Source of the DNA: Eubacteriales bacterium
GTDB lineage: Bacteria > Bacillota > Clostridia > Oscillospirales > CAG-272
Direction of reading: 5' to 3'
Length of the DNA stretch: 64,000 nt
Assembly (NCBI GenBank): GCA_051867815.1
Contig: JBJDZD010000141.1
Location: 19,432-83,431 of the forward strand
Made by a program: the position numbers and the translations under genes. The notes under the pieces are model-generated. The model was given only the letters and a program-made list of their open reading frames with translations. It was not told where the DNA came from and did not search any database. Numbering within the stretch: the first letter of the stretch is position 1; every line of letters begins with the position of its first letter. This document shows, in pieces, positions 1 to 64,000 of the stretch.

Positions 1-1819
1 TTGACGCCGTGATGGTTTGGTAGATATCCTGAACCTCGGAAACGATGAGAAAGTCGCCGAAATTGGAAACCACGGTGTAGTAACCGTTTTCATCGGGCAT
101 TGTGGATACCGGAATGTCAACATCCGCGCCGGTTATTGTTGCGGTGCCCTCCTCTGTCTTAACGAAGAGCGCGTTTGCCGCGTCCTTAAGAGCCGTGCCG
201 AGGTCGGTGAAGAACGAAAGGGAGGATACATCGGTCTTTTTGATGCCGTCCGAGGTGTAAACGCTTACCTCGCCGGAGCTTCCGCCGTTTAAGTTTATCA
301 CGCGGTTTTCAAGCACGTCGGTATAGCAATAAGTAAGCTCGCCCTTGGCTATGGTGAAGTTTGCCGAGCGGACGTACTGATATAAAAGTGTTGTTACGCT
401 TGAGCATTTGGTTGCCGTTGCCGTATTGCCGTATTCGTCCACGCCCGTGAAGCTGTATATGTAGGGGGAATCGTCTGCGGTGTTATATGAGATATCAACG
501 ATTTCGTTGCCCTTGATTGCACTGTATCCGCGATTTTTGAAACAGGCGGCAAGCTCTTGGGGAGTTATCTCTTTCTGCCACGTAGCATAGCCGACGCTGT
601 AGTAGTCCTCCCATGGAGTGGCTTGGTTGGGCAGGTAACCGAGCGAGCTGAGCCACACGTATTGCGAGCCGACGGTGTATCCGCCCTGTGACGATGAATA
701 CGCCGCGTTTACTATGGAGCCTTCGTAGGTCATGATCTGATTTTTCGTTGCCGCGACCGCATCCATAACATTCTGCGTGACGTTTTTGCGCCCTTGGTAC
801 ACCTGACAGCATGACGAGGCACAGACATCGAAGCCGTAGGCTTTATTGTGACGGTTCAGGTTTGCCATTACGAATGAGCGCGCCATGAGCGCAAACGCTT
901 TTTGCGCCTCGGCCGGCCACGAGGGGATTATCTCGTTCGGCAGAACGCCTTCGATATAGGACTGCAATCCCACGAGATTGATGAGCGTCAGTCCGTTATT
1001 GGAGCTTGAAAGATATCTTTTGAAGCAGAAAACGCCGTCGTAAAGCTGGCCGGTACCGGCGTATTTGAGATACGATTTTTCCGCACCGTCAATCTGAACT
1101 GCCGTGATGCCGGCATAAAAGTTTTCCGCGCCGGAGTATTCAAAAAGGATGGTGTCGTAGTCGGAATTCAAAAAGCATACGCTTGCGGATGTGGGGGAGG
1201 CAACGGAAACGTTGAAACCCTCCAGCTGTGCACCGACAGCCGCGGCGGCGGCATTGGCGTCCGAGTAGTTGGCAAAGGCTCCGATGCGCACAACGCGCGC
1301 ACCGTCTATGTATGCGGCGAAAACGTGACCGTAATCGGCAAAAATAGCCGAGAGATCCGATAGGTTGTTCCATGCATTCCCGTCTGTCACGGAAAGCTCA
1401 ACGTGATAGCCGCCGATATCGGTGTCCGCTTCCGTTGTTGCGATCTCGCAGGTCTGATAGCCAATCTTGAGGTTGGCGTCAACTACGGCGGCAATGTCGG
1501 TTTCATCAATGGTGTAGAGCGGTTCGTAACCGCGCTCCGTTTTTAATATTTGTGATTCGCCTACAACGAAGCCGTTGGGCGAGGTGAAGCTGTGCAGTGG
1601 TGATGCACTGCTTCCGTAGCGGATTCCGACGGCAATGCGAAAGTCATCCGATGTTGTGACTGTTTCAAACTCGTAGCTGTCCAGCGGAAGCGCATGCACC
1701 CCGATGGTAAAAACTATTGCCATGTAGATAACGCTGATCAGCATAAGTGCCGCCATAATTCCGGCGACAATCCTGAGCGCGAGCTTTTTTGCCGTTTCGC
1801 GTTTATTAGCCTTCGACAA
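1..1819 (-). CDS. spoIID: Stage II sporulation protein D (SpoIID/LytB domain); 3' end runs off the left window edge
   Basis: This minus-strand ORF has no stop inside the window, so it is absent from the ORF track. My translation contains GLQSYIEGVLPNEIIPSWPAEAQKAFALMARSFVMANL...YGFDVCASSCCQVYQG, the SpoIID/LytB signature. The N-terminus is K/R-rich and followed by a TM helix (AGIMAALMLISVIYMAIVF). I chose the TTG start at 1819, which overlaps the stop of the upstream gene. ATG 1756 is the alternative. Confidence 0.8.
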   Translation of the reverse strand, partial: MSKANKRETAKKLALRIVAGIMAALMLISVIYMAIVFTIGVHALPLDSYEFETVTTSDDFRIAVGIRYGSSASPLHSFTSPNGFVVGESQILKTERGYEPLYTIDETDIAAVVDANLKIGYQTCEIATTEADTDIGGYHVELSVTDGNAWNNLSDLSAIFADYGHVFAAYIDGARVVRIGAFANYSDANAAAAAVGAQLEGFNVSVASPTSASVCFLNSDYDTILFEYSGAENFYAGITAVQIDGAEKSYLKYAGTGQLYDGVFCFKRYLSSSNNGLTLINLVGLQSYIEGVLPNEIIPSWPAEAQKAFALMARSFVMANLNRHNKAYGFDVCASSCCQVYQGRKNVTQNVMDAVAATKNQIMTYEGSIVNAAYSSSQGGYTVGSQYVWLSSLGYLPNQATPWEDYYSVGYATWQKEITPQELAACFKNRGYSAIKGNEIVDISYNTADDSPYIYSFTGVDEYGNTATATKCSSVTTLLYQYVRSANFTIAKGELTYCYTDVLENRVINLNGGSSGEVSVYTSDGIKKTDVSSLSFFTDLGTALKDAANALFVKTEEGTATITGADVDIPVSTMPDENGYYTVVSNFGDFLIVSEVQDIYQTITAS

Positions 1820-2786
1820 TTTTATAATTACCTCCTATTATGAAATACGCACCCTCATGCGCCGTTACGGTGACGCCCCTGCCGTCATTTCCGCCGCGCG
1901 GGATCATTATATGATGGAAGAGGGGGATACTCTCGCCGTTGTAAATATCCGTGCCGAGGGTCAGGTCGTTCAGTCCTTGCATGGTTCCGGCTTCAACAAA
2001 GGGTGAAACAGCAACCGCAGTACCCGAGCGAAGGATGAGCGAGAGGGTGTCGGATTCTTCGGCGGCTATGATCGTAGCTCCGTATGGGACGAAGACGGAG
2101 ACGTATGTTTGACCAAGATCGTCGAGGATGGCGTTGAACTGATTTTGCAGATCGGCAAGTTCATTTTTCAGCTTGGCGATGTCTCCGCTGCTTGAGGTAA
2201 GCTGATTTACCTTGTATGTGAGTGTTTCAAGCTTTGTGGAAATGTCCGCAATCTGCTTGAAGTTGTTTTCAAGCATGAGAATGTCGTTTTTCGCTGCGGT
2301 AATCTGATTTTGAAGATTCGTAATGTCCGCTCCGAGGGAGGAAACGGAGGCGCTCAGTTCCTCATAAGATTTTGCAAGCTCGTTGATGAGGGAGAGATAC
2401 TCGTTGCGCATGTTGGAAATATCGTTGCTGAGCTTTTCGTTCTCGTCTTTAAGCTCCTCATTCGACTTTTGAAGCGCTTCGATCAGAGCCATTATCTCGG
2501 CGAGCTGTTGCGAGCTGATGCCGTCATCCGTTTCTTCGCCGGAGCCGCCGCCGGATCCACCCGAACCCAATTCGAGAGCCGTAAGCCGTGCCTCGATTGA
2601 ACTGATGGCATTTCTTATGTCTACAAGCACACTTTCAACGTACGCCTTCATGCCGGAAAGGGAAACGACGGGGTCCTGGGAACTGTCGTAGTTCACCGTT
2701 GCATAGACGACGAGCGATGACGTTGCCGCCAAAACGAGCGCAAGAATAACTATCAGGCTTCTTTTTATCTTAAACTTAAGCTTCAT
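1806..2786 (-). CDS. Membrane-anchored coiled-coil protein of unknown function (N-terminal TM, Gly/Ser linker, long heptad-like region, beta-rich C-terminal domain)
   Basis: This is ORF 1806..2807. The start MKLKFKIKRSLIVILALVLAA at ATG 2786 fits a signal-anchor. It contains GSGGSGGGSGEE followed by ~170 aa rich in L/N/E/Q/K (NEELKDENEKLSNDISNMRNEYLSLINELAKSYEEL...). No family was recognised. Confidence 0.6.
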   Translation of the reverse strand: MKLKFKIKRSLIVILALVLAATSSLVVYATVNYDSSQDPVVSLSGMKAYVESVLVDIRNAISSIEARLTALELGSGGSGGGSGEETDDGISSQQLAEIMALIEALQKSNEELKDENEKLSNDISNMRNEYLSLINELAKSYEELSASVSSLGADITNLQNQITAAKNDILMLENNFKQIADISTKLETLTYKVNQLTSSSGDIAKLKNELADLQNQFNAILDDLGQTYVSVFVPYGATIIAAEESDTLSLILRSGTAVAVSPFVEAGTMQGLNDLTLGTDIYNGESIPLFHHIMIPRGGNDGRGVTVTAHEGAYFIIGGNYKIVEG

Positions 2787-2796
2787 GTGTTTATCC

Positions 2797-5034
2797 TCAA
2801 ATATCAATGCCTATTTGCATTTTGTCGATGTCCTTTTCGGCTAAAAGAACGGGTGTTGCCGGAATTTTGGTCTTTTTGTAGCCCTTGGTGGATTCGATCC
2901 TGTCGTCGAAGTGTGCCAGAACCTCACGAACCGTCGCGCCCTTCTTGAGCAGGATCAACTGAGAGCCTGCCGCGGTGCGCGTGGTCTTGAGGGGAAAGAG
3001 GGATGTCGATATGACGATGGCGCGATCGGCACTTGAGATGATGAGCAGTTCAAATGCATTTTTGTGTTCTTCAAAGATGCCGACGATGGGTGAGACCGTC
3101 GAGAACGCGCCCGTCATCTTGCGGCGCGTGCCCTTGACGGCGTATGCCGAGAGGGGAACCTTCACGCCCTTGCCGTTTTCAAAGACGAAGACCATGTTTC
3201 GCTTGTCGTCCCAATCCTTATCATCGCGGATGAATATCGGCTTTTCGCCGTCGTCGAATTTCAGCTTGGCAGGGAGGAATTCACCCATTTCGCTTGCTTT
3301 GCAAACGCCGAAATCCGATGCCTTGAAGCGGTAGAGTTGGGCTTTGTTGGTGAAGACGGCAAATTCGGAGATGTTTTCACCGTCAAACTCGGCAATGAGG
3401 CGGTCGCCGTCTTTAAGACGCTGTTCGTCGTTGCCGCGGAGCGATTTGTCCGTGATCTTCTTGAAGTATCCTTCTGCCGTGAGGAAGAAATGAGCAGTGA
3501 AATTTTCAATATGCTCCTCGGGACGGTAAACGTCAATGCTTTCCGCGTTTATAATGGTCGAGCGGCGAGGCTGACCGTACTTCTTCTTGATCTCGGCAAG
3601 CTGTTTTGCAATCAGGCGCTTCATCTTGATCTCGTCCGCAAGAGTTTCCTCCAGGTCAGCGATCTCGCCTTGAAGCGAATCTATCTCGTTGATGCGGTTG
3701 ATCAGATATTCGCGGTTGAGGTAACGCAGCTTGATCTCGGCAATGTATTCCGCCTGCCTTTCGTCAATGGAGAAGCCCTTGCAGAGGTTTGAAATGACCT
3801 CGCTCTCCTTTTGCGTGTTGCGGATGATCTTTATCGCCTTGTCGATGTCGAGCAGTATTTTACCCAGACCGAGCAAGAGGTGGAGCTTATCCTTCTTTTT
3901 GTTAAGCTCAAAGGTCAGCTCGCGCGTCAGACAGCCCTTGCGGAAGTTTATCCATTCCTTCAAGAGGGGCAATACTCCGAGCTGAACGGGCGAGGAATTT
4001 ATGATTACGTTGAAATTGCAGGAAAAATTATCCTCAAGAGCCGTTGACTTGAAGAGCTTGAGCATGACCTTGTCAGGCTCTGCGCCGCGGCGCAGGTCAA
4101 GCGTGAGCTTGAAGCCGGAGAGGTCGATCTCATCGCGGAAGTCAACCACGTCGCGAAGCTGATTTGACTTCATCATCTCCGCAATCTTTTTCATGATGAT
4201 CTCAATGGTGGTCGAATAGGGGATCTCAAGGATGTCTATGCAGTTTGCCGCTTTATCGTAGCGGTATTTGGCGCGAATCTTGACCGGACCTTCGCCCGTT
4301 TCGTAAACGCGGCGCATGGTGTCGCGGTCGTATATTATCTCGCCGCCACCCGGAAAATCCGGTGCCGGCATGATATCGAGCAGCTCGTCCACCGTCAGCT
4401 TCGGAGATTTGAGAAGCGCGATTGTTGCATCGCAGACCTCCGAAAGATTGAAGGGCGCTATTCTTGAAGCCATACCGACCGCGATACCCATATTGGGCGT
4501 TACGAGAATGTTCGGGAAGGTCGTGGGGAGCAGAGCCGGCTCCTTCATGGTGTTGTCGTAGTTGTCGATCATTTCAACGGCATCCTTGTCGATGCCGACG
4601 AACAGCTCCGATGCAAATTTATCCAGCCTTACCTCGGTATAACGCGAAGCGGCCGTTGCCATGCTTGAGCTGTATTGCTTACCGAACGAGCCTTTGGAAT
4701 CAACGAAGGGGTGGAGAAGCGCCGCATAGTCGCTCGTAAGACGCACCATGGTATCGTATATCGCGGCATCACCGTGGGGGTTCAGACGCATGGTCTGACC
4801 GACGACGTTCGCGCTCTTCGTCCTTGGACCGGAGAGCAGACCCATTTTATACATCGTATAGAGCAGCTTGCGGTGTGAGGGCTTGAAGCCGTCGATCTCG
4901 GGGATCGCACGCGAGACGATAACGCTCATTACGTAGGGCATATAGTTTTTTTCTATCGTTTCGGTTATGGGTTGATCCTTGGCAGGTGCAGGGGGAAGCG
5001 CCTCGGTGATTTCCGCTTTTTTCTTTCTTGCCAT
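2797..5034 (-). CDS. Type IIA DNA topoisomerase subunit A (ParC/GyrA family, ParC-like length)
   Basis: The 745-aa product carries PEIDGFKPSHRKLLYTMYKMG, NPHGDAAIYDTMVRLTS and the catalytic-Tyr context AASRYTEVRL. No GyrA-box (QRRGGKG-like) was seen in the C-terminal region. Confidence 0.85.
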   Translation of the reverse strand: MARKKKAEITEALPPAPAKDQPITETIEKNYMPYVMSVIVSRAIPEIDGFKPSHRKLLYTMYKMGLLSGPRTKSANVVGQTMRLNPHGDAAIYDTMVRLTSDYAALLHPFVDSKGSFGKQYSSSMATAASRYTEVRLDKFASELFVGIDKDAVEMIDNYDNTMKEPALLPTTFPNILVTPNMGIAVGMASRIAPFNLSEVCDATIALLKSPKLTVDELLDIMPAPDFPGGGEIIYDRDTMRRVYETGEGPVKIRAKYRYDKAANCIDILEIPYSTTIEIIMKKIAEMMKSNQLRDVVDFRDEIDLSGFKLTLDLRRGAEPDKVMLKLFKSTALEDNFSCNFNVIINSSPVQLGVLPLLKEWINFRKGCLTRELTFELNKKKDKLHLLLGLGKILLDIDKAIKIIRNTQKESEVISNLCKGFSIDERQAEYIAEIKLRYLNREYLINRINEIDSLQGEIADLEETLADEIKMKRLIAKQLAEIKKKYGQPRRSTIINAESIDVYRPEEHIENFTAHFFLTAEGYFKKITDKSLRGNDEQRLKDGDRLIAEFDGENISEFAVFTNKAQLYRFKASDFGVCKASEMGEFLPAKLKFDDGEKPIFIRDDKDWDDKRNMVFVFENGKGVKVPLSAYAVKGTRRKMTGAFSTVSPIVGIFEEHKNAFELLIISSADRAIVISTSLFPLKTTRTAAGSQLILLKKGATVREVLAHFDDRIESTKGYKKTKIPATPVLLAEKDIDKMQIGIDI

Positions 5035-5069
5035 TTGTTACCTCAATAATATATGTCGGTCAAATTTTT

Positions 5070-6116
5070 TCAATTTTCATTTTCGGGATAAACGACCGTA
5101 TGTGCGGCTGCACGGATTAGTCGGTTATAAAGTGCCAGGCCGAAGCCGTCGGTGGACGGCAGATTGGCATAAACGCATTCTCCATCAAGCGAATTGCATT
5201 CGCGGAGCGCGGAGAAAAGACGGTGAGCTTGAGCTTCAAGGTCATTGCGTTTGCCGATGGTGATAACGGCACCGCCGTCGAGCATTTCTGCCTGCTCGTC
5301 GTAGCAGATGATGATAGCGCCCTCTTTTTGCTTTTCGGCAAAGAAGGCAACGCGAGCTTCTTCGGAGCCGCCGACGAGGCTGAGGGGCTTATCGGGCGCA
5401 TAGTGGCGGTATTTGGATCCGGGGCATATGGGGCGCTCGTTATCGGCGAGCTTGTGCAGGACATTGTCGCTGACCTCGACCGCGGAGCAGACACAGCAAA
5501 GCGCGTCGTAGGTGACCGCGCCGGGGCGCAGAAGTACGAGGCTGTCTTCTCCCGTGAGCTTAACTATGGTGGATTCAACGCCGAATGCGCAATCGCCGCC
5601 GTCGATGATGCAGTCAACTCTGCCGTCGAGGTCCTCGATGCAATGGGCGGCACAGGTAGGGGAGGGCTTGCCCGAAATATTTGCCGACGGTGCGGCAACG
5701 GGCAGGCCGCAAAGCTCTATGAGCTTATTTGCAACGGGGTGAGCGGGACAGCGTACGGCAACGCTGTCAAGACCGCCCGTTACCGTGACGGGTATGGTAT
5801 CCTTTTTCGGAAGAATGACGGTCAAAGGACCCGGCATGAAATGGCGCGCAAGGCGGTAATAGAGCTTGCTCGTTACCGCGTAAAGCTCGACGTCCTCCGG
5901 CTTTGCTATATGAATTATAAGAGGGTTATCCGAGGGGCGACCCTTTGCCGCGTAAATTTTTCGTGCGCTCTCGCTGTGGGTCGCATCGCCGCCGAGACCG
6001 TAAACGGTCTCGGTCGGGAAAACGACGGTGCCGCCGCGGCGCAGTAGCTCCGCCGCAGGCGCGAGCTTGTCAATACTCGGATTTTCCGGGTCAACTTTGA
6101 TGAGTAATGTTTTCAT
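5070..6116 (-). CDS. tsaC: L-threonylcarbamoyladenylate synthase (Sua5/TsaC2 type, with C-terminal Sua5 domain)
   Basis: GGTVVFPTETVYGLGGDA and AKGRPSDNPLIIHI are YrdC/Sua5 motifs. At ~348 aa the length implies the long Sua5 form. I chose the start at ATG 6116 (MKTLLIKV). Confidence 0.85.
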   Translation of the reverse strand: MKTLLIKVDPENPSIDKLAPAAELLRRGGTVVFPTETVYGLGGDATHSESARKIYAAKGRPSDNPLIIHIAKPEDVELYAVTSKLYYRLARHFMPGPLTVILPKKDTIPVTVTGGLDSVAVRCPAHPVANKLIELCGLPVAAPSANISGKPSPTCAAHCIEDLDGRVDCIIDGGDCAFGVESTIVKLTGEDSLVLLRPGAVTYDALCCVCSAVEVSDNVLHKLADNERPICPGSKYRHYAPDKPLSLVGGSEEARVAFFAEKQKEGAIIICYDEQAEMLDGGAVITIGKRNDLEAQAHRLFSALRECNSLDGECVYANLPSTDGFGLALYNRLIRAAAHTVVYPENEN

Positions 6117-6186
6117 AATCCGTCCGTATTTTTGAATGAAATAACTGTTGCCATGCATAAAGCACGGTAAACATGCCGCAGTACCT

Positions 6187-7257
6187 TTATTTTTCTTCGC
6201 CTCGCAGGCGCTCTGCGGTGTCGGCAGCTATCAAGGCATCGATCATTTCGCCGATATTGCCGTCAAGGAATGTATCAAGGCTGTGGAGCGTCAAGCCGAT
6301 ACGGTGGTCGGTGACGCGGTTTTGAGGATAATTGTAGGTGCGAATCTTTTCGCTTCTGTCTCCGCTTCCCACCTGCGAGCGGCGCGCACCGGCAATGGCG
6401 TTTTCCTGCTCGGTGCGCTTTATGTCGTAGAGCTTAGCGCGGAGCATGGCGAGCGCCTTATCCTTATTCTGGAACTGCGAGCGCTCCTGCTGGCATTCTA
6501 TGACGATGCCCGTCGGCTTGTGGGTCAGGCGAACGGCGGATTCGGTTTTGTTGATATGCTGACCGCCTGCGCCGCTTGATTTGCAGGATTCAAACACGAT
6601 ATCCGAGGGCGCGATCTCTACTTCGACCGCATCCGCCTCGGGGAGAACGGCTACCGTTGCCGCCGAGGTGTGTATGCGACCCTGGGATTCCGTTTCCGGC
6701 ACGCGCTGAACGCGGTGAACGCCGGATTCGAACTTGAAGCGCGAATATGCGCCGTCACCCTCAATGGAGAAGGTTATCTCCTTGTAGCCGCCGCGGTCGG
6801 TCTCGTTTGCGCTTGCAACGGAGATCTTAAAGCCGCAGGTGTCACAGTACATGCAGTACATGCGGTAGAGAACGGCGGCAAAGAGCGCGGCCTCATCGCC
6901 ACCCGTGCCGGCGCGGATCTCAACGATGACGTTTTTGTCGTCGTTCGGGTCACGCGGCAGGAGAAGCACCTTGAGCTTACCCACGGAATCCTCCATGGTC
7001 TGCTTTGCGCATGTAAGCTCCTCTTCGGCAAGCTCGTGCAGGTCTGCGCTGTTGCGGTCGTCAAGCAGGGCGCGCGCATCTTCTGCCGACTGCCGAGCGG
7101 CAAGGTAGCGGCGGTATTCGTCGATAATGGGGGTTAAGTTCTTATATTCCTTGAGCAGCTTCGTATAGGCTTCGATATCCGAGATCACGTCGGGGTCTTC
7201 AAGCGAGCGCGAGATCTCGGAATACTTTTCGTTTAATTTGGCAAGTCGCTCAAGCAT
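6187..7257 (-). CDS. prfA: Peptide chain release factor 1
   Basis: The GGQ motif (SGAGGQHINKTESAVRLTHKPTG) and an RF1-type PxT tripeptide context (RVQRVPETESQGRIHTS) are present. Length is 356 aa. Confidence 0.95.
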   Translation of the reverse strand: MLERLAKLNEKYSEISRSLEDPDVISDIEAYTKLLKEYKNLTPIIDEYRRYLAARQSAEDARALLDDRNSADLHELAEEELTCAKQTMEDSVGKLKVLLLPRDPNDDKNVIVEIRAGTGGDEAALFAAVLYRMYCMYCDTCGFKISVASANETDRGGYKEITFSIEGDGAYSRFKFESGVHRVQRVPETESQGRIHTSAATVAVLPEADAVEVEIAPSDIVFESCKSSGAGGQHINKTESAVRLTHKPTGIVIECQQERSQFQNKDKALAMLRAKLYDIKRTEQENAIAGARRSQVGSGDRSEKIRTYNYPQNRVTDHRIGLTLHSLDTFLDGNIGEMIDALIAADTAERLRGEEK

Positions 7258-7260
7258 GGA

Positions 7261-8661
7261 TCAATAGCGGTTGAATGCAGAGAAGCCGCGGTGTGCCTCG
7301 TAGAGGTCGACCTTTGAGATGACCTCGTAGGGCGCGTGCATTGCAATGACCGGAACGCCGAGGTCAACGACCTCGATATTATGCTTGGAGATGAACTTTG
7401 CAACGGTTCCGCCGCCGCCGAAGTCAACCTTGCCAAGCTCGCCTGCCTGCCAGACGACGTCGTCCTTTGCCATCATTGCGCGCAAGCGGCCGATATACTC
7501 TGCGGATGCATCGTTCGTTCCGCCCTTGCCGCGCGAGCCTGTGTATTTGGTGAGAACCACGCCGCAGGACAGGAGGGAGGAATTGCGCTTTTCAAAAGCA
7601 TCGCCGAAATTGGGGTCAAACGCCGCGGAAACATCGGCGGAAAGGCAGATGGAGGCGTTGCGAACAGCCGCCGGGCATGCGTTCTGCGAGCGGCAGATGG
7701 CATCGATGAGATCAAGGATGAGGTCGCATTGCATGCCGGTGTTGCCGTCGCTGCCCGTTTCTTCTTTGTCCGCGAGGATGCACATCATCGTGTGAGGCGT
7801 GCCGGCCTTGAGGGCCTCAAACATGGCGGTCATTGCAGGGTAAGCGCAAACTCGGTCGTCGTGGCCGTAGGCGCAGATCATGGAGCGGTCAAGACCGACG
7901 TCGCGCGCATTTCCGACAGGGACTGCGCTAAGCTCTGCGGAGAGGAAGTCCTCCTCGCAAATGCCGTACTTTTCATTGAGAATGCGCAGAACGTTGAGCT
8001 TTATGCCGTCCGCCTCGTTGACCAGAGGACGGCTGCCGACGAGGAGATTGAGCTTTTCGCCCGGGATGGCTTCGCCGAGGGGCTTGCGGTCGTCGTTGTG
8101 GCCGAGGTGGGGGAGAAGGTCGTTGATGTAGAGAACGGGGTCGGTTGCGTCCTCACCGATGGTAACGGTAACGCTCTCGCCGTCAGCCTTAACGACTACG
8201 CCGTGGAGCGCAAGGGGAGTTGCCACCCATTGATACTTTCTGATACCGCCGTAGTAATGGGTTTTGAGGAACGCCATGCCGCTGTCCTCGTAGAGAGGAA
8301 CCTGCTTGAGGTCGATCCTGGGCGAGTCGATATGAGCCGCCGAGATGCGTATGCCCTCGTTAAGCGGCTCCTCGCCGACGGAGAAGAGGAAGAGATTCTT
8401 TCCGCGGTTGTTGTAGTAATACTTACCGCCCTTCGCGATCTCGTCGCCGAAGGCGTAAGGAACGAAGCCCTCCGCTTTTGCAAGCTCGATGGCGGCATGG
8501 ACCGCTTCGCGCTCGGTCTTGGCATCGTCGAGGAATTTAGCATATCCTACGGCGTATTCGTAAGCCTTTTCGATGTTCGCTTCCTCGCGGCGCTCGTAAA
8601 CGGTCTTTTTCTTGTAGAGAAGCTCGCGCGCGGCTTCTGCGGATGTTTTGATTTCGCTCAT
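7261..8661 (-). CDS. M18-family aminopeptidase (aminopeptidase 1 type)
   Basis: ISAAHIDSPRIDLK, GHDDRVCAY and ADKEETGSDGNTG are typical of M18/M42-like zinc aminopeptidases. The start at ATG 8661 (MSEIKTS) is preceded by a GGAGAA RBS. Confidence 0.75.
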   Translation of the reverse strand: MSEIKTSAEAARELLYKKKTVYERREEANIEKAYEYAVGYAKFLDDAKTEREAVHAAIELAKAEGFVPYAFGDEIAKGGKYYYNNRGKNLFLFSVGEEPLNEGIRISAAHIDSPRIDLKQVPLYEDSGMAFLKTHYYGGIRKYQWVATPLALHGVVVKADGESVTVTIGEDATDPVLYINDLLPHLGHNDDRKPLGEAIPGEKLNLLVGSRPLVNEADGIKLNVLRILNEKYGICEEDFLSAELSAVPVGNARDVGLDRSMICAYGHDDRVCAYPAMTAMFEALKAGTPHTMMCILADKEETGSDGNTGMQCDLILDLIDAICRSQNACPAAVRNASICLSADVSAAFDPNFGDAFEKRNSSLLSCGVVLTKYTGSRGKGGTNDASAEYIGRLRAMMAKDDVVWQAGELGKVDFGGGGTVAKFISKHNIEVVDLGVPVIAMHAPYEVISKVDLYEAHRGFSAFNRY

Positions 8662-8701
8662 TTTATTTATTCTCCTTGGTAAATTAATTTTGATTTTATG
8701 A

Positions 8702-9274
8702 TCAGTTTGCCGATTCGTAGAGATCGCGGTATATCTCAACGGTCTTTTCAAACTGTTTTACATACTTCTCCGTGTCACGGTCGGGAATGACGGCGAGCTT
8801 GCCCTCACTGTCGAGGTATTCCGCATTTGAAAGCCAAGCGTCGACGGTATCCTCGCCGATATACAGGGCGGCGTAAACGGCGCGCCAGCTTTGGTATTTG
8901 ATAAAAAGCTTCGAGAGCTTGTATGTACCGATGTCGATGTTAGTAGCAGGCTCGAAGAGCAGACCGGGGTCCTTGTATTTGCCCAGCTCGTCGGCAAGTC
9001 TGTTATATTCCTCACGCGTGAGCTGCATCAGACCGATGCCGCCGTCCTCGCCTTCAAGCCCGGAATCGTAGTCACTCTCAATCTTAATGGCAGAATAGAT
9101 AACGGAAACCGGAACGGCGTATTCATAATACGAGGCGATGACGGTGTCGTTGTATTTGCGAGGATATTCTTTAAGTCGGTACTGCGTGAACAGGGTATCA
9201 TAAAGAAAGGCACAGCCGACTGAGAGCAGGATAATGATTATGACCGCTAAGGGGTTGAGTAATTTCTTTTTCAT
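8702..9274 (-). CDS. Lytic transglycosylase (SLT domain), membrane-anchored
   Basis: There is an N-terminal TM helix. IKIESDYD...GGIGLMQLT matches the SLT catalytic Glu-Ser...GLMQ pattern. Confidence 0.75.
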   Translation of the reverse strand: MKKKLLNPLAVIIIILLSVGCAFLYDTLFTQYRLKEYPRKYNDTVIASYYEYAVPVSVIYSAIKIESDYDSGLEGEDGGIGLMQLTREEYNRLADELGKYKDPGLLFEPATNIDIGTYKLSKLFIKYQSWRAVYAALYIGEDTVDAWLSNAEYLDSEGKLAVIPDRDTEKYVKQFEKTVEIYRDLYESAN

Positions 9275-9861
9275 TTGTTCAGTGTATTGAGAATTTTTTC
9301 TGCTTCGGCGCTGAGAGCTTCGGTGTCGCCGCGGTTGACGACCGTGAAGTCCGCGCGGGATGTGTAAAAGCTGTCGGGGGGCGCCGCCGCCATTCGCGCG
9401 CGAAGCGTCTCGACGGGACGGCCGTCACGCGCACACAGACGTGCAAGACGCTCGTCGGGCGGAGCGATCAGGGCAACGGTTACGTCACATTCGCTCTCAT
9501 AGCCGGCCTCAAAAAGCAGTGGAGCGTCGACGATGGCGTGCTTGCGGTCGGTCGCGGCGATTGCCTTGCGAACCTCGGCAAGAACATAGGCGTGTGTCAG
9601 CTTGTTAAGCCGCTCACGGCTTTCCTCCGCACCCGGTGCGAAAACGATCTGCGCAAGTGCCGGGCGGCAAAGGCTTCCGTCGGCGTTCAGTATGGCGTCG
9701 CCGAACATCTTTGCAAGCTCACGCGTGCATTCGGAGGGAGTGTCAACGAGGGAATGATATATCTTATCACAATCGAGGTGCAGGCATCCCATGTCCTCAA
9801 GATACGAGCAAAACAGCGATTTTCCGGCACCGCTGGGACCGGTTACTCCGATTATTGCCAT
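9271..9861 (-). CDS. coaE: Dephospho-CoA kinase
   Basis: The product has IGVTGPSGAGKS (P-loop) at the N-terminus, DAPLLFE, and a ~196-aa length. A 4-nt overlap links it to the downstream SLT gene. Confidence 0.9.
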   Translation of the reverse strand: MAIIGVTGPSGAGKSLFCSYLEDMGCLHLDCDKIYHSLVDTPSECTRELAKMFGDAILNADGSLCRPALAQIVFAPGAEESRERLNKLTHAYVLAEVRKAIAATDRKHAIVDAPLLFEAGYESECDVTVALIAPPDERLARLCARDGRPVETLRARMAAAPPDSFYTSRADFTVVNRGDTEALSAEAEKILNTLNK

Positions 9862-9976
9862 GTTTTCACTCTCTTTCCTGAATTTGCACGAATTTCTGCA
9901 TTATATTATAATACATAGTATATTATAGCACAATCGGTATAAAAATGCAAGCATTTTTTAATTTTACATTTAACTG

Positions 9977-10005
9977 TTGCAAAACGGAAAAATATGTTGT
10001 ATAAT
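9977..10005 (+). promoter_or_regulatory. Sigma-A type promoter for the HAD/murB/whiA/dnaE gene string
   Basis: TTGCAA (9977-9982), a 17-nt spacer and TATAAT (10000-10005) lie ~30 nt upstream of the ATG at 10035. Confidence 0.6.
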
Positions 10006-10034
10006 ATATTGTGAGAAAATGTTGGAGTATTGTA

Positions 10035-10721
10035 ATGAGAAAATATAAATGGCTGCTTTTTGATGCAGACGAGACCCTGCTTGATTTCAAGCTCGCGGAG
10101 GCAGAGGCGATAAAGGCTACCTTTACGGCGTTCGGCCTGCCGACGGAGTACGAGTACATTGACACATACAGCAAGATCAACGACGGGCTTTGGAAGATGC
10201 TTGAGCGCAGGGAAGTCACAAAGGAGCGCCTTAAGGTGGAGCGTTTTGAGAGATTTTGCGAGCATTACGGCTTCCCTCCGATGGGCAGGGAGCTTGCGGA
10301 TGCGTATTGCGGCAATCTCGGTCGACAGACTGCCCTTATCGACGGTGCGGAGGAGGTCTGCCGTGTACTCTCGGGCAAATATAAAATGTATATTGTAACA
10401 AACGGAATATATTCTGTTCAATCCGCGCGCCTCGGCAGCTGTGCCATCAAGGATTACTTTGAAAAATGCTATATTTCCGACGAGATCGGTTGCGAAAAGC
10501 CCTCGCGTGGCTTCTTTGATGCCGTGGCGGCGGATATTCCCGGCTTTGACGTTTCGCGTGCGCTCGTCATCGGCGATTCGCTGACCTCGGATATCAAGGG
10601 CGGCTCGGATTACGGTATGGACACCTGCTGGCTCAACAGAAGCGCCAAGAGCGCTCCCGAGGGCATGAATATTACCTATATCATCAAGGATATCCGCGAT
10701 ATTCTTGACATTCTGGAGTAA
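10035..10721 (+). CDS. HAD-superfamily hydrolase, YjjG-like (noncanonical pyrimidine nucleotidase type)
   Basis: YKWLLFDADETLLDF is HAD motif I. GDSLTSDIKGGSDYGMDTCWLN is a YjjG-like C-terminal motif. A GGAG RBS precedes ATG 10035. Confidence 0.75.
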   Translation: MRKYKWLLFDADETLLDFKLAEAEAIKATFTAFGLPTEYEYIDTYSKINDGLWKMLERREVTKERLKVERFERFCEHYGFPPMGRELADAYCGNLGRQTALIDGAEEVCRVLSGKYKMYIVTNGIYSVQSARLGSCAIKDYFEKCYISDEIGCEKPSRGFFDAVAADIPGFDVSRALVIGDSLTSDIKGGSDYGMDTCWLNRSAKSAPEGMNITYIIKDIRDILDILE

Positions 10722-10723
10722 AA

Positions 10724-11632
10724 ATGAACTGCATTTCTTTGCTTGATAAGTTGAATATCGAATATGTCAAAGATCTCTCACTTGCGACGAAATCAAGCTT
10801 TCGCATCGGCGGAGCGGCGGATATCGCCGTTTTTCCGCGAACGGAGAACGAGCTTGCCGCGGCCGTCCGCGCAGTCCGTGAAAGCGGACTGCCACTGCTC
10901 GTGGTCGGCAACGGCTCGAATATCCTTTTTGAGGATGGAGGCTACCGCGGCGCGGTGGTCTTTACCGAGAAAATGAATGAAACGCTCGTTTGCGGCAACA
11001 GTATTATTGCAGGTGCCGGCGCGTCATTTACCGCGCTTGCGCTCACGGCAAAAAACGCCTCGCTCTGCGGCCTTGAGTTTGCATACGGAATCCCGGGAAG
11101 CGTTGGCGGCGCAGTCGTTATGAATGCCGGAGCATACGGCGGAGAAGTGGCGCAGGTCATTGACTCCTGCCGCGTCTACGATGCACAAACGGACGAGTTT
11201 TTAACTCTTTCAAAGGACGAAATGAAGCTCTCATACCGCCATACGGTGTTTAGCGAAAATAAAGATCTCATTTGCCTTTCGGCGGAATTTACCCTCAAAG
11301 AGGGTAACGCCGACGTAATAGATGCGAAAATGCGCGAGTTGATGCAGAGAAGGCGCGATAAGCAACCACTTGAATATCCCAGCGCAGGCAGCGTTTTCAA
11401 GCGGCCGGCTCCGGATCTTTTCGTTGGTAAGATGATAGAGGATTCGGGGCTTAAGGGCTTGACTGTGGGCGGCGCCCGGGTCTCCGAAAAGCATGCCGGA
11501 TTTATAGTAAATATCGGTGGTGCGACTGCCGCCGACGTGCTTGAGCTGATTTCTCGCGTGCAGGCGGTCATAAAGTCAAATTACGGCGTGGAGCTTGAAT
11601 GTGAAGTGCGCCGAGTGGGTGACGGGCGATGA
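10724..11632 (+). CDS. murB: UDP-N-acetylenolpyruvoylglucosamine reductase
   Basis: The FAD-binding pattern SFRIGGAADI...VVGNGSNILF and the C-terminal region PSAGSVFKRP...GGARVSEKHAGFIVN are present. Confidence 0.9.
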   Translation: MNCISLLDKLNIEYVKDLSLATKSSFRIGGAADIAVFPRTENELAAAVRAVRESGLPLLVVGNGSNILFEDGGYRGAVVFTEKMNETLVCGNSIIAGAGASFTALALTAKNASLCGLEFAYGIPGSVGGAVVMNAGAYGGEVAQVIDSCRVYDAQTDEFLTLSKDEMKLSYRHTVFSENKDLICLSAEFTLKEGNADVIDAKMRELMQRRRDKQPLEYPSAGSVFKRPAPDLFVGKMIEDSGLKGLTVGGARVSEKHAGFIVNIGGATAADVLELISRVQAVIKSNYGVELECEVRRVGDGR

Positions 11633-12501
11633 CCTTTACGGAAAGAGTACGCGCAGAGCTTGTGCAGTCGCTGTGCCACTCCCAATGCTGTCGCAGAGCC
11701 GCTCTTTGCGGCATCCTCATAAATGCGGATTGCTCGCCCGACGGCGGCATTTACGCCAAGCTTTCCGATAAAGGTACCACGGAGCTGATGTTAAAGCTCC
11801 TGCGCGAGAATTACGGCAGGGAGGCTTGTGCGGAATACTCCAACAGCTACGGCAGAACTACTGCCGAGGTCGGATTTACCTCGGAAAAGCTGGCGGACAA
11901 GCTTCGCGAATTTTCCTTCGGAAGCGAGATAACTTTGTTTAAGTGCAAGGACTGCAAGTCCGCGTTTTTTGCCGGCTTGTTGCTTTCCGCGGCCAATTTT
12001 TCAAATCCCGAGCGCGAATCGCGCATGGAAATACGCATAAATGACCCTGTACGCGCCGAGAGCGTGCGTCGTCTCTTCGCCGATATCGGCCACGAGCCGA
12101 GAGTTTCCGACAGGGACGGCATATCCTCCCTCATTTTCAAGCGTAGCGAGGACGTTGAGGATATTCTCACGATTTCCGGCGCAGGCACATCCTCAATGGA
12201 ACTGATGCAGGGAAAGCTGATGCGCGAATTTCGCGGTAAGATCAACCGTGACTCAAATTGCGAGTTCGGAAACATCGGCAAGACCGCGGCGGCGGCAAAC
12301 GCGCAGATAGAGGCAATAAGATATCTGCGCAACAGCGGCCGCTTCGATCAGCTTCCCGACGAGCTTAAGGAAACGGCAACTCTGCGAGAGGAGGAGCCGG
12401 ATATGTCCCTTTCCGACCTCGCGGCGAAGCATTGTCCGCCGATTACGAAGTCGGGGCTTAATCACAGGCTCAAAAAATTGATGGAATTAGCGGAAAAATA
12501 A
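11629..12501 (+). CDS. whiA: DNA-binding protein WhiA (sporulation/cell-division regulator)
   Basis: The FTERVRAEL start, AFFAGLLLSAANF (degenerate LAGLIDADG region) and a C-terminal HTH (LSDLAAKHCPPITKSGLNHRLKKL) all match. A 4-nt overlap links it to murB. Confidence 0.85.
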   Translation: MTFTERVRAELVQSLCHSQCCRRAALCGILINADCSPDGGIYAKLSDKGTTELMLKLLRENYGREACAEYSNSYGRTTAEVGFTSEKLADKLREFSFGSEITLFKCKDCKSAFFAGLLLSAANFSNPERESRMEIRINDPVRAESVRRLFADIGHEPRVSDRDGISSLIFKRSEDVEDILTISGAGTSSMELMQGKLMREFRGKINRDSNCEFGNIGKTAAAANAQIEAIRYLRNSGRFDQLPDELKETATLREEEPDMSLSDLAAKHCPPITKSGLNHRLKKLMELAEK

Positions 12502-12518
12502 ACTGAAAGGTGCCAAAA

Positions 12519-15500
12519 ATGGGCGATTTCGTTCATCTTCATCTGCATACCGAATACAGCTTGCTTGACGGCGCGTGCCGCATCAAGGATATCCCCGAGG
12601 CAGTTATTGCGGCGGGGCATTCTGCCGTTGCAATGACGGATCACGGTGCCATGTACGGTACCATGCAGTTCTACCGAACCTGCAAGGCGAAGGGTATCAA
12701 GCCGATAATCGGATGCGAGGTCTACGTTGCTCCCGGCTCGCGATTTGAGCGTATTGCCGGCCGCGAGGGCGGCTCGCACCACCTCGTCCTTCTCTGCGAG
12801 AACGAAACGGGCTACCGCAACCTCACCTACATGGTCTCAAAGGCGTTTACTGAGGGCTTTTATTCCCGTCCGCGCGTTGATCTTGAACTGATTCGCCACC
12901 ATTCGGAGGGGCTTATTGCGCTTTCCGCGTGCCTTTCGGGCGAGATACCGTCCGCGCTTTGCGCAGGCGACCGCGAAAGGGCGGAGAATATCGCCAAAAC
13001 ATATAAACAGATATTCGGAAAAGACCGTTTTTATATCGAGCTTCAAAACCACGGTATAGCCGAGCAACGTCAGATACTGCCGGAGCTTTACGCGCTTGCA
13101 AAGGAGCTTGACATCCCCGTGGTCGCCACCAACGACGTCCACTATCTTCGCAAAAGCGATGCGCGCGCGCAGACGGTGCTGATGTGTATTCAAACCAACA
13201 CGACGATGGCGGACGGCGGTCGTCCCGGCTTTGAAACGGAAGAATTTTATTATAAATCCACCCTTGAAATGGAACGCCTTTTCGGCGGCTTTGAGGGCGC
13301 AATCGAAAATACCGTAAAGATTGCCGATATGTGCAATGTTGAGCTTGAGCATGAGGGATATGTTCTGCCGACTTTTCCGCTTAAAGATGGCGAAAATGCG
13401 GCGGATGTGCTTCGCTTGCACACCTATGAGGGGCTTGAGCGCTTGGCAAGCGCAGGCAGACTTCCTGCAGAGGGTTATACCTTTGAGGACTATATGAAGC
13501 GCGCCGATTACGAGCTTGACGTCATTCATTCAATGGGCTACGACGACTATTTTCTCATAGTTGCGGACTACGTCGGCTTTGCCAAGGGCGCGGGCATTCC
13601 CGTCGGCCCCGGCAGAGGCTCGGGATGCGGAAGTCTTGTGGCTTGGTGTACCTCGATCACGGACATTGACCCATTGCGCTTTGATCTTTTTTTCGAGCGC
13701 TTCCTGAATCCCGAGCGTGTAAGCATGCCCGACTTTGATATCGACTTCTGCTACAACCGCCGCGACGAGGTGCTGGCTTACGTAAAGGAAAAATACGGCG
13801 AGGATCGCGTTTCACAGATAATTACCTTCGGTACGCTTGCCGCACGTGCCGCCATACGCGATTGCGGCCGCGCCCTCGGCATGAGCTATGCCGAGGTGGA
13901 CGAGATCGCAAAGCTGATACCGCGCGAGCTTGACGTCACCATAGAACAGGCGATGGTCGTCCCGGCACTCAAGGAAAGATACGATTCATCGGATGATATC
14001 CGCGAGCTGATCGATACCGCACGCCTCTTGGAGGGCATGCCGAGAAATGTTTCCGTGCATGCCGCCGGTGTCGTTATAACCGAGCGTCCGGTCCTTGAGT
14101 ATCTGCCGCTTGCCGTTTCCAACGGCGCGGTCGTAACGCAGTTCGACATGGACACGGTCGCCTCGCTCGGACTTCTCAAATTCGACTTTTTAGCACTTCG
14201 GTATCTTACGATAATTGACGATGCCGTCAAGCAGATCAGGGAAAAAGACCCGGATTTTGACCTTGAAACGGTCGATATTTCCGATAAAAAGACCTACGAG
14301 CTTATCTCCACGGGTCAAACGAGCGGCGTGTTCCAGCTGGAGTCATCGGGCATGAAGTCGATGCTTACGAATCTTTGCCCCGAAAGTATAGATGATATCC
14401 TTGCCGCCATTGCGCTGTACCGTCCGGGACCGATGGAGTCGATTCCGAAATACATTGAGGGCAAGAACGCGCAGGATAAGGTCGAATACGCGCATCCCCT
14501 GCTTGAGCCGATATTGCGCCCGACCTACGGCTGTATCGTTTACCAAGAGCAGGTAATGAATATTTTCCGTACCGTTGCCGGTTTCTCCTTCGGCCGTGCG
14601 GACATCGTCCGCCGCGCCATGTCAAAGAAAAAAGCCTCCGCGCTTGCCGCGGAGAGGGATAATTTCATTGACGGAGCGGCACGGCGCGGTGTTGACCGCG
14701 AAACGGCGGAGAAGCTTTTCGAGGATATGTCGAGCTTTGCTTCATACGCCTTCAATAAGAGCCACGCGGCGGCGTACGCCATGCTTTCTTTCAGAACCGC
14801 GTACCTCAAAGCGCACTATCCGAGGGAGTATTTCTCGGCTCTGCTGACCTCCGTTCTCGGCAACGCGGATAAGATTGCGGAGTATATTGCGGAGGCAAAC
14901 AAATTCGGTATCCGTGTTCTGCCGCCGGACATAAATCGCAGTATGCTTGATTTCCATGTAAGCGGCGATGATATAACTTTCGGTCTGCTTGCGCTGAAAA
15001 ACGTCGGCAGGCAGTTCGTCGAAAGACTCATCCTCGAGCGCATCGACCGTCCGTTTGCCTCGTTTTCGGAGTTCCTCGAGAGAATGGCGGACGGCGACCT
15101 CAATCGCCGCATGGTCGAGTCGCTTATCAAGGCAGGAGCGTTTGACAGCCTCGGTGTATACCGTTCGAGATTGCTTGCAACGCTTGACGAAGCGCTTATG
15201 GCAATATCACGCAAGAGCCACGGCAATATTGCCGGGCAGATGGATATGTTCTCAATGTCGGAATCCGATATCGGGGGCGGCGAGAGCATAGTTTATCCGC
15301 AGATACCGGAGCTTCCGACCAAGGAGCTGCTTTATATGGAGCGCGAGGTCGCCGGGCTGTTCTTCTCGGGACATTTGCTTGACGGCTACGGCCTTCATAT
15401 CAAATCGCTTGAGCCTTTGAGCATTTCCGAAGTCACCGGCGGTGAGGATGATGACGAGGACGCATCTCTTGCGGACGGAACTAAGGTGACCCTTTGCGGC

Positions 15501-16049
15501 ATCATTTCATCCGTAACGCAAAAAACGACCCGTAAGGGCGGCAGTATGGCTTTTGCCACCCTTGAGGATCGTTCCGGCTCGCTGGAGCTTGTCATATTTT
15601 CAAAGCAATATGAAGCATACCGCAGGCATATCGAGGAAGACAACGCCGTTTGCATAACGGGTACCGTTTCACGCCGCGAGGGCGAGCGAAGTAAGATTAT
15701 CGTCAACTCCGCCGCCATGCTTCTGACCGACGAGGAGTTCGGACGCAGAAAGGCGGAGCCGTCGAAGCAGGCTCGCCCGGCACAAAATGCGCCGCAAGGT
15801 GCGTCGACACCACGATCTGCACCCGTTAAGCCGCCGTCCGTCGTCTATATCCGAGTGCCCTCGAGAGCATCCGAGATATACAAAAAATGCGAGAACATCG
15901 TTGAGATCTTTGAAGGCCTCACTCGCGTCAGCTTTTATTTCGCCGATACCAAGAAGTACAGCGAGTATCCGCACGGAATCGATATATCCGATACCGCGAT
16001 AAAGGAGCTTAAAAGGCTCGCGGGAGACGATTCGGTCGTCACGAAATAA
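12519..16049 (+). CDS. dnaE: DNA polymerase III alpha subunit (DnaE type)
   Basis: The PHP domain start FVHLHLHTEYSLLDG is present, along with PDFDIDF, GLLKFDFLAL and an OB-fold region near the C-terminus. ATG 12519 is preferred over GTG 12510 on RBS spacing. Confidence 0.95.
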   Translation: MGDFVHLHLHTEYSLLDGACRIKDIPEAVIAAGHSAVAMTDHGAMYGTMQFYRTCKAKGIKPIIGCEVYVAPGSRFERIAGREGGSHHLVLLCENETGYRNLTYMVSKAFTEGFYSRPRVDLELIRHHSEGLIALSACLSGEIPSALCAGDRERAENIAKTYKQIFGKDRFYIELQNHGIAEQRQILPELYALAKELDIPVVATNDVHYLRKSDARAQTVLMCIQTNTTMADGGRPGFETEEFYYKSTLEMERLFGGFEGAIENTVKIADMCNVELEHEGYVLPTFPLKDGENAADVLRLHTYEGLERLASAGRLPAEGYTFEDYMKRADYELDVIHSMGYDDYFLIVADYVGFAKGAGIPVGPGRGSGCGSLVAWCTSITDIDPLRFDLFFERFLNPERVSMPDFDIDFCYNRRDEVLAYVKEKYGEDRVSQIITFGTLAARAAIRDCGRALGMSYAEVDEIAKLIPRELDVTIEQAMVVPALKERYDSSDDIRELIDTARLLEGMPRNVSVHAAGVVITERPVLEYLPLAVSNGAVVTQFDMDTVASLGLLKFDFLALRYLTIIDDAVKQIREKDPDFDLETVDISDKKTYELISTGQTSGVFQLESSGMKSMLTNLCPESIDDILAAIALYRPGPMESIPKYIEGKNAQDKVEYAHPLLEPILRPTYGCIVYQEQVMNIFRTVAGFSFGRADIVRRAMSKKKASALAAERDNFIDGAARRGVDRETAEKLFEDMSSFASYAFNKSHAAAYAMLSFRTAYLKAHYPREYFSALLTSVLGNADKIAEYIAEANKFGIRVLPPDINRSMLDFHVSGDDITFGLLALKNVGRQFVERLILERIDRPFASFSEFLERMADGDLNRRMVESLIKAGAFDSLGVYRSRLLATLDEALMAISRKSHGNIAGQMDMFSMSESDIGGGESIVYPQIPELPTKELLYMEREVAGLFFSGHLLDGYGLHIKSLEPLSISEVTGGEDDDEDASLADGTKVTLCGIISSVTQKTTRKGGSMAFATLEDRSGSLELVIFSKQYEAYRRHIEEDNAVCITGTVSRREGERSKIIVNSAAMLLTDEEFGRRKAEPSKQARPAQNAPQGASTPRSAPVKPPSVVYIRVPSRASEIYKKCENIVEIFEGLTRVSFYFADTKKYSEYPHGIDISDTAIKELKRLAGDDSVVTK

Positions 16050-16500
16050 TATCGTAGACGGCACTCATTGCCTTCTCAAAATCCGAAAATTCTATTCCTT
16101 TTTGCAGTAAATCTCTGTCTTTTTCGTGCAGGTCGTTTTCGTTGATTATGCGCTCGTAGAGCTTGTCCTCGCCGCGGCTGACGACGAGCCTGCCATCCTT
16201 GAGAATGAGAACGAAGTTCTGCGGTGCGGGCTGTGCCGTGTCGTCCTGCTCCGAACTTTCGGCGGCCTTGGATGTTTCATCGGCTTCGGCGGTCTCAGTT
16301 TCGGGATCGCCGCCCCCTGTCGGAACGGCGGCGGTGCTGTCCGGCGTGTCGCTATACTCCGAAACGGGAAGGGTCGTTTCCGTGCCGCCCTGCAACCCGT
16401 GGCTGTATGCCCTTGCAACCGTGAAAACGGCAAAGGCGGAAACGATCAGCGCGACTATGGAAATGCACACAAAGGTGATAATGAGGCTTTTACTCTTCAT
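16039..16500 (-). CDS. Small membrane-anchored protein with acidic Thr/Glu/Asp linker, unknown function
   Basis: It has an N-terminal TM (LIITFVCISIVALIVSAFAVF), the low-complexity stretch TPDSTAAVPTGGGDPETETAEADETSKAAESSEQDD, and a small C-terminal domain (FVLILKDGRLVVSRGEDKLYE). It converges on dnaE with an 11-nt overlap. Confidence 0.5.
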   Translation of the reverse strand: MKSKSLIITFVCISIVALIVSAFAVFTVARAYSHGLQGGTETTLPVSEYSDTPDSTAAVPTGGGDPETETAEADETSKAAESSEQDDTAQPAPQNFVLILKDGRLVVSRGEDKLYERIINENDLHEKDRDLLQKGIEFSDFEKAMSAVYDIIS

Positions 16501-16622
16501 TTTTGATCCTTTTACAAATTTTTTTGCTTACGCTGAATATATTATCGACCGATATTCATAAAATATTCAAAAATGTATGATAATATGGTAGCACACACAT
16601 TTTACGATAACGGAGTAACCAA

Positions 16623-19283
16623 ATGTCAAATAAAAAAATAAATTGGGGAGAAGAACTGAAAACAGCCGGCAGGGCAGGCATTTCGGGCGTCGGAAAATTC
16701 TTTCAGATACTCGCAAACGTGCTGATAACCATCCTGCTGATAATTGCACTGACGGGTATTTTGGTCGTTTGTGCCTTTTCGGTGTATATAAACAACTATG
16801 TTGAGACCGAAATAGACGTTGAGCTTTTCAAAATGGACAACGTCACAGGCTCCACAACCACTCATATTTACCGTGTTGAATACGATACTCTTCTTGACCG
16901 CATCAATCGCAACGGCACAATAGTTGAAATGGATTCTGAGGCAGACAAGCAGTTGCAGGGTGAGGTTGACCAGACCTATGTTACGCTTGACAAGATCCCG
17001 GATAACATGGTCAATGCAATAATCGCCATTGAGGACAAGCGCTTCATGACGCACAGCGGAGTTGACTGGCGCCGCACCGTCGGTGCCGGCTTGACCTTCT
17101 TCACAGGCGGCGGTTACGGCGGCTCCTCCATCACGCAACAGCTTATCAAGAATGTTACGGGCGAGGACGATTACTCCATTCAGCGTAAGATCCAGGAGAT
17201 CTTCTGGGCGCTCGATCTTGAAACCAAGATGGATAAAGAGGAAATAATCGAGCTTTATCTTAATATCGTAAATTTCGGCCACGGTTCCAACGGCGTTCAG
17301 GCGGCGGCTCACAATTATTTTTCCAAGGATGCCTCCGAGCTAACTCTTATCGAGTGCGCGGCGATAGCCTGCATCACGAAAAACCCGTCATATTACGACC
17401 CGGTATATTATCCCGAGCATAATGCGAAAAGACGAAACGTAGTTCTTTACGAAATGTACGAGCAGGGTCTTATCACCTACCGCGAATATGACGAAGCGCG
17501 CAATCAGGAGCTTGTCCTCAACGTTCCCGGAAGCGACGCTCCCGACACGGACGAGGATACCTCGGGCGTCAATTCGTGGTATGCCGACATGGTAATTGAG
17601 GACGTAATAGACGACCTCATGGAAAAGTACAACTATTCGGAGAAGATGGCAGCCATTCTCGTATACAACGGCGGCTTGAACATCGTTTCCCTCGTTGACC
17701 CCGATATTCAGAAGGTGCTGGAGGATGCTTTCCTTGACGACAGTAACTTCCCCGAGGATAAATCGGGTATAAAGGCGCAATGCTCCGCCATTGTGATCGA
17801 CCCGTATACGGGTGACGTCCTCGGCGTCGTGGGCGCAAGGGGAGAGAAAACGGCAAACCGTATTCAGAACTTTGCCACGATGACCAAGCGTCCTCCCGGC
17901 TCGGCGATCAAGCCCTTGTCGGTTTATGCTCCGGCGTTTGAAAAGGGCTTGCTGACATGGTCGACCGTTATGGAAGATACTCCGCACAGCTATCCCGGTA
18001 ATAAGGCGTGGCCCAAGAACTCCTATAATCTCTATGCCGGATACGTAAACGCCAAATACGTCATTCGCCGTTCTACCAACACCACGGCAGTCAAGATGGT
18101 TGAGAAGGTCGGACTGCAGAATGCTTTTGATTTCTGTTACGATACGCTCAATATGAAGAGCATGATCGAGTACGGTGAGCTTTCGGACGGTACGCCCTAT
18201 ACCGACGTCGGCCTTGCCTCTCTCGCGCTCGGACAGCTCAACTACGGCGTTACCGTTCGTGAGATAACCGCGGCTTACTCCATTTTCGTAAACAGCGGCA
18301 TATACAGCAAGCCTAATTCCTACCTTAAGGTCACCGATGCAAACGGAAACGTACTGCTTGAGAACGGCTACGAGGGCACGGTTGCAATCTCCGAGGAGAC
18401 CGCGTCGCTTATGACCATGCTGCTTGAGAGCGTTCCGAGAACCGGAGGTACTGCGTCGGCGTTGACCTTCGACAGCAAGTACGATATCGACGTTGCCGGT
18501 AAGACGGGTTCCGCAGGTGACTATTACGACAGATGGTTCATCGGCTTTACTCCCTATTATCTCTGCGGCGTATGGTACGGCTACGAATATCCCAAGTCTA
18601 TCAGCGCATCGTCAAACCCCTGCCTGAAGGTATGGGATGCCGTCATGGGAAAGATCCACGAGGATCAGGTCATTGCAAAGATGCAGCCGGGCGACAAATA
18701 TCTTGAATTCAACGTATCAAACAATCTCGTTCAGTGTACCTTCTGCAGGGATTCCGGACTTCTCATGAGCGAGGTCTGCTCCCACGACCCGCGCGGAGAC
18801 CGCTCGGAGACGGGTTGGTTTATCAAGGGTACGGAGCCTACCGAATACTGCGATACCCACATCATGGTCGACTACGACTACGTTGAGAAGTCGATCGCGT
18901 GCGAGTGGTGTCCACCCGAAAACATCACTCAGGTCGCACTCATCAAGGTTGACCGCAAATTCCCCATAAACGTAGCCGTTTACGATGCTCAGTATGGATA
19001 TATGGAGCTGCCCTTCGACGTTATGCCGTATTCAACCGTATATTATCCCTATTACTTCAATTTGGGCGGCAAGGATTATTACGTCGGCTACACCTACGGC
19101 TATGTTCAATACAACAAGACTTGCTTAAAGCATTTCGACAGGCAGGCATGGAAGGATAAGGTCGCCGAGATAATTGCAGGCGCGAATACGACTGCTCCTT
19201 TGCCGGAGACCACGGTGACACCGTCCGGTCTAAGTATAAGCCCGGAGAATTTGTTTACTTTTACCAAAAAGTACAAATGGTAA
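16623..19283 (+). CDS. Class A penicillin-binding protein (GT51 glycosyltransferase + transpeptidase)
   Basis: The GT51 motifs are AIIAIEDKRFMTHSGVDWRR and GGSSITQQLIKN. The transpeptidase SxxK is PGSAIKP. There is an N-terminal TM anchor. Length is 886 aa. Confidence 0.9.
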   Translation: MSNKKINWGEELKTAGRAGISGVGKFFQILANVLITILLIIALTGILVVCAFSVYINNYVETEIDVELFKMDNVTGSTTTHIYRVEYDTLLDRINRNGTIVEMDSEADKQLQGEVDQTYVTLDKIPDNMVNAIIAIEDKRFMTHSGVDWRRTVGAGLTFFTGGGYGGSSITQQLIKNVTGEDDYSIQRKIQEIFWALDLETKMDKEEIIELYLNIVNFGHGSNGVQAAAHNYFSKDASELTLIECAAIACITKNPSYYDPVYYPEHNAKRRNVVLYEMYEQGLITYREYDEARNQELVLNVPGSDAPDTDEDTSGVNSWYADMVIEDVIDDLMEKYNYSEKMAAILVYNGGLNIVSLVDPDIQKVLEDAFLDDSNFPEDKSGIKAQCSAIVIDPYTGDVLGVVGARGEKTANRIQNFATMTKRPPGSAIKPLSVYAPAFEKGLLTWSTVMEDTPHSYPGNKAWPKNSYNLYAGYVNAKYVIRRSTNTTAVKMVEKVGLQNAFDFCYDTLNMKSMIEYGELSDGTPYTDVGLASLALGQLNYGVTVREITAAYSIFVNSGIYSKPNSYLKVTDANGNVLLENGYEGTVAISEETASLMTMLLESVPRTGGTASALTFDSKYDIDVAGKTGSAGDYYDRWFIGFTPYYLCGVWYGYEYPKSISASSNPCLKVWDAVMGKIHEDQVIAKMQPGDKYLEFNVSNNLVQCTFCRDSGLLMSEVCSHDPRGDRSETGWFIKGTEPTEYCDTHIMVDYDYVEKSIACEWCPPENITQVALIKVDRKFPINVAVYDAQYGYMELPFDVMPYSTVYYPYYFNLGGKDYYVGYTYGYVQYNKTCLKHFDRQAWKDKVAEIIAGANTTAPLPETTVTPSGLSISPENLFTFTKKYKW

Positions 19284-19368
19284 AGTGAAATTTTCAAAAA
19301 CCATTGACAAAACCCTTTCTTGGATGTATAATAATGATACCACATCATGCTATGGAGGAAAAAACAGT

Positions 19369-19863
19369 ATGAAAAAGTTTTTTGCAATGACTCTCGCGGT
19401 TATTATGCTCGCTATGTGCTTCGCATCCTGCGCACCTGCGGAAGTTGATAACAGAATCAAGGTAACCATCAACGTAAGAGACCTTCCCACAGAGGATGAC
19501 CCCGACGGCGTTTACTTCCTTAAGACACCGTCAGACGTTGATTTCAAGGTAGATCCGGAAACAAAGCTTCTTGACGCTCTTACCGCTCTTTGCGCGGAGA
19601 GAGAGGGCGCATCCTATGAGGTGTCCGCAATCACCGGCGAGTTTATCAAGTTCGTTTACGGCTCGGAAACGCTTGAAGGAGAAACCAAGAAGTTAGCCGA
19701 GGACAAGGAAGCAAACAAGACCCAGTACGTCATAACCCAGTTCGTCGTTACCGTAAACGGTACCGCGCTTAAGAACGAGGACATTGCAGGCTATGTTCTT
19801 CAAGACAACGACGTCGTTGAGATCCGTCTTACCGAGGGCGAACCTTTCTGGGAGAATAACTGA
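19369..19863 (+). CDS. Lipoprotein, possibly DUF4430-like
   Basis: ATG 19369 follows a GGAGGA RBS. The signal peptide ends in the lipobox-like CFASC. The C-terminal pattern VTVNGTALKNEDIAGYVLQDNDVVEIRL resembles DUF4430, but that assignment is from memory only. Confidence 0.55.
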   Translation: MKKFFAMTLAVIMLAMCFASCAPAEVDNRIKVTINVRDLPTEDDPDGVYFLKTPSDVDFKVDPETKLLDALTALCAEREGASYEVSAITGEFIKFVYGSETLEGETKKLAEDKEANKTQYVITQFVVTVNGTALKNEDIAGYVLQDNDVVEIRLTEGEPFWENN

Positions 19864-19876
19864 TAATTTCCAATAA

Positions 19877-19912
19877 CAAAAGACCCGAACCGAGCCGGTT
19901 CGGGTCTTTTGT
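19877..19912. terminator. Bidirectional intrinsic terminator between the lipoprotein gene and mnmA
   Basis: An 11-bp perfect stem GACCCGAACCG/CGGTTCGGGTC has a 3-nt loop, with an A-run on the left and TTTT on the right. Confidence 0.8.
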
Positions 19913-20952
19913 TAATCAAGGCAGATTATTCCGCCGCCCAGGAGGTCGTCGCCGTCAAAGAAAACGGCGGACTGACCGGGGGCAGGTGCCCGCTGTGGGC
20001 TTTCAAACTCAATGAGCGCCCTGCCGCCGCCGAGGGAGGTGACGGTCGCACGCCCCGGCTTCTTTGTATAGCGAAGGCTGACGCTTGCCGTGAAAGGCGT
20101 ATCGGGAAGGTCGCCGGCAAAATAGCGGCAGTTTTCGGCATACACTCGCGTGCGGTACAGCTCGTTCTCGCGGCAGAGGACGATGTTGCCGCTTTCGCCG
20201 TCAATGCTCCTGACATATAGGGGTGTGGGCGCGGAAATGCCAAGCCCTTTGCGCTGACCGACCGTGTAAAACAGAATGCCCCTGTGCGTGCCGAGAATAT
20301 TGCCGCAGATGTCGGTGAAGGAGCCGGTCTTCGGCTCTTTTTTTGACCTTTCGCGCACAAAATCGCCGCAACCGATGCCCTTTATGAAGCATATATCCTG
20401 GCTGTCGGGAGAGGATGCCGAGGGGATGCCGAGCTTCGATGCAAGTGCGCGTATTTCGGGCTTCGTCATGCCCGAAAGAGGGAATAAGAGGCGCAAAAGA
20501 ACGTCTTCGCCGAGCATATACAGAAAATAGCTCTGATCCTTTGCTTTATCCGTCGCGGCGGTGATGACGGGATGCCCGTCGCGCCGACCGACTGAGGCGT
20601 AATGCCCCGTAGCGATATACTCACAGCCAAGCTCGTCCGCCGCCCGAAGCAGGCCGGGAAATTTGACGAAGCCGTTGCAAAGAACGCAGGGGTTGGGAGT
20701 GCGACCGCGCTCGTATTCCGCAACGAAAGGCGAGAGAACAAATTTCTCAAAGTCCGCTCGCATATCAAGGGTTATATGTGGTATTCCGATGGCATCCGCC
20801 ACCTTTTTGGCGTTTGCGGCATCCTTTTCGTGAATGTCGTGCATGATGAGCGTTGCCCCCGTGACCTCGTAGCCCGATTGCATAAGGAGCACCGCGGCAG
20901 TACTGCTGTCAACGCCTCCGCTCATTCCGATAAGTACTTTTGACATGATCAA
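19912..20952 (-). CDS. mnmA: tRNA 2-thiouridine(34) synthase
   Basis: The PP-loop IGMSGGVDSS is present, along with RTPNPCVLCN and GHYA. Length is 346 aa. Confidence 0.9.
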   Translation of the reverse strand: MIMSKVLIGMSGGVDSSTAAVLLMQSGYEVTGATLIMHDIHEKDAANAKKVADAIGIPHITLDMRADFEKFVLSPFVAEYERGRTPNPCVLCNGFVKFPGLLRAADELGCEYIATGHYASVGRRDGHPVITAATDKAKDQSYFLYMLGEDVLLRLLFPLSGMTKPEIRALASKLGIPSASSPDSQDICFIKGIGCGDFVRERSKKEPKTGSFTDICGNILGTHRGILFYTVGQRKGLGISAPTPLYVRSIDGESGNIVLCRENELYRTRVYAENCRYFAGDLPDTPFTASVSLRYTKKPGRATVTSLGGGRALIEFESPQRAPAPGQSAVFFDGDDLLGGGIICLD

Positions 20953-21239
20953 TTCCTCAATTTTTTTAATATTATATTATATTATTTTTGTTTTGTCAAC
21001 AAAATTTACAATTCAATATGGTTTTTTTCTCAAAAATGTTGTATAATAAAATGAATATGTCTATTAAAACTCAAAAAGGATAATAGCGTGAAAAACAAAG
21101 CGCGTCAAAAATCGAAGTGCATCTGTTTCACGCCAAAATTGCTCTCAAACCGGGACCCAACCCATTTTGATTTGCTTTGCAAATACGAGCAATTTTAATA
21201 AAATTTATTTGAGCCGCCCGCGGCGGTATGGAGATTGAT

Positions 21240-24017
21240 ATGAAACTTGAAACCCTGCTTTTCGGAGATTACAGCAAAAGAGAAATAAAAAAGATAAAGC
21301 CGATGGCGGATGCCGTCGATGCCCTTGCGGACAAATACCGCGCCATGAGCGAGGCGGAGCTTCGCGGCATGAGCGACGTTCTTCGTGCCCGTCTTGAGGG
21401 CGGCGAGACACTCAACGACATCCTGCCCGATGCCTTTGCGGCGGTTCGCGAGGTTGCAGACCGCATACTCGGCAAGCGACCTTTCTACGTTCAGATACTC
21501 GGCGGCATCCTGCTTCATCAGGGCAGAATTGCCGAAATGAAAACCGGCGAAGGCAAGACCCTCGTTGCAACCATGCCCACCTATCTCAACGCACTCACCG
21601 GCAATGGCGTTCACGTAGTCACCGTCAACGACTACCTTGCTTTCCGCGACGCCAACGAAATGGGCAGGATATTTGAATTTCTCGGTATGACGACGGGTGT
21701 CATTCTCAAGCAGATGTCCGCTGCAGAGAAGCGCCGTCAGTACGCCTGCGATATCACCTACGGAACAAACACCGAGTTCGGCTTTGACTACCTGCGCGAC
21801 AATCTCGCTCGCAGTAAGGCAGAGATGCTCCAGCGCGGCCACAATTTCTGCATCATCGACGAGGTCGACTCCATACTCATCGACGAAGCGCGAACCCCCC
21901 TCATCATTTCGGGCGTAAGCGACAAGACATCGGATATTTACGAGAAGTGTGACGCCGTCGTACGCAAGATGAAGCCCAAGGTCTTAAAGGAGATGGACGA
22001 TAAGGCGGAGACCGACGACGAGAACGCGGATTACATCGTTGACGAGAAGCGCGGAAGCGCCGTGCTGACTCCCCGCGGTATAAGAAAGGTCGAGGCTCAT
22101 TTCGGCATCGAAAACCTCAACGATCCGGAGAACGCCGTCATTGCTCACAGTGTTAATCAAGCCGTTCACGCCTGGGGCGTTAAGAAAAAGGAAGTTGATT
22201 ACGTTGTCGTTGACGGCGAGGTGCTGATAGTTGACCCACACACGGGCAGACTTATGCACGGCAGACGCTATCAGGACGGCCTGCACCAGGCAATCGAGGC
22301 CAAGGAGCGCGTGAATATCAAGGGCGAGAGCCGCGTCACCGCCACGGTCACGATTCAAAATTACTTCCGCATGTATCAGAAGCTTTCGGGCATGACGGGC
22401 ACGGCAAAGACCGAGGAGGACGAATTCCGCCAGATATACGGTCTTGATGTCGTAGAGGTGCCGACGAATAAGCCGATGATACGCATTGATAATCCCGACC
22501 GCGTTTTCGTTGACGAAAAGACCAAATATGCCGCCATCGTCAAGCACGTAGCCGAGTGCCACGCAAAGGGTCAGCCGGTTCTCATCGGTACGCCCTCCGT
22601 TGAAAAGTCGGAGAATCTTGGCAAGGTCCTCAAGGCGGCGGGCTTTAAGTTCAATATGCTCAATGCGAAGAATCACGAGCGCGAGGCGGATATAATTGCC
22701 GAGGCAGGTCGCCCCGGTGCAATAACGCTTGCCACAAACATGGCAGGACGCGGAACGGACATCATGCTCGGCGGCAACCCCGAGCATATGGCAAAGGCTG
22801 AGATGGCACGCCTCGGAATTCGCCCGGAGCTTATCGCGGAGGCGACCGGAACGGCGCCTACGGACAATGTTGACATCCGCAATGCAAGAAATACCTTTAA
22901 GATATATTATGAAAGATACAAGGAGCAGATAGAGCCTGACCGCCGGGCGGTCATTGCCGCAGGCGGACTTTGCATCATCGGCTCGGAGAGGCACGAATCG
23001 AGAAGAATAGACAATCAGCTCCGCGGCCGTGCCGGCCGTCAGGGCGACCCCGGAGCATCCACCTTCTATATCTCGCTTACGGATGACATTATGCGCCTGT
23101 TCGGCGACGACAGAATGAAGCGCTTCTCGGCGTTTTCCGCAAACCTCATGAAGGACACGGACGGCGACCTCTCACAGAACACCAAGATACTCTCCGACGT
23201 CATGGAGAAGGCGCAGAAGAACGTTGAAGCGGCTCATTTCAGATCGCGAAAGAATGTTCTTCAATACGATGATATCCTAAACGAACAGCGCAAGCAGATC
23301 TATTCGTTGCGCAACGAGATCATTGCCGAGGGTGACATATCCTCTCGAATCGTTCACATGATCGGCTCCACGGTTGAGGATTCGATTGAGGATTGCATTG
23401 TAGTACCCGAGGGAGCAAAGCATCCCGTTATTGATATCAAGGCTCTTGAAGCGAGGTATATCGGTTGGGGTTGCTCTGCCGGTGAGCTTGACTTTGCCGA
23501 AGGCAAGCCTGCTGCCGATGTTGCGCATGAGCTTCGCGATCTCATTACCGAGAGGAGCGAGTCGCTCTATCGCGAGCGTGCCGCAACGGACGAGGACAGA
23601 ATGCGCCGCTTTGAGCGTGCCGTGCTTCTGCACAACCTCGATGAGCACTGGCTTGATCACATCGACGCCATGGATGCGCTGAAGGAATCCGTAATGCTCC
23701 AGGCGTACGCTCAAAAGGATCCTCTCAAGGAATATAAGCTGATCGGTTCGAGCATGTTTGCCGATCTGATCAACGAGATAAGGCAAAGCACCGTTCGCGA
23801 GGTGCTGACCCGTAAGCTCCCCGAGGTCATTGTTATCTCTCCTGCAGAGCTTAAAAATCTGCAGATGGGTCGTGCCGGTGCACCCGGTGCGGCAAAGGCG
23901 GCACAGATGACCCCTGCGCAGAGACGCGCGGAGAAGGTCGGCCCGAACGACCCCTGCCCCTGCGGAAGCGGCAAGAAGTTCAAGAAGTGCTGCGGTGCCG
24001 GCGGCGGTGAGAACTAA
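21240..24017 (+). CDS. secA: Preprotein translocase ATPase SecA
   Basis: MKTGEGKTLVATMP (Walker A), the DEVDSILIDEARTPLIISG DEAD-like box and the C-terminal zinc finger CPCGSGKKFKKCCG are present. ATG 21240 has a GGAG RBS 6 nt upstream. Confidence 0.95.
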   Translation: MKLETLLFGDYSKREIKKIKPMADAVDALADKYRAMSEAELRGMSDVLRARLEGGETLNDILPDAFAAVREVADRILGKRPFYVQILGGILLHQGRIAEMKTGEGKTLVATMPTYLNALTGNGVHVVTVNDYLAFRDANEMGRIFEFLGMTTGVILKQMSAAEKRRQYACDITYGTNTEFGFDYLRDNLARSKAEMLQRGHNFCIIDEVDSILIDEARTPLIISGVSDKTSDIYEKCDAVVRKMKPKVLKEMDDKAETDDENADYIVDEKRGSAVLTPRGIRKVEAHFGIENLNDPENAVIAHSVNQAVHAWGVKKKEVDYVVVDGEVLIVDPHTGRLMHGRRYQDGLHQAIEAKERVNIKGESRVTATVTIQNYFRMYQKLSGMTGTAKTEEDEFRQIYGLDVVEVPTNKPMIRIDNPDRVFVDEKTKYAAIVKHVAECHAKGQPVLIGTPSVEKSENLGKVLKAAGFKFNMLNAKNHEREADIIAEAGRPGAITLATNMAGRGTDIMLGGNPEHMAKAEMARLGIRPELIAEATGTAPTDNVDIRNARNTFKIYYERYKEQIEPDRRAVIAAGGLCIIGSERHESRRIDNQLRGRAGRQGDPGASTFYISLTDDIMRLFGDDRMKRFSAFSANLMKDTDGDLSQNTKILSDVMEKAQKNVEAAHFRSRKNVLQYDDILNEQRKQIYSLRNEIIAEGDISSRIVHMIGSTVEDSIEDCIVVPEGAKHPVIDIKALEARYIGWGCSAGELDFAEGKPAADVAHELRDLITERSESLYRERAATDEDRMRRFERAVLLHNLDEHWLDHIDAMDALKESVMLQAYAQKDPLKEYKLIGSSMFADLINEIRQSTVREVLTRKLPEVIVISPAELKNLQMGRAGAPGAAKAAQMTPAQRRAEKVGPNDPCPCGSGKKFKKCCGAGGGEN

Positions 24018-24694
24018 TGGGCTACGGTCTGGTTTTGGTGGGATATGCGATAACGTTTTTCGTGTCGCTTTCCCTTTACGGCTGGATATTTCGCCTGCTC
24101 GGCTATGCCTTGATGGCGTACGGTCTTATCAAGCTGCGCGATTATTTTCCGAGCTACGCGCTCTCGGTCTTTGCCCTGCTTGCACTTTTTGCAGTCGGGC
24201 TTTGCGAGGGTGTTTGCGAGATCTCCCCGGAGCTTGCCGCAGAGCAGTTCAAGACCGTCGTTTATTACATTCGCGACGGCTTGGTGCTTTTGTTTCATAT
24301 TTTCTTCTTTGCGTCGACCTACGTTGCCTACGGTGTGGTGGATATGAATGAGAAGAGAATTTCCGTGGTGACGGATCTTTGTGCCGTTACCGTCGGTTAC
24401 GTACTGTACGTGCTTTCCGCTTTCAAGGTCATCGGCGCGGATATTGCGTTTTTCGCGCAGCTGATCTGGACGGTTATGACCTTCATCCTCATCCTCGGCT
24501 GTTATATGCGCATTTGCCCGGAGGGCGACGAGGATATGCCTCGGCGCAAGTCGAAAATCACTTTCGTCAATCGCTTTGCCGAGGCACTTGAGAAGCGCGA
24601 AAAAGAAGCCGTCGAGCGCACGCGGCGCGAGATGGAGGAAAAGAAAAAGCAGACGGAATCGGGCAAGAAAACAAAACGCAAAAAGAAAAAGTAG
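24017..24694 (+). CDS. Polytopic membrane protein with Lys-rich cytoplasmic tail, unknown function
   Basis: The ATG overlaps the secA stop (TAATG). About 6 hydrophobic helices are followed by REKEAVERTRREMEEKKKQTESGKKTKRKKKK. Confidence 0.6.
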   Translation: MGYGLVLVGYAITFFVSLSLYGWIFRLLGYALMAYGLIKLRDYFPSYALSVFALLALFAVGLCEGVCEISPELAAEQFKTVVYYIRDGLVLLFHIFFFASTYVAYGVVDMNEKRISVVTDLCAVTVGYVLYVLSAFKVIGADIAFFAQLIWTVMTFILILGCYMRICPEGDEDMPRRKSKITFVNRFAEALEKREKEAVERTRREMEEKKKQTESGKKTKRKKKK

Positions 24695-24714
24695 ACCGTA
24701 TAGTGAGGTATAGC

Positions 24715-26124
24715 ATGTCTTTTTCTCAAAAAAGAGTTAAATTCGGCAAATACATGGGGCTTGGGTGGGCGTGCGCTTCGGTCGCGTTCCTTTTCAACCC
24801 CGATATTGCGCTGATTGACGTTTTGCCCGATTTTATCGGATATGTCTTTCTTTGCATTTCACTTATCTACTTGCGCGATATTTCGTCTCATTTTGAGGCG
24901 GCATGGAAGAAATTCCGTCTGCTTGCATGCCTTGGGGCATTGAAGCTTGCCGCACTTTTTTGGGTGTTCGGCGGACTTAAGAATGCCAACGAGCAGCCGA
25001 CTATGATGCTCCTGCTTTCCTTCTGCTTTTCGCTCGGTGAGTTGATAATCGGCATCCCTGCGTGGCGCGAGCTGATCGAGGGCTTTATCGTTCACGCGCA
25101 GACTGCGGGTGGCGATTTTCCGCTTCGGGAAAAGGGTGCGCGCGCCGACAGAGCCGGTAAGAATATCAGTTATTCGTTCAGGGACCTCACCGTTTTTTTC
25201 ATTTGCGCGAAAGCGTTCCTTGCCAATATTTCGGAATTTGCCGTCCTCTCCGAGCATTCGTATGACGATACCGCGTTTAATTGGTATCTCTTTATCGGCC
25301 TTTTTCGCTCGGTGTCACTCCTTGTCGGCATCGCGGTCGGTATCATTTGGCTTGTGGGAGCGATAAGGTATTTCCGCGGCATTTTGCACGATGCAGAGCT
25401 TATTGAGAGCGCAAAGCACAAGTATGAGACCGTCGTGCTTCCCAATACAGGACTTTTCATCAGGCGCGATATTTCATTCACGCTCGGCGTTTTCTGCATC
25501 GCTTGCCTGACTACTGCTGACCTTTACCTTGACTTTGTCAACTTCATACCCGATACCGTAACGGCTCTTTTGCTTGTTTGGGTATTTATAAGGCTGAAGC
25601 CGTATTTCAAGCATTACCTCACGGGGCTTGTCCTTTCCGCCGTTTACGGTGCGGTAAGCATTTGGGGTGCTACTGTTTCATACGGATTCATCAGCGACCC
25701 GATAGACGTTTCGCGGACATGGGTAAATCCCAAGATCTTTGCCGAATTTTGGAAAATGTACCCGGTAAGAATAATCGAAGCCTTGCTTTTCGGTGCATCC
25801 ATGGCAGTTGCGCTCATGGGCGTGCGCGCGATAATAAAGGGACATTGCGGCTACGTGCCGTCCACGATGAGCGAGGACTACCGAACGTCCCGTATCGAGG
25901 CGATTCAAAAGGAAGTCGGCGGCAAGGTGACGCTCTGCCTCGTCTTTGCCGTGCTTACCATGCTTTCGGGCGGGCTTTACGAGCTTATCCTCTCGTTTGA
26001 CGTATTCATAAGCGAGGTATGGTGGCTTATCAATTTCGTCGTTTCGGGCATTCTCTTCGGCACGTCGATATACATGATGAGCGCCGTTTGCGAGGAAGTT
26101 GATTCGAGATATATGCTTGACTGA
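24715..26124 (+). CDS. Polytopic membrane protein (about 10 TM), unknown function
   Basis: A GAGG RBS lies 6 nt before ATG 24715. The motif PDFIGYVFLCISLIYLRD resembles GYALMAYGLIKLRDY of the preceding protein. Confidence 0.6.
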   Translation: MSFSQKRVKFGKYMGLGWACASVAFLFNPDIALIDVLPDFIGYVFLCISLIYLRDISSHFEAAWKKFRLLACLGALKLAALFWVFGGLKNANEQPTMMLLLSFCFSLGELIIGIPAWRELIEGFIVHAQTAGGDFPLREKGARADRAGKNISYSFRDLTVFFICAKAFLANISEFAVLSEHSYDDTAFNWYLFIGLFRSVSLLVGIAVGIIWLVGAIRYFRGILHDAELIESAKHKYETVVLPNTGLFIRRDISFTLGVFCIACLTTADLYLDFVNFIPDTVTALLLVWVFIRLKPYFKHYLTGLVLSAVYGAVSIWGATVSYGFISDPIDVSRTWVNPKIFAEFWKMYPVRIIEALLFGASMAVALMGVRAIIKGHCGYVPSTMSEDYRTSRIEAIQKEVGGKVTLCLVFAVLTMLSGGLYELILSFDVFISEVWWLINFVVSGILFGTSIYMMSAVCEEVDSRYMLD

Positions 26125-26125
26125 T

Positions 26126-26155
26126 GCATAAAGCTTGTGTTGCTCGGCAATAATT
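26126..26155 (+). promoter_or_regulatory. Candidate forespore (sigma-F-like) promoter upstream of the N/Q micro-ORF
   Basis: GCATA (26126-26130), a 15-nt spacer and GGCAATAATT (26146-26155) compare with the Bacillus sigma-F consensus GCATR-15-GGnRAnAHTR, matching 9 of 10 positions in the -10 element. The motif is short and degenerate, so the match could be chance. Confidence 0.3.
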
Positions 26156-26226
26156 CTATTGCGGTCGCGTAGTTGTACGGTAACTCTCGTACGGACATGC
26201 AAAATTATACCGCAAAGGATACACTA

Positions 26227-26364
26227 ATGAACAACAACCAGAATCAGAACAAGCAGAACAACCGTAATCAGAACCAGAACAAAAATCAGAATCAAAACAA
26301 GAATCAGAACCAGAACAACAACCAGAACAACAACCAGAATCAGAACCAAAACAAGAACAACTGA
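26227..26364 (+). CDS. 45-aa Asn/Gln/Lys-only micro-protein
   Basis: An AAAGGA RBS lies 7 nt before ATG 26227. The sequence is MNNNQNQNKQNNRNQNQNKNQNQNKNQNQNNNQNNNQNQNQNKNN (26 N, 13 Q, 4 K, 1 R, 1 M). Variation between repeat units falls at + frame wobble positions (AAC/AAT, CAG/CAA, AAG/AAA). A strong terminator follows. Confidence 0.5.
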   Translation: MNNNQNQNKQNNRNQNQNKNQNQNKNQNQNNNQNNNQNQNQNKNN

Positions 26365-26377
26365 GGAAATAAGACGA

Positions 26378-26415
26378 ACATCCGACTGTTGCTTGCAACG
26401 GTCGGATGTCTTTTC
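26378..26415 (+). terminator. Intrinsic terminator after the N/Q micro-ORF
   Basis: The stem ACATCCGAC...GTCGGATGT has an inner GTTGC/GCAAC extension and is followed by CTTTTC. Confidence 0.7.
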
Positions 26416-26426
26416 GAAGGAAATCA

Positions 26427-28850
26427 ATGCCGAATTTAAGAGAAAGATACATAAACGCAAAGCGACGCCTTTTCGAGAAGGCGATAACAAATCTGAACGA
26501 CCGTCAGCGCGACGCCGTTTTTGCAACCGAGGGACCCTTGCTCGTTATTGCAGGTGCCGGGAGCGGAAAAACTACCGTTCTCGTTCACCGCATCGCGCAG
26601 ATAATCAAATACGGAAATGCGTATTGGAGTGAGGAAGTGCCGCCGGAAACCGACGAGGTCACGGTTGCGGCACTTGAAGAGGCGTCAGGCTACCCTGCCG
26701 AGTATATCAAGCCGATTCTCGATGAGTTCATAACGTCTCCATGCCCTCCGTGGAACGTCCTTGCCATTACCTTTACCAACAAGGCGGCAAATGAGATGAA
26801 GGAGCGCCTTACGCGAATGTTCGATGACGAGGAGATAGCCAAGAGCATTTGGGCAGGCACCTTCCATGCAATCTGCATGCGCATCCTGCGCAAGTACGGC
26901 GATCGCCTCGGATACAGCGGCAATCTCACGATTTACGATACCGACGACAGCAAAAAGCTCCTTTCGGCGATAATGAAGGAGCAGAATATAGATGAAAAGT
27001 CCTTTACCGTCAAGTCCGTAATGGGCGAGATCAGCCGTGCCAAGGAAAAGCTCCTCGACCCGGACGGTTACTTGGACGATTCAAAGATGGGATATCGCGA
27101 GAAGATTTACGCGCGCATCTACCGCGAGTATCAAAAGCGTTTGGAGGCCTCAAACGCGCTTGATTTTGACGATATAATCATGCAAACGGTCTTTCTTCTC
27201 CGCAAGGATGAGGAGGTGCGCAAGTATTATTCCGGCAAATTCCGCTATATTTGCGTTGATGAGTATCAGGACACAAATCCGGCTCAGTTTGCACTCTGCT
27301 CGCTCCTTGCCTCAACCTGGCGCAATATTATGGTAGTGGGAGACGACGACCAGAGCATTTACCGCTTCCGAGGCGCAACGATTGAGAACATTTTAAGCTT
27401 TGATAAGACCTATCCGGATGCGCGAGTCATTAAGCTTGAGCAGAATTACCGTTCGACCAAAACCATCCTCGATGCGGCTAACGCCGTTATCGGCAAGAAT
27501 GAGGGTCGCCACCCGAAAACTCTCTGGACGGAGAACTCATCGGGCAAGAAGATCGTTCTTGAGGAATGTGAGGACGAGGGCGCGGAGGCGCGAAAGATCG
27601 CGGATCTGATCCTGAAGCTCGTTGCCGAGAAGAAATATACATACCGCGATTTTGCGGTTCTTTACCGTGTAAACGCACAGTCCAACACCCTTGAACGAAC
27701 CTTTGCCAAGAGCGCGCTGCCTTACCGCATTTACGGCGGCGTTCGATTCGGCGACCGCAAGGAGATCAAGGACGTCGTCGCATATCTCCAGCTCATAAAC
27801 AACACCGCCGACCGCGTGCGATTAAAGCGCATTATCAACGAGCCTCGCCGCAAGATCGGCGAGGTCACCCTGAATGCCGTTGAGAGTATAGCGGACGAAA
27901 CGGGCAAAACGATGTTTGAGGTCATGCGTGAGGCAAACCGCCACGTGGCTCTTGCGCGTTCGGCTCATATCCTGGTGGACTTTGCGGAAATGATTGACGG
28001 CTTGCGCAAGATGCTCGAAGACGGCTGTCCGCTTGATGCGTTTGTGACGAACGTACTTGACCGCTCCGGCTACAGACAGATGCTTATTGACGGCGGCGAG
28101 GCAGAGAGGGACAGGCTGGATAACGTTGACGAATTTGTTTCGGGCGTTATGGAGTATATGAAGAACAACGAGGAGCCGACGCTCACCGGCTTCCTTGAGG
28201 AGACCTCGCTCGTTGCGGATGTTGACCGCTACGACGAAAGTGCGGATGCTGTGGTACTTATGACCATCCACAGCGCAAAAGGACTTGAATTCCCCGTTGC
28301 CATCATTCCCGGACTTGAGGAGGGAATCTTCCCCGGAACACAGTCCATGAACGATCCCGGGGAGCTGGAGGAGGAGCGCAGACTTGCATACGTTGCAATC
28401 ACGCGCGCCAAAAAGGAGCTGTTCCTCTTTAGGGCGGAAAGAAGGCTTCTCTACGGAAGGACGATGTACAATCCCGTCTCCCGATTCGTTGAGGACATCC
28501 CGGCGGAGCTTGTGGACGAGAAGCAGAAGGCGCCTGCAAGGGCAAGCGAGTATTCGTGGGGCAACCATTCGACGGGTCCCAAGACCTATTTCGGCGGAAG
28601 CGGCACAGGCATGCGCCCCGTGCAGAAATACGGCGCCGGCGCGCAAAGGCCGGCCGCTCCGAAGCCGACGGTCGCGAAGAAGCCTGCCGCCGTGTTTGCA
28701 CCCGGTGACAGGGTAAAGCACCTTGCCTTCGGAGAGGGCACCGTACTCGCCGCCAAGCAAATGGGCTCGGATATTATGTACGAAGTAATGTTTGAGAATG
28801 CCGGAACGAAAAAGCTTATGGCAACCTACGCAAAGCTGACAAAAATATAA
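26427..28850 (+). CDS. pcrA: ATP-dependent DNA helicase PcrA/UvrD family
   Basis: AGAGSGKT (motif I), VDEYQDTN (motif II), QNYRST and TIHSAKGLEF are present, plus a C-terminal Tudor-like FAPGDRVKHLAFGEGTVL. ATG 26427 is preferred because ATG 26406 sits inside the upstream terminator hairpin. Confidence 0.9.
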   Translation: MPNLRERYINAKRRLFEKAITNLNDRQRDAVFATEGPLLVIAGAGSGKTTVLVHRIAQIIKYGNAYWSEEVPPETDEVTVAALEEASGYPAEYIKPILDEFITSPCPPWNVLAITFTNKAANEMKERLTRMFDDEEIAKSIWAGTFHAICMRILRKYGDRLGYSGNLTIYDTDDSKKLLSAIMKEQNIDEKSFTVKSVMGEISRAKEKLLDPDGYLDDSKMGYREKIYARIYREYQKRLEASNALDFDDIIMQTVFLLRKDEEVRKYYSGKFRYICVDEYQDTNPAQFALCSLLASTWRNIMVVGDDDQSIYRFRGATIENILSFDKTYPDARVIKLEQNYRSTKTILDAANAVIGKNEGRHPKTLWTENSSGKKIVLEECEDEGAEARKIADLILKLVAEKKYTYRDFAVLYRVNAQSNTLERTFAKSALPYRIYGGVRFGDRKEIKDVVAYLQLINNTADRVRLKRIINEPRRKIGEVTLNAVESIADETGKTMFEVMREANRHVALARSAHILVDFAEMIDGLRKMLEDGCPLDAFVTNVLDRSGYRQMLIDGGEAERDRLDNVDEFVSGVMEYMKNNEEPTLTGFLEETSLVADVDRYDESADAVVLMTIHSAKGLEFPVAIIPGLEEGIFPGTQSMNDPGELEEERRLAYVAITRAKKELFLFRAERRLLYGRTMYNPVSRFVEDIPAELVDEKQKAPARASEYSWGNHSTGPKTYFGGSGTGMRPVQKYGAGAQRPAAPKPTVAKKPAAVFAPGDRVKHLAFGEGTVLAAKQMGSDIMYEVMFENAGTKKLMATYAKLTKI

Positions 28851-28855
28851 AATTT

Positions 28856-28885
28856 AACCGGACTGTATCGAGGTACAGTCCGGTT
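28856..28885. terminator. Hairpin between convergent pcrA and S1-domain gene
   Basis: A 12-bp perfect stem AACCGGACTGTA/TACAGTCCGGTT has a 6-nt loop. The U-tracts are weak on both sides. Confidence 0.6.
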
Positions 28886-28891
28886 TCATAT

Positions 28892-29842
28892 TCAAAAAAC
28901 AGTCTCGATAATTCTTCCTGCACAATCGGGGGAGTAGCGCCAACTGTCGATATGCGAAACGCTCTCGCAATCAACAAAGTAGCGCAGGGGCGCTATCTCG
29001 CCTATGTTTTGATGCGTATCTATCAGGATGAGCTTAACCTTCATGCGCTCCGGGATGATGGATTTGATGAATACGGCGGCGGTATCGCCTATCTCAACGT
29101 CGCGCAGCTCCGGCCTCAGCTCCGCAAGTCCGGCAAGGTTCGGGGTAAGCTCTATGAATATGCCGTAGGTCTCCACACTGCGTACGGTGCCTGCTACGGT
29201 CTGCCCGGGTGTAAACAGAGCGGCGTTCTCCTCCCACGTTCCCAGAAGCTCCTTTTGGCTCAAAAACAGTCTGCCGGTCTCTCGGTCAACGCTTTTTACG
29301 ACGGCGTAGACAAAATTACCGCAGCATAGGCGGTCGCGCGGATGGGAAATGCGCGAGACGGACATGGAATCCACCGGCATCAGCGCCGATATGCCGCATC
29401 CGACGTCGGCAAATGCGCCGAACGGCTCAAGATGCGTAATCTTGACGCGGATGATGTCGCCCGGCAGTAGGGTGGAGAGGTATTCGCGCATGCAGTCGCG
29501 CTGAACGCGTCGGCGTGAGAGGTACGCCACGGGCATGCCGCTTTCCTTTTCAATACCTACCACACGGAAGCAAACGGGCTTGCCGACGCGCGTGATAACG
29601 GCGATGTCCTTTTGCGCCTCGCCGGGGCGACAATATACGCATTCCTCGCGCGGAAGTATGCCGGTGATGCCACCGAGGTCAAAATGGAGATTCATATCCG
29701 CGTCGCACAGAAGCGCGGTTTCCTCAAGGACGGTGCCGTTCAGCATCGCGCGCTCAAGTCCGGCGAGTGATGAGGTAAGATTACGGTTTTCGGGTGTATG
29801 TATGAGTGATCCTTCGGGTTTATACTTTGGTTGCATCTTCAT
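28892..29842 (-). CDS. S1 RNA-binding domain protein (two S1-like domains)
   Basis: PGDIIRVKITHLEPFGAFADVGCGISALMP and PGQTVAGTVRSVETYGIFIELTPNLAGLAE are S1/OB-fold signatures. Confidence 0.7.
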   Translation of the reverse strand: MKMQPKYKPEGSLIHTPENRNLTSSLAGLERAMLNGTVLEETALLCDADMNLHFDLGGITGILPREECVYCRPGEAQKDIAVITRVGKPVCFRVVGIEKESGMPVAYLSRRRVQRDCMREYLSTLLPGDIIRVKITHLEPFGAFADVGCGISALMPVDSMSVSRISHPRDRLCCGNFVYAVVKSVDRETGRLFLSQKELLGTWEENAALFTPGQTVAGTVRSVETYGIFIELTPNLAGLAELRPELRDVEIGDTAAVFIKSIIPERMKVKLILIDTHQNIGEIAPLRYFVDCESVSHIDSWRYSPDCAGRIIETVF

Positions 29843-30008
29843 TGCCTCCTGAGTTTTTTACCATATATATTCGCCGCGCCGCGTTTTCAGAACGGTCAAA
29901 AACGTGATACATACCCCCGAACGAAAGAGCAAAAAGGGCAAAAATCGAAGAAAATCAAAGAAAATGAGGTGCTAAATTAAAAAAGTAAAAAATTTTTTCA
30001 AAAAACTA

Positions 30009-30037
30009 TTGACAAGCGAAAAATAAAGTGGTATAAT
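30009..30037 (+). promoter_or_regulatory. Consensus sigma-A promoter of rplM-rpsI
   Basis: TTGACA (30009-30014), a 17-nt spacer and TATAAT (30032-30037) are preceded by an A/T-rich UP-like tract. Confidence 0.8.
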
Positions 30038-30091
30038 ATCGGAGTCTTAAACAAGGGCACACTGTGCCTATCTATTTTTGGAGGAAAAGAA

Positions 30092-30517
30092 ATGTCCACT
30101 TTCATGGCAAAGGCTGAGACTATCGAGCGCCGTTGGTTCGTTATCGACGCAGCAGGCAAGCCGCTCGGTAGAACAGCAGTTAAAGCTGCGAATATTCTGC
30201 GCGGCAAGCATCGCCCCGAGTTCACACCCCATGTTGACTGCGGCGAGTACGTAATCATTATCAACGCCGATAAGGCTGTTCTGACCGGCCGCAAGCTCGA
30301 GCAGAAGTATTATCAGCATCATTCCGGCTACATCGGTGGCCTCAAGCGCATTCAGTACAAGACCATCATGGCAACTCGTCCCGAGATGGCTATGGAGCTT
30401 GCAGTTAAGAGAATGCTTCCCGCAAACACAATCGGCAGAAAGTCGATGACCAGACTTCATGTTTACTCCGGCGCTGAGCACAATCATGCAGCTCAGAAGC
30501 CCATCGTAATCGACTGA
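30092..30517 (+). CDS. rplM: 50S ribosomal protein L13
   Basis: [26 protein letters not shown] and [13 protein letters not shown] are present. Length is 141 aa. Confidence 0.97.
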
Positions 30518-30544
30518 CAGAAAGTAGAAAGGAGTTAATTGAAC

Positions 30545-30946
30545 ATGTATACAAGTGCTAAGCCCTATTTCTACGGAACCGGCAGAAGAAAGAAGTCCGT
30601 CGCTCGCGTAAGACTTTATCCCGGCACCGGTGCTATCACCATCAACGGCCGCGATATCAACGATTACTTCGGTCTTGAGACCATGAATCTCATCGTAAAC
30701 CAGCCCTTCGAGGTTACCGGCAACGCAGGTAAGTACGACATCGTTGCAAACGTAACCGGCGGCGGTTTCTCCGGCCAGGCAGGCGCTATCCGCCACGGCC
30801 TCGCTCGTGCACTCGTCCTCGCTGACGAAGCAAACAAGCCCGCCCTCAAGGCAGCAGGCTTCCTGACTCGCGATCCTCGTATGAAGGAAAGAAAGAAGTA
30901 CGGTCTCAAAGCCGCTCGTCGCGCAAGCCAGTTCTCCAAGAGATAA
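30545..30946 (+). CDS. rpsI: 30S ribosomal protein S9
   Basis: [15 protein letters not shown] is present and the C-terminus is [20 protein letters not shown] 30545 is preferred over TTG 30539 on RBS spacing. Confidence 0.97.
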
Positions 30947-30973
30947 TTTCCCGTCTCTTTGGTTTCATACAAA

Positions 30974-31003
30974 AGCGCTCCCGAATGTCGGGAGCGCTTT
31001 TTT
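30974..31003 (+). terminator. Intrinsic terminator after rpsI
   Basis: The 10-bp stem AGCGCTCCCG/CGGGAGCGCT has a 5-nt loop and is followed by TTTTTT. Confidence 0.85.
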
Positions 31004-31048
31004 CAACCGGCAGTTGGAAGGAAAATTTCCCCTCAAACCAATGCTCTA

Positions 31049-31077
31049 TTGCAAAATCGGTCATTTTGGTGTATAAT
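31049..31077 (+). promoter_or_regulatory. Sigma-A promoter of the glmM-LbH-glmS operon
   Basis: TTGCAA (31049-31054), a 17-nt spacer and TATAAT (31072-31077) lie ~45 nt upstream of GTG 31123. Confidence 0.7.
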
Positions 31078-31122
31078 GAATATTGTATGATAAATATTTT
31101 CCAATCGGAGGTTTGAATAATC

Positions 31123-32787
31123 GTGAAAATCAACGAGCAAATTGCTGCTTTAAGGAAAGAGACCGGCATAACTCAGGATGAGCTTGCCAAGGCAATAGGA
31201 GTTTCCAACCAGGCGGTGAGTAAATGGGAGAGTGGTCAGACCTGCCCCGACCTGCAATTCCTGCCTGCCATAGCTGATTATTTCGGCGTATCCATAGATT
31301 ATCTCATGGGCCGCGGCGAAACGAGCGGGGCGCCGCGCGTATCGCGCCGAGAATACGAGGACATCGTCGACGACCCCAACGCGCCGCCCTTTGAGAGCCG
31401 ATTCTTCGGAACGGACGGCTTCCGCGGTCAGGCCAACGTTGACGTTTCTGCCAAGCACGCATTTGAAATCGGCCGCTTCGTCGGCTGGTTCTATGCCAAT
31501 AAGCTTTCGGGCTGTAAGATCAAGAATTATCGTCCCAAAATCGTTATCGGTAAGGACACGCGCCGCTCGGGCTATATGCTCGAATACGCGCTTGCGGCAG
31601 GTCTTACCTGCTCCGGCGCGGATGCTTATATGCTCCACGTTACCACGACCCCGAGCGTTTCTTACGTCACCCGTCAGGAGGGTTTTGACTGCGGAATCAT
31701 GATCTCCGCATCCCATAACGCTTATTCCGACAACGGCATCAAGCTCATCAACCGCTACGGCGAGAAGATGGAAACGCGCACCCTTGCCTACCTTGAGAGC
31801 TATCTCGAGGGTCAGCTTAAGGCGCCCGATATCGTCAATTCAGAGCTTCCCCTGGCAACGGATAAGAATATCGGTGCGATAATAGACCACTCCGCCGGCA
31901 GAAACCGCTACATCGCCTACCTCATTTCAATCGCGGCTCATTCCTACAAGGGCCTGCGTATCGGCATTGACTGCTCAAACGGCGCTTCGTGGATGATCGC
32001 ACCCTCTGTCTTCAATGCGCTGGGTGCAAACACCTTCGTCATCAACGCTTCGCCCGACGGAACGAATATCAACCGCGATGCCGGCTCGACACATATAGAC
32101 GTCCTCAGAAATCACGTTCGCGCAAATCATCTTGATGTCGGCTTCGCCTTTGACGGTGATGCGGACAGATGCATTGCCGTTGACGAGAACGGAAACGTCG
32201 TTGACGGCGACGTGATCCTCTACATTCTCGGCAACCGCTTGAAGAATAAGAGAAATCTTACGAATAATCTCGTCGTTTCGACCGTTATGTCCAACAGTGG
32301 GTTGGCAAAATCCTTTGCAAAATGCGGTATCGACAATGTCTGCTCCGCAGTCGGCGACCAAAACGTATATGACATGATGTGTGACCGCAACAGCATGCTG
32401 GGCGGAGAGCAGTCCGGTCACATCATATTCCGCAAGTATGCAACCACGGGCGACGGAATTCTGACCGCCATCATGCTTCTTGAAGAAATGCGCGACAAAA
32501 AGCTTCCGCTCGGCAATCTTTACGACGGCCTTGAAATATTCCCCCAGATGCTCAAAAACGTTCACGTCAAGGACAAGGGCAGAGCGGCGAATGACGCCGA
32601 CGTTGCTGCCGAGGTTGAACGAATCAATGCGGAGCTTGACGGCGATGGCAGAGTTCTCGTCCGCAAGAGCGGTACGGAGCAGGTGGTTCGCATCATGGCA
32701 GAGGCGCGTGAGGAAACAAAATGCCGCGAATACATTGCGTCGATTGAAAAGATCATACGCGATAAGGGCTACGCAAGCGAGGAATGA
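31123..32787 (+). CDS. glmM: XRE-family HTH domain fused in frame to phosphoglucosamine mutase
   Basis: The N-terminal ~65 aa (ITQDELAKAIGVSNQAVSKWESGQTCPDLQFLPAIADYFGVSIDYLMG) form a Cro/C1-type HTH. From FGTDGFRGQAN onward the protein is a complete GlmM (GIMISASHNAYSDNGIK, DGDADRCIAVDENG, GGEQSGHIIF, RKSGTEQVVRIMAEA). It is a single 554-aa ORF with a GTG start after a GGAGG RBS. Confidence 0.8.
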   Translation: MKINEQIAALRKETGITQDELAKAIGVSNQAVSKWESGQTCPDLQFLPAIADYFGVSIDYLMGRGETSGAPRVSRREYEDIVDDPNAPPFESRFFGTDGFRGQANVDVSAKHAFEIGRFVGWFYANKLSGCKIKNYRPKIVIGKDTRRSGYMLEYALAAGLTCSGADAYMLHVTTTPSVSYVTRQEGFDCGIMISASHNAYSDNGIKLINRYGEKMETRTLAYLESYLEGQLKAPDIVNSELPLATDKNIGAIIDHSAGRNRYIAYLISIAAHSYKGLRIGIDCSNGASWMIAPSVFNALGANTFVINASPDGTNINRDAGSTHIDVLRNHVRANHLDVGFAFDGDADRCIAVDENGNVVDGDVILYILGNRLKNKRNLTNNLVVSTVMSNSGLAKSFAKCGIDNVCSAVGDQNVYDMMCDRNSMLGGEQSGHIIFRKYATTGDGILTAIMLLEEMRDKKLPLGNLYDGLEIFPQMLKNVHVKDKGRAANDADVAAEVERINAELDGDGRVLVRKSGTEQVVRIMAEAREETKCREYIASIEKIIRDKGYASEE

Positions 32788-33449
32788 TCATGGATTTTCA
32801 CGGTTTGTTTTCATATGAGCGCTCCATTCTCGGAGCAGAGATAGCGAAAGAGAAGTATCCTTGGGATATTCTTCCGAAGCTCAAGGCGCTCATCTCGGAG
32901 CTTGGAACCGCCCTGCCCGAGAGTGAATATGATAAAATAGGGGACGATGTTTGGGTATCGAAGTCGGCAACCGTTGTGCCGAGCGCGTCCATCACCGGAC
33001 CCTGCATAATATGTGCCGGCGCCGAGGTGCGCCATTGCGCTTATATCCGCGGTTCGGTTATAGTCGGCGAGGGCACCGTTGTCGGAAATTCAACGGAAAT
33101 AAAGAACGCGGTGCTTTTCGATAAGGTGCAGGTGCCGCATTATAACTACATCGGCGATTCGATACTCGGCGTCGGCGCGCATTTCGGCGCAGGGGCAGTC
33201 ACCTCGAACGTCAAGGGCAACAAGACCAATGTAAACGTTCACGACAAGGACGGCGACATTGCCACCGGCCTGCGAAAGTTCGGCGCACTCGTGGGTGACG
33301 GCGGAGAGATAGGCTGCGGCTGCGTGCTTAATCCCGGTACCGTTATAGGTAAAAATACTCAGATTTATCCGCTTTGCTCCGTCCGCGGAGTGATAGGCGA
33401 CGGAAAGATCTGCAAATCGGCTGATAATATTGTTAACAAGGAGATATAA
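32784..33449 (+). CDS. Stand-alone left-handed beta-helix (hexapeptide-repeat) transferase resembling the GlmU C-terminal acetyltransferase domain
   Basis: The hexapeptide repeats are IRGSVIVGEGTVVGNSTEIKNAVLFDKVQVPHYNYIGDSILGVGAHFGAGAVTSN. No N-terminal nucleotidyltransferase domain is present. An ATGA overlap links it to glmM. Confidence 0.6.
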   Translation: MIMDFHGLFSYERSILGAEIAKEKYPWDILPKLKALISELGTALPESEYDKIGDDVWVSKSATVVPSASITGPCIICAGAEVRHCAYIRGSVIVGEGTVVGNSTEIKNAVLFDKVQVPHYNYIGDSILGVGAHFGAGAVTSNVKGNKTNVNVHDKDGDIATGLRKFGALVGDGGEIGCGCVLNPGTVIGKNTQIYPLCSVRGVIGDGKICKSADNIVNKEI

Positions 33450-35279
33450 ATGTGCGGAATTATCGGATATACGGGTAAAGAAAAGGCAGTTCCAATACTG
33501 CTTAAGGGTCTTGATGCGCTCTCATACAGAGGCTACGACTCCGCAGGAATTTCGGTAAGCGGAGACGGGATCACAACCGTAAAGGCGAGCGGACGAATTG
33601 ATAAGCTCGTTGAAAAGATAGAAAATACCGTTATCGATGACGGCGGATGCGGCATAGGCCATTCGCGCTGGGCGACCCACGGTGCGCCCACGGACATCAA
33701 CGCCCATCCTCATTCAACACCGAATCTGACGCTCGTACACAACGGTATCATTGAAAACTACGCCGAGATCGGCGAGGAGCTTCGCGGCGAGGGCTATGAA
33801 TTTGTGTCCGAGACCGACACCGAGATTGCCGCTTGCCTCATCGACAAGCACTACAAAGCAACGCACGATCCTCGCGCGGCGATCTTTGCCGCAACTCGCG
33901 AGATCCGCGGCTCTTATGCCTTTGCGGTTATATTCAAGGATGAGCTTTCGCATATTTACGCCATTCGCCACGACAGCCCCCTTATCGTTGCCCGCGGAGC
34001 CGACGGCGCGTACGCCGCATCGGATATAACCGCGCTGGTCGGCAACGCCTCGACCTACTACCGCCCCGACAACGGCGTTCTTGCCGTTTTGGCTGACGGC
34101 GGTGTTTCCTTCTTCGGTGCGGACGGTAAAGCTCTCAAAATGCCTCTGTTCACCATAGACTGGGACGTTGCGCGTGCTCAGCGCGGCGGCTATGCCCATT
34201 TCATGATAAAAGAGATCCACGAGGAGCCGGAATCCATCCGTCAGACCTGCCGCCAGTATATCAAGGACGGTCTGCCTTATTTCGGTGAAACCATCCTCAC
34301 CACCGAATTTGTTCGCGGCATCAGCCGCATCCGTATAATTGCCTGCGGAACGGCAATGAATGCCGGTCTTATCGGTAAGAATTTCATTGAAAAGATCGCG
34401 GCGATCCCCGTCAGCGTTGAGATTGCAAGCGAATTCCGCTACAGAAAGCCCATCATCCACAAGGATGAGCTTGTAATATTCGTTTCTCAGTCCGGCGAGA
34501 CGGCGGACACCCTTGCCGCGCTCCGCTACGTTAAGTCGAGGGGCGTTCCGGCAATATCCGTCGTCAACGTTTTCGGCTCGACCATTGCGTGCGAATCCGA
34601 CACCGTTTTCTATACTTATGCCGGCCCCGAAATTGCCGTTGCAAGCACCAAGGCGTATCACGTTCAGTGCAGCGTTTTCTGCCTGCTTGCCGCGTATATG
34701 GGCATGCTTTCGGGAAATATCACGACCGATGAAGCCGCAAGGATTGCAGGTGTTATTTCGTGCGAAATTCCCGAGGTCGTAGCGACGGTGCTTGAGAGCG
34801 AGGCGCAGAGCGGAGAAGCGGCGCGGTCAATAAAGGACGCGGAGAACCTCTTCTACATCGGCAGATGCATGGACTACGATATCATCACCGAAGGCTCGCT
34901 CAAGCTCAAGGAAATATCCTACATCCACAGCGAGGCCTTTGCTGCAGGCGAGCTTAAGCACGGCACTATCTCACTTATCACCGACAATACGCCCGTCATA
35001 GCGGTTATTACCGAGCGCGAGGTCGCCGAAAAGACGATAACGGGCATGCGCGAGGTCGGCGCGAGAGGCGCAAAGCTGATTGCGGTCGTTTCCGATTACG
35101 TTGACAAGAACTGCGCCGTTGAAGCGGATATCAAGATCGTGCTTCCCGAGACGCCGGAGGGATTTGACGTATTCCCGGCAGTCACGGTAATGCAGCTGAT
35201 CGCATATCATACCTCCGTAGCGAGAGGAAATGACGTCGACAAGCCCAGAAATCTTGCAAAATCCGTAACTGTCGAATAA
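33450..35279 (+). CDS. glmS: Glutamine--fructose-6-phosphate aminotransferase
   Basis: MCGIIGY supplies the N-terminal nucleophile Cys. Two SIS domains are present (SQSGETADT), and the C-terminus is KPRNLAKSVTVE. The gene starts 1 nt after the previous stop. Confidence 0.95.
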   Translation: MCGIIGYTGKEKAVPILLKGLDALSYRGYDSAGISVSGDGITTVKASGRIDKLVEKIENTVIDDGGCGIGHSRWATHGAPTDINAHPHSTPNLTLVHNGIIENYAEIGEELRGEGYEFVSETDTEIAACLIDKHYKATHDPRAAIFAATREIRGSYAFAVIFKDELSHIYAIRHDSPLIVARGADGAYAASDITALVGNASTYYRPDNGVLAVLADGGVSFFGADGKALKMPLFTIDWDVARAQRGGYAHFMIKEIHEEPESIRQTCRQYIKDGLPYFGETILTTEFVRGISRIRIIACGTAMNAGLIGKNFIEKIAAIPVSVEIASEFRYRKPIIHKDELVIFVSQSGETADTLAALRYVKSRGVPAISVVNVFGSTIACESDTVFYTYAGPEIAVASTKAYHVQCSVFCLLAAYMGMLSGNITTDEAARIAGVISCEIPEVVATVLESEAQSGEAARSIKDAENLFYIGRCMDYDIITEGSLKLKEISYIHSEAFAAGELKHGTISLITDNTPVIAVITEREVAEKTITGMREVGARGAKLIAVVSDYVDKNCAVEADIKIVLPETPEGFDVFPAVTVMQLIAYHTSVARGNDVDKPRNLAKSVTVE

Positions 35280-35286
35280 TGAAAAT

Positions 35287-35312
35287 GCCCCGGTGCAAGC
35301 CGGGGCGTTTTT
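35287..35312 (+). terminator. Intrinsic terminator after glmS
   Basis: The stem GCCCCGG/CCGGGGC has a 6-nt loop and is followed by GTTTTT. Confidence 0.8.
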
Positions 35313-35341
35313 GTCGGCGGAAAGGAAGATCAATAAGTAAA

Positions 35342-35370
35342 AAATCTCGGGAGCGTAACTCCCGAGATTT
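35342..35370. terminator. Bidirectional terminator immediately 3' of the tRNA
   Basis: A 12-bp perfect stem AAATCTCGGGAG/CTCCCGAGATTT has a 5-nt loop, with A/T runs on both sides. Confidence 0.8.
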
Positions 35371-35371
35371 T

Positions 35372-35448
35372 TGGTGGGCCATCAAGGACTCGAACCTTGG
35401 ACCGACCGGTTATGAGCCGGTAGCTCTGACCAACTGAGCTAATGGCCC
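35372..35448 (-). tRNA. tRNA with CAT anticodon (sequence resembles the lysidine-modified tRNA-Ile2 type; elongator Met not excluded), CCA encoded
   Basis: The reverse complement GGGCCATTAGCTCAGTTGGTCAGAGCTACCGGCTCATAACCGGTCGGTCCAAGGTTCGAGTCCTTGATGGCCCACCA folds as a 77-nt cloverleaf. It has a 7-bp acceptor stem, a D arm GCTC/GAGC, an anticodon stem ACCGG/CCGGT with loop CTCATAA, and a T arm CAAGG/CCTTG. Confidence 0.9.
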
Positions 35449-35463
35449 TCAGTTGACCATAAT

Positions 35464-35492
35464 ATTATATCGCAAATATGCGTGTTTGTCAA
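35464..35492 (-). promoter_or_regulatory. Perfect-consensus sigma-A promoter driving the tRNA
   Basis: On the minus strand TTGACA (35492-35487), a 17-nt spacer and TATAAT (35469-35464) lie ~15 nt upstream of the tRNA 5' end. Confidence 0.8.
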
Positions 35493-35542
35493 GTCTTTTT
35501 TGAAAAAAGTATTGCTTTTTGCACCGAAAATTCGACAATATC

Positions 35543-35571
35543 TTGACTTTTTCCTCCTATCGTGGTAAAAT
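35543..35571 (+). promoter_or_regulatory. Sigma-A promoter for the 35600 gene
   Basis: TTGACT (35543-35548), a 17-nt spacer and TAAAAT (35566-35571) are present. Confidence 0.6.
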
Positions 35572-35599
35572 AATGTAAAATACGGTAAGGAGCAAGCAA

Positions 35600-36301
35600 A
35601 TGACCAAGAGGGCGTGGATCGTTATCGCGATCATAATTCTGATACCGGTGATTGCCGTGATTGTTGTGGCGTGCAATTTCAAAAGTGACAACAGGGTCGT
35701 TGCAAATTACGGCGAAAGTGTCAATATAATTGAATATGACGGTCTCACTCTGCACCGCGTTGAAGGAGATTTTCAGTACCGCTTCCGCCTCGGCGAGTAC
35801 CTCGGAAAGGTCGGCAATGCTTTCACCGGCGCGCCCCTTTACCGCGTTGCCGACGACTCAAGCGGACGCTACTATGCGATAGCCGAGGGCGGACGGCGGA
35901 CGTTGTTCACCGAAACCGGGACTTTGATCGACGGCGAAAGAGCGGAGAACAGTGAGGTCACGCGCATAGTCTTCAACGATTTTCTGATCGAAGAGAAGGA
36001 TGCCGAAAACATCGCTCTGATCGCGAACCCGGAGGGAAAATTGGTTTCGGTCAATATGTCGTCCTATAAGAAGTTCAGATGCCTGGATCTTTACCTGTCC
36101 TTTGACGGCTCAGCAGTCGTGACCGAGTATTTCGGAAGGCTGCTCTACCTCACCGACCGCGAGAGCTGGATCTTCGTGACGCCCGAAGACCGCGCGGCCG
36201 CCGAGAAGGAATACGGTGATGAAATCGAGGAGACGGTTTATACGGCAAGATTGCTCGAGGGCCGGGAGCTTATCGCCCTGCTTGATTCGTACTTTGATTG
36301 A
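35600..36301 (+). CDS. Membrane-anchored hypothetical protein
   Basis: AAGGAG precedes the ATG. There is an N-terminal TM (WIVIAIIILIPVIAVIVVA). No family was recognised in the 233-aa product. Confidence 0.6.
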   Translation: MTKRAWIVIAIIILIPVIAVIVVACNFKSDNRVVANYGESVNIIEYDGLTLHRVEGDFQYRFRLGEYLGKVGNAFTGAPLYRVADDSSGRYYAIAEGGRRTLFTETGTLIDGERAENSEVTRIVFNDFLIEEKDAENIALIANPEGKLVSVNMSSYKKFRCLDLYLSFDGSAVVTEYFGRLLYLTDRESWIFVTPEDRAAAEKEYGDEIEETVYTARLLEGRELIALLDSYFD

Positions 36302-36324
36302 AAAGCCCACCAAATCAAATATAA

Positions 36325-36360
36325 GGAGCCTCGGGACGCGTCCCGAGGCTCCTCTTTTTT
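36325..36360 (+). terminator. Strong intrinsic terminator
   Basis: A 12-bp perfect stem GGAGCCTCGGGA/TCCCGAGGCTCC has a 4-nt loop and is followed by TCTTTTTT. Confidence 0.9.
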
Positions 36361-36830
36361 GCCCTGAAACGGCAGAAAACCGAATTTCAAAAAATATGTA
36401 ATTAAATGTAAATACTACACGAAAAAGGAAGAATTCCGGCATCAAAACGGGGGAGAGGACGAAAAAAATCACCATTTGCGAGCGATTTGTGCAAAATGTA
36501 CAAAGATCGATTTTCAAGGCTCGGGAACGGACGATTTCACAGGCGCTTTTACTCAAAAAACAGTTGCGCACGCAACCGTCGAAACAAATCATAGTAAATG
36601 AAATTTACCTTTCTGCAATTAAAAGTGAGCTAAAGCTCAAAATCGACCTATTTCGGTCGAAATCAAAGCGAAAATAATGTAATTTATATTTACTGTGCAA
36701 ACTTTTTCTGTGCAAATTGCATGAAAATATTGCACGCAAACGATTTTTGCGTTCATTTGACCGCAATACAACTTTTAATAAATAAAATCCTTAAAATACC
36801 ATCTAAAACATTTAATTAATTATTTCTCTG

Positions 36831-36859
36831 TTGACTAAATTGATGCTTTGTGATATTAT
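36831..36859 (+). promoter_or_regulatory. Sigma-A promoter (extended -10) of the seven-gene accessory operon
   Basis: TTGACT (36831-36836), a 17-nt spacer and TGATATTAT (TGn + TATTAT, 36851-36859) are present. This is the only strong promoter match between 36361 and 37137. Confidence 0.65.
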
Positions 36860-36865
36860 ATAGCT

Positions 36866-37136
36866 ATAAATTTTATGGCATTTTGCCGTTCGCTCCGAGG
36901 GGGATCGTTGCCGCGTGGCCTTGAGCGGAGCGGAGCAGAGCAGCAAAATTTGATGCCCGTGGGCGGTGACTACGCCAACGGTTGCCTGTCATCGGGCAAA
37001 AAACTTTTACAGCAGGGCGGATTTCCGCTTCCGCGCTGCAGGCGGCTCGCGGTAAAATGCGAATGCGCTAAATATGCGGAATTTTATTCTACCCGCAGGC
37101 TCGTGCCTGCAAAAAATTACCCAGGAGGAACCATTT
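36866..37136 (+). promoter_or_regulatory. ~270-nt GC-rich structured 5' leader of the accessory operon (class unknown)
   Basis: The segment is GC-rich within an AT-rich intergenic region. Nested complementary pairs include CGCTCCG/CGGAGCG, GCCCG/CGGGC enclosing GGCG/CGCC, CAGC/GCTG, CCGCG/CGCGG and GCAGG/CCTGC just before the AGGAGGA RBS. No U-tract terminator is present. Confidence 0.4.
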
Positions 37137-40100
37137 ATGGCAACGAAAATCAAAAGAGCGGTTGCTCTATGCCTCGCGATCATGACTTTCTGCTCGACCT
37201 TCCTCGTATCGGCTGCGGCAAACGATGCGACGTCAAGCTCGGTAACGCAGGATGCCATTGCTTCGGCAAAGGAACTGCTCGGCACGATTTCTTATTCCGA
37301 ATACGCTAAGCAGTATGCGGATATCGAGAACGGAACCGCAGAGATCGTTATAAGCGGTCTTGACTACATCGCGGATCAGACCGATGCGGATGTGTCGATT
37401 GAAACTTACGACGGTATTGAGGCCCTCAAAACTTCCGATACGGGCGTTGTTACCTACAAGGTAACCATTCCCGAAAGCGGCATGTATGCGATCAAGCTTG
37501 ATTATTGGCCCATCGCCGATAAATCGACCGCTGTCCAGAGAATCTTCCGTATTGACGGCAAGGTACCTTTCTCGGAGGCTTATTACATTACGCTTCCCAA
37601 GATCTGGACCACTAACTACGACGAGGCTGACTATTATGAATATGACGGTCAGTGGCGTTGGCATCGCAAGGATATCGACGGCAACGAGATCCGCGGTACG
37701 ATGGAGCAGACACCCGAGTGGTCCAAGTACACCCTGCGCGACGTTCAGGGTTTCTACAAGGATGATTTTGAGTTCTACCTTGAAGCAGGCGAGCACTACA
37801 TCTCTTTCGAGGGTGTTGCCCAGCCCATGGCGATCGAGCAGATCACCATTTACCCCTACGAGGCTCCCATGTCCTACGCGGACTTCATTGCACAGTATGC
37901 AAACGAGCCACAGGGTACTTCGGTAGTCAAGCTTGAGGCTGAGTACCCCAAGTTTACCTCTACCAACACTATCTATCCCGAGGAGGACGCATCCTCTGCG
38001 GTAACCAGTCCCACCAACACAACTGCTTCGATGCTCAATATCATCGGCGGCGACAAGTGGCAGACTGCCGGACAAAGACTTACATACACCTTTACCGTTG
38101 ATTCCAGCGGTATGTATCAGATCGTCCCGAGATACATCCAGAACATCAATGACGGTATGTACTCCTCCCGTACTCTTGAGCTTTACAGCGACAGCACGCT
38201 CAAGCCGGGCGACAAGGGCTATTACAACGGCGTTCCCTTTGACGAGGCCCGCGAGCTTCGTTTCAATTACTCCACCAAATGGTGCGCTGATCCGCTGCGC
38301 TTCGGAACCTCTTCCGGCGACGGTAACAGGATCGACTACACCAACGTTGAGTTTTATTTTGAGGCAGGCGTTGAGTACACCATGGTATTTGAGGTATCCC
38401 TCGGCACCATGGCAAACATCGTTCGCGACGTTAACTCCTCTCTTAACGCGATCAACAATGACTACCTTAATATAATGCGACTCACCGGTGCGGATCCCGA
38501 CCCCTACCGTGATTACTTCTTCGCGAGCGTAATGCCCGACACCATCATCGATCTCTACCGCCAGAAGGGCAACCTTGAAAAGGTCGCAAATGAGCTTGTC
38601 GCTCTTGCGGGCGTCAAGTCATCCAACGTTGCTACTCTTGAAAAGATCTACGTGCTTCTTGAGGACATGGCAAGGGACGAGGATGCTATCGCAAAGAACC
38701 TTGAGCGTCTTAAGTCCTATATCGGTAACCTCGGTACATGGCTCAACGACGCCAAGACTCAGCCCCTCCGTCTTGACTACATTTTGATCCAGGGCGCGGA
38801 CGAGAAGATCCCGAAGGCAGAGGCAAACTTCTTCCAGGCCTTCTGGCATGAGCTTCAGCGCTTCTTCCAGAGCTTCTTCCGCAACTACGACCGCATGGGC
38901 GCAACCGTTGATGCTTCCGAGGTCGAGGGTGCAAACGAGGTTTGGCTCGCATACGGCCGTGACCAAACACAAGTCATCCGCAACCTTATCAACAACGATT
39001 TCACTCCCTCCACGGGTATCACCATAGACCTTAAGCTGGTTGCCGGCGGTACGCTTCTTCCTTCGATCCTTTCGGGTCAGGGACCTGACGTTTACCTCGG
39101 ACTTGGTGACGATAACGTTATCAACTACGCAATCAGAGGCGCGCTGCTTCCCGTTGAGAATATGGAAGGTTTTGCCGATCTCGCTCTTTATTATAAGGTA
39201 GACGAAAACTTCAATACCATCTACGATGAGAACGGCAACCCCGTTAAGAATCCCAACGCACAGTTCAACGAAGCAGCAATGCTCGTTCTCGGCATTGCAG
39301 ACGCTGAGAACAAGATGCATTACTACGGTCTGCCCGAGACTCAGAACTTCCCGATGATGTTCATCCGTACCGATATCCTTGCAGAGCTTGGTATCGACAC
39401 CCTTGACACTTGGGACGACCTTATGGCGGCGGCAACCACCCTCGCCGAGAACAACATGACCATCGGTCTTAATAACGATTACAAGATCTTCCTTTACCAG
39501 ATGGGCGGAACACTTTTCGCCGATGACGGTATGAGAATCAATCTTGATTCCAACGTAGCTCTTGACTCATTTGAGACCATGTGTAACATGTTCACGCAGT
39601 ACTCCTTCCCCTACAAGTACGACTTCGTTAACCGTTTCAGAACGGGTGAGATGCCCATCGGTATCGCAAGCTATAACGGAACATACAACCACCTCGTTGT
39701 ATTTGCAACCGAGCTTCGCGGTATGTGGGAATTCGTTCCGTTGCCCGGTTATTATCAGAAGAATGCAAACGGCGAGCAGGTTCTCAACAACGTATCCGTT
39801 TCTTCCGTTTCCTCCGTTGTAATGATCAACGGCTGTGAGGACAAGGAAGATGCATGGGAATTCATGACCTGGTACACCAGCGACAACACTCAGGTAAGCT
39901 ACTCCAACGAAATGGTTGCAATCCTCGGTGACTCCGCTAAGCATCCTACCGCAAACATGACCGCCCTTGAGACCATGCCTTGGACGAACAAGGAATACAA
40001 GAACCTCTGGGGTCAGTTTGAAAACCTTGCATCCATCCCCAACTATCCCGGTGCATATATCATCGGCCGTTACACCAAGTTTGCATTCCTTTCAGCATAC

Positions 40101-40565
40101 AACGACAATGCAGACCCCGTATCGGAACTCCTTTCGTACATCACTACTATTAATAAGGAAATAAACCGTAAGCGCGAAGAATTCGGACTTGAGACCCTTG
40201 AGGTCGGACAGACGTTGGCCTCCAAGCGACGCGACTGGATCCTCGGCCGTACCGAGACCGGAGACATTCTTGAGGATGCAAACGGCAATAAGTACGGTAT
40301 TGAGGCACTTTCGGACTCTGCTAAGAATACTTATGCAAATGAGATCAAGGTAGTCACCGATGCTCTCGCCGCTGTTCCAAGCTTCAACAGCTACTGCGCA
40401 GACGAATACATCGAAGCTCTCCGCAATGCGGGCAACGCCCTCAAGGCTGCCACCGCATCTGCTTCCGGTGACGATAAGGAAGTATTCGACAATATCTGCG
40501 AATACATCACGGTTTGCGCTGATTCGCTCAAGAAGTACCAGGCATCCTATCCTGAGCAGAAATAA
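37137..40565 (+). CDS. Giant extracellular ABC solute-binding protein: signal peptide + two duplicated beta-sandwich (CBM-like) modules + helical linker + family-1 SBP domain
   Basis: An AGGAGGA RBS precedes ATG 37137, and the signal peptide is MATKIKRAVALCLAIMTFCSTFLVSAAA. Duplicated motifs are ESGMYAIKLDY / SSGMYQIVPRY and EFYLEAGEHYISF / EFYFEAGVEYTMVF. The C-terminal ~550 aa read as a sugar SBP (VWLAYGRDQTQVIRNLINNDFTPSTGITIDLKLV...GQGPDVYLG). Confidence 0.7.
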   Translation: MATKIKRAVALCLAIMTFCSTFLVSAAANDATSSSVTQDAIASAKELLGTISYSEYAKQYADIENGTAEIVISGLDYIADQTDADVSIETYDGIEALKTSDTGVVTYKVTIPESGMYAIKLDYWPIADKSTAVQRIFRIDGKVPFSEAYYITLPKIWTTNYDEADYYEYDGQWRWHRKDIDGNEIRGTMEQTPEWSKYTLRDVQGFYKDDFEFYLEAGEHYISFEGVAQPMAIEQITIYPYEAPMSYADFIAQYANEPQGTSVVKLEAEYPKFTSTNTIYPEEDASSAVTSPTNTTASMLNIIGGDKWQTAGQRLTYTFTVDSSGMYQIVPRYIQNINDGMYSSRTLELYSDSTLKPGDKGYYNGVPFDEARELRFNYSTKWCADPLRFGTSSGDGNRIDYTNVEFYFEAGVEYTMVFEVSLGTMANIVRDVNSSLNAINNDYLNIMRLTGADPDPYRDYFFASVMPDTIIDLYRQKGNLEKVANELVALAGVKSSNVATLEKIYVLLEDMARDEDAIAKNLERLKSYIGNLGTWLNDAKTQPLRLDYILIQGADEKIPKAEANFFQAFWHELQRFFQSFFRNYDRMGATVDASEVEGANEVWLAYGRDQTQVIRNLINNDFTPSTGITIDLKLVAGGTLLPSILSGQGPDVYLGLGDDNVINYAIRGALLPVENMEGFADLALYYKVDENFNTIYDENGNPVKNPNAQFNEAAMLVLGIADAENKMHYYGLPETQNFPMMFIRTDILAELGIDTLDTWDDLMAAATTLAENNMTIGLNNDYKIFLYQMGGTLFADDGMRINLDSNVALDSFETMCNMFTQYSFPYKYDFVNRFRTGEMPIGIASYNGTYNHLVVFATELRGMWEFVPLPGYYQKNANGEQVLNNVSVSSVSSVVMINGCEDKEDAWEFMTWYTSDNTQVSYSNEMVAILGDSAKHPTANMTALETMPWTNKEYKNLWGQFENLASIPNYPGAYIIGRYTKFAFLSAYNDNADPVSELLSYITTINKEINRKREEFGLETLEVGQTLASKRRDWILGRTETGDILEDANGNKYGIEALSDSAKNTYANEIKVVTDALAAVPSFNSYCADEYIEALRNAGNALKAATASASGDDKEVFDNICEYITVCADSLKKYQASYPEQK

Positions 40566-40605
40566 TTAACGGTTAGTCCGAAATAACAATAAGGAGAAAA
40601 AGTTC

Positions 40606-41553
40606 ATGTCACAGAAAACAGCAACAAAAAAGGCTGTTGCCAGAAAAGATATGACGCGGCTTCAGTGGACATGGAAAGAGATGAAGCGCAACTGGGTTGC
40701 ATACGTTATGATCGCGCCCTTCGTGCTTGTATTTACCCTCTTTACTGTCGCGCCCGTTTTGGTATCCATCTTCATGAGTTTCACAGACTTCAACATGATC
40801 GAGGTGCCCAATTTCCTCTTCCTGGATAACTACATCCGCCTTTTCCTTGATGACGATATATTCCTTATCGCCGTTAAAAACACATTCATTTTCGCGGTCA
40901 TCGTAGGTCCCGTATCTTACATGATGTCACTCATGGTTGCATGGTTCATCAACGAGCTGGGTCCTAAGATTCGTGCGATCGTTACACTTATTTTCTACGC
41001 TCCTTCCATTGCGGGTCAGGTTTATCTTATTTGGGGTACGCTTTTCTCGGGCGACTCCTACGGTTGGGTAAACGCAACTCTGCTTAATCTCGGACTGATC
41101 AACAAAGAGATTCAGTTCTTCGAGAACGCCGACTACGTTATGCCGCTGTGTATCGTGGTCGCCCTCTGGACATCCCTTGGTACGTCCTTCCTTTCCTTCA
41201 TTGCAGGTCTTCAGGGTATTGACCGCTCCATGTACGAGGCAGGTGCCGTTGACGGTATTCCCACCCGTTGGCATGAGCTTTGGTACATCACCCTTCCTTC
41301 GATGAAGCCCCAGCTGATGTTCGGTGCAATCATGGCGATCACCAGCTCCTTCGGCTTCGGCGGCGTCGTTGATGCGCTCTGCGGCAACCCCTCGGTTGAC
41401 TATTGTGCGTGGACGATAATGCATCACCTGAATGACTATCTCGGTGCCCGTTTCGAGGTCGGATACGGTTCCGCGATAGCAGTCGTGCTCTTTGCGATCA
41501 TGATCGGTGCGAACATGCTCGTTAAGAAATTGCTCTCAAAGGTAGGTCAGTAA
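40606..41553 (+). CDS. ABC sugar transporter permease (MalF/CUT1 type)
   Basis: It has six TM helices and the EAA loop FIAGLQGIDRSMYEAGAVDGIPTRWHELWYITLPSMKP. Confidence 0.85.
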   Translation: MSQKTATKKAVARKDMTRLQWTWKEMKRNWVAYVMIAPFVLVFTLFTVAPVLVSIFMSFTDFNMIEVPNFLFLDNYIRLFLDDDIFLIAVKNTFIFAVIVGPVSYMMSLMVAWFINELGPKIRAIVTLIFYAPSIAGQVYLIWGTLFSGDSYGWVNATLLNLGLINKEIQFFENADYVMPLCIVVALWTSLGTSFLSFIAGLQGIDRSMYEAGAVDGIPTRWHELWYITLPSMKPQLMFGAIMAITSSFGFGGVVDALCGNPSVDYCAWTIMHHLNDYLGARFEVGYGSAIAVVLFAIMIGANMLVKKLLSKVGQ

Positions 41554-41554
41554 G

Positions 41555-42427
41555 ATGGCAAGATTAAGAACAAGAAAGCATAAGGTCGTTCTTAACCGCT
41601 CTGTCGGTGGTGACCTCGGCATAAACATTATGCTCATTATTCTCGGAGCATTCATGTTCCTCCCCATGCTCTATGTTGTCATGCAGTCGCTCAAGCCTCT
41701 TGACGAGCTGTGGATGTTCCCTCCGAGATTCATCGTTATGAACCCCACGTTTAATAACTTCTCCGACCTGTTCGTTCTTATGAACATCTCGTGGGTTCCT
41801 TTCTCCCGTTACATATTCAATACGGTTCTCGTATCCGTAGCGGGTACGGCCGGCAACCTCCTCTTTGCTTCGATGTGTGCATACTGCCTGGCAAAGATCA
41901 AGTTCCCCGGACACAAGTGGATATTCAAGACCATCCGTACGTCGCTGATGTTCCACGAGACGGTTACCGCAGTAACCCGTTTCACCATCATGAGCGTGCT
42001 CTTGATGATCGATACACCTCTTGCGCTCATCATCCCGGCATGGGGCTCCACTCTCGGTCTTTACCTCATGAAGCAGTTCATGGAGACCAACGTAAACGAC
42101 TCCGTCCTCGAATCCTCGAGACTTGACGGCGCAAGTGAATGGAGAACTTTCTGGGTCATTGCGATGCCCATGGTTAAGCCTGCATGGCTGACGCTTATCA
42201 TCTATTGCTTCCAGGGTCTGTGGAATCAGGGTTCCTCGATCTACATTCACTCCGAGCAGTACAAGTCCTTCAACTATGCAATCCAGCAGATCACCGCAGG
42301 CGGTATCAAGCGTGCCGGCGCGAGTGCTGCCGCAAACGTAATCATGATGTCGGTACCGATCCTGGTATTCGTCATCTCTCAGTCGAACATCATTGAAACG
42401 ATGGGTTCGTCCGGTATGAAAGACTAA
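41555..42427 (+). CDS. ABC sugar transporter permease (MalG/CUT1 type)
   Basis: The EAA loop is VLESSRLDGASEWRTFWVIAMPMVKPAW. It starts 1 nt after the preceding stop. Confidence 0.85.
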   Translation: MARLRTRKHKVVLNRSVGGDLGINIMLIILGAFMFLPMLYVVMQSLKPLDELWMFPPRFIVMNPTFNNFSDLFVLMNISWVPFSRYIFNTVLVSVAGTAGNLLFASMCAYCLAKIKFPGHKWIFKTIRTSLMFHETVTAVTRFTIMSVLLMIDTPLALIIPAWGSTLGLYLMKQFMETNVNDSVLESSRLDGASEWRTFWVIAMPMVKPAWLTLIIYCFQGLWNQGSSIYIHSEQYKSFNYAIQQITAGGIKRAGASAAANVIMMSVPILVFVISQSNIIETMGSSGMKD

Positions 42428-42437
42428 GGAGGCAGTT

Positions 42438-44603
42438 ATGAAGAAATTTATCAGCATATTTGCTCTCCTGTTTGCTCTGATGATGGTTTTCGCACTCCCT
42501 GCAGGGGCGGCAAAAACTTATCAGACCTACACATACTCCATGGGCGGTTTTGCGCTTCATTCACCGGATGCCTACACTCCCGAAGGCACCCACAACTGGG
42601 TCGACATGGGACTTGAGAAGGAGCTTGACTCCCCTCACGACGTTGTAGTTGACAAGAATGATAACATTTACATCGCGGATACGGGCAATAGCCGTGTCGT
42701 TGTTCTCAACCGCTACTTTAAGGTTCAGTTTGAAATCAGTGAATTCGTAAACGATCAGGGTATTGCCGACAAGCTCAATAAGCCCCAGGGCGTTTTCGTA
42801 ACCGCCGATAAGGTTACCCCTTTGGGCGTAGAGGAGGGAATCATCTACGTTTGCGATACCGATCAGAACCGTATCGTAACGTTTGATAAGCAAGGCAATT
42901 TCATTAAGATAATTCCCCAGCCCAAGAGCAGTCTCTTTGACGACAATGCCGTTTACAAGCCCATTGCGATAGCGGTTGATGACTACAACAGATTGTACGT
43001 TGTATCATCGACCACCTATCAGGGTATCATCGTCATGAACGACGACGGCACCTTCATCCGTTTCGTCGGTGCGCAGAAGGTGTCCATCTCCACTTGGGAT
43101 AAGATCTGGAGAATGTTCCAGACCGACGAGCAGAGAGATCGTACCGAATCCGTTATCTCTTCCGAGTTCAACAACATCACCATCGACGACAAGGGCTTCA
43201 TCTACATAACCACATCCACCATAAACGAAAAGGATGTAGCGAATGCGATAAAGAAGAAGTCAAAGTCCGGTGACTATGCACCCGTCAAGATGCTCAACCA
43301 GTCCGGTGACGAGGTCATGGCGCGTAACGGTTTCTGGCCACCTTCCGGTGAGATAGACCTTTCGGGACGTGCTTCCGAGGGCGCTACCACGGGCGTTTCC
43401 GAGATCATCGACGTAGCAATCGGCCCGGAGAATACTTGGTCCATCATTGACGCAAAGCGTCAGAAGATATTCACCTACGACGACAACGGAAATCTGCTGT
43501 TTGCCTTCGGCGACAAGGGTTCTCAGCTCGGTAACCTCAAGAACATTGAAGGTATTACCTACATGAGCGACGGCAGAATGCTCGTCCTCGACAAGACGGA
43601 CGACAACATCACCGTTTTCTCCCGTACCGAGTACGGTGACATACTGATTCGCGCAATTGAGCACCAGAATGACCGTAAGTACGACCTTGCCAAAGAAGAC
43701 TGGGAAGAGATCCTCAAGAGAAACTCCAATTTCGACGCTGCCTACATCGGTATCGGCGATGCACTTTACCGCAACGGTCAGTACAGCGAGGCGCTTCCTT
43801 ATTACGAAGCCGCGTATGATACTCAGGGCTGGTCCGACTCCTACAAGGAGATCAGAAAAGAGTGGATCGCAAAGTACGTTCTTCTCATTCCGCTCTTTAT
43901 CATAGTAGTCGTAGTTCTCGTCTCCCTCTTCTTCAAGAAGGCCGCAAAGGTCAATAAGAGGGCAGCAACCGCAGGCGGAAAGAGAACCTTCGGCGAGGAG
44001 ATGCTCTTCGCATTCCATCTTATTTTCCACCCCTTCGACGGTTTCTGGGATCTCAAGCATGAAAAGAGAGGCTCTGTCCGAGCAGCCATTGTATACGTTT
44101 TACTTACCATACTCGCATTCTTCTATCAGGCTATCGGCTCCGGTTACCTCGTAAATCCCCACGGCTCATACACCACCATCTTCACGCAGGCACTCAGCGT
44201 TCTTGTACCGCTGTTCCTGTGGATAGTTGCGAACTGGTGTCTTACGACTTTGTTTGACGGTGAAGGAAGCTTCAAGGATATCTTCGTTGCATGCGGATAT
44301 TCGCTTCTCCCCCTCATTCTGACAGTCATTCCCACCACAATCTTTACCAACGTTGCTCTTAAGGAAGAGCTTGATATCACCAACCTTATCGTCACCTTCG
44401 GCTTTACCTGGTCAATACTTCTGATATTCGTCGGCATGCAGGTGACACACGATTATACCCTGTTCAAGAACGTTATTACCACACTCGGCACAATTGTTGC
44501 AATGATATTCATAATGTTTGTAGCGATCCTCTTTACAACTCTCGTAGGCAAGATGGTAAGCTTCATCACCAACATCGTTGTCGAGATCAGCTACCGAATG
44601 TAA
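42438..44603 (+). CDS. Signal peptide + six-bladed NHL-type beta-propeller + TPR-like segment + TM + C-terminal Yip1-like multi-pass membrane domain
   Basis: NHL-like blades include DKNDNIYIADTGNSRVVVLN, IIYVCDTDQNRIVTFDKQGNF, NRLYVVSSTTYQGIIVMNDDGTF, SIIDAKRQKIFTYDDNGNLLFAFG and MLVLDKTDDNITVF. The TPR-like stretch is AAYIGIGDALYRNGQYSEALPYYEAAY. Then come a TM helix and five further hydrophobic helices beginning LFAFHLIFHPFDGFWDLK, which I read as Yip1-like from memory. Confidence 0.6.
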   Translation: MKKFISIFALLFALMMVFALPAGAAKTYQTYTYSMGGFALHSPDAYTPEGTHNWVDMGLEKELDSPHDVVVDKNDNIYIADTGNSRVVVLNRYFKVQFEISEFVNDQGIADKLNKPQGVFVTADKVTPLGVEEGIIYVCDTDQNRIVTFDKQGNFIKIIPQPKSSLFDDNAVYKPIAIAVDDYNRLYVVSSTTYQGIIVMNDDGTFIRFVGAQKVSISTWDKIWRMFQTDEQRDRTESVISSEFNNITIDDKGFIYITTSTINEKDVANAIKKKSKSGDYAPVKMLNQSGDEVMARNGFWPPSGEIDLSGRASEGATTGVSEIIDVAIGPENTWSIIDAKRQKIFTYDDNGNLLFAFGDKGSQLGNLKNIEGITYMSDGRMLVLDKTDDNITVFSRTEYGDILIRAIEHQNDRKYDLAKEDWEEILKRNSNFDAAYIGIGDALYRNGQYSEALPYYEAAYDTQGWSDSYKEIRKEWIAKYVLLIPLFIIVVVVLVSLFFKKAAKVNKRAATAGGKRTFGEEMLFAFHLIFHPFDGFWDLKHEKRGSVRAAIVYVLLTILAFFYQAIGSGYLVNPHGSYTTIFTQALSVLVPLFLWIVANWCLTTLFDGEGSFKDIFVACGYSLLPLILTVIPTTIFTNVALKEELDITNLIVTFGFTWSILLIFVGMQVTHDYTLFKNVITTLGTIVAMIFIMFVAILFTTLVGKMVSFITNIVVEISYRM

Positions 44604-44628
44604 AATGACAGGGAAGGAGAATACAATA

Positions 44629-47600
44629 ATGAAAAGAATATTGGCATTACTTTTAACTGTCATAACGATGTTCGGAACATTTGCCGTTAATATCAGCGCA
44701 GCGGCCGTTCCCGATATCCTTGAAAAGGATAAGGACGGCAAGGATATTCCCGGCGAGGTCGACTGGACGTCCACTCTCAAGCAGTATCTGACTCTGGAAT
44801 TCAAGACAGAGCAGGAAAAGCTTGAGTCGATGACCATGATGTATGAAAAGGACGGTTATCAGCTTTGGATCGATGACTATACAGGCGAGGTTGCCACAGT
44901 CAACGTTGCAAGCGGTCAGATACTGTTCTCAAACCCCTACGATATCGGTTCGACTTCATCAAGTGACTCGATCAAAGCAGAGTTGTTTTCCCAGATCGTA
45001 GTCAAATACACGGATAACGACACCGAAAAGTACATGCACAGCTTCACAGAGGCTGCATCTCGCGGACAGATCAATTTTAAGTATATCAAGAACGGTATCC
45101 GCGTAGAGTACAGTATCGGTCGTGAAGAGACGAGAATGCTCGTTCCCCGTCAGATCGAAAGATCGAGATTTGAGGACTTCATTCTCCAGCCCTTCGCAGA
45201 CGAGATCAACAAGATCTCCGAAGAAAACGGCTGCATAGTGCTTGACTGGAGAGAATATCTCCCCATGGCTAAGCGTAACAACATGATCAAGGATTCCTCT
45301 CCCACCGGCCAGCCAAAGGACGGTAACAACGAATGGTTCAAGTTCGTTAAGCTCCTTGCGTTCTATTCCCAGAAGTTCCTCGGTGAATGTGAAACGGAGA
45401 AGGAAAGAAGATCAATGCTTGCCCTTTATCCCATCACCAAGAAGATGGATATTTACGTATGTACTCCCGATATAAGCCGTAACGAGCTTATCACCATTGA
45501 GGGCTACCTCAAGACATACGTTCCCACCTACACCTTCGAACAGCTTGAAGCTGACCATTTGATGACCGAGTATGAGGGTCAGGATAAGTCACCTCCTCTC
45601 TTCAAGATGGCTCTTGAGTACACTCTTGACGAGATGGGCATGACTGTAAGACTTCCCGCAAACGGCTTGCGTTTTGACGAGTCGCTCTATCAGCTCACCT
45701 ACGTAAGCATCCTTCCCTATATGGGCGCAGGTGCAAACTACCTCCTCGGAGACAAGGATGAGGAGTTTACAGGCTACAACTTCTTCCCGGACGGCTCCGG
45801 TACTCTCTTCCGTCACGAGGAACTGAACGGCAAGGCTAACACCGTCGTGAACGGTAAGGTCTACGGCCAGGACTTCGCATACAATACCATCGTCGGCGCT
45901 AACCAGCAGGTTATCCGTTATCCCGTATTCGGTATCGTTTCCAATACTCACCGCACCGAGTCGGTTAAGGTCGAGAAGCGTGTCACCGAGGAAGTCACGG
46001 ACGCCAACGGCAACGTCATTATCATTGATAAGGACGGAAGTATCGTCAACGAACACAAGTACGAAGAGGGAATGGTTGACATTGAAGTCACGGAAGACAA
46101 GGGCTTTGTGGCAATCATCGAAGAAGGCGACGCTCTTGCGGAGCTTTCCGACTACCACATGGGTTCATCCGGTAAGTACAACACCATTCAGATGCTGTTC
46201 TACCCCAGACCTAAGGACTCTTATAACCTTGCGAACGCTATCTCGGTCGGTGCAAATGCAACCTGGACCGTCGTTTCCTCCCGTAAGTACGTAGGCAACT
46301 ACAAAATCCGCTATATCATGCTCACCGACGACCAGATCGCCGAGGAGAAGGGCATGGATAAATACTACGAATGCTCTTGGATGGGTATGGCCGAGGCTTA
46401 CCGCGACTACCTCTACAGCAAGGGCGATCTCGAGTCTCTCACCGAAAAGGATGTTCAAGCTGACATCCCCATGTATATCGAGACCTTCGGTACTCTCGAG
46501 ACCCTTGAGAAGATCATGTCCATCCCCGTAAACGTAATGACCTCCTTGACCTCCTTCGAGAATGTCAAGACGATGTACGACGAGCTTTCCGCAGAGGGAG
46601 TATCGAACATCAAGTTCAAGCTCAGGGGCTATGCAAACGGCGGCATGTATTCCTCCGTTCCCTACAAGCTTGAGTGGGAAAAATCCGTCGGCGGCGCGAG
46701 TGGCTTCAAGGATCTCCTTGATTACTCGGCAGAGAAGGGCTTCGAGGTATTCCCCGAGTTCGACTTTGTATATGTCGGCACTACTAAGGCCTTTGACGGT
46801 CTTACCCTCAAGAAGCACATAGTTAAGTCGATCAACGACACCTACATGTCACGCCGTTATTACAGCGCGACCCGTCAGACTCACGTCGGACGCTATGAGC
46901 TTGCGATCTCCGCGGCTTACTATTCGCATTTCTACGATAAGCTCACCTCAAATCTTCTTAAATATTATGAAGATACGGATGCTCTCAAAGCGATTTCCGT
47001 AAGCACTCTCGGTACGGACCTCAACTCCGACTTCGACGAGGATGAGCCTTACAACCGCGAGGACAACAAAAAGTACACGATGAATATCTTCTCCAAGATG
47101 GATGAGGATTACGATCTCGTTATGACCGAGGGCGCAAATGCTTACACTTGGAAGTACGTAGATTACATCATTAACGTTCCGCTTGACTCAAGCCGTTACA
47201 ACATGTCTTCAAACTCCGTTCCCTTCATCGGCGTTGTCCTTCACGGAAGCGTTCAGTTTGCAGGTACTCCTCTTAACATGGAGGGTAACATCGGTTACAG
47301 CATGCTTAAGGCGATCGAGAACGGCGCAGGTCTTTACTTCATCCTCTGCTATGAAAACTACGAGGAACTGAAGGAAGATCACATACTCAGCGAGTACTAC
47401 TCCGTACGCTACGACATCCTTAAGGATGACGTAGTCAGGTATTACACCATCCTCAACGACCTTACAAAGGACCTCCAGCTCTCCAAGATCGTAGGACATA
47501 AGTTCCTCATCGGCGAGCGCGTTCCCGATCCCGACGAGGTAATTGCGGATGAAGAGGCTCTTAAGAAGGAACAAGAGCTTGCCGAACAGCTTAAGGCAGA

Positions 47601-50202
47601 AGAAGAAGCCAAGAAGCTCCAGGAAGCCCTCCTTGAAGGCCGTGTATATGCCGCATCCGTATCCGGCTCTGCCGCTCTTGAGATTTCAAAGATTTACGCA
47701 GACATCCAGGGCTACTACAAGGGCGCCATCATTGTTAATGATAACGGTATCGTAAGCGTAAGAACCGGTATGCAGACCCTTATTCAGGACGCTCTCGCAA
47801 AGGCGGCTATCAAGAATCCTCTTGAATCCACCTACCAGCTTGCAAATGCGTGGGATAAGGCAAACAAGCTCTTTGCATCCAACTATCCGCTTACCGGAGT
47901 CAACCAGATTCGCGCAGACCTCGAAAAGGCACTCGCATCCGCCAACACCTCTCTCACTCTTGCAATCAACGCAGTTCCCGAAAAGGAAGCGGCACTCCTT
48001 GCCGCTGTTGACAAGGCAGTTGCAGCCAAGATAGCGTCACTTCCCACTCTCGTTCAGGCTTACGACAAGGCAGTCGCCGATCGCGATGCCATCACAGACG
48101 TAACCTCCGACGAATACGCTGCAAAGCAGGCACTTGTTGATGAGGCTCTTGCCGCAATCACCAAGTACGTCGCATCCCTCGACGATGCAAGAGCTTATGC
48201 GAATGCATACAATGCAATGAGCGTGGCCAGAGCCACCATGGCAAGCATTCTGACTCAACTCACCTCTGCAAAGAACGATGCAGTTACTGCTTACGAGAAT
48301 GCTCAGAAGGCTGCCGCTGTTCTCCTTGCTGAGAATGCAGAGTATCTTGCAAAGACCGCAGAGCTTAAGGAGCTTGAGCTTCAGCGTGCCAAGCTCACAA
48401 CGGTTCTGATGAACCTCAAGAACAACCTTTCCTCTTATTCCGCAAGCTATCCCGACAGCTACGAGCATAAGCTTCTCATCTCCTACATTGCCGACTACGA
48501 GGCAAAGATAGAGGTCGCTACCGATGCAGTCAATGCTAAGCAGGATGAGATCGACGCTCTCTATGCAACGGTTGACGCAGGCTTTGCCGCTCTCAAGAGC
48601 GCGGCAGAGGCGGCAACGGCTCTCGTTGCAAATCCCGAGAATGATGCTTCTTATGCGGCAGAAAAGGCTGTTTACGATGCTAACACGCAGATCATCGACA
48701 CCCTCACCGCGGCGCTCACTCCCGCAGTTCGCACCGTATACGAGAACATGATCGACGAGTACACCGTTCTTTCCGGCAATTACACCGCGCTTACCTCCCA
48801 GCTCTCTGCAATGGAGCTTGCGGCTTACACAGGAGCCGATTATGACAGACTTGCGGCAGCCGTTGAGGATAAGAAGAACGCTCTCACCGCTCTTACCGAG
48901 GGCTATGTTAACGACGCAACCTACATTGACCTCGTTGAGAAGCTCACCGCATCCATTGACGCGAAGATCGCAGAGCTGGTTGCAAAGATCGACGGAGCGG
49001 ATGCCGCTACCCAGATCAAGCTGGCAAACGAGATAGCTTCACTGATGTCCGTTAAGTACCAGAAGGTAACGATTCCGAAAAACATCGGCAAGGAAGGCGC
49101 AAACATCCTCCTTGAGGTTGAAAAGAATTCGGACGGTTACGTTATCGGCGGCGGTTATATCGTCAACGATTACATCACCAAGTACAAGACCAACATCAAG
49201 AAGAGCGCAGAATACACCGCACTCGACAAGGAGCTTGACACCGCCACTCTGGCATTCAACTCATACAAAAACGGTAAGCTCGGAGCGCTTAAGTCCACCG
49301 ACGATTACAAGGCACTTAAGGCACAAGCCGATGCCTTACTCTCCGAGATGAATGCATACGATCTTGACACGATCGATTTCCGTAACGCACTTACTCAGCT
49401 TATCAACGCTCGCGCAAACGAAATCTCCGCACAGGCTAAGGCAGACGCCGCTAAGGCAGCCCTTGATGCGGCAGAGCCGTACACCGGTGTTGACGCTTAT
49501 GAAAAGGTACTTGCGGCTTACACGGTCGCTATGGCACCCGATGCAAACATTCTCACCAAGTACCCGACGGCACTTAAGGATTACAACACCGCATTTGGCT
49601 ATGTAAAGACTCAGATCACCAGCGTAAACAGCCTCTTCAAGAACCTCGATACTCAGGCCGATATCCTTAATACCGCACTCAAGAACTCCGATATTGCAAA
49701 GAAATATTACCATTCCGATGAGTTCCGGGGCGTATATTCTCCTGAGTTCCTTGCAGATCTTGACAACGTTTATGCCGAGACGTTTGAGAACACGAAGTCC
49801 GCAAACGTAATCGTTGACGAAGCACTTGTCGTCTTCATCGACACCCTCACGCTCGCAAAGACCCTCATCCCCAACACCAACGCAGACCTTGAGCTTACCG
49901 CTCTCCGCGTTGTGACCAAGGATGACGGAACCATCGAGGTTCCCGAAATCATCGAGGACACCGAGGAAGAAGAGGAAGAAGATGATGAGGACGAGTACGA
50001 GTACACCAAGTACACGGAGGACTCCGGATACATCGTCTACATTGAATACGACAACGGTGCTTTCTTCATTCTCAACTACAATGACTTCGCAGTTGTCACC
50101 GTTTTGGACGGTACTGCATACACCATCAAGCCCTACGGCGGTGTACTGGTTAATGCCGAAGGTACTACCCGGTACTTTAAGGCAACTGAGGGAATTTACT
50201 AA
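44629..50202 (+). CDS. 1857-aa secreted protein: ~970-aa uncharacterised N-terminal region (possibly DUF5696-like) + ~800-aa Ala-rich alpha-helical region + poly-Glu/Asp tract + ~60-aa C-terminal beta domain
   Basis: A GGAAGGAGA RBS precedes ATG 44629, and the signal peptide is MKRILALLLTVITMFGTFAVNISAAA. The N-terminal region includes IPMYIETFGTLE...KFKLRGYANGGMYSSVPYKLEWEKSVGG...GFEVFPEFDF. From ~47530 the sequence is EEALKKEQELAEQLKAEEEAKKLQEA and then hundreds of A/L/K/E/T/D-rich residues. The EDTEEEEEEDDEDEYEY tract lies at ~49955-50005. I saw no LPXTG, SLH or dockerin motif. Confidence 0.6.
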   Translation: MKRILALLLTVITMFGTFAVNISAAAVPDILEKDKDGKDIPGEVDWTSTLKQYLTLEFKTEQEKLESMTMMYEKDGYQLWIDDYTGEVATVNVASGQILFSNPYDIGSTSSSDSIKAELFSQIVVKYTDNDTEKYMHSFTEAASRGQINFKYIKNGIRVEYSIGREETRMLVPRQIERSRFEDFILQPFADEINKISEENGCIVLDWREYLPMAKRNNMIKDSSPTGQPKDGNNEWFKFVKLLAFYSQKFLGECETEKERRSMLALYPITKKMDIYVCTPDISRNELITIEGYLKTYVPTYTFEQLEADHLMTEYEGQDKSPPLFKMALEYTLDEMGMTVRLPANGLRFDESLYQLTYVSILPYMGAGANYLLGDKDEEFTGYNFFPDGSGTLFRHEELNGKANTVVNGKVYGQDFAYNTIVGANQQVIRYPVFGIVSNTHRTESVKVEKRVTEEVTDANGNVIIIDKDGSIVNEHKYEEGMVDIEVTEDKGFVAIIEEGDALAELSDYHMGSSGKYNTIQMLFYPRPKDSYNLANAISVGANATWTVVSSRKYVGNYKIRYIMLTDDQIAEEKGMDKYYECSWMGMAEAYRDYLYSKGDLESLTEKDVQADIPMYIETFGTLETLEKIMSIPVNVMTSLTSFENVKTMYDELSAEGVSNIKFKLRGYANGGMYSSVPYKLEWEKSVGGASGFKDLLDYSAEKGFEVFPEFDFVYVGTTKAFDGLTLKKHIVKSINDTYMSRRYYSATRQTHVGRYELAISAAYYSHFYDKLTSNLLKYYEDTDALKAISVSTLGTDLNSDFDEDEPYNREDNKKYTMNIFSKMDEDYDLVMTEGANAYTWKYVDYIINVPLDSSRYNMSSNSVPFIGVVLHGSVQFAGTPLNMEGNIGYSMLKAIENGAGLYFILCYENYEELKEDHILSEYYSVRYDILKDDVVRYYTILNDLTKDLQLSKIVGHKFLIGERVPDPDEVIADEEALKKEQELAEQLKAEEEAKKLQEALLEGRVYAASVSGSAALEISKIYADIQGYYKGAIIVNDNGIVSVRTGMQTLIQDALAKAAIKNPLESTYQLANAWDKANKLFASNYPLTGVNQIRADLEKALASANTSLTLAINAVPEKEAALLAAVDKAVAAKIASLPTLVQAYDKAVADRDAITDVTSDEYAAKQALVDEALAAITKYVASLDDARAYANAYNAMSVARATMASILTQLTSAKNDAVTAYENAQKAAAVLLAENAEYLAKTAELKELELQRAKLTTVLMNLKNNLSSYSASYPDSYEHKLLISYIADYEAKIEVATDAVNAKQDEIDALYATVDAGFAALKSAAEAATALVANPENDASYAAEKAVYDANTQIIDTLTAALTPAVRTVYENMIDEYTVLSGNYTALTSQLSAMELAAYTGADYDRLAAAVEDKKNALTALTEGYVNDATYIDLVEKLTASIDAKIAELVAKIDGADAATQIKLANEIASLMSVKYQKVTIPKNIGKEGANILLEVEKNSDGYVIGGGYIVNDYITKYKTNIKKSAEYTALDKELDTATLAFNSYKNGKLGALKSTDDYKALKAQADALLSEMNAYDLDTIDFRNALTQLINARANEISAQAKADAAKAALDAAEPYTGVDAYEKVLAAYTVAMAPDANILTKYPTALKDYNTAFGYVKTQITSVNSLFKNLDTQADILNTALKNSDIAKKYYHSDEFRGVYSPEFLADLDNVYAETFENTKSANVIVDEALVVFIDTLTLAKTLIPNTNADLELTALRVVTKDDGTIEVPEIIEDTEEEEEEDDEDEYEYTKYTEDSGYIVYIEYDNGAFFILNYNDFAVVTVLDGTAYTIKPYGGVLVNAEGTTRYFKATEGIY

Positions 50203-50216
50203 AGGAGGCGACTTAA

Positions 50217-51206
50217 ATGACAAATGATCTTAAACTGAACAACACTGTCAGCGCAGAGAAGACAAAGACTTCCAAGAAGCGCCGCGGATCGGCGTCGCTT
50301 GACAGAAGAAAGGCGCGCTCCGGTTATTTCTTCGTTCTGCCATTCCTTATCGGATTTATTGCAATCTATCTCCCTATGATCTGGGACTCGATCGTATTCA
50401 GCTTCAGCCATGTTACGATCGTTCCCGGTGAGGGATCGGTTACCGAATGGGTCGGCTGGGCAAACTACAACGAGGCACTCTTTGTCAACCCGAACTTCGT
50501 AAGAACTCTGGGTAAAGGTATTCTCGAGCTTGCTTTCGACATTCCGGCAATTATTCTGTTCTCCCTCTTCATGGCAGTCCTTCTGAACCAGAAGATGGCG
50601 GGACGCGCAGTATTCCGTGCTATCTTCTTCATCCCCGTTATCCTTTCGACCGGCCTTATGGAGACCATTGATGCGGCTAACACCCTTGAGGACATGATGG
50701 GAGACGAGAACGGTATTGCGGACGGCACTGAAACAAGTGCCGCCTCGCAGATCGTTTCCGCGATAGACATTGAAAACTTGTTCGCCGGCATGAAGGTCGG
50801 TACCGGACTTGTTGACTACGTCGTTGAGATGATCAACAATATCTATGATATCGTTAACCGTTCCGGCGTACAGATGCTTATCTTCCTCGCAGGTCTGCAG
50901 TCCATATCTCCCGCAATCTATGAGTCCTGCTCGATAGACGGCGCAACCGGTTGGGAAACATTCTGGAAGATAACGTTCCCGATGATAAGCCCGATGATAC
51001 TCGTTAACGCAGTTTATACCATCATAGACTCGTTCACAACAAACTCGAACACGGTCATGAAGTTCATTGACGATGTATATACCCAGACCAACGGTAAGGA
51101 AGTTTCCTCCGCGATGTCCTGGATGTACTTCCTCATCGTCATTCTGATAGTTGCAGTTGTTGCGGCTATCGCATCCGCGTTCGTATTCTATCAGCGTAAA
51201 GACTAA
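50217..51206 (+). CDS. ABC sugar transporter permease (MalF type) with an inserted acidic loop
   Basis: The EAA loop is FLAGLQSISPAIYESCSIDGATGWETFWKITFPM. An extra segment (METIDAANTLEDMMGDENGIADGTETSAASQIVSAIDIENLFAGMKVG) lies between TM helices. Confidence 0.8.
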   Translation: MTNDLKLNNTVSAEKTKTSKKRRGSASLDRRKARSGYFFVLPFLIGFIAIYLPMIWDSIVFSFSHVTIVPGEGSVTEWVGWANYNEALFVNPNFVRTLGKGILELAFDIPAIILFSLFMAVLLNQKMAGRAVFRAIFFIPVILSTGLMETIDAANTLEDMMGDENGIADGTETSAASQIVSAIDIENLFAGMKVGTGLVDYVVEMINNIYDIVNRSGVQMLIFLAGLQSISPAIYESCSIDGATGWETFWKITFPMISPMILVNAVYTIIDSFTTNSNTVMKFIDDVYTQTNGKEVSSAMSWMYFLIVILIVAVVAAIASAFVFYQRKD

Positions 51207-51224
51207 GGAAAGGAGGAAAGATTC

Positions 51225-52352
51225 ATGAATGCACAACAGACAACTCCCACTATAAAAAGGGAGTCAAAGAACAAGATCAGAGTTGAATTTGAGCGTACAC
51301 CTCTCAAAGAAAGACTCAAGGCCAAGTTCATCAATATGGCTTTTGTAGGCAATATTATCTGGTACGTCTTCAGATTCGTCCTTCTTCTCGGTATTGCGTA
51401 CATCGTACTTTTCCCCTTCTATACAAAGATCGCCGGTTCCTTCATGGGCAGAAACGATTTTGTTGACGTAACGGTAATGCTTATCCCGAAGGACTTCTCG
51501 CTCGACATCTATAAGTTCATTCTCCTTGAGAATAAATACTTTGAGGCGTTCGGCAACACCCTCCTTCTCGCGGGATCCACCGCTATCATTCAGACCTTTG
51601 TCTGCTGCCTTATAGCTTACGGACTTGCAAAGTTCAAGTTCAAAGGCTCCAAGCTCGTATTCCTGGCAGTAATCTTTACAATGGTCGTACCTCACCAGAC
51701 GATTCAGTACTCGATGTTTATGAATTTCCGATATTTTGATATATTCGGAATCGTCAAATTCCTCTCGGGTAACGCCACCGTCGGCGATATCGGTTGGCTG
51801 AATAACATTCTTGCCAACATCAATATCTTCGGCGCAAATCCTACCAGCCAATTCCTCAAGGCAGTTGTAGAGGACGGAGCACTCAACCTCAACAATACCT
51901 ATTGGCCATTGATCGTCCTGTCGATGACGGGTCTCGGATTCAAGAACGGACTTTACGTATTCATGCTTCGTCAGTTCTTCATGGGCGTTCCGAATGAGCT
52001 TGAAGAGTCCGCATACATCGACGGCTCGGGTGTCGGACGTACGTTCCTGCAGATCATTCTGCCCCTGTCCATCCCCATGATGATCACCGTTTTCCTCTTT
52101 GCCTTCTCATGGCAGTGGACCGATGACTTCTACACCACGCTGTTCTTCACAACGCACAAGACGGTGCTTATGCCCGATGTCGTTGCAATTCCTACGTCGC
52201 TGGATGTATCCTACGCCGGATCGAACCTCTATAATGCGGCTATCAGAAACACCTGCGGCCTCTTGATAATCCTTCCGCTCTTGATTATGTACCTGTTCTG
52301 CCAGAACTTCCTGGTTCAGGGCATTGAGCGTTCCGGACTTACTGCAGATTAA
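51225..52352 (+). CDS. ABC sugar transporter permease (MalG type) with ~50-aa insertion
   Basis: The EAA loop is ELEESAYIDGSGVGRTFLQIILPLSIP. The inserted segment is FDIFGIVKFLSGNATVGDIGWLNNILANINIFGANPTSQFLKAVVEDGALNLNN. At 375 aa it is longer than the ~290 aa of the first MalG-type permease. Confidence 0.8.
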   Translation: MNAQQTTPTIKRESKNKIRVEFERTPLKERLKAKFINMAFVGNIIWYVFRFVLLLGIAYIVLFPFYTKIAGSFMGRNDFVDVTVMLIPKDFSLDIYKFILLENKYFEAFGNTLLLAGSTAIIQTFVCCLIAYGLAKFKFKGSKLVFLAVIFTMVVPHQTIQYSMFMNFRYFDIFGIVKFLSGNATVGDIGWLNNILANINIFGANPTSQFLKAVVEDGALNLNNTYWPLIVLSMTGLGFKNGLYVFMLRQFFMGVPNELEESAYIDGSGVGRTFLQIILPLSIPMMITVFLFAFSWQWTDDFYTTLFFTTHKTVLMPDVVAIPTSLDVSYAGSNLYNAAIRNTCGLLIILPLLIMYLFCQNFLVQGIERSGLTAD

Positions 52353-52371
52353 TTTCCGCGCTGTCCGGAAA

Positions 52372-52408
52372 AGAAACCCCGGCATCCTTTCGGATGTCGG
52401 GGCTTCTT
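52372..52408 (+). terminator. Hairpin terminator after the accessory operon
   Basis: The stem CCCCGGCATCC/GGATGTCGGGG contains one G-U pair, has a TTTC loop and has extended A/T flanks. The U-tract is interrupted. Confidence 0.6.
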
Positions 52409-52414
52409 TATATC

Positions 52415-52453
52415 AAAAACGCGCGTCCTTCAAAAGGAAGGACACGCGTTTTT
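52415..52453. terminator. Bidirectional terminator shared by the accessory operon and alaS
   Basis: AAAAACGCG-C-GTCCTTC / GAAGGAC-A-CGCGTTTTT forms a 12-bp stem with one mismatch, with A5 on the left and T5 on the right. Confidence 0.8.
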
Positions 52454-52463
52454 GTATATTTGA

Positions 52464-55094
52464 TTATTTGAGAAGTGCAACGAGTGCGGATTCGGCCGAT
52501 GCAAGTGCGCTGTCAATGAGGGAGGCATCGCGGCCGCCTGCCATTGCGTTGTCGGGGCGTCCGCCGCCCTTGCCTCCGGTCACGGCGGCAACTGCGGAAA
52601 CGATCTTACCTGCGTGTGCGCCCGCCTTGACGGCATCAGCACCGCAAACGGTGATGAAGTTCAGTTTGCCGTCGGTGTTGACTGCAAGAACGGCGACGAT
52701 ATCACTTCTCTTTGCCTTGATCTCGTCAGCAAGTGAGCGGGCAACCTCAAGAGCCATGCCGTCGAAGCGTGCCGTTGCAAGGGATACGCCGTCGACTGTC
52801 TTTGCACCGTCAAGAAGTGCGCCGAGCTTGGTTGCGGCGAGCTTGGAATTGAGAGATTCGATCTCATGCCTTGCCGCGTTAAGCTCGGAAACGGTTGCCG
52901 CCGCCTTCTTGGCGAGGTCTGTGGGGTTGGAGGCCTTAAGCTCGCGTGCGGTCTCTTGAATGAGATTTTCCTTCTGCTCGATAAGTTTTAGTACGCCGAG
53001 GCCGGTCACCGCCTCAATTCGACGAACACCTGCCGCAACGGAGGTTTCGGAAATGATCTTAAACAGACCGATTTCTCCGGTGTTTGAACAATGCGTACCT
53101 CCGCAAAGCTCGGTGGAGAAACCTCCCATCTTGACCATGCGGACGACCTTGCCGTATTTTTCACCGAAGAGCGCCATTGCGCCCTCTGCCTTTGCGGTCT
53201 CGATGTCGGTTTCCTTGGTAACTATGGAGTTGGCAACGAGGATGTTGGCGTTAACCGTTGCCTCGACCCTCTTGATCTCCTCGGGCGTCAGCGCCTGGAA
53301 GTGAGAGAAGTCAAAGCGGCAGACCTTGTTGCTGACGTATGAGCCTGCCTGCTCAACATGCTCGCCGAGAACGGCGCGGAGCGCCGCCTGAAGCAGGTGC
53401 GCCGCGGAGTGGTTGCGCATGATGGCCTTGCGGCGCATCGTGTCGATTACGGCAACGACACTGTCTCCGACGCTGAATATGCCGTTTGCAACGGTGCAAA
53501 GATGGAGATAGATGCCGTCGGTTTTCTTGGTGTCGGTAACGCTGATAAGCTTGCCCTCGCCTGCAATGGTGCCGGTGTCACCGATCTGTCCGCCGCCTTC
53601 GCCGTAGAAGGGGGTGCGGTCGAGGATCATCGTGCAATCGCCTTCGCTTACGCTGTCAACAAGCTCACCGTCCACCAGAATGGCAACGATCTTTGCATTG
53701 GAGCTATCTTGGGTGTAGCCGGTGAATTCGGTTTTGCCGATGTTTTCGGGGAGGGAGGTGGAAGCGGAATCCCAGCCGCCGATATTTGCGCGAGCCTCGC
53801 GCGCGCGCTTCTTCTGCTGAGTCATCAGCATGGTGAAGGTGTTCTCGTCAATACGCAGGTGGCTCTCCTCGGCAATCTCGCGGGTGAGGTCGATCGGGAA
53901 TCCGAAAGTATCGTAGAGCTTGAATACTTCCTCGCCGGAGATGAAGTCGGATTTGTTCGCAAGCGCACCCCGAACGAGATTGGAGAGGATGGAAAGACCG
54001 GCGTCTATGGTGGCGTCGAAGCGCTCCTCCTCAATGGAAAGGACCTTCTTGATATAATCTGCTCTTGCGGAAAGCTCGGGATACGCGCCACAGCTTTCGC
54101 CGATGGCGACCTCAACTACATCCGTAAGGAAGGGGTGATCGATCTCAAGGAGCTTACCGTGGCGGCAAGCGCGGCGGATGATACGGCGCAGAACATATCC
54201 GCGGCCCTCATTGGAGGGAATAACGCTGTCCGAGATCATGAACATGGCGCTGCGGACATGGTCGGTAATGACGCGGATGGAAATATCGTTGTTCTTGTCG
54301 TCACCGTACTTCTTGCCGGAGATTTCACAGACCTTGGAGATTATCTTTTGAATGGTATCGACCTCGAACATGTTGTCAACGCCCTGCATTACGCAAGCAA
54401 GGCGCTCAAGTCCCATGCCGGTGTCGATGTTCTTTTGCGCAAGCTCGGTGTAGTTGCCGTTGCCGTCATTGTTGAACTGGGAGAATACGTTGTTCCAGAT
54501 CTCCATGTAGCGGTCACATTCACAGCCGGGCTTGCAGTCGGGCGAGCCGCAACCGTACTTTTCACCGCGGTCGAAATAAATCTCGGAGCAGGGACCGCAG
54601 GGGCCGGAGCCATGCTCCCAGAAGTTGTCGGCCTTGCCGAGGCGCACGATGCGCTCCTCGGGAACGCCGATCTTGTCGTGCCAGATATGGAATGCCTCCT
54701 CGTCCTCCTCGTAAATGGAGGGCCAGAGAAGCTCGGAGGGGATTTCAAGAGTTACTGTGAGGAACTCCCAAGCCCACTCGATTGCCTGTTCCTTGAAGTA
54801 GTCTCCGAAGGAGAAGTTGCCGAGCATCTCAAAGAAGGTGCCGTGGCGTGCGGTGTGGCCGACGCGCTCAAGATCGGGCGTGCGGATGCACTTTTGGCAG
54901 GTGGTAACGCGTTTACGGGGAGGCTCCTCCTCGCCGGTGAAAAACTTCTTCATAGGCGCCATGCCCGAGTTGATGAGCAGAAGCGACTTGTCGTTATGCG
55001 GAATCAAAGGATAGGACGGCAAACGCAGATGTCCCTTGGATTCAAAGAATGCAAGATATTTTTCGCGAATGTCGTTAAGCGACGTCCATTGCAT
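52464..55094 (-). CDS. alaS: Alanine--tRNA ligase
   Basis: The N-terminal region FFESKGH...PSYPLIP and FFEMLGNFSFGDYFK are present, with the editing-domain HSAAHLL and CGGTHC and a C-terminal DHHA1 GGKGGGRPDNAMAGG. Length is 876 aa. Confidence 0.97.
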   Translation of the reverse strand: MQWTSLNDIREKYLAFFESKGHLRLPSYPLIPHNDKSLLLINSGMAPMKKFFTGEEEPPRKRVTTCQKCIRTPDLERVGHTARHGTFFEMLGNFSFGDYFKEQAIEWAWEFLTVTLEIPSELLWPSIYEEDEEAFHIWHDKIGVPEERIVRLGKADNFWEHGSGPCGPCSEIYFDRGEKYGCGSPDCKPGCECDRYMEIWNNVFSQFNNDGNGNYTELAQKNIDTGMGLERLACVMQGVDNMFEVDTIQKIISKVCEISGKKYGDDKNNDISIRVITDHVRSAMFMISDSVIPSNEGRGYVLRRIIRRACRHGKLLEIDHPFLTDVVEVAIGESCGAYPELSARADYIKKVLSIEEERFDATIDAGLSILSNLVRGALANKSDFISGEEVFKLYDTFGFPIDLTREIAEESHLRIDENTFTMLMTQQKKRAREARANIGGWDSASTSLPENIGKTEFTGYTQDSSNAKIVAILVDGELVDSVSEGDCTMILDRTPFYGEGGGQIGDTGTIAGEGKLISVTDTKKTDGIYLHLCTVANGIFSVGDSVVAVIDTMRRKAIMRNHSAAHLLQAALRAVLGEHVEQAGSYVSNKVCRFDFSHFQALTPEEIKRVEATVNANILVANSIVTKETDIETAKAEGAMALFGEKYGKVVRMVKMGGFSTELCGGTHCSNTGEIGLFKIISETSVAAGVRRIEAVTGLGVLKLIEQKENLIQETARELKASNPTDLAKKAAATVSELNAARHEIESLNSKLAATKLGALLDGAKTVDGVSLATARFDGMALEVARSLADEIKAKRSDIVAVLAVNTDGKLNFITVCGADAVKAGAHAGKIVSAVAAVTGGKGGGRPDNAMAGGRDASLIDSALASAESALVALLK

Positions 55095-55148
55095 GTGTAT
55101 ATTCCTTTCAAAAAAAATAAATTACTGCTTTTATTACATAGATAATAT

Positions 55149-55177
55149 ATTATAACATTAACGGCTTAAAAAGTCAA
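55149..55177 (-). promoter_or_regulatory. Sigma-A promoter of alaS
   Basis: On the minus strand TTGACT (55177-55172), a 17-nt spacer and TATAAT (55154-55149) leave a leader of only ~50 nt. Confidence 0.7.
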
Positions 55178-55197
55178 TAAAAAGGCGCAAAAAAGCG

Positions 55198-55226
55198 GAA
55201 TATCCGGAGGCGTTTTTTCATAAAAT
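55198..55226 (+). promoter_or_regulatory. Candidate sigma-E-type (mother-cell) promoter of the spoIIIA operon
   Basis: GAATATC (55198-55204), a 14-nt spacer and CATAAAAT (55219-55226) compare with the Bacillus sigma-E consensus kmATATT-14-CATACAhT. spoIIIA is sigma-E dependent in Bacillus. Confidence 0.45.
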
Positions 55227-55243
55227 TCAGTAAAAAGGGGAGC

Positions 55244-56149
55244 TTGGCGGACAAGATGGAGAAAATTCCCGAAAATGTGTTCCTGGCGTTGCCCGAAAGG
55301 GTTCGCCGTGATATTGCCGAGCAGGCAGGAAAACTGCCGAGGCTCGAGGAGATAAGATTACACACCGGCAGGCGTGTAACGTTAACCTCATCGGGCAGAA
55401 ATGTGCCGACCGCGGAGGTGCTCACGCGCCACGAGATGGACCGCACTCTGACAAGGCTTTGCGAGGGGTCGGTTTATGCCTACCGCGATACCATAGCGGA
55501 GGGATACATAAGCCTGCGCGGCGGCGTTCGTGTGGGTGTCTGCGGCAGGGCGGCAACATCAGGTGGAAAGATCGTCGGAGTTTACGATATAGATACCCTC
55601 GCCATCCGCATACCCCATAAGTCGCCGTCCCTCGGTCGCGAGATAATCGAGCTACTTGACAAAATGAAATATACGCGCGGCGTTCTGATCTATTCGCCGC
55701 CCGGTGTCGGCAAGACGACGCTTTTGCGTTCGCTTGCCTTACTGCTGGCTTCGGGGAATGATGCAAAACGGGTTAGCGTCGTCGATACGCGCGGAGAGCT
55801 TGCCTTTTCGCTTGAGGGAGCCGCGCTTTGCCTTGACCTGCTTTCGGGATATTCCAAAGCGGCCGGGATATCGCTTGCCGCGCGGACGCTCGGCAGTCAG
55901 GTCATCATTTGCGACGAGATAGGTAATCGCGCCGAGGCGGATGCCATACGTGAGGCGCATAATTGCGGTGTTCCGCTGATAGCAAGTGCGCATGCCGGAA
56001 GTGTTAGTGAGCTTCTCGGACGTTCCGGGATGAGCGAGCTTCACCGATCGGGATGCTTCGGAGCTTATGTCGGCATAAGCCGTAAGGGCGATTTCGGTTT
56101 TGACTACGATATTTGTGCGAGGGAGGATGCTGACGATGCTTTGGGCTAA
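55244..56149 (+). CDS. spoIIIAA: Stage III sporulation protein AA (ATPase)
   Basis: It has the Walker A PPGVGKTTLLR and the Walker B-like VIICDEIG, and it is first in an AA-AH gene string. The start is ambiguous between TTG 55244 and ATG 55256. Confidence 0.9.
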   Translation: MADKMEKIPENVFLALPERVRRDIAEQAGKLPRLEEIRLHTGRRVTLTSSGRNVPTAEVLTRHEMDRTLTRLCEGSVYAYRDTIAEGYISLRGGVRVGVCGRAATSGGKIVGVYDIDTLAIRIPHKSPSLGREIIELLDKMKYTRGVLIYSPPGVGKTTLLRSLALLLASGNDAKRVSVVDTRGELAFSLEGAALCLDLLSGYSKAAGISLAARTLGSQVIICDEIGNRAEADAIREAHNCGVPLIASAHAGSVSELLGRSGMSELHRSGCFGAYVGISRKGDFGFDYDICAREDADDALG

Positions 56150-56621
56150 GGCGGCAGGCGCGATATTGCTCTTTTGTGCGGTGGGAGTTCTTTCGGTATC
56201 CGGCAAACGGCGGGATCGCGAACGCCTTAGCCGCCTCGGCGCGCAGATGCGTTTTGTAAGATTTGTTCGTGACCGCATTGACCGCTTTCTTGCGCCCGTC
56301 TCGGATATCCTGCGAGAGGCGGACGGCGAGATGATGTGCGGTGTTACACTCGGCTGTGAGGGCGAGTTTGCCGATATCGAAGGACTGCGCGCCCTGCTTC
56401 GCGGCGGCGAGTATTATGCGGACGGCGGTGCGGTCTTTGATGCCTTTTTGGAGAGCCTCGGGTCGTCCTACCGCGACGGCGAGCTTGCCGGGTGCGACGC
56501 CTGCCTTGCAGATCTCGGTACGGTTCATGAAAAGCTTGCCGCCGACTTGCCGCGCGAGCGAAAGAGCAGGACGGTGCTTGCTTTTTGTCTTGCCGCCGCG
56601 CTCATAATAATTTTGATTTAG
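56136..56621 (+). CDS. spoIIIAB: Stage III sporulation protein AB
   Basis: It has an N-terminal TM (MLWAKAAGAILLFCAVGVL) and a C-terminal TM (VLAFCLAAALIIILI), and it is second in the operon. A GGGAGG RBS lies 9 nt upstream of ATG 56136. Confidence 0.8.
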   Translation: MLWAKAAGAILLFCAVGVLSVSGKRRDRERLSRLGAQMRFVRFVRDRIDRFLAPVSDILREADGEMMCGVTLGCEGEFADIEGLRALLRGGEYYADGGAVFDAFLESLGSSYRDGELAGCDACLADLGTVHEKLAADLPRERKSRTVLAFCLAAALIIILI

Positions 56622-56628
56622 AGGGAAA

Positions 56629-56823
56629 ATGGACATATCTTTGGTTTTGAAGGTGCTTGGCGTGGGGATACTGATCGCCGTTTCGGGTCAGATACTCACC
56701 AAAACGGGCAGGGACGAGCAGGTGACTTGGTTGACCGTTGCCGGTATAATTGCGGTGCTTCTGATGCTGATAAATGAGATTGCCGGGCTATTGACGGCTT
56801 TGCGCTCACTGTTTGGGTTGTGA
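56629..56823 (+). CDS. spoIIIAC: Stage III sporulation protein AC
   Basis: The 64-aa two-TM protein MDISLVLKVLGVGILIAVSGQILTKTGRDEQVTWLTVAG is typical of SpoIIIAC. Confidence 0.9.
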   Translation: MDISLVLKVLGVGILIAVSGQILTKTGRDEQVTWLTVAGIIAVLLMLINEIAGLLTALRSLFGL

Positions 56824-57221
56824 TGGATACATATAAGCTCTGCGGGGTGGCGCTCATTTGCGCGCTGGCGGCATTTCTCCTGCGGAATATCAAAAAGGAA
56901 TTTGAACTGCCGCTGACTCTGACGGGAAGTGCGATGCTCATAGGTGCGGCACTCCTGATGGCTGAGCCGATAGTGGAGTATATAAAGGACCTCGGCGAGC
57001 AATCGCCCCTCGCCGGCGATGCTATTGAAACGCTGATGCGCGTGATGGGCATTGCCATGCTGACACGCATCGCATGCGATATCTGCCGCGAAATGGGCGC
57101 GTCGGGCGTGGCTTCATCGCTTGAAACCGTGGCAAAATTTGAAATAATCATACTCAGCCTGCCCCTTGTCGGCTCGCTGCTCGACAGCATAAAAGCTTTG
57201 TTTGCTCAAGCCGGACTATGA
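56823..57221 (+). CDS. spoIIIAD: Stage III sporulation protein AD
   Basis: It is a ~132-aa four-TM protein carrying GIAMLTRIACDICREMG and AKFEIIILSLPLV. The ATG overlaps the spoIIIAC TGA. Confidence 0.9.
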   Translation: MDTYKLCGVALICALAAFLLRNIKKEFELPLTLTGSAMLIGAALLMAEPIVEYIKDLGEQSPLAGDAIETLMRVMGIAMLTRIACDICREMGASGVASSLETVAKFEIIILSLPLVGSLLDSIKALFAQAGL

Positions 57222-58339
57222 AGATAATTGTCGTTTTACTTGCGCTGTGCCTGTTTACCCTGCCGGTCGCGGCGGAGGATATGCCGGGCGAATACGGGGA
57301 TTTTGCGGATGCCATTCCCGATGACGTTGCCGAGATGCTCCCGGACGGCTTTTTTTCCGATGATTTCGGCGAGATACAGAACGCAGTCACGAATGTTCTG
57401 TCGCCCGGATATTTGATAAAAACTGCGTTTTCGCTTCTCAGCGGAGGGCTTTCGGGTGCTTTTTCAATGTTTGCGGTCTTGGTTGGACTGTTGGCGCTTA
57501 CGGCCCTTTTGAATGCTTTGGCGGACACACTCTCTTTGCCAACGCTGAAGGCCGCCGTGAGCTACGGCTCGTCGGTATGCACGGCAACTGCGGCGGTTTC
57601 GATGCAGCTGACGCGGATAATTGCCGTAAGCGGCTTTTTCAGCCGAATATGCGCCATTATGAATTCACTTTTGCCCATCATGGGCGTTCTTTACGTTTCC
57701 GGCGGCAATACCGCAGGTGCGGCGGTCGCAAGCACGGGGTTGCTCTTTCAGATTAATATCATCGAGCTTGGCTCGACCGTGTTGGTCGTTCCTTCGGTCT
57801 GCGCCTGCATGGCGCTTACACTTGCCGACACTCTGCGTGTCGGCGAAAGCTCGCTTGCCGGAATTTCGGGGATGATAAAGCGGAGCGTGACCTTCGTTTT
57901 CGGTCTGTGTGCAACGCTTTTGACGGCGTCGCTCTCCGCGCAGAGCATTCTTTCCGCGGCAGGCGACAGCGCAGGTGCGCGCGCGGTTAAATTCGTTGCC
58001 GGAAATATGATTCCGGTCGTCGGTTCCACGGTTGGCGAGACGCTGCGCACGTTTGCCACGTCGGTCAAGCTTTTGCGCTCCACAGTCGGTGTTGCCGGCA
58101 TTGCCGTGCTTGCTTTGATGATATTGCCCACTCTGATAGAGCTGTTTTTGACGCGGTTTGCGCTGAATACCGCCGCCGCGATAGGCGAGATAATGGGATG
58201 TAAACAGACAGTTAAGCTCTACCGGGAGCTTGCCTCGCTCTACGGCTACGTTATCGCCGCGGCGGCAATGGCATCCCTGCTTTGCGTATTTGCGCTTACT
58301 GTGTTTGCCGTCGGGCGCGTGGCAATAGGAGGGCTTTGA
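57218..58339 (+). CDS. spoIIIAE: Stage III sporulation protein AE
   Basis: It is a 373-aa polytopic membrane protein with a signal sequence, in the expected operon position. An ATGA overlap links it to spoIIIAD. Confidence 0.85.
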   Translation: MKIIVVLLALCLFTLPVAAEDMPGEYGDFADAIPDDVAEMLPDGFFSDDFGEIQNAVTNVLSPGYLIKTAFSLLSGGLSGAFSMFAVLVGLLALTALLNALADTLSLPTLKAAVSYGSSVCTATAAVSMQLTRIIAVSGFFSRICAIMNSLLPIMGVLYVSGGNTAGAAVASTGLLFQINIIELGSTVLVVPSVCACMALTLADTLRVGESSLAGISGMIKRSVTFVFGLCATLLTASLSAQSILSAAGDSAGARAVKFVAGNMIPVVGSTVGETLRTFATSVKLLRSTVGVAGIAVLALMILPTLIELFLTRFALNTAAAIGEIMGCKQTVKLYRELASLYGYVIAAAAMASLLCVFALTVFAVGRVAIGGL

Positions 58340-58818
58340 TGATAGGCGAATACTTTATAGGAATAGTCACGGCATCGGTTGCGGTGACGCTCGTGTCAAT
58401 GCTGTACCCGGAGAGCGGCGGCGTGCGCCGAACACTTGATTTGTTTTTGTCGCTCTGCTTGCTCTGCGTTATTCTCGCGCCGCTCGGCACAATGATTGCA
58501 AAGGCACGTGATGAGATTGACTTTGATATTTTTGACGATATAACCGCAGGCGATATTGCCATGGACGACGCCGTATACAATTCGCTTGCCGAGGCAAGCA
58601 GAATACAGATTGAGGAGAAATTGACGGAGCTTTTTCTTGAGCGCTTCGGCGGCGAGATCGAGGTGCGCGTCGACGTCAGTGCCGAAGGAGGTCAAGTAAA
58701 GCTTACGCGAGTGATTCTGACGCTCTACGGCAATTCAATGTGGGAGGATCCGCGAGAGTTGCGTGAATTTGCACGCAAATATACCGATGCGGAAATTTTG
58801 ATAGTTAATGGGGGTTAA
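58339..58818 (+). CDS. spoIIIAF: Stage III sporulation protein AF
   Basis: Two N-terminal TM helices (IGIVTASVAVTLVSMLY, LFLSLCLLCVILAPL) are followed by a soluble domain. The ATG overlaps the spoIIIAE TGA. The assignment rests on position and topology. Confidence 0.75.
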   Translation: MIGEYFIGIVTASVAVTLVSMLYPESGGVRRTLDLFLSLCLLCVILAPLGTMIAKARDEIDFDIFDDITAGDIAMDDAVYNSLAEASRIQIEEKLTELFLERFGGEIEVRVDVSAEGGQVKLTRVILTLYGNSMWEDPRELREFARKYTDAEILIVNGG

Positions 58819-58819
58819 T

Positions 58820-59275
58820 ATGAAAAAGGACAAAAAGCAGGTGATTTTGGCCGTCCTTGCGGCGGTACTGGGACTTATCTTACTGCTTTTGGGCAGTTTC
58901 GGCGGAAAAAAGGAGGATGCACAAAGCACGCCCGATGAGATCGAGGCGTACTGCAAGTATCTGGAGGAGCAGGCGGTGCGGCTCTGCGAGAGCGTGCGCG
59001 GAGTTTCCGACGTTACGGTCGCACTGACGCTTGATGGCGGCTTCAGTCAGGTCTACGCTGCCGACAAAACCACGACATCGGGTTCGCAGAGCATTGAGTA
59101 TGTCAAAGTCGGCAGTGAGCTTTGCGCGGTCAGTGTATCAACCCCTAACGTTACGGGTATCGGCGTTACCTGTCGGGGCGGAAACAACGATTCCATCCGC
59201 GCCGAACTTACGGCACTTCTCTCGGCGGCGTTCGGCGTACGGGCAAATAAAATTTATATTACCGAGGCAGGATAG
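58820..59275 (+). CDS. spoIIIAG: Stage III sporulation protein AG
   Basis: A single TM helix is followed by a ring-building-motif-like domain (VSDVTVALTLDGG...VTGIGVTCRGGNNDSIRAELTALLSAAFGV). Confidence 0.8.
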   Translation: MKKDKKQVILAVLAAVLGLILLLLGSFGGKKEDAQSTPDEIEAYCKYLEEQAVRLCESVRGVSDVTVALTLDGGFSQVYAADKTTTSGSQSIEYVKVGSELCAVSVSTPNVTGIGVTCRGGNNDSIRAELTALLSAAFGVRANKIYITEAG

Positions 59276-59339
59276 GAATAAATACCGCTGTTGATAAATA
59301 TGATATAGTACAAAAATAACTGACTTACGGAGGAAAACC

Positions 59340-59891
59340 ATGAACATGGAAAATTTGAGCGAAAAGTTGAAAGACTTTTTCGCAAAGCTCGGAAAGCGCA
59401 ATCTCATAATTATTTGCAGCGTGCTTCTCGTCGGCGTTATTGCGGTCGGCACTTGGGCACTTATCCCGGCAGACAAGGGGGACGACATACCCTCGGGTGG
59501 TGAAGGCGACGTCACCGACGCAGGCGCACAGAATGAGGTTGACAGCTATTTTGCGGCATCCCAACTGAGTCGTCAAAAGGCACGTGATGAAGCCATGGAG
59601 GTGCTGCAGAGCGTTATCGACAACGAAAATGCCGATGAAGCCGCCAAGGCGACCGCTCTTGCCGATATCGCACAGATGGCGAAGGATATGGAAGCAGAGG
59701 CGAACGTTGAGACCCTCATCATGTCCAAGGGCTTTGCACAATGCATTGCCGTTATCTCGGATAAGGGTATCAGCATCGTCGTTGACGTTCCCGATACCGC
59801 GCTTACCGCCGCTCAGGTGGCGCAGATCAATACGATAGTTTACGAGCAGACCGGTATAACGCCGGATAAGACCGTGATCATCGAGAAATGA
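59340..59891 (+). CDS. spoIIIAH: Stage III sporulation protein AH
   Basis: A GGAGG RBS precedes it. It has one TM helix, YFAASQLSRQKARDEAMEVLQ and the C-terminal GFAQCIAVISDKGISIVVD, which is typical of SpoIIIAH. Confidence 0.85.
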   Translation: MNMENLSEKLKDFFAKLGKRNLIIICSVLLVGVIAVGTWALIPADKGDDIPSGGEGDVTDAGAQNEVDSYFAASQLSRQKARDEAMEVLQSVIDNENADEAAKATALADIAQMAKDMEAEANVETLIMSKGFAQCIAVISDKGISIVVDVPDTALTAAQVAQINTIVYEQTGITPDKTVIIEK

Positions 59892-60919
59892 GCGAGAAGC
59901 GTTACTTTGCCGCATCGAACACGGAATGCGGATTCGTATCCTACTTTGCGGAGAATTTCCGTAACCGTGCAGACAGGTGTTACATTATCAAGGGCGGTCC
60001 CGGCACCGGAAAATCGCGGCTGATGCGCGAGATGGGCGGTGCGGCGGAGAGTGCCGGGGGCAAGGTCGAGTATTATTACTGCTCGTCAGACCCCGACTCA
60101 CTTGACGGCTTATTTATAACCGTCGGTTCGGGGACGGTGGCGGTGCTTGACGGTACCGCGCCTCACGCAGAGGAGGTCGGATCACCGGGTACGGTAGACA
60201 ACATCCTCGACGTCGGAAGATTCTGGGATACTAAGCTCTTGCGCGAGCGCGCAAGTGAAATAGCGCAATTCGGACGGCAAAAAAGCAACGCGTATGCCTG
60301 TGCTTACCGTGCGCTTGCCGCATACGGAAATCTTACGAGGAACGCAGATGACCTCGTCGAAGCCTGCACGGATGTTGATACCATAGCCGAGGAGACCGCA
60401 AAGATTGCTATGAGCTTGCCGAGCGGCAAGTCCCTCCGCTCACCGCTCTCGGCGGTCGGCATGAAGGGCAGAGTGACTTTTGAAACCTTCCGAGAGGATG
60501 CCAAGCTCTCCCTTAGCGTGACGGACGGGCGACGGTACGGCGTTTCGTATCTCTATTTCGAGCATCTGCGGCGAGCCGTCGGCGGTTGCCGTGTGTCGCC
60601 CCACCCAATAATGTCGGGAAGGTTCGACGGTCTGCTCGCCGGGGGCGTTGCCGTCTGCGAGAGTATTTTTGAGAGCGGTGAGAAAGCCATTGACATAGGC
60701 GAATTCGTTGACCGTTCGAGTTTTCTCAAGGTCAAAGACCGCGTGGATGGCTTGCGCAAGCTCGCCGAAGGGGCACTTGCCGAAGCGGATGTCTTTTTCC
60801 GAGAGGCAGGCGCGGCACACATGAAGATCGAAGAAATATTCACCTCCGCCATGGATTTTGCTGCAAAAGAGGAATATTCGAGCGAGCTTTGCAAGAAAAT
60901 CTCACATGGGGACTTGTAA
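59888..60919 (+). CDS. Uncharacterised P-loop NTPase, translationally coupled to spoIIIAH
   Basis: An ATGA overlap links it to spoIIIAH. It has the Walker A KGGPGTGKS and the Walker B-like VAVLDGTAPH. No TM helices were seen in the 343-aa product. Confidence 0.6.
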   Translation: MSEKRYFAASNTECGFVSYFAENFRNRADRCYIIKGGPGTGKSRLMREMGGAAESAGGKVEYYYCSSDPDSLDGLFITVGSGTVAVLDGTAPHAEEVGSPGTVDNILDVGRFWDTKLLRERASEIAQFGRQKSNAYACAYRALAAYGNLTRNADDLVEACTDVDTIAEETAKIAMSLPSGKSLRSPLSAVGMKGRVTFETFREDAKLSLSVTDGRRYGVSYLYFEHLRRAVGGCRVSPHPIMSGRFDGLLAGGVAVCESIFESGEKAIDIGEFVDRSSFLKVKDRVDGLRKLAEGALAEADVFFREAGAAHMKIEEIFTSAMDFAAKEEYSSELCKKISHGDL

Positions 60920-60953
60920 GTTCGGCAAAATTATGATAAAATAATAGCGACAT

Positions 60954-60984
60954 CCCTCAGTGGGATGTCGCTATTGTTATATCC
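60954..60984. terminator. Bidirectional terminator between the P-loop gene and ackA
   Basis: The stem is ATAGCGACATCCC / GGGATGTCGCTAT with a short loop. Confidence 0.75.
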
Positions 60985-60987
60985 GGC

Positions 60988-62217
60988 TTAAAGAGCTTTA
61001 ACGATTGCCTCGGTATCGCGGCAGATAACAAGCTCCTCATCGGTGGGGATGACGTAAACGGGGATCTTGGAATCCTCGGCGGAGATCTTTACGATGTTGG
61101 GCTGGCGGAGAGTAACATCGTTGACTTCCTTATTGAGCTTGATTCCGAAATACTCCATGTCCTTGCAAACGATCTCGCGCAGACGGGGGTTGTTCTCGCC
61201 CAGACCTGCGGTGAATACCAAAGCGTCAAGGCCGTTCATGATTGCGGTGTAAGCACCGATGAACTTCTTTATCTGATGCTTGAGCATGTCAACTGCGAGC
61301 TTGGAGGTTTCGTAGTGTTCATCGGAGGGGCCATTTGCAATTGCCTTTTCAAGGTCACGGGAATCGGAGGAGTAGCCCTTGGTAAGACCGATATAGCCGC
61401 ATTTTTTGTTCATGTAAGAGGCAACCTCGTCGGCACTCATGTTCTCCTTCTGCATGATGTAGGGAACGATGGCGGGGTCGATATCGCCGCAACGTGTACC
61501 CATGAGAACGCCTGCAAGAGGAGTAAAGCCCATGGAGGTGTCCATTACCTTGCCGTCCTTAACTGCGGATATGGAGGAGCCGTTGCCGATGTGGCAGGTA
61601 ACTATCTTGGTGCCTTCGGCCTTGCCACCGAGGAGCTTGATCATTTCGCCTGCAACATAGCGGTGCGACGTTCCGTGAGCGCCGTAGCGGCGGATGCCGT
61701 ACTTCTCGAACATGTCGTACGAGAGGCCGTACATATAAGCCTCGGGAGCCATGGTCTGGTGGAATGCGGTGTCAAATACGAGCACCTGGGGAACGTTTGC
61801 CATAACGGCAAGGCATCCCTGAATGCCCTGAATGTGTGCGCCGGTGTGAAGGGGCGCGTAATCGTAGCAGAGCTTGAGCTTCTCGAGAACCTCATCGGTG
61901 AGAAGAACGGACTCGGAGAAGTAGTAGCCGCCGTGGACTATTCTGTGGCCCACAGCCTCGATCTCCGACATGTCGGCAATAACGCCGATCTCGGGGTCGG
62001 TAAGTGCGTCGATAACAATGCGGACTGCATCGGTATGAGTGGGAATGGGGAGCTTCTTTTCGGTGCGCGTAGCTTTAACGAGGTTCTTGTGGTCGAGAAC
62101 GCCGATCTCCTCGCCGATGCGCTCACAAATACCCTTAGCCTTGACCGAATAATCCTCGGTATCGAAAAGCTGGTACTTCAGCGAGCTGGAGCCTGCGTTT
62201 ACAACGAGTAATTTCAT
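60988..62217 (-). CDS. ackA: Acetate kinase
   Basis: MKLLVVNAGSSSLKYQLF, VGHRIVHGG and RYGAHGTSHRYV are present. ATG 62217 has a GGAGGA RBS 8 nt upstream. Confidence 0.95.
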   Translation of the reverse strand: MKLLVVNAGSSSLKYQLFDTEDYSVKAKGICERIGEEIGVLDHKNLVKATRTEKKLPIPTHTDAVRIVIDALTDPEIGVIADMSEIEAVGHRIVHGGYYFSESVLLTDEVLEKLKLCYDYAPLHTGAHIQGIQGCLAVMANVPQVLVFDTAFHQTMAPEAYMYGLSYDMFEKYGIRRYGAHGTSHRYVAGEMIKLLGGKAEGTKIVTCHIGNGSSISAVKDGKVMDTSMGFTPLAGVLMGTRCGDIDPAIVPYIMQKENMSADEVASYMNKKCGYIGLTKGYSSDSRDLEKAIANGPSDEHYETSKLAVDMLKHQIKKFIGAYTAIMNGLDALVFTAGLGENNPRLREIVCKDMEYFGIKLNKEVNDVTLRQPNIVKISAEDSKIPVYVIPTDEELVICRDTEAIVKAL

Positions 62218-62333
62218 TTGGAACATCCTCCGTATACAGATAAAAATATTTTTCCAATCTTATATATTATACACCATTATTTGCACTTTTTCAAGTATAT
62301 AATGGAAAATTAACACAAAAACAGGTAGCAAAA

Positions 62334-63449
62334 ATGAGAAATGTCGGAATAATTTGCGAATATAACCCACTTCACGGCGGTCACAAGTACATGATAGATC
62401 GGCTTCGTGACATGGGTGCCGAGAGGGTGATTTGTCTTATGAGTGGCAACTCGGTACAGCGCGGTGACTTCGCCGTGTTGCCGAAGCACGAGCGCGCGCT
62501 TTGTGCTGTAAAGGCAGGTGCTGACGCGGCACTTGAGTTGCCGTACCCCTATTCCTCGGGGGGAGCGGAGTTCTTTGCCGGCGCAGGCGTCGATATACTT
62601 GCGCGGCTTGGCGTTGACACCGTTGCTTTCGGCAGCGAGAGCGGCGATCTCGACCGTCTTGAGCAAATGGCGGCGAAATCGGAGGGATTCGTGCCGTCAG
62701 AGGACAAGTCGGTTGGCATCGCGGCTGATTATTTTGCCGCGCTCGGCGCGGTCGGGCCGAACGAGGTTCTGGGAATCGAATATCTCAAGGCAGGGAAGAG
62801 GCGCGCCCCGAAAATGCAATTCGTGACCGTAAAGCGCGAGGGCGCAGGATACCGCGACGTCGACACGGCAGATGAGTATCCGTCCGCCACCGAGCTTCGC
62901 CGAGCGATTGCAGGGGGGGAGCTTGACAAATATTCGTCCTCACAGCTACCTGACGAATCGAGAAGCGTTATCGAGGGAGTCCCACCCGTATTTATGAAGA
63001 GTATCGAGAGCGCCGTCCTCGCTTTTTGGAGGATGTGCGATGCGGAAAGCGTCGTCATTTGTGCGGAGTGCGGCGGCGGAGTGGCACAAAGACTGAAAAC
63101 AGCGGCAAACGAGAGTGCGACGCTTGAGGAGTTCTTCAAAGCGGCGGCGACAAAGCGGTATACGGATTCACACCTGCGCCGCGCCGCGCTTTTCGGCATG
63201 ACGGGTGTTACGGCGGAGGACTTGAAGGCCCGACCGGCCTTTACGAGTCTTTTGGCGGCAAACAGGTCGGGAATAGAGTTCCTATCGGAGGTCAAAGGGA
63301 TTGAGGTCGTCTCAAAACCGTCGAAGATACCGCCCACGGAGGAAAGCGCGCGGCAATTTTTGCTCGGAGCGCGCCTTGACGCGCTGTATACGCTTGCAAT
63401 GAAGAAGGAAAGCGGTTATTTCTTGCGCCAAAGCCCGAAAATTATATAA
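62334..63449 (+). CDS. tmcAL: tRNA(Met) cytidine acetate ligase (YlbM/UPF0348 nucleotidyltransferase family)
   Basis: The N-terminal GIICEYNPLHGGHKYMI is the HxGH-type signature of TmcAL/YlbM. Length is 371 aa. Confidence 0.8.
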   Translation: MRNVGIICEYNPLHGGHKYMIDRLRDMGAERVICLMSGNSVQRGDFAVLPKHERALCAVKAGADAALELPYPYSSGGAEFFAGAGVDILARLGVDTVAFGSESGDLDRLEQMAAKSEGFVPSEDKSVGIAADYFAALGAVGPNEVLGIEYLKAGKRRAPKMQFVTVKREGAGYRDVDTADEYPSATELRRAIAGGELDKYSSSQLPDESRSVIEGVPPVFMKSIESAVLAFWRMCDAESVVICAECGGGVAQRLKTAANESATLEEFFKAAATKRYTDSHLRRAALFGMTGVTAEDLKARPAFTSLLAANRSGIEFLSEVKGIEVVSKPSKIPPTEESARQFLLGARLDALYTLAMKKESGYFLRQSPKII

Positions 63450-63474
63450 TTTTCAAAGAAAATCAAAAATATGA

Positions 63475-63503
63475 TTGACTTTGCGCACAAAATGTGATAC
63501 AAT
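63475..63503 (+). promoter_or_regulatory. Sigma-A promoter with extended -10
   Basis: TTGACT (63475-63480), a 17-nt spacer and TGATACAAT (TGn + TACAAT, 63495-63503) are present. Confidence 0.65.
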
Positions 63504-63554
63504 ATAATATACTGTGCCGAGGTATCGGCATGATCAATGTTTTGGAGGTAACAG

Positions 63555-63851
63555 ATGGCAAACGAAGAAAAATTTGCCCCCGTCGAGGGTAAGTATCTCA
63601 GATATATGGAACAGCCCCTCGTCCGCGAAGGTCACACGATCTGCTACGGTGACAAGAGCGATAAGTGCTTCCTGATCCTTGAGATAATGTCTTATAAGAA
63701 AGAGCACGGCCGTGACCTGCCCGATAAGATACTTATTCAGGTGGTTGATTCCAAGGACCCGAATAAGATCATTAAGCAGGGAGACAAGAGCGGGCTTCAT
63801 AACGCCCTCACCATGGGCATGATTTGGCTTGAAAGAGCAAACAGAGCTTAA
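63555..63851 (+). CDS. Small hypothetical protein (98 aa)
   Basis: A GGAGG RBS lies upstream of the ATG. There is no TM segment and no family was recognised. Confidence 0.55.
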   Translation: MANEEKFAPVEGKYLRYMEQPLVREGHTICYGDKSDKCFLILEIMSYKKEHGRDLPDKILIQVVDSKDPNKIIKQGDKSGLHNALTMGMIWLERANRA

Positions 63852-63855
63852 AACT

Positions 63856-64000
63856 ATGAAAGAGCACAAGAATCTCCGCCTTTTGCGGATACTCTCAATA
63901 CTCGCGGTATTTGCGATGCTTTTGTCCGTCGTCGGTTGCGATTTCAGCTTCGGTCTGGCGACCGATACAACCTCCGGTGAAGAAAACGGTGACGAAACGA
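63856..64000 (+). CDS. Putative lipoprotein, N-terminal fragment (continues beyond the window)
   Basis: MKEHKNLRLLRILSILAVFAMLLSVVGC is a signal peptide with an LSVVGC lipobox. The ORF remains open to the right edge. Confidence 0.6.
   Translation, partial: MKEHKNLRLLRILSILAVFAMLLSVVGCDFSFGLATDTTSGEENGDET

What the first reader, a model, noticed from the sequence alone, without database searches (positions are those of the whole stretch)
31123..32787. In-frame fusion of an XRE-type HTH DNA-binding domain to phosphoglucosamine mutase GlmM
GlmM proteins normally begin about 5 residues before the FGTDGxRG motif. Here ~95 extra N-terminal residues form a canonical Cro/C1 HTH (QDELAKAIGVSNQAVSKWESGQTCPDLQFLPAIADYFGVSIDYLMG) plus a linker, in one uninterrupted 554-aa ORF. 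All GlmM active-site motifs are intact, including the phosphoserine loop SASHNAYSDNG. An enzyme-tethered repressor could tie transcription of the amino-sugar operon to enzyme state or substrate occupancy. An 11-bp palindrome GGAAAATTTCC (31020-31030) lies just upstream of the -35 box and is a candidate operator.
Basis: partly seen in the sequence, partly recalled or inferred. Interest (0 to 1): 0.55.

Follow-up and report, generated by a model that had tools for sequence, protein, structure and literature searches.

The report
DNA-binding domain fused to GlmM enzyme
A cell-wall precursor enzyme (phosphoglucosamine mutase) in a group of gut Clostridia carries a phage-repressor-type DNA-binding domain, and comparative evidence indicates this domain binds a conserved inverted repeat at the gene's own promoter, so the enzyme probably controls its own amino-sugar operon.

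Summary
ORF 31123-32787 (554 aa) encodes an HTH_3 domain (aa 1-62), a disordered 30-aa linker and a complete GlmM that scores above the TIGR01455 cutoff.

The fusion is not an artefact. About 115 of the 120 best database hits, down to 54% identity, have the same architecture, as do at least 22 GTDB species genomes, all Clostridia MAGs from gut or rumen. The HTH evolves more slowly than the enzyme body.

It is not conserved in relatives and occurs about once per 790 bp by chance.

The conserved element lies next to it: TTCAACCGGCAGTTGGAA (31002-31019). A second conserved block overlaps the -35 box.

In more distant HTH-GlmM genes the equivalent site is GCAAC-N5-GTTGC, about 100 bp upstream (13 of 21 exact; shuffles give at most 4). 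The recognition helix there reads VSRQ, whereas the window reads VSNQ with CCAAC/GTTGG. This residue aligns with Gln28 of 434 repressor.

The same HTH-plus-operator module precedes many unrelated genes, mostly membrane proteins. HTH-less GlmM relatives lack the site.

Best reading: a self-regulating, probably self-repressing, enzyme-regulator controlling glmM, a GlmU-like acetyltransferase gene and glmS. There is no glmS ribozyme. Metabolite sensing is untested. No published description was found.

The parts
30971..31003 (+). Intrinsic terminator of the upstream rplM-rpsI unit (AAAAGCGCTCCCGAATGTCGGGAGCGCTTTTTT). It isolates the glmM operon as its own transcription unit.
   Evidence: Read from the sequence. 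The upstream neighbour differs among relatives (rpsI, YebC, others).
31002..31019 (.). O1, the candidate primary operator: the inverted repeat TTCAAC-CGGCA-GTTGGAA. The clade consensus is TCCAAC-N5-GTTGGAA.
   Evidence: The spacing and the invariant right arm GTTGGAA hold in all 5 window-clade loci although dS is saturated. L085 has the perfect form TCCAACC-CAC-GGTTGGA. The same motif lies upstream of three unrelated N-type HTH genes. The analogous GCAAC-N5-GTTGC lies upstream of R-type HTH-GlmM genes.
31020..31030 (.). It is not conserved and probably not an operator in its own right.
31032..31052 (.). Second conserved block, CTCAAAC-N9-ATTGC. It also contains CCAAT-N5-ATTGC at 31038-31052 and overlaps the -35 hexamer by 4 bp. 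It is the candidate secondary operator or half-site.
   Evidence: TCAAACC and ATTG are invariant in the 5 close loci. The C(C/A)AAC-N9-ATTG(C/A) arrangement recurs in N-type loci L023, L026 and L040. R-type fusions have TCAAw-N5-GTTGs overlapping their -35.
31049..31077 (+). Sigma-70-type promoter: -35 TTGCAA (31049-31054), a 17-bp spacer, and the extended -10 TGTATAAT (31070-31077). The start of transcription is inferred at about 31084-31086.
   Evidence: Promoter scan, 10 of 12 matches. The promoter is conserved in relatives.
31100..31116 (.). O3, a possible third site: TCCAAT-CGGAG-GTTTGA, spanning the Shine-Dalgarno sequence (GGAGG, 31107-31111).
   Evidence: It is one of only 3 matches to TCCAAC-N5-GTTGGA (up to 2 mismatches) in the 64 kb. 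It is conserved in 4 of 5 close loci. It remains uncertain because conservation of the Shine-Dalgarno sequence explains part of it.
31123..31308 (+). HTH_3 (Cro/C1, XRE) DNA-binding domain, aa 1-62. The recognition helix is about aa 28-37 (S-N-Q-A-V-S-K-W-E; 31204-31233).
   Evidence: Pfam. AlphaFold2 predicts five helices with pLDDT 81-91. The domain aligns to the 434 and P22 c2 repressor N-terminal domains. Its dN of 0.014-0.068 is the lowest of the three regions.
31309..31398 (+). Flexible linker, aa 63-92.
   Evidence: No predicted secondary structure and pLDDT 43-69. Length and sequence vary across the family. dN is 0.10-0.40.
31399..32787 (+). Phosphoglucosamine mutase (GlmM) body, aa 93-554, plus the stop codon. 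The catalytic Ser197 is encoded at 31711-31713.
32784..33449 (+). 221-aa left-handed beta-helix (hexapeptide) acetyltransferase resembling the C-terminal half of archaeal-type GlmU. It is the probable GlcN-1-P N-acetyltransferase. Its start overlaps the glmM stop by 4 nt.
   Evidence: TIGR03992 positions 216-393, E 3e-42, below the cutoff because only half the model is covered. Pfam Hexapep and LbH. It follows the fusion in 22 of 25 related loci.
33450..35279 (+). glmS (glutamine--fructose-6-phosphate aminotransferase). It starts at the base after the stop codon of the acetyltransferase gene, so there is no room for a glmS ribozyme.
   Evidence: TIGR01135 674.7 bits. No Rfam match.
35287..35312 (+). 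Intrinsic terminator that closes the three-gene operon (GCCCCGGTGCAAGCCGGGGC followed by a T run).

Best explanation
The gene encodes a bifunctional protein: an active GlmM enzyme whose N-terminal 434/P22-repressor-like HTH binds inverted repeats at its own promoter.

The proposed binding sites are:
- O1, TTCAACCGGCAGTTGGAA, at 31002-31019;
- a second conserved block at 31032-31052 that overlaps the -35 hexamer;
- possibly a third site across the ribosome-binding site.

Through these sites the protein would regulate transcription of the operon HTH-glmM, a GlmU-like acetyltransferase gene and glmS. The most likely direction is repression, by occluding the -35 hexamer.

The GlmM body, a dimer in solved homologues, would supply the dimerisation that a 60-residue Cro/C1 domain needs to bind a two-fold symmetric site. 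The roughly 30-residue disordered linker would act as a tether.

The minimal consequence is feedback set by protein concentration, holding the level of the first three enzymes of UDP-GlcNAc synthesis steady in a lineage whose operon has no glmS ribozyme.

Shown by computation: the domain architecture, purifying selection on the HTH, the conserved sites, their covariation with the recognition helix, and their loss together with the HTH.
Inferred: DNA binding itself, the sign of regulation, dimer geometry, and any modulation by metabolites.
For: 1. The architecture is conserved. About 115 of 120 top hits, down to 54% identity, combine HTH_3 with PGM_PMM domains I-IV. At least 22 GTDB species genomes do the same.

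2. The HTH is under stronger constraint than the enzyme. dN is 0.014-0.068 for the HTH, 0.057-0.166 for GlmM and 0.10-0.40 for the linker, with dS saturated. Recognition-helix residues are 93-100% conserved.

3. Phylogenetic footprints in five loci at 79-95% protein identity show conserved blocks flanking and overlapping the -35 hexamer. The rest of the spacer is unalignable.

4. Among 21 distant fusion genes, unbiased enumeration of palindromes puts GCAAC-N5-GTTGC first, at 13 of 21 against a maximum of 4 in 200 shuffles. All 13 exact sites in 265 kb lie 99-131 bp upstream of the fusion start.

5. The recognition helix and the operator covary. Helices reading VSRQ go with G..C or G..A outer bases in 67 of 70 cases. 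Helices reading VSNQ go with C/T..G in 7 of 8 cases (1 more C..T) and never with G on the left (Fisher p about 7e-9, not corrected for phylogeny).

6. The variable residue, R/N29, aligns with Gln28 of 434 repressor and the invariant Q30 with Gln29. From my own knowledge of the 434 repressor-operator structures, these residues contact base pairs 1 and 2 of the ACAA half-site. The half-site here is [G/C]CAA.

7. The two HTH-less GlmM relatives (71% identity) have neither an HTH remnant nor the site. A fusion with a degenerate helix, VSVSSVSQWE, also lacks the site.

8. All three matches to the motif in the 64-kb window fall at this locus.

9. AlphaFold2 predicts a compact five-helix HTH, a disordered tether and a confident GlmM fold. 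GlmM is a dimer in crystals and in solution (PMC6368335).

10. The operon is closed by terminators on both sides and has no glmS ribozyme.
Against: - No binding experiment exists.
- Position alone does not fix the sign of regulation. A site centred near -43 that abuts the -35 hexamer is also where lambda cI activates PRM.
- The window's own O1 is imperfect: the left arm is TTCAAC rather than TCCAAC.
- The covariation rests on few independent evolutionary events. N-type sites were confirmed in only two protein contexts, GlmM and a bactofilin-like family.
- Many paralogous HTH proteins with identical recognition helices and near-identical operators exist, sometimes in one genome (L004 and L047; two genes in L055). 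A paralogue could therefore occupy the site, or cross-talk could be extensive.
- I could not check whether these genomes carry a second, plain glmM.
Confidence: 0.62

Rival explanations
1. Metabolite-sensing trigger enzyme. DNA binding by the HTH would be switched by the catalytic state of GlmM: occupancy by GlcN-6-P, GlcN-1-P or GlcN-1,6-bisP, or phosphorylation of Ser197. Operon transcription would then track amino-sugar supply, functionally replacing the glmS ribozyme.
For: - The regulated operon contains glmS and has no ribozyme.
- glmS lies directly downstream in 8 of 25 fusion loci, with no room for a ribozyme.
- The catalytic residues are all retained.
- Precedents exist in BirA, PutA, NadR and RbkR (PMC5397151).
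- At least two or three different HTH subtypes have been fused to GlmM, which suggests a benefit specific to this enzyme.
Against: - The tether is disordered, varies in length (about 20-60 aa) and evolves fast. It is a poor conduit for allostery.
- The same HTH-plus-operator module sits on dozens of unrelated proteins, mostly membrane proteins. The module does not need GlmM chemistry to work.
- Close relatives have dispensed with the HTH.
Confidence: 0.25
2. Positive autoregulator. The HTH-GlmM dimer bound just upstream of, or overlapping, the -35 hexamer would recruit RNA polymerase, as lambda cI does at OR2/PRM.
For: The secondary site is centred around -43 and O1 around -75. These are positions used by class II and class I activators.
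Against: - The window promoter already has a perfect extended -10 (TGTATAAT), a 4/6 match at -35 and a 17-bp spacer. Several relatives have near-consensus promoters, for example TTGACC-17-TATAAT in L007. Activation is not obviously needed.
- The half-site overlaps 4 of the 6 bases of the -35 hexamer.
Confidence: 0.12
3. The GlmM-like body is only a sensor or dimerisation domain of a dedicated regulator. A separate housekeeping GlmM would be encoded elsewhere in the genome.
For: - Whole genomes could not be inspected.
- Enzyme-derived sensor domains in regulators are common.
Against: - The protein scores above the glmM equivalog cutoff.
- All catalytic loops are invariant across the family.
- The gene is co-transcribed with glmS and a GlmU-like acetyltransferase gene.
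- HTH-less orthologues sit in the same gene pair.
Confidence: 0.08
4. Assembly, frameshift or annotation artefact that joins two separate genes.
For: None found.
Against: - The same in-frame fusion occurs in more than 100 protein clusters from NCBI, ENA, JGI and Logan assemblies.
- It occurs in 25 fetched loci, each with its own Shine-Dalgarno sequence and start codon.
Confidence: 0.01

Closest known systems
BirA (biotin protein ligase and bio-operon repressor), as a paradigm for enzymes that carry a DNA-binding domain
   Same: An N-terminal helix-turn-helix domain is fused to a metabolic enzyme of the pathway it regulates. It binds an inverted repeat that overlaps the pathway promoter. Binding to the operator requires a dimer.
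   Different: - BirA has a winged HTH, not a Cro/C1 HTH.
- BirA dimerises only when the reaction intermediate biotinyl-5'-AMP is bound, which is how sensing works. GlmM homologues are constitutive dimers and no effector is known here.
- The enzyme family is unrelated.
PutA, NadR and archaeal RbkR: other bifunctional enzyme-regulators ('trigger enzymes')
   Same: A single polypeptide combines catalysis with transcriptional control of the same pathway. RbkR was likewise found by comparative genomics, in lineages that lack the usual riboswitch (PMC5397151). That parallels the absence of a glmS ribozyme here.
   Different: - The DNA-binding folds differ for PutA (ribbon-helix-helix) and RbkR (winged helix).
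- The pathways differ.
- Those proteins have experimentally shown effectors; this one has none tested.
N-terminal domains of 434 repressor and P22 c2 repressor, and their operators
   Same: These are the best solved-structure matches to aa 1-64 (E about 1e-7 to 1e-8). The alignment is residue-for-residue: N29 with Gln28, Q30 with Gln29, K34 with Gln33. The operator half-site [G/C]CAA resembles the 434 half-site ACAA, and the outer base covaries with the residue aligned to Gln28.
   Different: - Operator geometry: 15 bp (xCAAC-N5-GTTGx) here against 14 bp for 434.
- Dimerisation would come from an enzyme body rather than a phage repressor C-terminal domain.
- It is chromosomal and not part of a prophage switch.
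glmS ribozyme (Rfam RF00234) and other controls on GlcN-6-P synthesis
   Same: It would act on the same target, glmS expression and amino-sugar homeostasis in Firmicutes.
   Different: It is a protein and DNA mechanism rather than a self-cleaving RNA. No ribozyme was detected in the window or in related loci. Functional replacement is an inference.
Membrane-tethered and other XRE-family one-component regulators of Clostridia that carry the same HTH subtype
   Same: They have the same recognition helix, VSRQ[SA]VSKWE. They have the same GCAAC-N5-GTTG[C/A] site 80-140 bp upstream of their own start codon.
   Different: Their C-terminal parts are 1-8 predicted transmembrane segments, lipase-like, TPR or bactofilin-like domains rather than GlmM. 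I found no published characterisation of this group.

Membership tests
Phosphoglucosamine mutase GlmM (NCBIfam TIGR01455; alpha-D-phosphohexomutase superfamily) | A whole-protein score above the curated equivalog cutoff | tested here: met
   483.8 bits against a cutoff of 447.55, covering model positions 1-441 of 442.
Phosphoglucosamine mutase GlmM (NCBIfam TIGR01455; alpha-D-phosphohexomutase superfamily) | Four-domain PGM_PMM architecture with the catalytic phosphoserine loop, the Mg-binding DxDxDR loop, the sugar-binding GEQSGH loop and the phosphate-binding RxSGTE loop | tested here: met
   Pfam domains I-IV. S197, D344/D346/D348/R349, E429/S431/H433 and R514/S516/T518/E519 are invariant in 42 sequences. 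The protein aligns end to end with B. subtilis GlmM, PDB 7OJR. The AlphaFold2 fold is confident.
Phosphoglucosamine mutase GlmM (NCBIfam TIGR01455; alpha-D-phosphohexomutase superfamily) | Catalysis of GlcN-6-P to GlcN-1-P, and being the cell's GlmM | not testable with these tools
   The only support is operon context with glmS and a GlmU-like acetyltransferase gene.
Cro/C1 (XRE, HTH_3) DNA-binding domain | Pfam PF01381 match above the gathering score, and a five-helix fold | tested here: met
   66.5 bits against a cutoff of 23. Helices at 3-14, 18-25, 29-37, 44-54 and 58-61 with pLDDT 81-91. Matches to 434 and P22 c2 repressors.
Cro/C1 (XRE, HTH_3) DNA-binding domain | Sequence-specific binding to a two-fold symmetric operator | tested here: inconclusive
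   The comparative evidence is strong: conserved inverted repeats, covariation with the recognition helix, and co-loss with the HTH. There is no binding assay.
Trigger enzymes (bifunctional enzyme plus transcription regulator, e.g. BirA, PutA, NadR, RbkR) | One polypeptide with an intact catalytic domain and a DNA-binding domain | tested here: met
Trigger enzymes (bifunctional enzyme plus transcription regulator, e.g. BirA, PutA, NadR, RbkR) | It regulates genes of its own pathway | tested here: inconclusive
   The candidate operators lie at the promoter of glmM, the acetyltransferase gene and glmS. No other sites occur in the 64-kb window. The rest of the genome was not available.
Trigger enzymes (bifunctional enzyme plus transcription regulator, e.g. 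BirA, PutA, NadR, RbkR) | Regulatory activity is switched by substrate, product or catalytic state | not testable with these tools
   The disordered, variable linker does not obviously support coupling.

The most novel reading that the evidence does not exclude
HTH-GlmM would be a genuine metabolite-responsive trigger enzyme that replaces the glmS ribozyme as the GlcN-6-P homeostat in Oscillospirales-type Clostridia.

It would also be one instance of a portable self-regulation cassette. The cassette is a Cro/C1 HTH plus its cognate xCAAC-N5-GTTGx operator. It would follow a simple one-residue, one-base recognition code (Arg with G, Asn with C). Evolution would have grafted it repeatedly onto enzymes and membrane proteins, including at least two independent grafts onto GlmM.
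Probability: 0.22. Interest if true: 0.75.

Novelty: new member of a known kind. Interest (0 to 1): 0.58.

Why it matters
GlmM sits at the entry to peptidoglycan and teichoic-acid precursor synthesis. Known controls on this step in Firmicutes are the glmS ribozyme and GlmM's interaction with the c-di-AMP cyclase. A GlmM that binds DNA at its own promoter would be a third, protein-based layer of control, in abundant but uncultured gut and rumen Clostridia.

The prediction is unusually concrete. It names a defined operator, a defined recognition-helix residue, and a swap experiment (N29R with CCAAC changed to GCAAC). It can therefore be tested quickly in vitro or in a heterologous host.

The broader pattern may be of general use for regulon prediction and as a compact synthetic-biology part. 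The pattern is that the same HTH-plus-operator module precedes many membrane proteins and some enzymes.

There is also a warning for annotation. These proteins are labelled only 'phosphoglucosamine mutase', and some gene models start about 36 residues late and so truncate the HTH.

Tried and rejected
1. Rejected: it is not conserved and is expected by chance.

2. The intragenic match TCCAACAGTGGGTTGGC at 32290-32306 as an internal operator. Rejected: it encodes the conserved SNSGLA motif, and its synonymous positions differ in L084, L085 and L086.

3. A glmS ribozyme or other Rfam element in the leader or between genes. None was found at gathering thresholds in the window or in 12 related loci. 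None was found at E <= 1 across 30900-33600.

4. Counting fusion families with the 50%-identity representative library, using the N-terminal 135-aa profile. Uninformative: the top hits were multi-HTH repeat proteins and short fragments, and full-length fusions were evidently absorbed into other clusters.

5. Literature. Five full-text searches found no description of an HTH-GlmM fusion, nor of a GCAAC/GTTGC XRE operator.

6. R-type sites (GCAAC-N5-GTTGC) elsewhere in the window. One match with one mismatch, at chance level.

7. Inverted repeats upstream of the two fusions with atypical recognition helices (L087 and L089). The tool reported none, and L087 holds only 123 bp of upstream sequence.

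8. Assembly artefact. Rejected.
Full report
**1.

The window contains one open reading frame from 31123 to 32787 on the + strand. It is 554 aa, starts with GTG, and has a GGAGG Shine-Dalgarno sequence 11 nt upstream.

Pfam places an HTH_3 (Cro/C1) domain at aa 7-61 (E 2e-18) and the four PGM_PMM domains at aa 94-542. The protein passes the curated NCBIfam equivalog model for GlmM, TIGR01455, with 483.8 bits against a cutoff of 447.55. Residue 93 aligns with residue 3 of B. subtilis GlmM (PDB 7OJR), so about 92 residues are extra.

The catalytic Ser197 loop, the DxDxDR metal loop, the GEQSGH loop and the RxSGTE loop are invariant in 42 aligned homologues.

AlphaFold2, run with that alignment, gives three parts:
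- a five-helix N-terminal domain (pLDDT 81-91);
- an unstructured stretch at aa 62-93 (pLDDT 43-69);
- a confident GlmM fold.

**2. The fusion is not an artefact and not strain-specific**

Of the 120 best hits among 5.8 billion clustered proteins, about 115 carry both PF01381 and the PGM_PMM domains. They are 536-579 aa long and reach down to 54% identity.

A scan of one genome per GTDB species returned at least 22 further fusion genes. All come from uncultured Clostridia of gut or rumen origin: Ruminococcus, Acutalibacteraceae, Christensenellaceae, Ructibacterium and bins labelled 'Eubacteriales'. Each fetched gene has its own start codon and an uninterrupted frame.

The window's exact protein is NCBI MGM9643163.1, 'MAG: phosphoglucosamine mutase [Eubacteriales bacterium]'. 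Near-identical copies come from independent assemblies.

Among five loci at 79-95% protein identity, synonymous sites are saturated. Even so, the HTH has the lowest non-synonymous divergence: dN 0.014-0.068, against 0.057-0.166 for the enzyme and 0.10-0.40 for the linker. The recognition-helix residues are 93-100% conserved across the family.

**3. Operon context**

An intrinsic terminator at 30971-31003 ends the upstream rplM-rpsI unit.

A strong sigma-70-type promoter follows: TTGCAA (31049-54), a 17-bp spacer, and TGTATAAT (31070-77).

The glmM stop overlaps the start of a 221-aa hexapeptide-repeat protein. That protein matches the acetyltransferase half of archaeal-type GlmU (TIGR03992 positions 216-393, E 3e-42).

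glmS begins at the base after that gene's stop codon, and a terminator follows at 35287-35312.

No Rfam family matches the leader or the gene junctions, so there is no glmS ribozyme. None was found in 12 related loci either.

The acetyltransferase-like gene follows the fusion in 22 of 25 related loci, and glmS follows it in 8 of 25. The upstream neighbour varies between loci.

**4. The real candidate operator**

I aligned the upstream regions of the window and four close relatives. This shows conserved blocks in an otherwise unalignable spacer:
- TCCAAC-N5-GTTGGAA. In the window this is TTCAACCGGCAGTTGGAA at 31002-31019. L085 has the perfect form TCCAACC-CAC-GGTTGGA.
- CTCAAACCAATGxTxTATTGC at 31032-31052, which overlaps the -35 hexamer.
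- TCCAATCGGAGGTTTGA at 31100-31116, across the Shine-Dalgarno sequence, in 4 of 5 loci.

It is not conserved, and such 5+1+5 palindromes occur about once per 790 bp in the window.

In the whole 64 kb, TCCAAC-N5-GTTGGA with up to two mismatches occurs three times, always at this locus. The intragenic copy is explained by the codons for SNSGLA and is not kept at synonymous positions.

**5. Distant fusions have an equivalent site**

In 21 more distant HTH-GlmM loci, I enumerated every 5-Nx-5 palindrome in the 260 bp upstream, without assuming a motif. GCAAC-N5-GTTGC ranks first, present in 13 of 21. The next-ranked patterns are extensions of the same site. The maximum in 200 shuffles is 4.

All 13 exact sites in 265 kb of these loci lie 99-131 bp upstream of the fusion start. 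Most of the remaining loci have 7 of 8 core matches.

A second, weaker repeat (TCAAw-N5-GTTGs) lies 22 bp downstream, centre to centre. Its right arm overlaps the -35 hexamer.

**6. The recognition helix and the operator covary**

Distant fusions read V-S-R-Q-S/A-V-S-K-W-E and have GCAAC...GTTGC. The window clade reads V-S-N-Q-A-V-S-K-W-E and has CCAAC...GTTGG.

Across all 87 HTH genes fetched:
- Arg-type helices pair with a G at the left outer base in 67 of 70 sites.
- Asn-type helices pair with it in 0 of 8.
- Asn-type sites end in GTTGG in 7 of 8 cases, against 1 of 70 for Arg-type.

Fisher p is about 1e-8, not corrected for shared ancestry.

The HTH aligns without gaps through the recognition helix to 434 repressor. 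N29 aligns with Gln28, Q30 with Gln29 and K34 with Gln33. From my own knowledge of the 434 repressor-operator crystal structures, Gln28 contacts base pair 1 and Gln29 base pair 2 of the ACAA half-site. Here the half-site is [G/C]CAA, and it is base 1 that changes with residue 29. I did not test this structural reading.

**7. Loss of the HTH goes with loss of the site**

The two closest GlmMs without an HTH are P0009 and P0006, at 71-72% identity in the enzyme part. Each has a normal ribosome-binding site and start codon. Neither has an HTH remnant or the motif upstream. Both keep the acetyltransferase-like gene downstream.

A fusion whose helix has degenerated to VSVSSVSQWE also lacks the site.

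**8. The module is generic**

The genome scan also pulled in about 58 non-GlmM genes with the same HTH subtype. About 50 of them have GCAAC-N5-GTTG[C/A] 80-140 bp upstream of their own start.

Their C-terminal parts are mostly 1-8 predicted transmembrane segments (52 of 59). A few are lipase-like, TPR, FtsK-gamma or bactofilin-like domains.

Three Asn-type genes, all HTH plus a bactofilin-like domain, have CCAAC-N5-GTTGGAA followed by C(C/A)AAC-N9-ATTG(C/A). This is the same layout as in the window.

So the HTH and its operator behave as a portable self-regulation cassette, and GlmM is one of its partners.

This cuts two ways. It strengthens the inference that the HTH binds that site. It weakens the inference that GlmM chemistry is needed for the switch. 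It also raises the possibility of cross-talk between paralogues that share a helix and an operator, for example L004 and L047 from one MAG.

**9. Evolution**

The window's HTH is 63-68% identical to Asn-type HTHs of unrelated proteins, but only about 35-49% identical over the N-terminal 135 residues to the Arg-type GlmM fusions.

In a neighbour-joining tree of the enzyme part, the Asn-type window clade and the two HTH-less proteins form one subclade. That subclade is nested among HTH-bearing lineages (no support values).

A third helix type, VSDKAVSRWE, with a longer linker occurs in P0007.

The simplest reading is loss followed by re-acquisition, or replacement, of the cassette. That would mean recurrent fusion of HTHs to GlmM.

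**10. Mechanism**

I commit to self-regulation of the operon (glmM, the acetyltransferase gene and glmS) by HTH-GlmM bound at O1 and at the block overlapping the -35 hexamer.

Repression is the most likely direction, for two reasons:
- The half-site covers 4 of the 6 bases of the -35 hexamer.
- The promoter looks strong on its own.

The enzyme body would supply dimerisation, since GlmM is a dimer in crystals and in solution (PMC6368335).

Activation from about -43 cannot be excluded. Control by substrate or phosphorylation state is possible but untested. The disordered, variable tether does not favour it.

**11. Comparison and novelty**

Functionally this belongs with the bifunctional enzyme-regulators BirA, PutA, NadR and RbkR (PMC5397151). 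Its DNA-binding domain belongs with the 434/P22 repressor class.

Five literature searches found no description of an HTH-GlmM protein or of this operator. Databases label the proteins simply 'phosphoglucosamine mutase'.

I rate it a new member of a known kind, of moderate to good interest, with a sharply testable prediction.

Noticed in passing
Loci L027-L082, fetched; for example L027:5910-5924, L038:5911-5925, L062:595-609: About 50 non-GlmM genes share two features. They encode an HTH_3 with recognition helix VSRQ[SA]VSKWE, and they have GCAAC-N5-GTTG[C/A] 80-140 bp upstream of their own start. Most encode an HTH plus 1-8 predicted transmembrane segments and have no Pfam domain in the C-terminal part. 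This looks like a large, apparently undescribed family of self-regulated, membrane-tethered XRE regulators in Clostridia and Bacilli. Many also have an extra GCAAC half-site between the -35 and -10 hexamers.
   Followed up: partly
L039:5772-7397, L053:6001-7602, L058:6001-7683: The same HTH subtype is fused, through one predicted transmembrane segment, to a lipase-like domain (Pfam Lip_C, E down to 3.5e-59). This is another enzyme partner of the cassette. L058 has GCAACCGGCGGTTGC 109 bp upstream.
   Followed up: partly
L085:250-424: In one close relative, about 100 nt are inserted between the conserved promoter and the start codon. The insert contains a GC-rich hairpin followed by a T run (CGAGGGGCG...CGCCCCTCGCTCTTTT), which resembles a leader terminator or attenuator. 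It has no Rfam match. The O3/TCCAAT element is absent in this locus.
   Followed up: partly
L084:5880-5990: The promoter region appears duplicated. There are two copies of TGTATAAT, each preceded by similar sequence (TTGCAATATTAT...TTTTrGTGTATAAT), upstream of the fusion gene.
   Followed up: no
Cluster of P0108: MBQ3549616.1 (502 aa) and MBO5746564.1 (501 aa): Some NCBI gene models of these fusions start about 36 residues downstream of the true start. This cuts off half of the HTH and hides the fusion from domain-architecture surveys.
   Followed up: no
L087:124-1854 (P0007) and L089:3001-4659 (P0023): Two further HTH-GlmM variants were found. One has a different recognition helix (VSDKAVSRWE) and a linker of about 60 aa. 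The other has a degenerate helix (VSVSSVSQWE), a GC-rich upstream region, and no GCAAC site or obvious promoter. Both may bear on gain, turnover or decay of the HTH.
   Followed up: partly
window 32784-32787 and 33449-33450: The junctions are very tight. The glmM stop and the start of the acetyltransferase gene overlap by 4 nt (ATGA), and glmS starts at the base after the preceding stop codon. This suggests translational coupling of the three genes.
   Followed up: no
window 32290-32306: TCCAACAGTGGGTTGGC, a near-perfect copy of the operator motif, lies inside glmM in the codons for SNSGLA. It is identical in L083 but not kept at synonymous sites in L084, L085 and L086. I judge it coincidental.
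   Followed up: yes
L008:3047-3118 (+) and 3139-3220 (-): Two Gut-1 sRNA matches (RF01706; 59 and 52 bits against a gathering score of 50) lie next to a tRNA cluster, about 3 kb upstream of an HTH-GlmM gene in a goat-colon Ruminococcus MAG.
   Followed up: no

What the first reader, a model, noticed from the sequence alone, without database searches (positions are those of the whole stretch)
42438..44603. Extracellular NHL beta-propeller + TPR fused to a Yip1-like multi-pass membrane domain inside an ABC operon
The 721-aa product starts with a cleavable-looking signal peptide and then about six NHL-type blades, with repeated xxIYVxDxxNxRIxxF-like strands. A TPR-like helical pair follows, then one TM helix, a short basic loop (KKAAKVNKRAATAGGKR) and five more TM helices whose beginning (HPFDGFWDLK) looks like bacterial Yip1-domain proteins. 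Bacterial Yip1 proteins are functionally obscure. A fusion to a large extracytoplasmic propeller, encoded between permease genes, suggests an accessory or docking subunit rather than an enzyme.
Basis: partly seen in the sequence, partly recalled or inferred. Interest (0 to 1): 0.6.

Follow-up and report, generated by a model that had tools for sequence, protein, structure and literature searches.

The report
NHL-TPR-Yip1 fusion in sugar-uptake cassette
This membrane protein carries a six-bladed propeller outside the cell and sits in a seven-gene sugar-uptake operon conserved in hundreds of gut Clostridia; it most likely holds a secreted sugar-cutting enzyme next to the import channels, but nobody has tested this.

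Summary
ORF 42438-44603 (+) encodes 721 aa: a signal peptide, a six-bladed NHL propeller, about 2.5 TPR units, one TM helix, a basic cytoplasmic loop and a five-TM Yip1 domain (Pfam, hydropathy, AlphaFold2 with Foldseek).

It is the fourth gene of a seven-gene operon with no ATPase or regulator gene. The order is a CBM-like/SBP fusion, permeases P1 and P2, the target, a DUF5696 giant, then permeases P3 and P4. That order is kept in all 80 related loci examined. About 528 matches were found in a one-genome-per-species collection.

Three results are new:
- In Lachnospiraceae, Clostridiaceae and Anaerotaenia the same cassette encodes NHL-TPR-TM (~500 aa) and Yip1 (~207 aa) as two adjacent genes. 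The window protein is therefore a Rosetta-stone fusion.
- The DUF5696 core has a GH129/GH101-like glycosidase fold.
- The SBP and the glycosidase-like protein have signal peptides but no recognisable anchor.

The best reading is a membrane scaffold or accessory subunit, as YknW is for YknXYZ, that couples the enzyme to the importers. This is inferred, not shown. I found no literature on the cassette. I rate it a new variant of a known kind, of moderate to good interest.

The parts
36831..36859 (+). Promoter-like site (TTGACT-17-TATTAT with TG) upstream of the cassette. It is preceded by a strong terminator at 36324-36353.
   Evidence: a consensus match only
37137..40565 (+). Gene 1: a secreted 1142-aa solute-binding protein. 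It has a signal peptide without a consistent lipobox, a ~600-aa N-terminal extension with weak CBM35/Golvesin_C-like hits, and an SBP_bac_1 core.
40606..41553 (+). Gene 2: ABC permease P1 (BPD_transp_1, UgpA/MalF-like)
41555..42427 (+). Gene 3: ABC permease P2 (BPD_transp_1, UgpE/MalG-like)
42438..44603 (+). Gene 4, the finding: the 721-aa NHL-TPR-TM-Yip1 fusion protein
42438..42509 (+). Signal peptide, residues 1-24 (…ALPAGA|AK)
   Evidence: read directly from the sequence
42573..43628 (+). Six-bladed NHL beta-propeller, residues ~46-397. It carries conserved insertions (W224-Q232; K276-E305, 'RNGFWPPSGE').
43629..43871 (+). TPR-type helical region, residues 398-478 (five helices). It includes the highly conserved ILKRNSNFDAAYIGI.
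43872..43934 (+). TM1, residues 479-499. This is the C-terminal membrane anchor of the NHL-TPR half in split-gene relatives.
43935..44015 (+). Basic cytoplasmic linker, residues 500-526. This is the point where the gene is split in other lineages.
44016..44600 (+). Yip1 domain, residues 527-721: five TM helices. Its near-invariant motifs lie on the cytoplasmic face: HPFDGFWDLKHEKRG (531-545), NWCLTTLFDGEGSFK (599-613) and THDY (670-673).
44629..50202 (+). Gene 5: a secreted 1857-aa DUF5696 protein. It has a GH129/GH101-like beta-sandwich plus (beta/alpha)8 core, a ~800-aa helical Ala/Lys/Glu-rich region and a small C-terminal beta domain. No anchor motif was found.
50217..51206 (+). Gene 6: divergent ABC permease P3 (BPD_transp_1), with an acidic hydrophilic insertion after TM3
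51225..52352 (+). Gene 7: divergent ABC permease P4 (BPD_transp_1), with a ~135-aa non-TM insertion
52377..52402 (+). Terminator-like hairpin (11 pairs, 8 of them GC) that closes the operon. The convergent alaS gene follows.

Best explanation
The protein is a membrane-integral scaffold or accessory subunit of a cell-surface glycan-processing and import machine.

**What is shown**
- It is a fusion of two components that are separate genes in other Clostridia. One is a signal-peptide NHL-propeller/TPR ectodomain on a single TM anchor. The other is a five-TM Yip1 protein.
- Its position in the cassette is fixed. The cassette order is a CBM-like SBP, permeases P1 and P2, the target, a GH129-like secreted enzyme, then permeases P3 and P4.

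**What is inferred**
- The Yip1 bundle packs against the permease TM domains, as the Yip1-family protein YknW does in the B. subtilis YknWXYZ transporter. Its most conserved surface faces the cytoplasm.
- The TPR and propeller stand outside the membrane. They hold the otherwise unanchored glycosidase-like protein, and possibly the unanchored SBP, next to the permeases, so that released sugars are captured and imported.
- ATP hydrolysis would come from a shared MsmK/MsmX-type ATPase encoded elsewhere, as is established for CUT1 importers of Firmicutes.
For: 1. Domain architecture and N-out/C-out topology with a cytoplasmic basic loop.

2. Strict synteny. In 80 loci from different species the seven genes keep the same order and strand wherever the contig allows: DUF5696 in 78 of 80, P2 in 78, P1 in 76, P3 in 75, and SBP and P4 in 71 each. 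The flanks are not conserved.

3. Rosetta-stone evidence. In L081-L089 (Anaerotaenia torta, Lachnospiraceae, Clostridiaceae and others) NHL-TPR-TM (480-516 aa) and Yip1 (~207 aa) are adjacent genes at the same cassette position. They abut or overlap in five of the six distinct loci. The break falls in the cytoplasmic basic loop.

4. The neighbour has a glycosidase fold. The DUF5696 core matches GH129 NagBb (5wzp) at Foldseek E = 4e-19, then GH101, GH31 and GH36.

5. The SBP and DUF5696 orthologues carry type-I-like signal peptides. They have no consistent lipobox, no C-terminal TM, no LPxTG and no wall-binding Pfam domain. In a monoderm they would need a tether.

6. The Yip1 part is most conserved on its cytoplasmic face and least conserved in its outer loops. 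This fits a protein-contact role rather than an outward-facing pore or receptor.

7. Precedent: YknW is a Yip1-family protein needed for the activity and assembly of the ABC transporter YknXYZ (PMC4887032, citing Yamada et al. 2012).

8. A weak hint: pairwise-distance correlations over 65 cassettes group the propeller and Yip1 with the GH, P3 and P4. The propeller gives r = 0.79, 0.77 and 0.69 with those, against 0.54-0.67 with SBP, P1 and P2. The bootstrap difference is 0.146, 95% CI 0.03-0.28.

9. The genes are tightly packed (intergenic gaps of 1-40 nt) inside one promoter-terminator frame.
Against: - No physical interaction was tested.
- Absence of anchors is a negative result from simple motif and hydropathy checks. 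An uncleaved signal anchor on the SBP or the GH would remove the need for a tether.
- YknW serves a MacB-type exporter with a membrane-fusion protein, not a CUT1 importer, so the analogy is loose.
- The mirror-tree signal is small and could reflect shared rate class or shared recombination history.
- The propeller has conserved non-canonical loops (276-305, 224-232) that could equally form a ligand or catalytic site.
- The GH assignment of DUF5696 rests on fold only. A sequence profile against the PDB found nothing in the core, and catalytic residues were not mapped.
Confidence: 0.45

Rival explanations
1. The ectodomain is itself a carbohydrate-active module, either a glycan-binding lectin or an enzyme such as a lactonase or lyase. 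The NHL propeller would bind or modify the substrate at the membrane surface, and the Yip1 part would merely anchor it near the transporters.
For: - Six-bladed NHL/SGL-type propellers include enzymes. Virginiamycin B lyase 2z2o appears among the fold matches.
- There are weak SGL/gluconolactonase-type hits (SGL marked weak or faint), and one homologue is named 'sugar lactone lactonase YvrE' by JGI.
- Conserved non-canonical loops at 224-232 and 276-305 are kept even between fused and split forms.
Against: - SGL scores 18.2 bits against a cut-off of 26.3, and the best matches are non-enzymatic NHL domains.
- This reading does not explain why a conserved five-TM Yip1 partner with a conserved cytoplasmic face is always present, when a single TM anchor already exists in the split form.
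- TPR units usually mediate protein contacts.
Confidence: 0.2
2. It is a substrate sensor or gatekeeper. The propeller would detect extracellular glycan, as the NHL domain of the M. tuberculosis kinase PknD is thought to sense a ligand. The Yip1 domain would then allosterically switch one or both permease pairs on or off.
For: - The fold matches the PknD extracellular sensor domain (1rwl, TMt 0.77).
- The fused-type cassette has no regulator gene, so control at the protein level is conceivable.
- The conserved cytoplasmic face of Yip1 could contact the ATPase or the coupling helices.
Against: - There is no cytoplasmic output domain. The cytoplasmic parts are a ~48-aa loop and two short loops.
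- The ligand of the PknD propeller is itself unknown.
- Split-type cassettes do have AraC/LacI regulators nearby, yet they keep both proteins.
Confidence: 0.15
3. It is a biogenesis or secretion factor. The TPR and propeller would act as an extracytoplasmic chaperone or holdase for folding and release of the very large secreted enzyme and SBP. The Yip1 part would work at the membrane, by loose analogy with eukaryotic Yip1 in membrane trafficking.
For: - Both partners are unusually large Sec substrates (1142 and 1857 aa).
- TPR domains are common in chaperone adaptors.
- The association with DUF5696 is strict, and the propeller co-varies with the GH.
Against: - The length of the target is constant (705-753 aa), while the enzyme varies from 955 to 2036 aa.
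- No known bacterial secretion chaperone has this architecture.
- Co-variation with P3 is as strong as with the enzyme.
Confidence: 0.1

Closest known systems
YknW of Bacillus subtilis/amyloliquefaciens (Yip1-family subunit of the four-component ABC transporter YknWXYZ)
   Same: It is a bacterial Yip1-domain polytopic membrane protein encoded in an operon with ABC transporter genes. YknW is required as an accessory subunit that modulates assembly of the transporter (PMC4887032).
   Different: - YknW is a stand-alone Yip1 protein with no NHL/TPR ectodomain.
- Its partner is a MacB-type exporter with a membrane-fusion protein that protects against the SDP toxin.
- Here the partners are CUT1-type sugar-importer permeases, an SBP and a glycosidase-like protein.
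- Direct sequence relatedness beyond the shared Pfam domain was not tested.
Split-gene form of the same cassette in Lachnospiraceae, Clostridiaceae and Anaerotaenia torta (annotated 'NHL' hypothetical protein plus 'YIP1 family protein')
   Same: It has the same cassette order and the same motifs: IFHPFDGFWDLKHEKRG, NWCxTTLMDGEGSFKD and THQY. The ectodomain architecture is the same, at 28-36% identity.
   Different: - It has two genes instead of one.
- The SBP (~960 aa) and DUF5696 (~870 aa) are shorter.
- A second small SBP lies next to the cassette (after P4 in five loci, upstream in L089).
- The cassettes lie among CAZyme genes, and two of them next to an AraC or LacI regulator. The fused form lies among housekeeping genes.
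Extracellular NHL beta-propeller of M. tuberculosis Ser/Thr kinase PknD (PDB 1rwi/1rwl)
   Same: It is a six-bladed NHL propeller displayed outside a bacterial membrane on a TM anchor.
   Different: PknD couples the propeller to a cytoplasmic kinase. Here there is no signalling domain, and the propeller is followed by TPR units and a Yip1 bundle.
Eukaryotic Yip1/YIPF proteins
   Same: They share the Pfam Yip1 domain, five TM helices and a cytoplasmic N-terminus.
   Different: The eukaryotic proteins act in ER-Golgi vesicle traffic with Rab GTPases. That machinery does not exist here, so the shared feature is the fold and not the pathway.
Bacteroidota SusCD 'utilisome' (a functional analogy only, from general knowledge)
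   Same: The idea is the same: a surface glycoside hydrolase, a glycan-binding protein and a transporter are held together in one complex and encoded in one locus.
   Different: The components and the envelope are entirely different. The utilisome is an outer-membrane TonB-dependent system, whereas this would be a monoderm ABC importer. No complex has been shown for the present cassette.
GH129 alpha-N-acetylgalactosaminidase NagBb (PDB 5wzp) and GH101 endo-alpha-GalNAc-ases, as relatives of the neighbouring DUF5696 protein
   Same: They share the beta-sandwich plus (beta/alpha)8 barrel fold (Foldseek E = 4e-19, ~690 aligned columns).
   Different: - Identity is only 10-13%.
- Sequence and profile searches detect nothing.
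- Catalytic residues have not been mapped.
- DUF5696 adds a long helical region and a C-terminal domain.

Membership tests
Yip1 domain family (Pfam PF04893) | Match to the family HMM above the curated gathering score, over the full domain | tested here: met
   62.9 bits against a cut-off of 28.6; residues 527-696 match profile positions 2-172 of 173. All 120 listed homologues carry PF04893.
Yip1 domain family (Pfam PF04893) | Five TM helices with a cytoplasmic N-terminal segment | tested here: met
   Hydropathy and the positive-inside rule: the loop at 500-548 has 11 K/R and is followed by five hydrophobic helices. The AF2 model shows helices 547-567, 581-606, 612-637, 642-671 and 675-720.
NHL-repeat six-bladed beta-propeller (Pfam PF01436) | NHL HMM match above the cut-off | tested here: met
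   44.6 bits against a cut-off of 20. phmmer against the PDB hits Thin, TRIM71, TRIM2/3 and PknD NHL domains down to E = 4e-14.
NHL-repeat six-bladed beta-propeller (Pfam PF01436) | Closed six-bladed propeller fold | tested here: met
   The AF2 model has six four-stranded blades. Foldseek target-normalised TM-scores are 0.74-0.78 to six-bladed NHL structures over ~350 columns. Blades 3-4 and the loops at 212-241 and 302-314 are of low confidence.
TPR repeats | TPR HMM match and paired antiparallel helices | tested here: met
   TPR_16 scores 33.7 against 32.7 and TPR_2 scores 27.0 against 27 (both marginal). Five helices at 398-480 appear in the AF2 model. There are PDB consensus-TPR hits at 414-461.
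YknW-type accessory subunit of an ABC transporter | Yip1 protein encoded in one operon with ABC transporter membrane components | tested here: met
   The gene lies between two BPD_transp_1 permease pairs in all loci examined.
YknW-type accessory subunit of an ABC transporter | Partner is a MacB/FtsX-type permease with a membrane-fusion protein and a dedicated ATPase | tested here: not met
   The partners are CUT1-type BPD_transp_1 permeases and an SBP. The cassette has no FtsX/MacB, MFP or ATPase gene.
YknW-type accessory subunit of an ABC transporter | Physical association with the transporter, and a requirement for its activity | not testable with these tools
   This needs co-purification, genetics or complex prediction.
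SGL/gluconolactonase-type enzymatic propeller (Pfam PF08450) | HMM match above the cut-off | tested here: not met
   18.2 bits against a cut-off of 26.3. NCBIfam ScyF/ScyE hits fall far below their cut-offs (55 against 350).
CUT1-type binding-protein-dependent sugar ABC importer (the cassette as a whole) | Family-1 SBP plus two BPD_transp_1 permeases with an EAA-loop region | tested here: met
   SBP_bac_1 scores 70-74 bits. P2, P3 and P4 score above the BPD_transp_1 cut-off, and P1 scores 22.1 against 26.4. The best NCBIfam resemblances are UgpA/UgpE/MalF/MalG/GlcTU, all below equivalog cut-offs.
CUT1-type binding-protein-dependent sugar ABC importer (the cassette as a whole) | Cognate ATPase (MalK/MsmK type) | tested here: not met
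   There is no Walker A + LSGGQ ORF in the window cassette. The ~240-aa ATPases found upstream in 12 of 80 loci lie well outside the cassette and look SufC-like. Supply of the ATPase in trans is inferred from established knowledge of Firmicutes (MsmX/MsmK).
Glycoside hydrolase of GH129/GH101-like fold (the neighbour, DUF5696) | N-terminal beta-sandwich plus (beta/alpha)8 barrel similar to GH129 | tested here: met
   AF2 pTM is 0.73. Foldseek gives E = 4e-19 to 5wzp and 2e-17 to 5opq, then GH101, GH31 and GH36.
Glycoside hydrolase of GH129/GH101-like fold (the neighbour, DUF5696) | Conserved catalytic nucleophile and acid/base residues at the positions seen in GH129 | not tested
   No residue-level structural alignment was available. 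Many invariant Asp/Glu lie in the barrel, but they were not mapped.

The most novel reading that the evidence does not exclude
The cassette may encode a Gram-positive counterpart of the Bacteroidota utilisome. A Yip1-plus-NHL/TPR scaffold would assemble a secreted GH129-like glycosidase, a CBM-bearing binding protein and two ABC permease pairs into one surface complex. This would be a previously unrecognised class of ABC-importer accessory subunit and the first defined role for bacterial Yip1 proteins in nutrient uptake. In the fused lineage, which lacks a second SBP nearby, the propeller could even act as the substrate receptor for the second permease pair.
Probability: 0.25. Interest if true: 0.8.

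Novelty: new variant of a known kind. Interest (0 to 1): 0.58.

Why it matters
Bacterial Yip1-domain proteins are widespread and almost uncharacterised. The only functional precedent I found is YknW, which serves a toxin-efflux pump.

Here a Yip1 protein, fused or adjacent to an extracellular NHL/TPR module, is an obligatory part of a sugar-uptake cassette. That cassette is conserved in several hundred species of uncultured gut Clostridia from ruminants, horses and humans, and in a split form in Lachnospiraceae and relatives.

If it organises a secreted glycosidase and two ABC importers into one machine, three things would follow:
- It would define a new type of importer accessory subunit.
- It would give DUF5696 a place as a glycosidase family.
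- It would explain how monoderm gut bacteria keep large unanchored enzymes and binding proteins at the cell surface.

The split and fused pair gives a direct, testable interaction hypothesis. Anaerotaenia torta, a named species whose genome carries two split cassettes, is a possible experimental host.

Tried and rejected
- **Downstream + strand ORFs.** ORFs 52324-55145 first looked like conserved cassette members, with tblastn hits in about 20 loci. They are antisense shadows of alaS and were dropped.
- **Solved relatives of DUF5696 and the SBP.** phmmer and a 45-sequence profile against the PDB found nothing in the cores and only coiled-coil noise in the variable region. The GH129 link is therefore fold-only.
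- **Literature.** 'DUF5696', 'PF18952' and 'Yip1 + NHL repeat + ABC transporter' each returned 0 papers. 'YIP1 family protein + glycoside hydrolase' returned only irrelevant papers.
- **Dedicated ATPase.** Walker A + LSGGQ ORFs were found in only 12 of 80 loci, 1.5-2.5 kb upstream. From the sequence and its neighbours they appear to be SufC-type Fe-S ATPases, judged by eye without an HMM. They were rejected as cassette members.
- **Lipoprotein anchoring of the SBP.** Some orthologues have a G-C inside the hydrophobic region. Its position is not conserved, many lack Cys, and an AxA-type site follows. I did not accept this as a lipobox, but SignalP/LipoP was not available.
- **Sortase motifs.** None were found in the SBP or the GH.
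- **One fusion event or several.** A rough NJ tree of 142 Yip1 domains interleaves stand-alone and fused forms. The domain is too short and some entries may be fragments, so this is left unresolved.
- **Mirror-tree analysis.** It gives only a modest preference for the GH/P3/P4 module. The first bootstrap failed on NaNs and was rerun.
- **Rfam.** Only a tRNA was found in the window, and no riboswitch upstream of the operon.
- **NCBIfam.** There is no curated family for the target. Only sub-threshold ScyF/LIC_12708 NHL hits were found.
Full report
**1. The observation**

ORF 42438-44603 (+) is real and encodes 721 aa. A perfect AAGGAGG Shine-Dalgarno site lies 5 nt upstream of the ATG.

Pfam supports all three domain assignments:
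- Yip1 PF04893: 62.9 bits against a cut-off of 28.6. It covers residues 527-696, which is essentially the whole profile.
- NHL PF01436: 44.6 bits against a cut-off of 20.
- TPR_16 and TPR_2: at or just above their cut-offs, residues 406-462.

phmmer against PDB sequences finds NHL domains of Thin, TRIM71, TRIM2/3 and the extracellular domain of M. tuberculosis PknD.

Hydropathy and charge counting give this layout:
- a signal peptide at 1-24 (…PAGA|AK);
- an acidic ectodomain at 25-478;
- TM1 at 479-499;
- a loop at 500-548 with 11 Lys/Arg, so it is cytoplasmic;
- five more TM helices, which put the C-terminus outside.

An AlphaFold2 model built on 53 homologues has mean pLDDT 76. It shows six four-stranded blades, with the N-terminal strand 46-52 probably completing the last blade. 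It also shows five TPR-type helices at 398-480 and six TM helices. Foldseek against the PDB returns only six-bladed NHL propellers at the top, with target-normalised TM-scores of 0.74-0.78.

**2. The operon**

The gene is the fourth of seven tightly packed + strand genes, with intergenic gaps of 1-40 nt. A promoter-like site lies at 36831-36859 and hairpin terminators at 36324-36353 and 52377-52402. The genes are:
1. A 1142-aa secreted protein. Its C-terminal half is a family-1 solute-binding protein. Its ~600-aa N-terminal half gives only weak CBM35/Golvesin_C-like hits.
2. Permease P1, UgpA/MalF-like.
3. Permease P2, UgpE/MalG-like.
4. The target.
5. A DUF5696 protein of 1857 aa, counted from ATG 44629.
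6. Permease P3.
7. Permease P4. P3 and P4 form a second, very divergent pair that is not a recent duplicate of P1/P2. Both carry hydrophilic insertions.

The cassette has no ATPase gene and no regulator. The + strand ORFs after P4 are antisense shadows of alaS at 52464-55094 (-). The rest of the window is housekeeping: dnaE, secA, pcrA, a class A PBP, glmS, the spoIIIA operon and ackA. The organism is therefore a spore-forming clostridial bacterium.

**3. Distribution and synteny**

The protein has thousands of full-length relatives: 3980 hits, of which the top 120 are all ~98-100% coverage at 59-91% identity. Where a source names them, most are called 'YIP1 family protein [Clostridia bacterium]'.

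All 80 retained loci come from uncultured Clostridia, Eubacteriales or Oscillospiraceae genomes from ruminant, horse and human guts.

tblastn of the window proteins against those 80 loci shows the same seven genes in the same order and orientation wherever the contig is long enough. The counts are DUF5696 78, P2 78, P1 76, P3 75, and SBP and P4 71 each. Flanking genes are not conserved.

The permeases are the most conserved components (mostly 72-94% identity for P1/P2). The target is intermediate (55-82%). DUF5696 is the most variable, in identity (38-68%) and in length (955-2036 aa).

The flanks of these cassettes are housekeeping genes, not CAZymes or regulators. On reading the sequences they look like alaS, a SufC-like ATPase, a sigma factor, a SpoIIGA-like protein, SpoIIIAA and others. 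Only alaS and SpoIIIAA were confirmed by an HMM, in the window.

It is not met.

**4. The fusion is a Rosetta stone**

An exhaustive HMMER search with the TM1+Yip1 part (residues 470-721) found 1657 cluster representatives, 1152 of them at E ≤ 1e-10. Most are ~700-aa fusions, down to ~33% identity. Some are 199-226-aa stand-alone Yip1 proteins. These carry the same signature motifs: IFHPFDGFWDLKHEKRG, NWCxTTLMDGEGSFKD and THQY.

I looked up six such stand-alone proteins in their contigs. They come from two loci of Anaerotaenia torta, from Lachnospiraceae and Clostridiaceae MAGs, and from an assembly for a protein cluster labelled Atribacteria. In every case the cassette order is:

SBP (~960 aa) – P1 – P2 – NHL/TPR protein (480-516 aa) – Yip1 (~207 aa) – DUF5696 (~850-880 aa) – P3 – P4.

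A second, ordinary-sized SBP usually follows.

The NHL/TPR protein has a signal peptide, the propeller, the TPR region, one C-terminal TM helix and a short basic tail. The Yip1 gene starts immediately after it, or overlaps it, in five of the six distinct loci (36 nt apart in L085). Its product begins with the cytoplasmic HPFDGFWDL segment. The window protein is therefore exactly these two proteins joined in the cytoplasmic basic loop.

The ectodomains of the fused and split forms align over their full length at 28-36% identity. They share the PYxSYTY N-terminus, the blade motifs, the insertions and the TPR motif WExVLxxNxNxxxAYxGxG.

Such a fusion is classical evidence that the two parts work together physically. 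A rough NJ tree interleaves fused and split forms, so the number of fusion or fission events is unresolved.

Split-type cassettes lie among GH43, GH5, GH106, GH38, GH113, GH18 and CBM6 genes. Both Anaerotaenia torta cassettes (L081, L087) also have an AraC or LacI regulator nearby. These are carbohydrate-utilisation loci.

**5. The neighbours**

The DUF5696 core (window 45478-47877) was modelled with 45 homologues, giving pTM 0.73. Foldseek against the PDB gives these matches, in order:
- GH129 alpha-N-acetylgalactosaminidase NagBb at E = 4e-19;
- the GH129 3,6-anhydro-D-galactosidase of Zobellia;
- GH101 endo-alpha-GalNAc-ases;
- GH31 and GH36.

The core is thus a beta-sandwich plus (beta/alpha)8 glycosidase fold. 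Sequence methods do not see this, and the catalytic residues were not mapped.

After the core comes a ~800-aa Ala/Lys/Glu-rich helical region, which accounts for the length variation, and then a small conserved C-terminal beta domain.

Both the SBP and the DUF5696 protein, in the window and in their orthologues, have Sec-type signal peptides with AxA-like sites. They have no consistently placed lipobox cysteine, no second TM, no LPxTG and no wall-binding Pfam domain. In a monoderm bacterium an SBP has to be held at the membrane, and here no anchor is visible.

**6. Where the constraint lies in the target**

Column entropy over 53 homologues shows the most conserved stretches:
- HPFDGFWDLKHEKRG (531-545), cytoplasmic, just before the first Yip1 helix;
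- NWCLTTLFDGEGSFK (599-613), at the end of TM3 and in cytoplasmic loop 2;
- the TPR helix ILKRNSNFDAAYIGI (425-439);
- blades 3 and 5.

The outward loops of the Yip1 domain and TM1 are the least conserved. The functional face of the Yip1 domain is therefore cytoplasmic or intramembrane.

**7. Co-variation, a weak hint**

I computed Kimura-corrected pairwise distances for ten protein segments across 65 complete cassettes. They fall into two correlated groups: {SBP halves, P1, P2} and {propeller, Yip1, GH core, P3, P4}.

The propeller correlates at 0.79, 0.77 and 0.69 with the GH, P3 and P4. It correlates at 0.54-0.67 with SBP, P1 and P2. The bootstrap difference is 0.146, with a 95% CI of 0.03-0.28. 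For the Yip1 part the CI touches zero, and for the TPR there is no difference. Shared rate class or shared recombination history could produce the same pattern.

**8. Mechanism**

Three things are shown: the architecture and topology, the invariant cassette position, and the fusion/split relationship. A glycosidase-like fold for the neighbour is predicted.

The mechanism itself is inferred:
- The Yip1 bundle associates with permease TM domains, and through its conserved cytoplasmic face with their cytoplasmic parts or the shared ATPase.
- The TPR and propeller hold the secreted enzyme, and perhaps the SBP, at the surface beside the permeases, so that products are imported efficiently.

[quoted passage not shown] 2012). 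The ATPase is presumed to be a shared MsmK/MsmX-type protein encoded elsewhere. This rests on established knowledge of CUT1 systems in Firmicutes and was not tested here.

I give this 0.45. The rivals are:
- a lectin or enzyme role for the propeller (0.2);
- a PknD-like sensor or gatekeeper of the transporter (0.15);
- a biogenesis chaperone for the giant secreted proteins (0.1).

Chance co-location is excluded by the synteny.

**9. Comparison with what is known**

The protein is a true member of the Pfam Yip1 and NHL families, and both membership tests were met. It works like YknW only in the broad sense of a Yip1 subunit of an ABC system. The defining partners of YknW (MacB/FtsX permease, membrane-fusion protein, dedicated ATPase) are absent, so I do not file it as a YknW-type system. 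It does not meet the SGL/lactonase HMM threshold.

No NCBIfam model covers it. I found no paper that mentions DUF5696, PF18952 or a Yip1/NHL/ABC combination.

**10. Verdict**

It is now better supported by comparative genomics, but it remains untested.

The family itself is abundant in databases under a generic name. What is new is its place in a conserved, uncharacterised seven- or eight-gene glycan-uptake cassette, the fusion/split evidence, and the glycosidase-like nature of DUF5696.

I rate it a new variant of a known kind, with interest 0.58.

Noticed in passing
window 44629-50202: The DUF5696 (PF18952) 'unknown function' protein has a GH129/GH101-like beta-sandwich plus (beta/alpha)8 core by fold (Foldseek E = 4e-19 to 5wzp). 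Sequence and profile searches of the PDB do not detect this. The family may be an unclassified glycoside hydrolase family.
   Followed up: partly
window ~47540-49970 (residues ~970-1780 of the DUF5696 protein): An Ala/Lys/Glu-rich helical region of about 800 aa lies between the catalytic core and a small conserved C-terminal beta domain. Orthologue length ranges from 955 to 2036 aa, and the variation lies here. Split-type cassettes (~870 aa) appear to lack it. It may be a stalk or spacer.
   Followed up: partly
window 37137-40565: The solute-binding protein has a ~600-aa N-terminal extension with weak CBM35/Golvesin_C-like hits. Its signal peptide lacks a consistent lipobox across 70 orthologues, which is unusual for a Gram-positive SBP.
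   Followed up: partly
window 50217-52352: The second permease pair, P3/P4, is very divergent from P1/P2 (only ~40-60-residue local matches). Both carry long hydrophilic insertions (about residues 150-250 in P3 and 138-272 in P4), reminiscent of the MalF P2 loop. No second SBP gene lies nearby in the fused-type loci, whereas split-type loci have one.
   Followed up: partly
window 31123-32787: A single ORF fuses an XRE-type HTH_3 domain (residues 7-61) to a complete four-domain phosphoglucomutase/phosphomannomutase. A hexapeptide transferase (32784-33449) and glmS (33450-35279) follow. This is an unusual regulator-enzyme fusion in an amino-sugar context.
   Followed up: no
window 52324-55145 (+ strand): Three long + strand ORFs (211, 114 and 595 aa) give tblastn hits in related loci, but they are antisense shadows of alaS at 52464-55094 (-). 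This is a trap for ORF-based reading.
   Followed up: yes
80 fused-type loci (L001-L080) compared with split-type loci L081-L089: Fused-type cassettes sit among housekeeping and sporulation genes, with no CAZymes or regulators in the ±10 kb retrieved. On reading the sequences these look like alaS, a SufC-like ATPase, a sigma factor, a SpoIIGA-like protein and SpoIIIAA. Split-type cassettes sit in CAZyme-rich loci (GH43, GH5, GH106, GH38, GH113, GH18), two of them with an AraC or LacI regulator. The fused lineage may express the system constitutively.
   Followed up: partly
protein P0264: A 631-aa cluster representative combines BirA-like HTH_11 and BPL_LplA_LipB domains with a TPR and this Yip1 subfamily domain. 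It is probably an assembly or gene-calling chimera, but it could be another fusion.
   Followed up: no
window 35600-36301: A 233-aa protein with one N-terminal TM helix and no Pfam hit lies upstream of the cassette, separated from it by a strong terminator. It is conserved upstream of the SBP gene in only 7 of 80 loci, so it is probably not part of the system.
   Followed up: partly
window 24017-26124: Two ORFs directly after secA (225 and 473 aa) have no Pfam match.
   Followed up: no
window 35375-35448 (-): A single tRNA gene is the only Rfam hit in the window. No riboswitch or leader RNA was detected in the ~830-nt gap upstream of the operon.
   Followed up: yes
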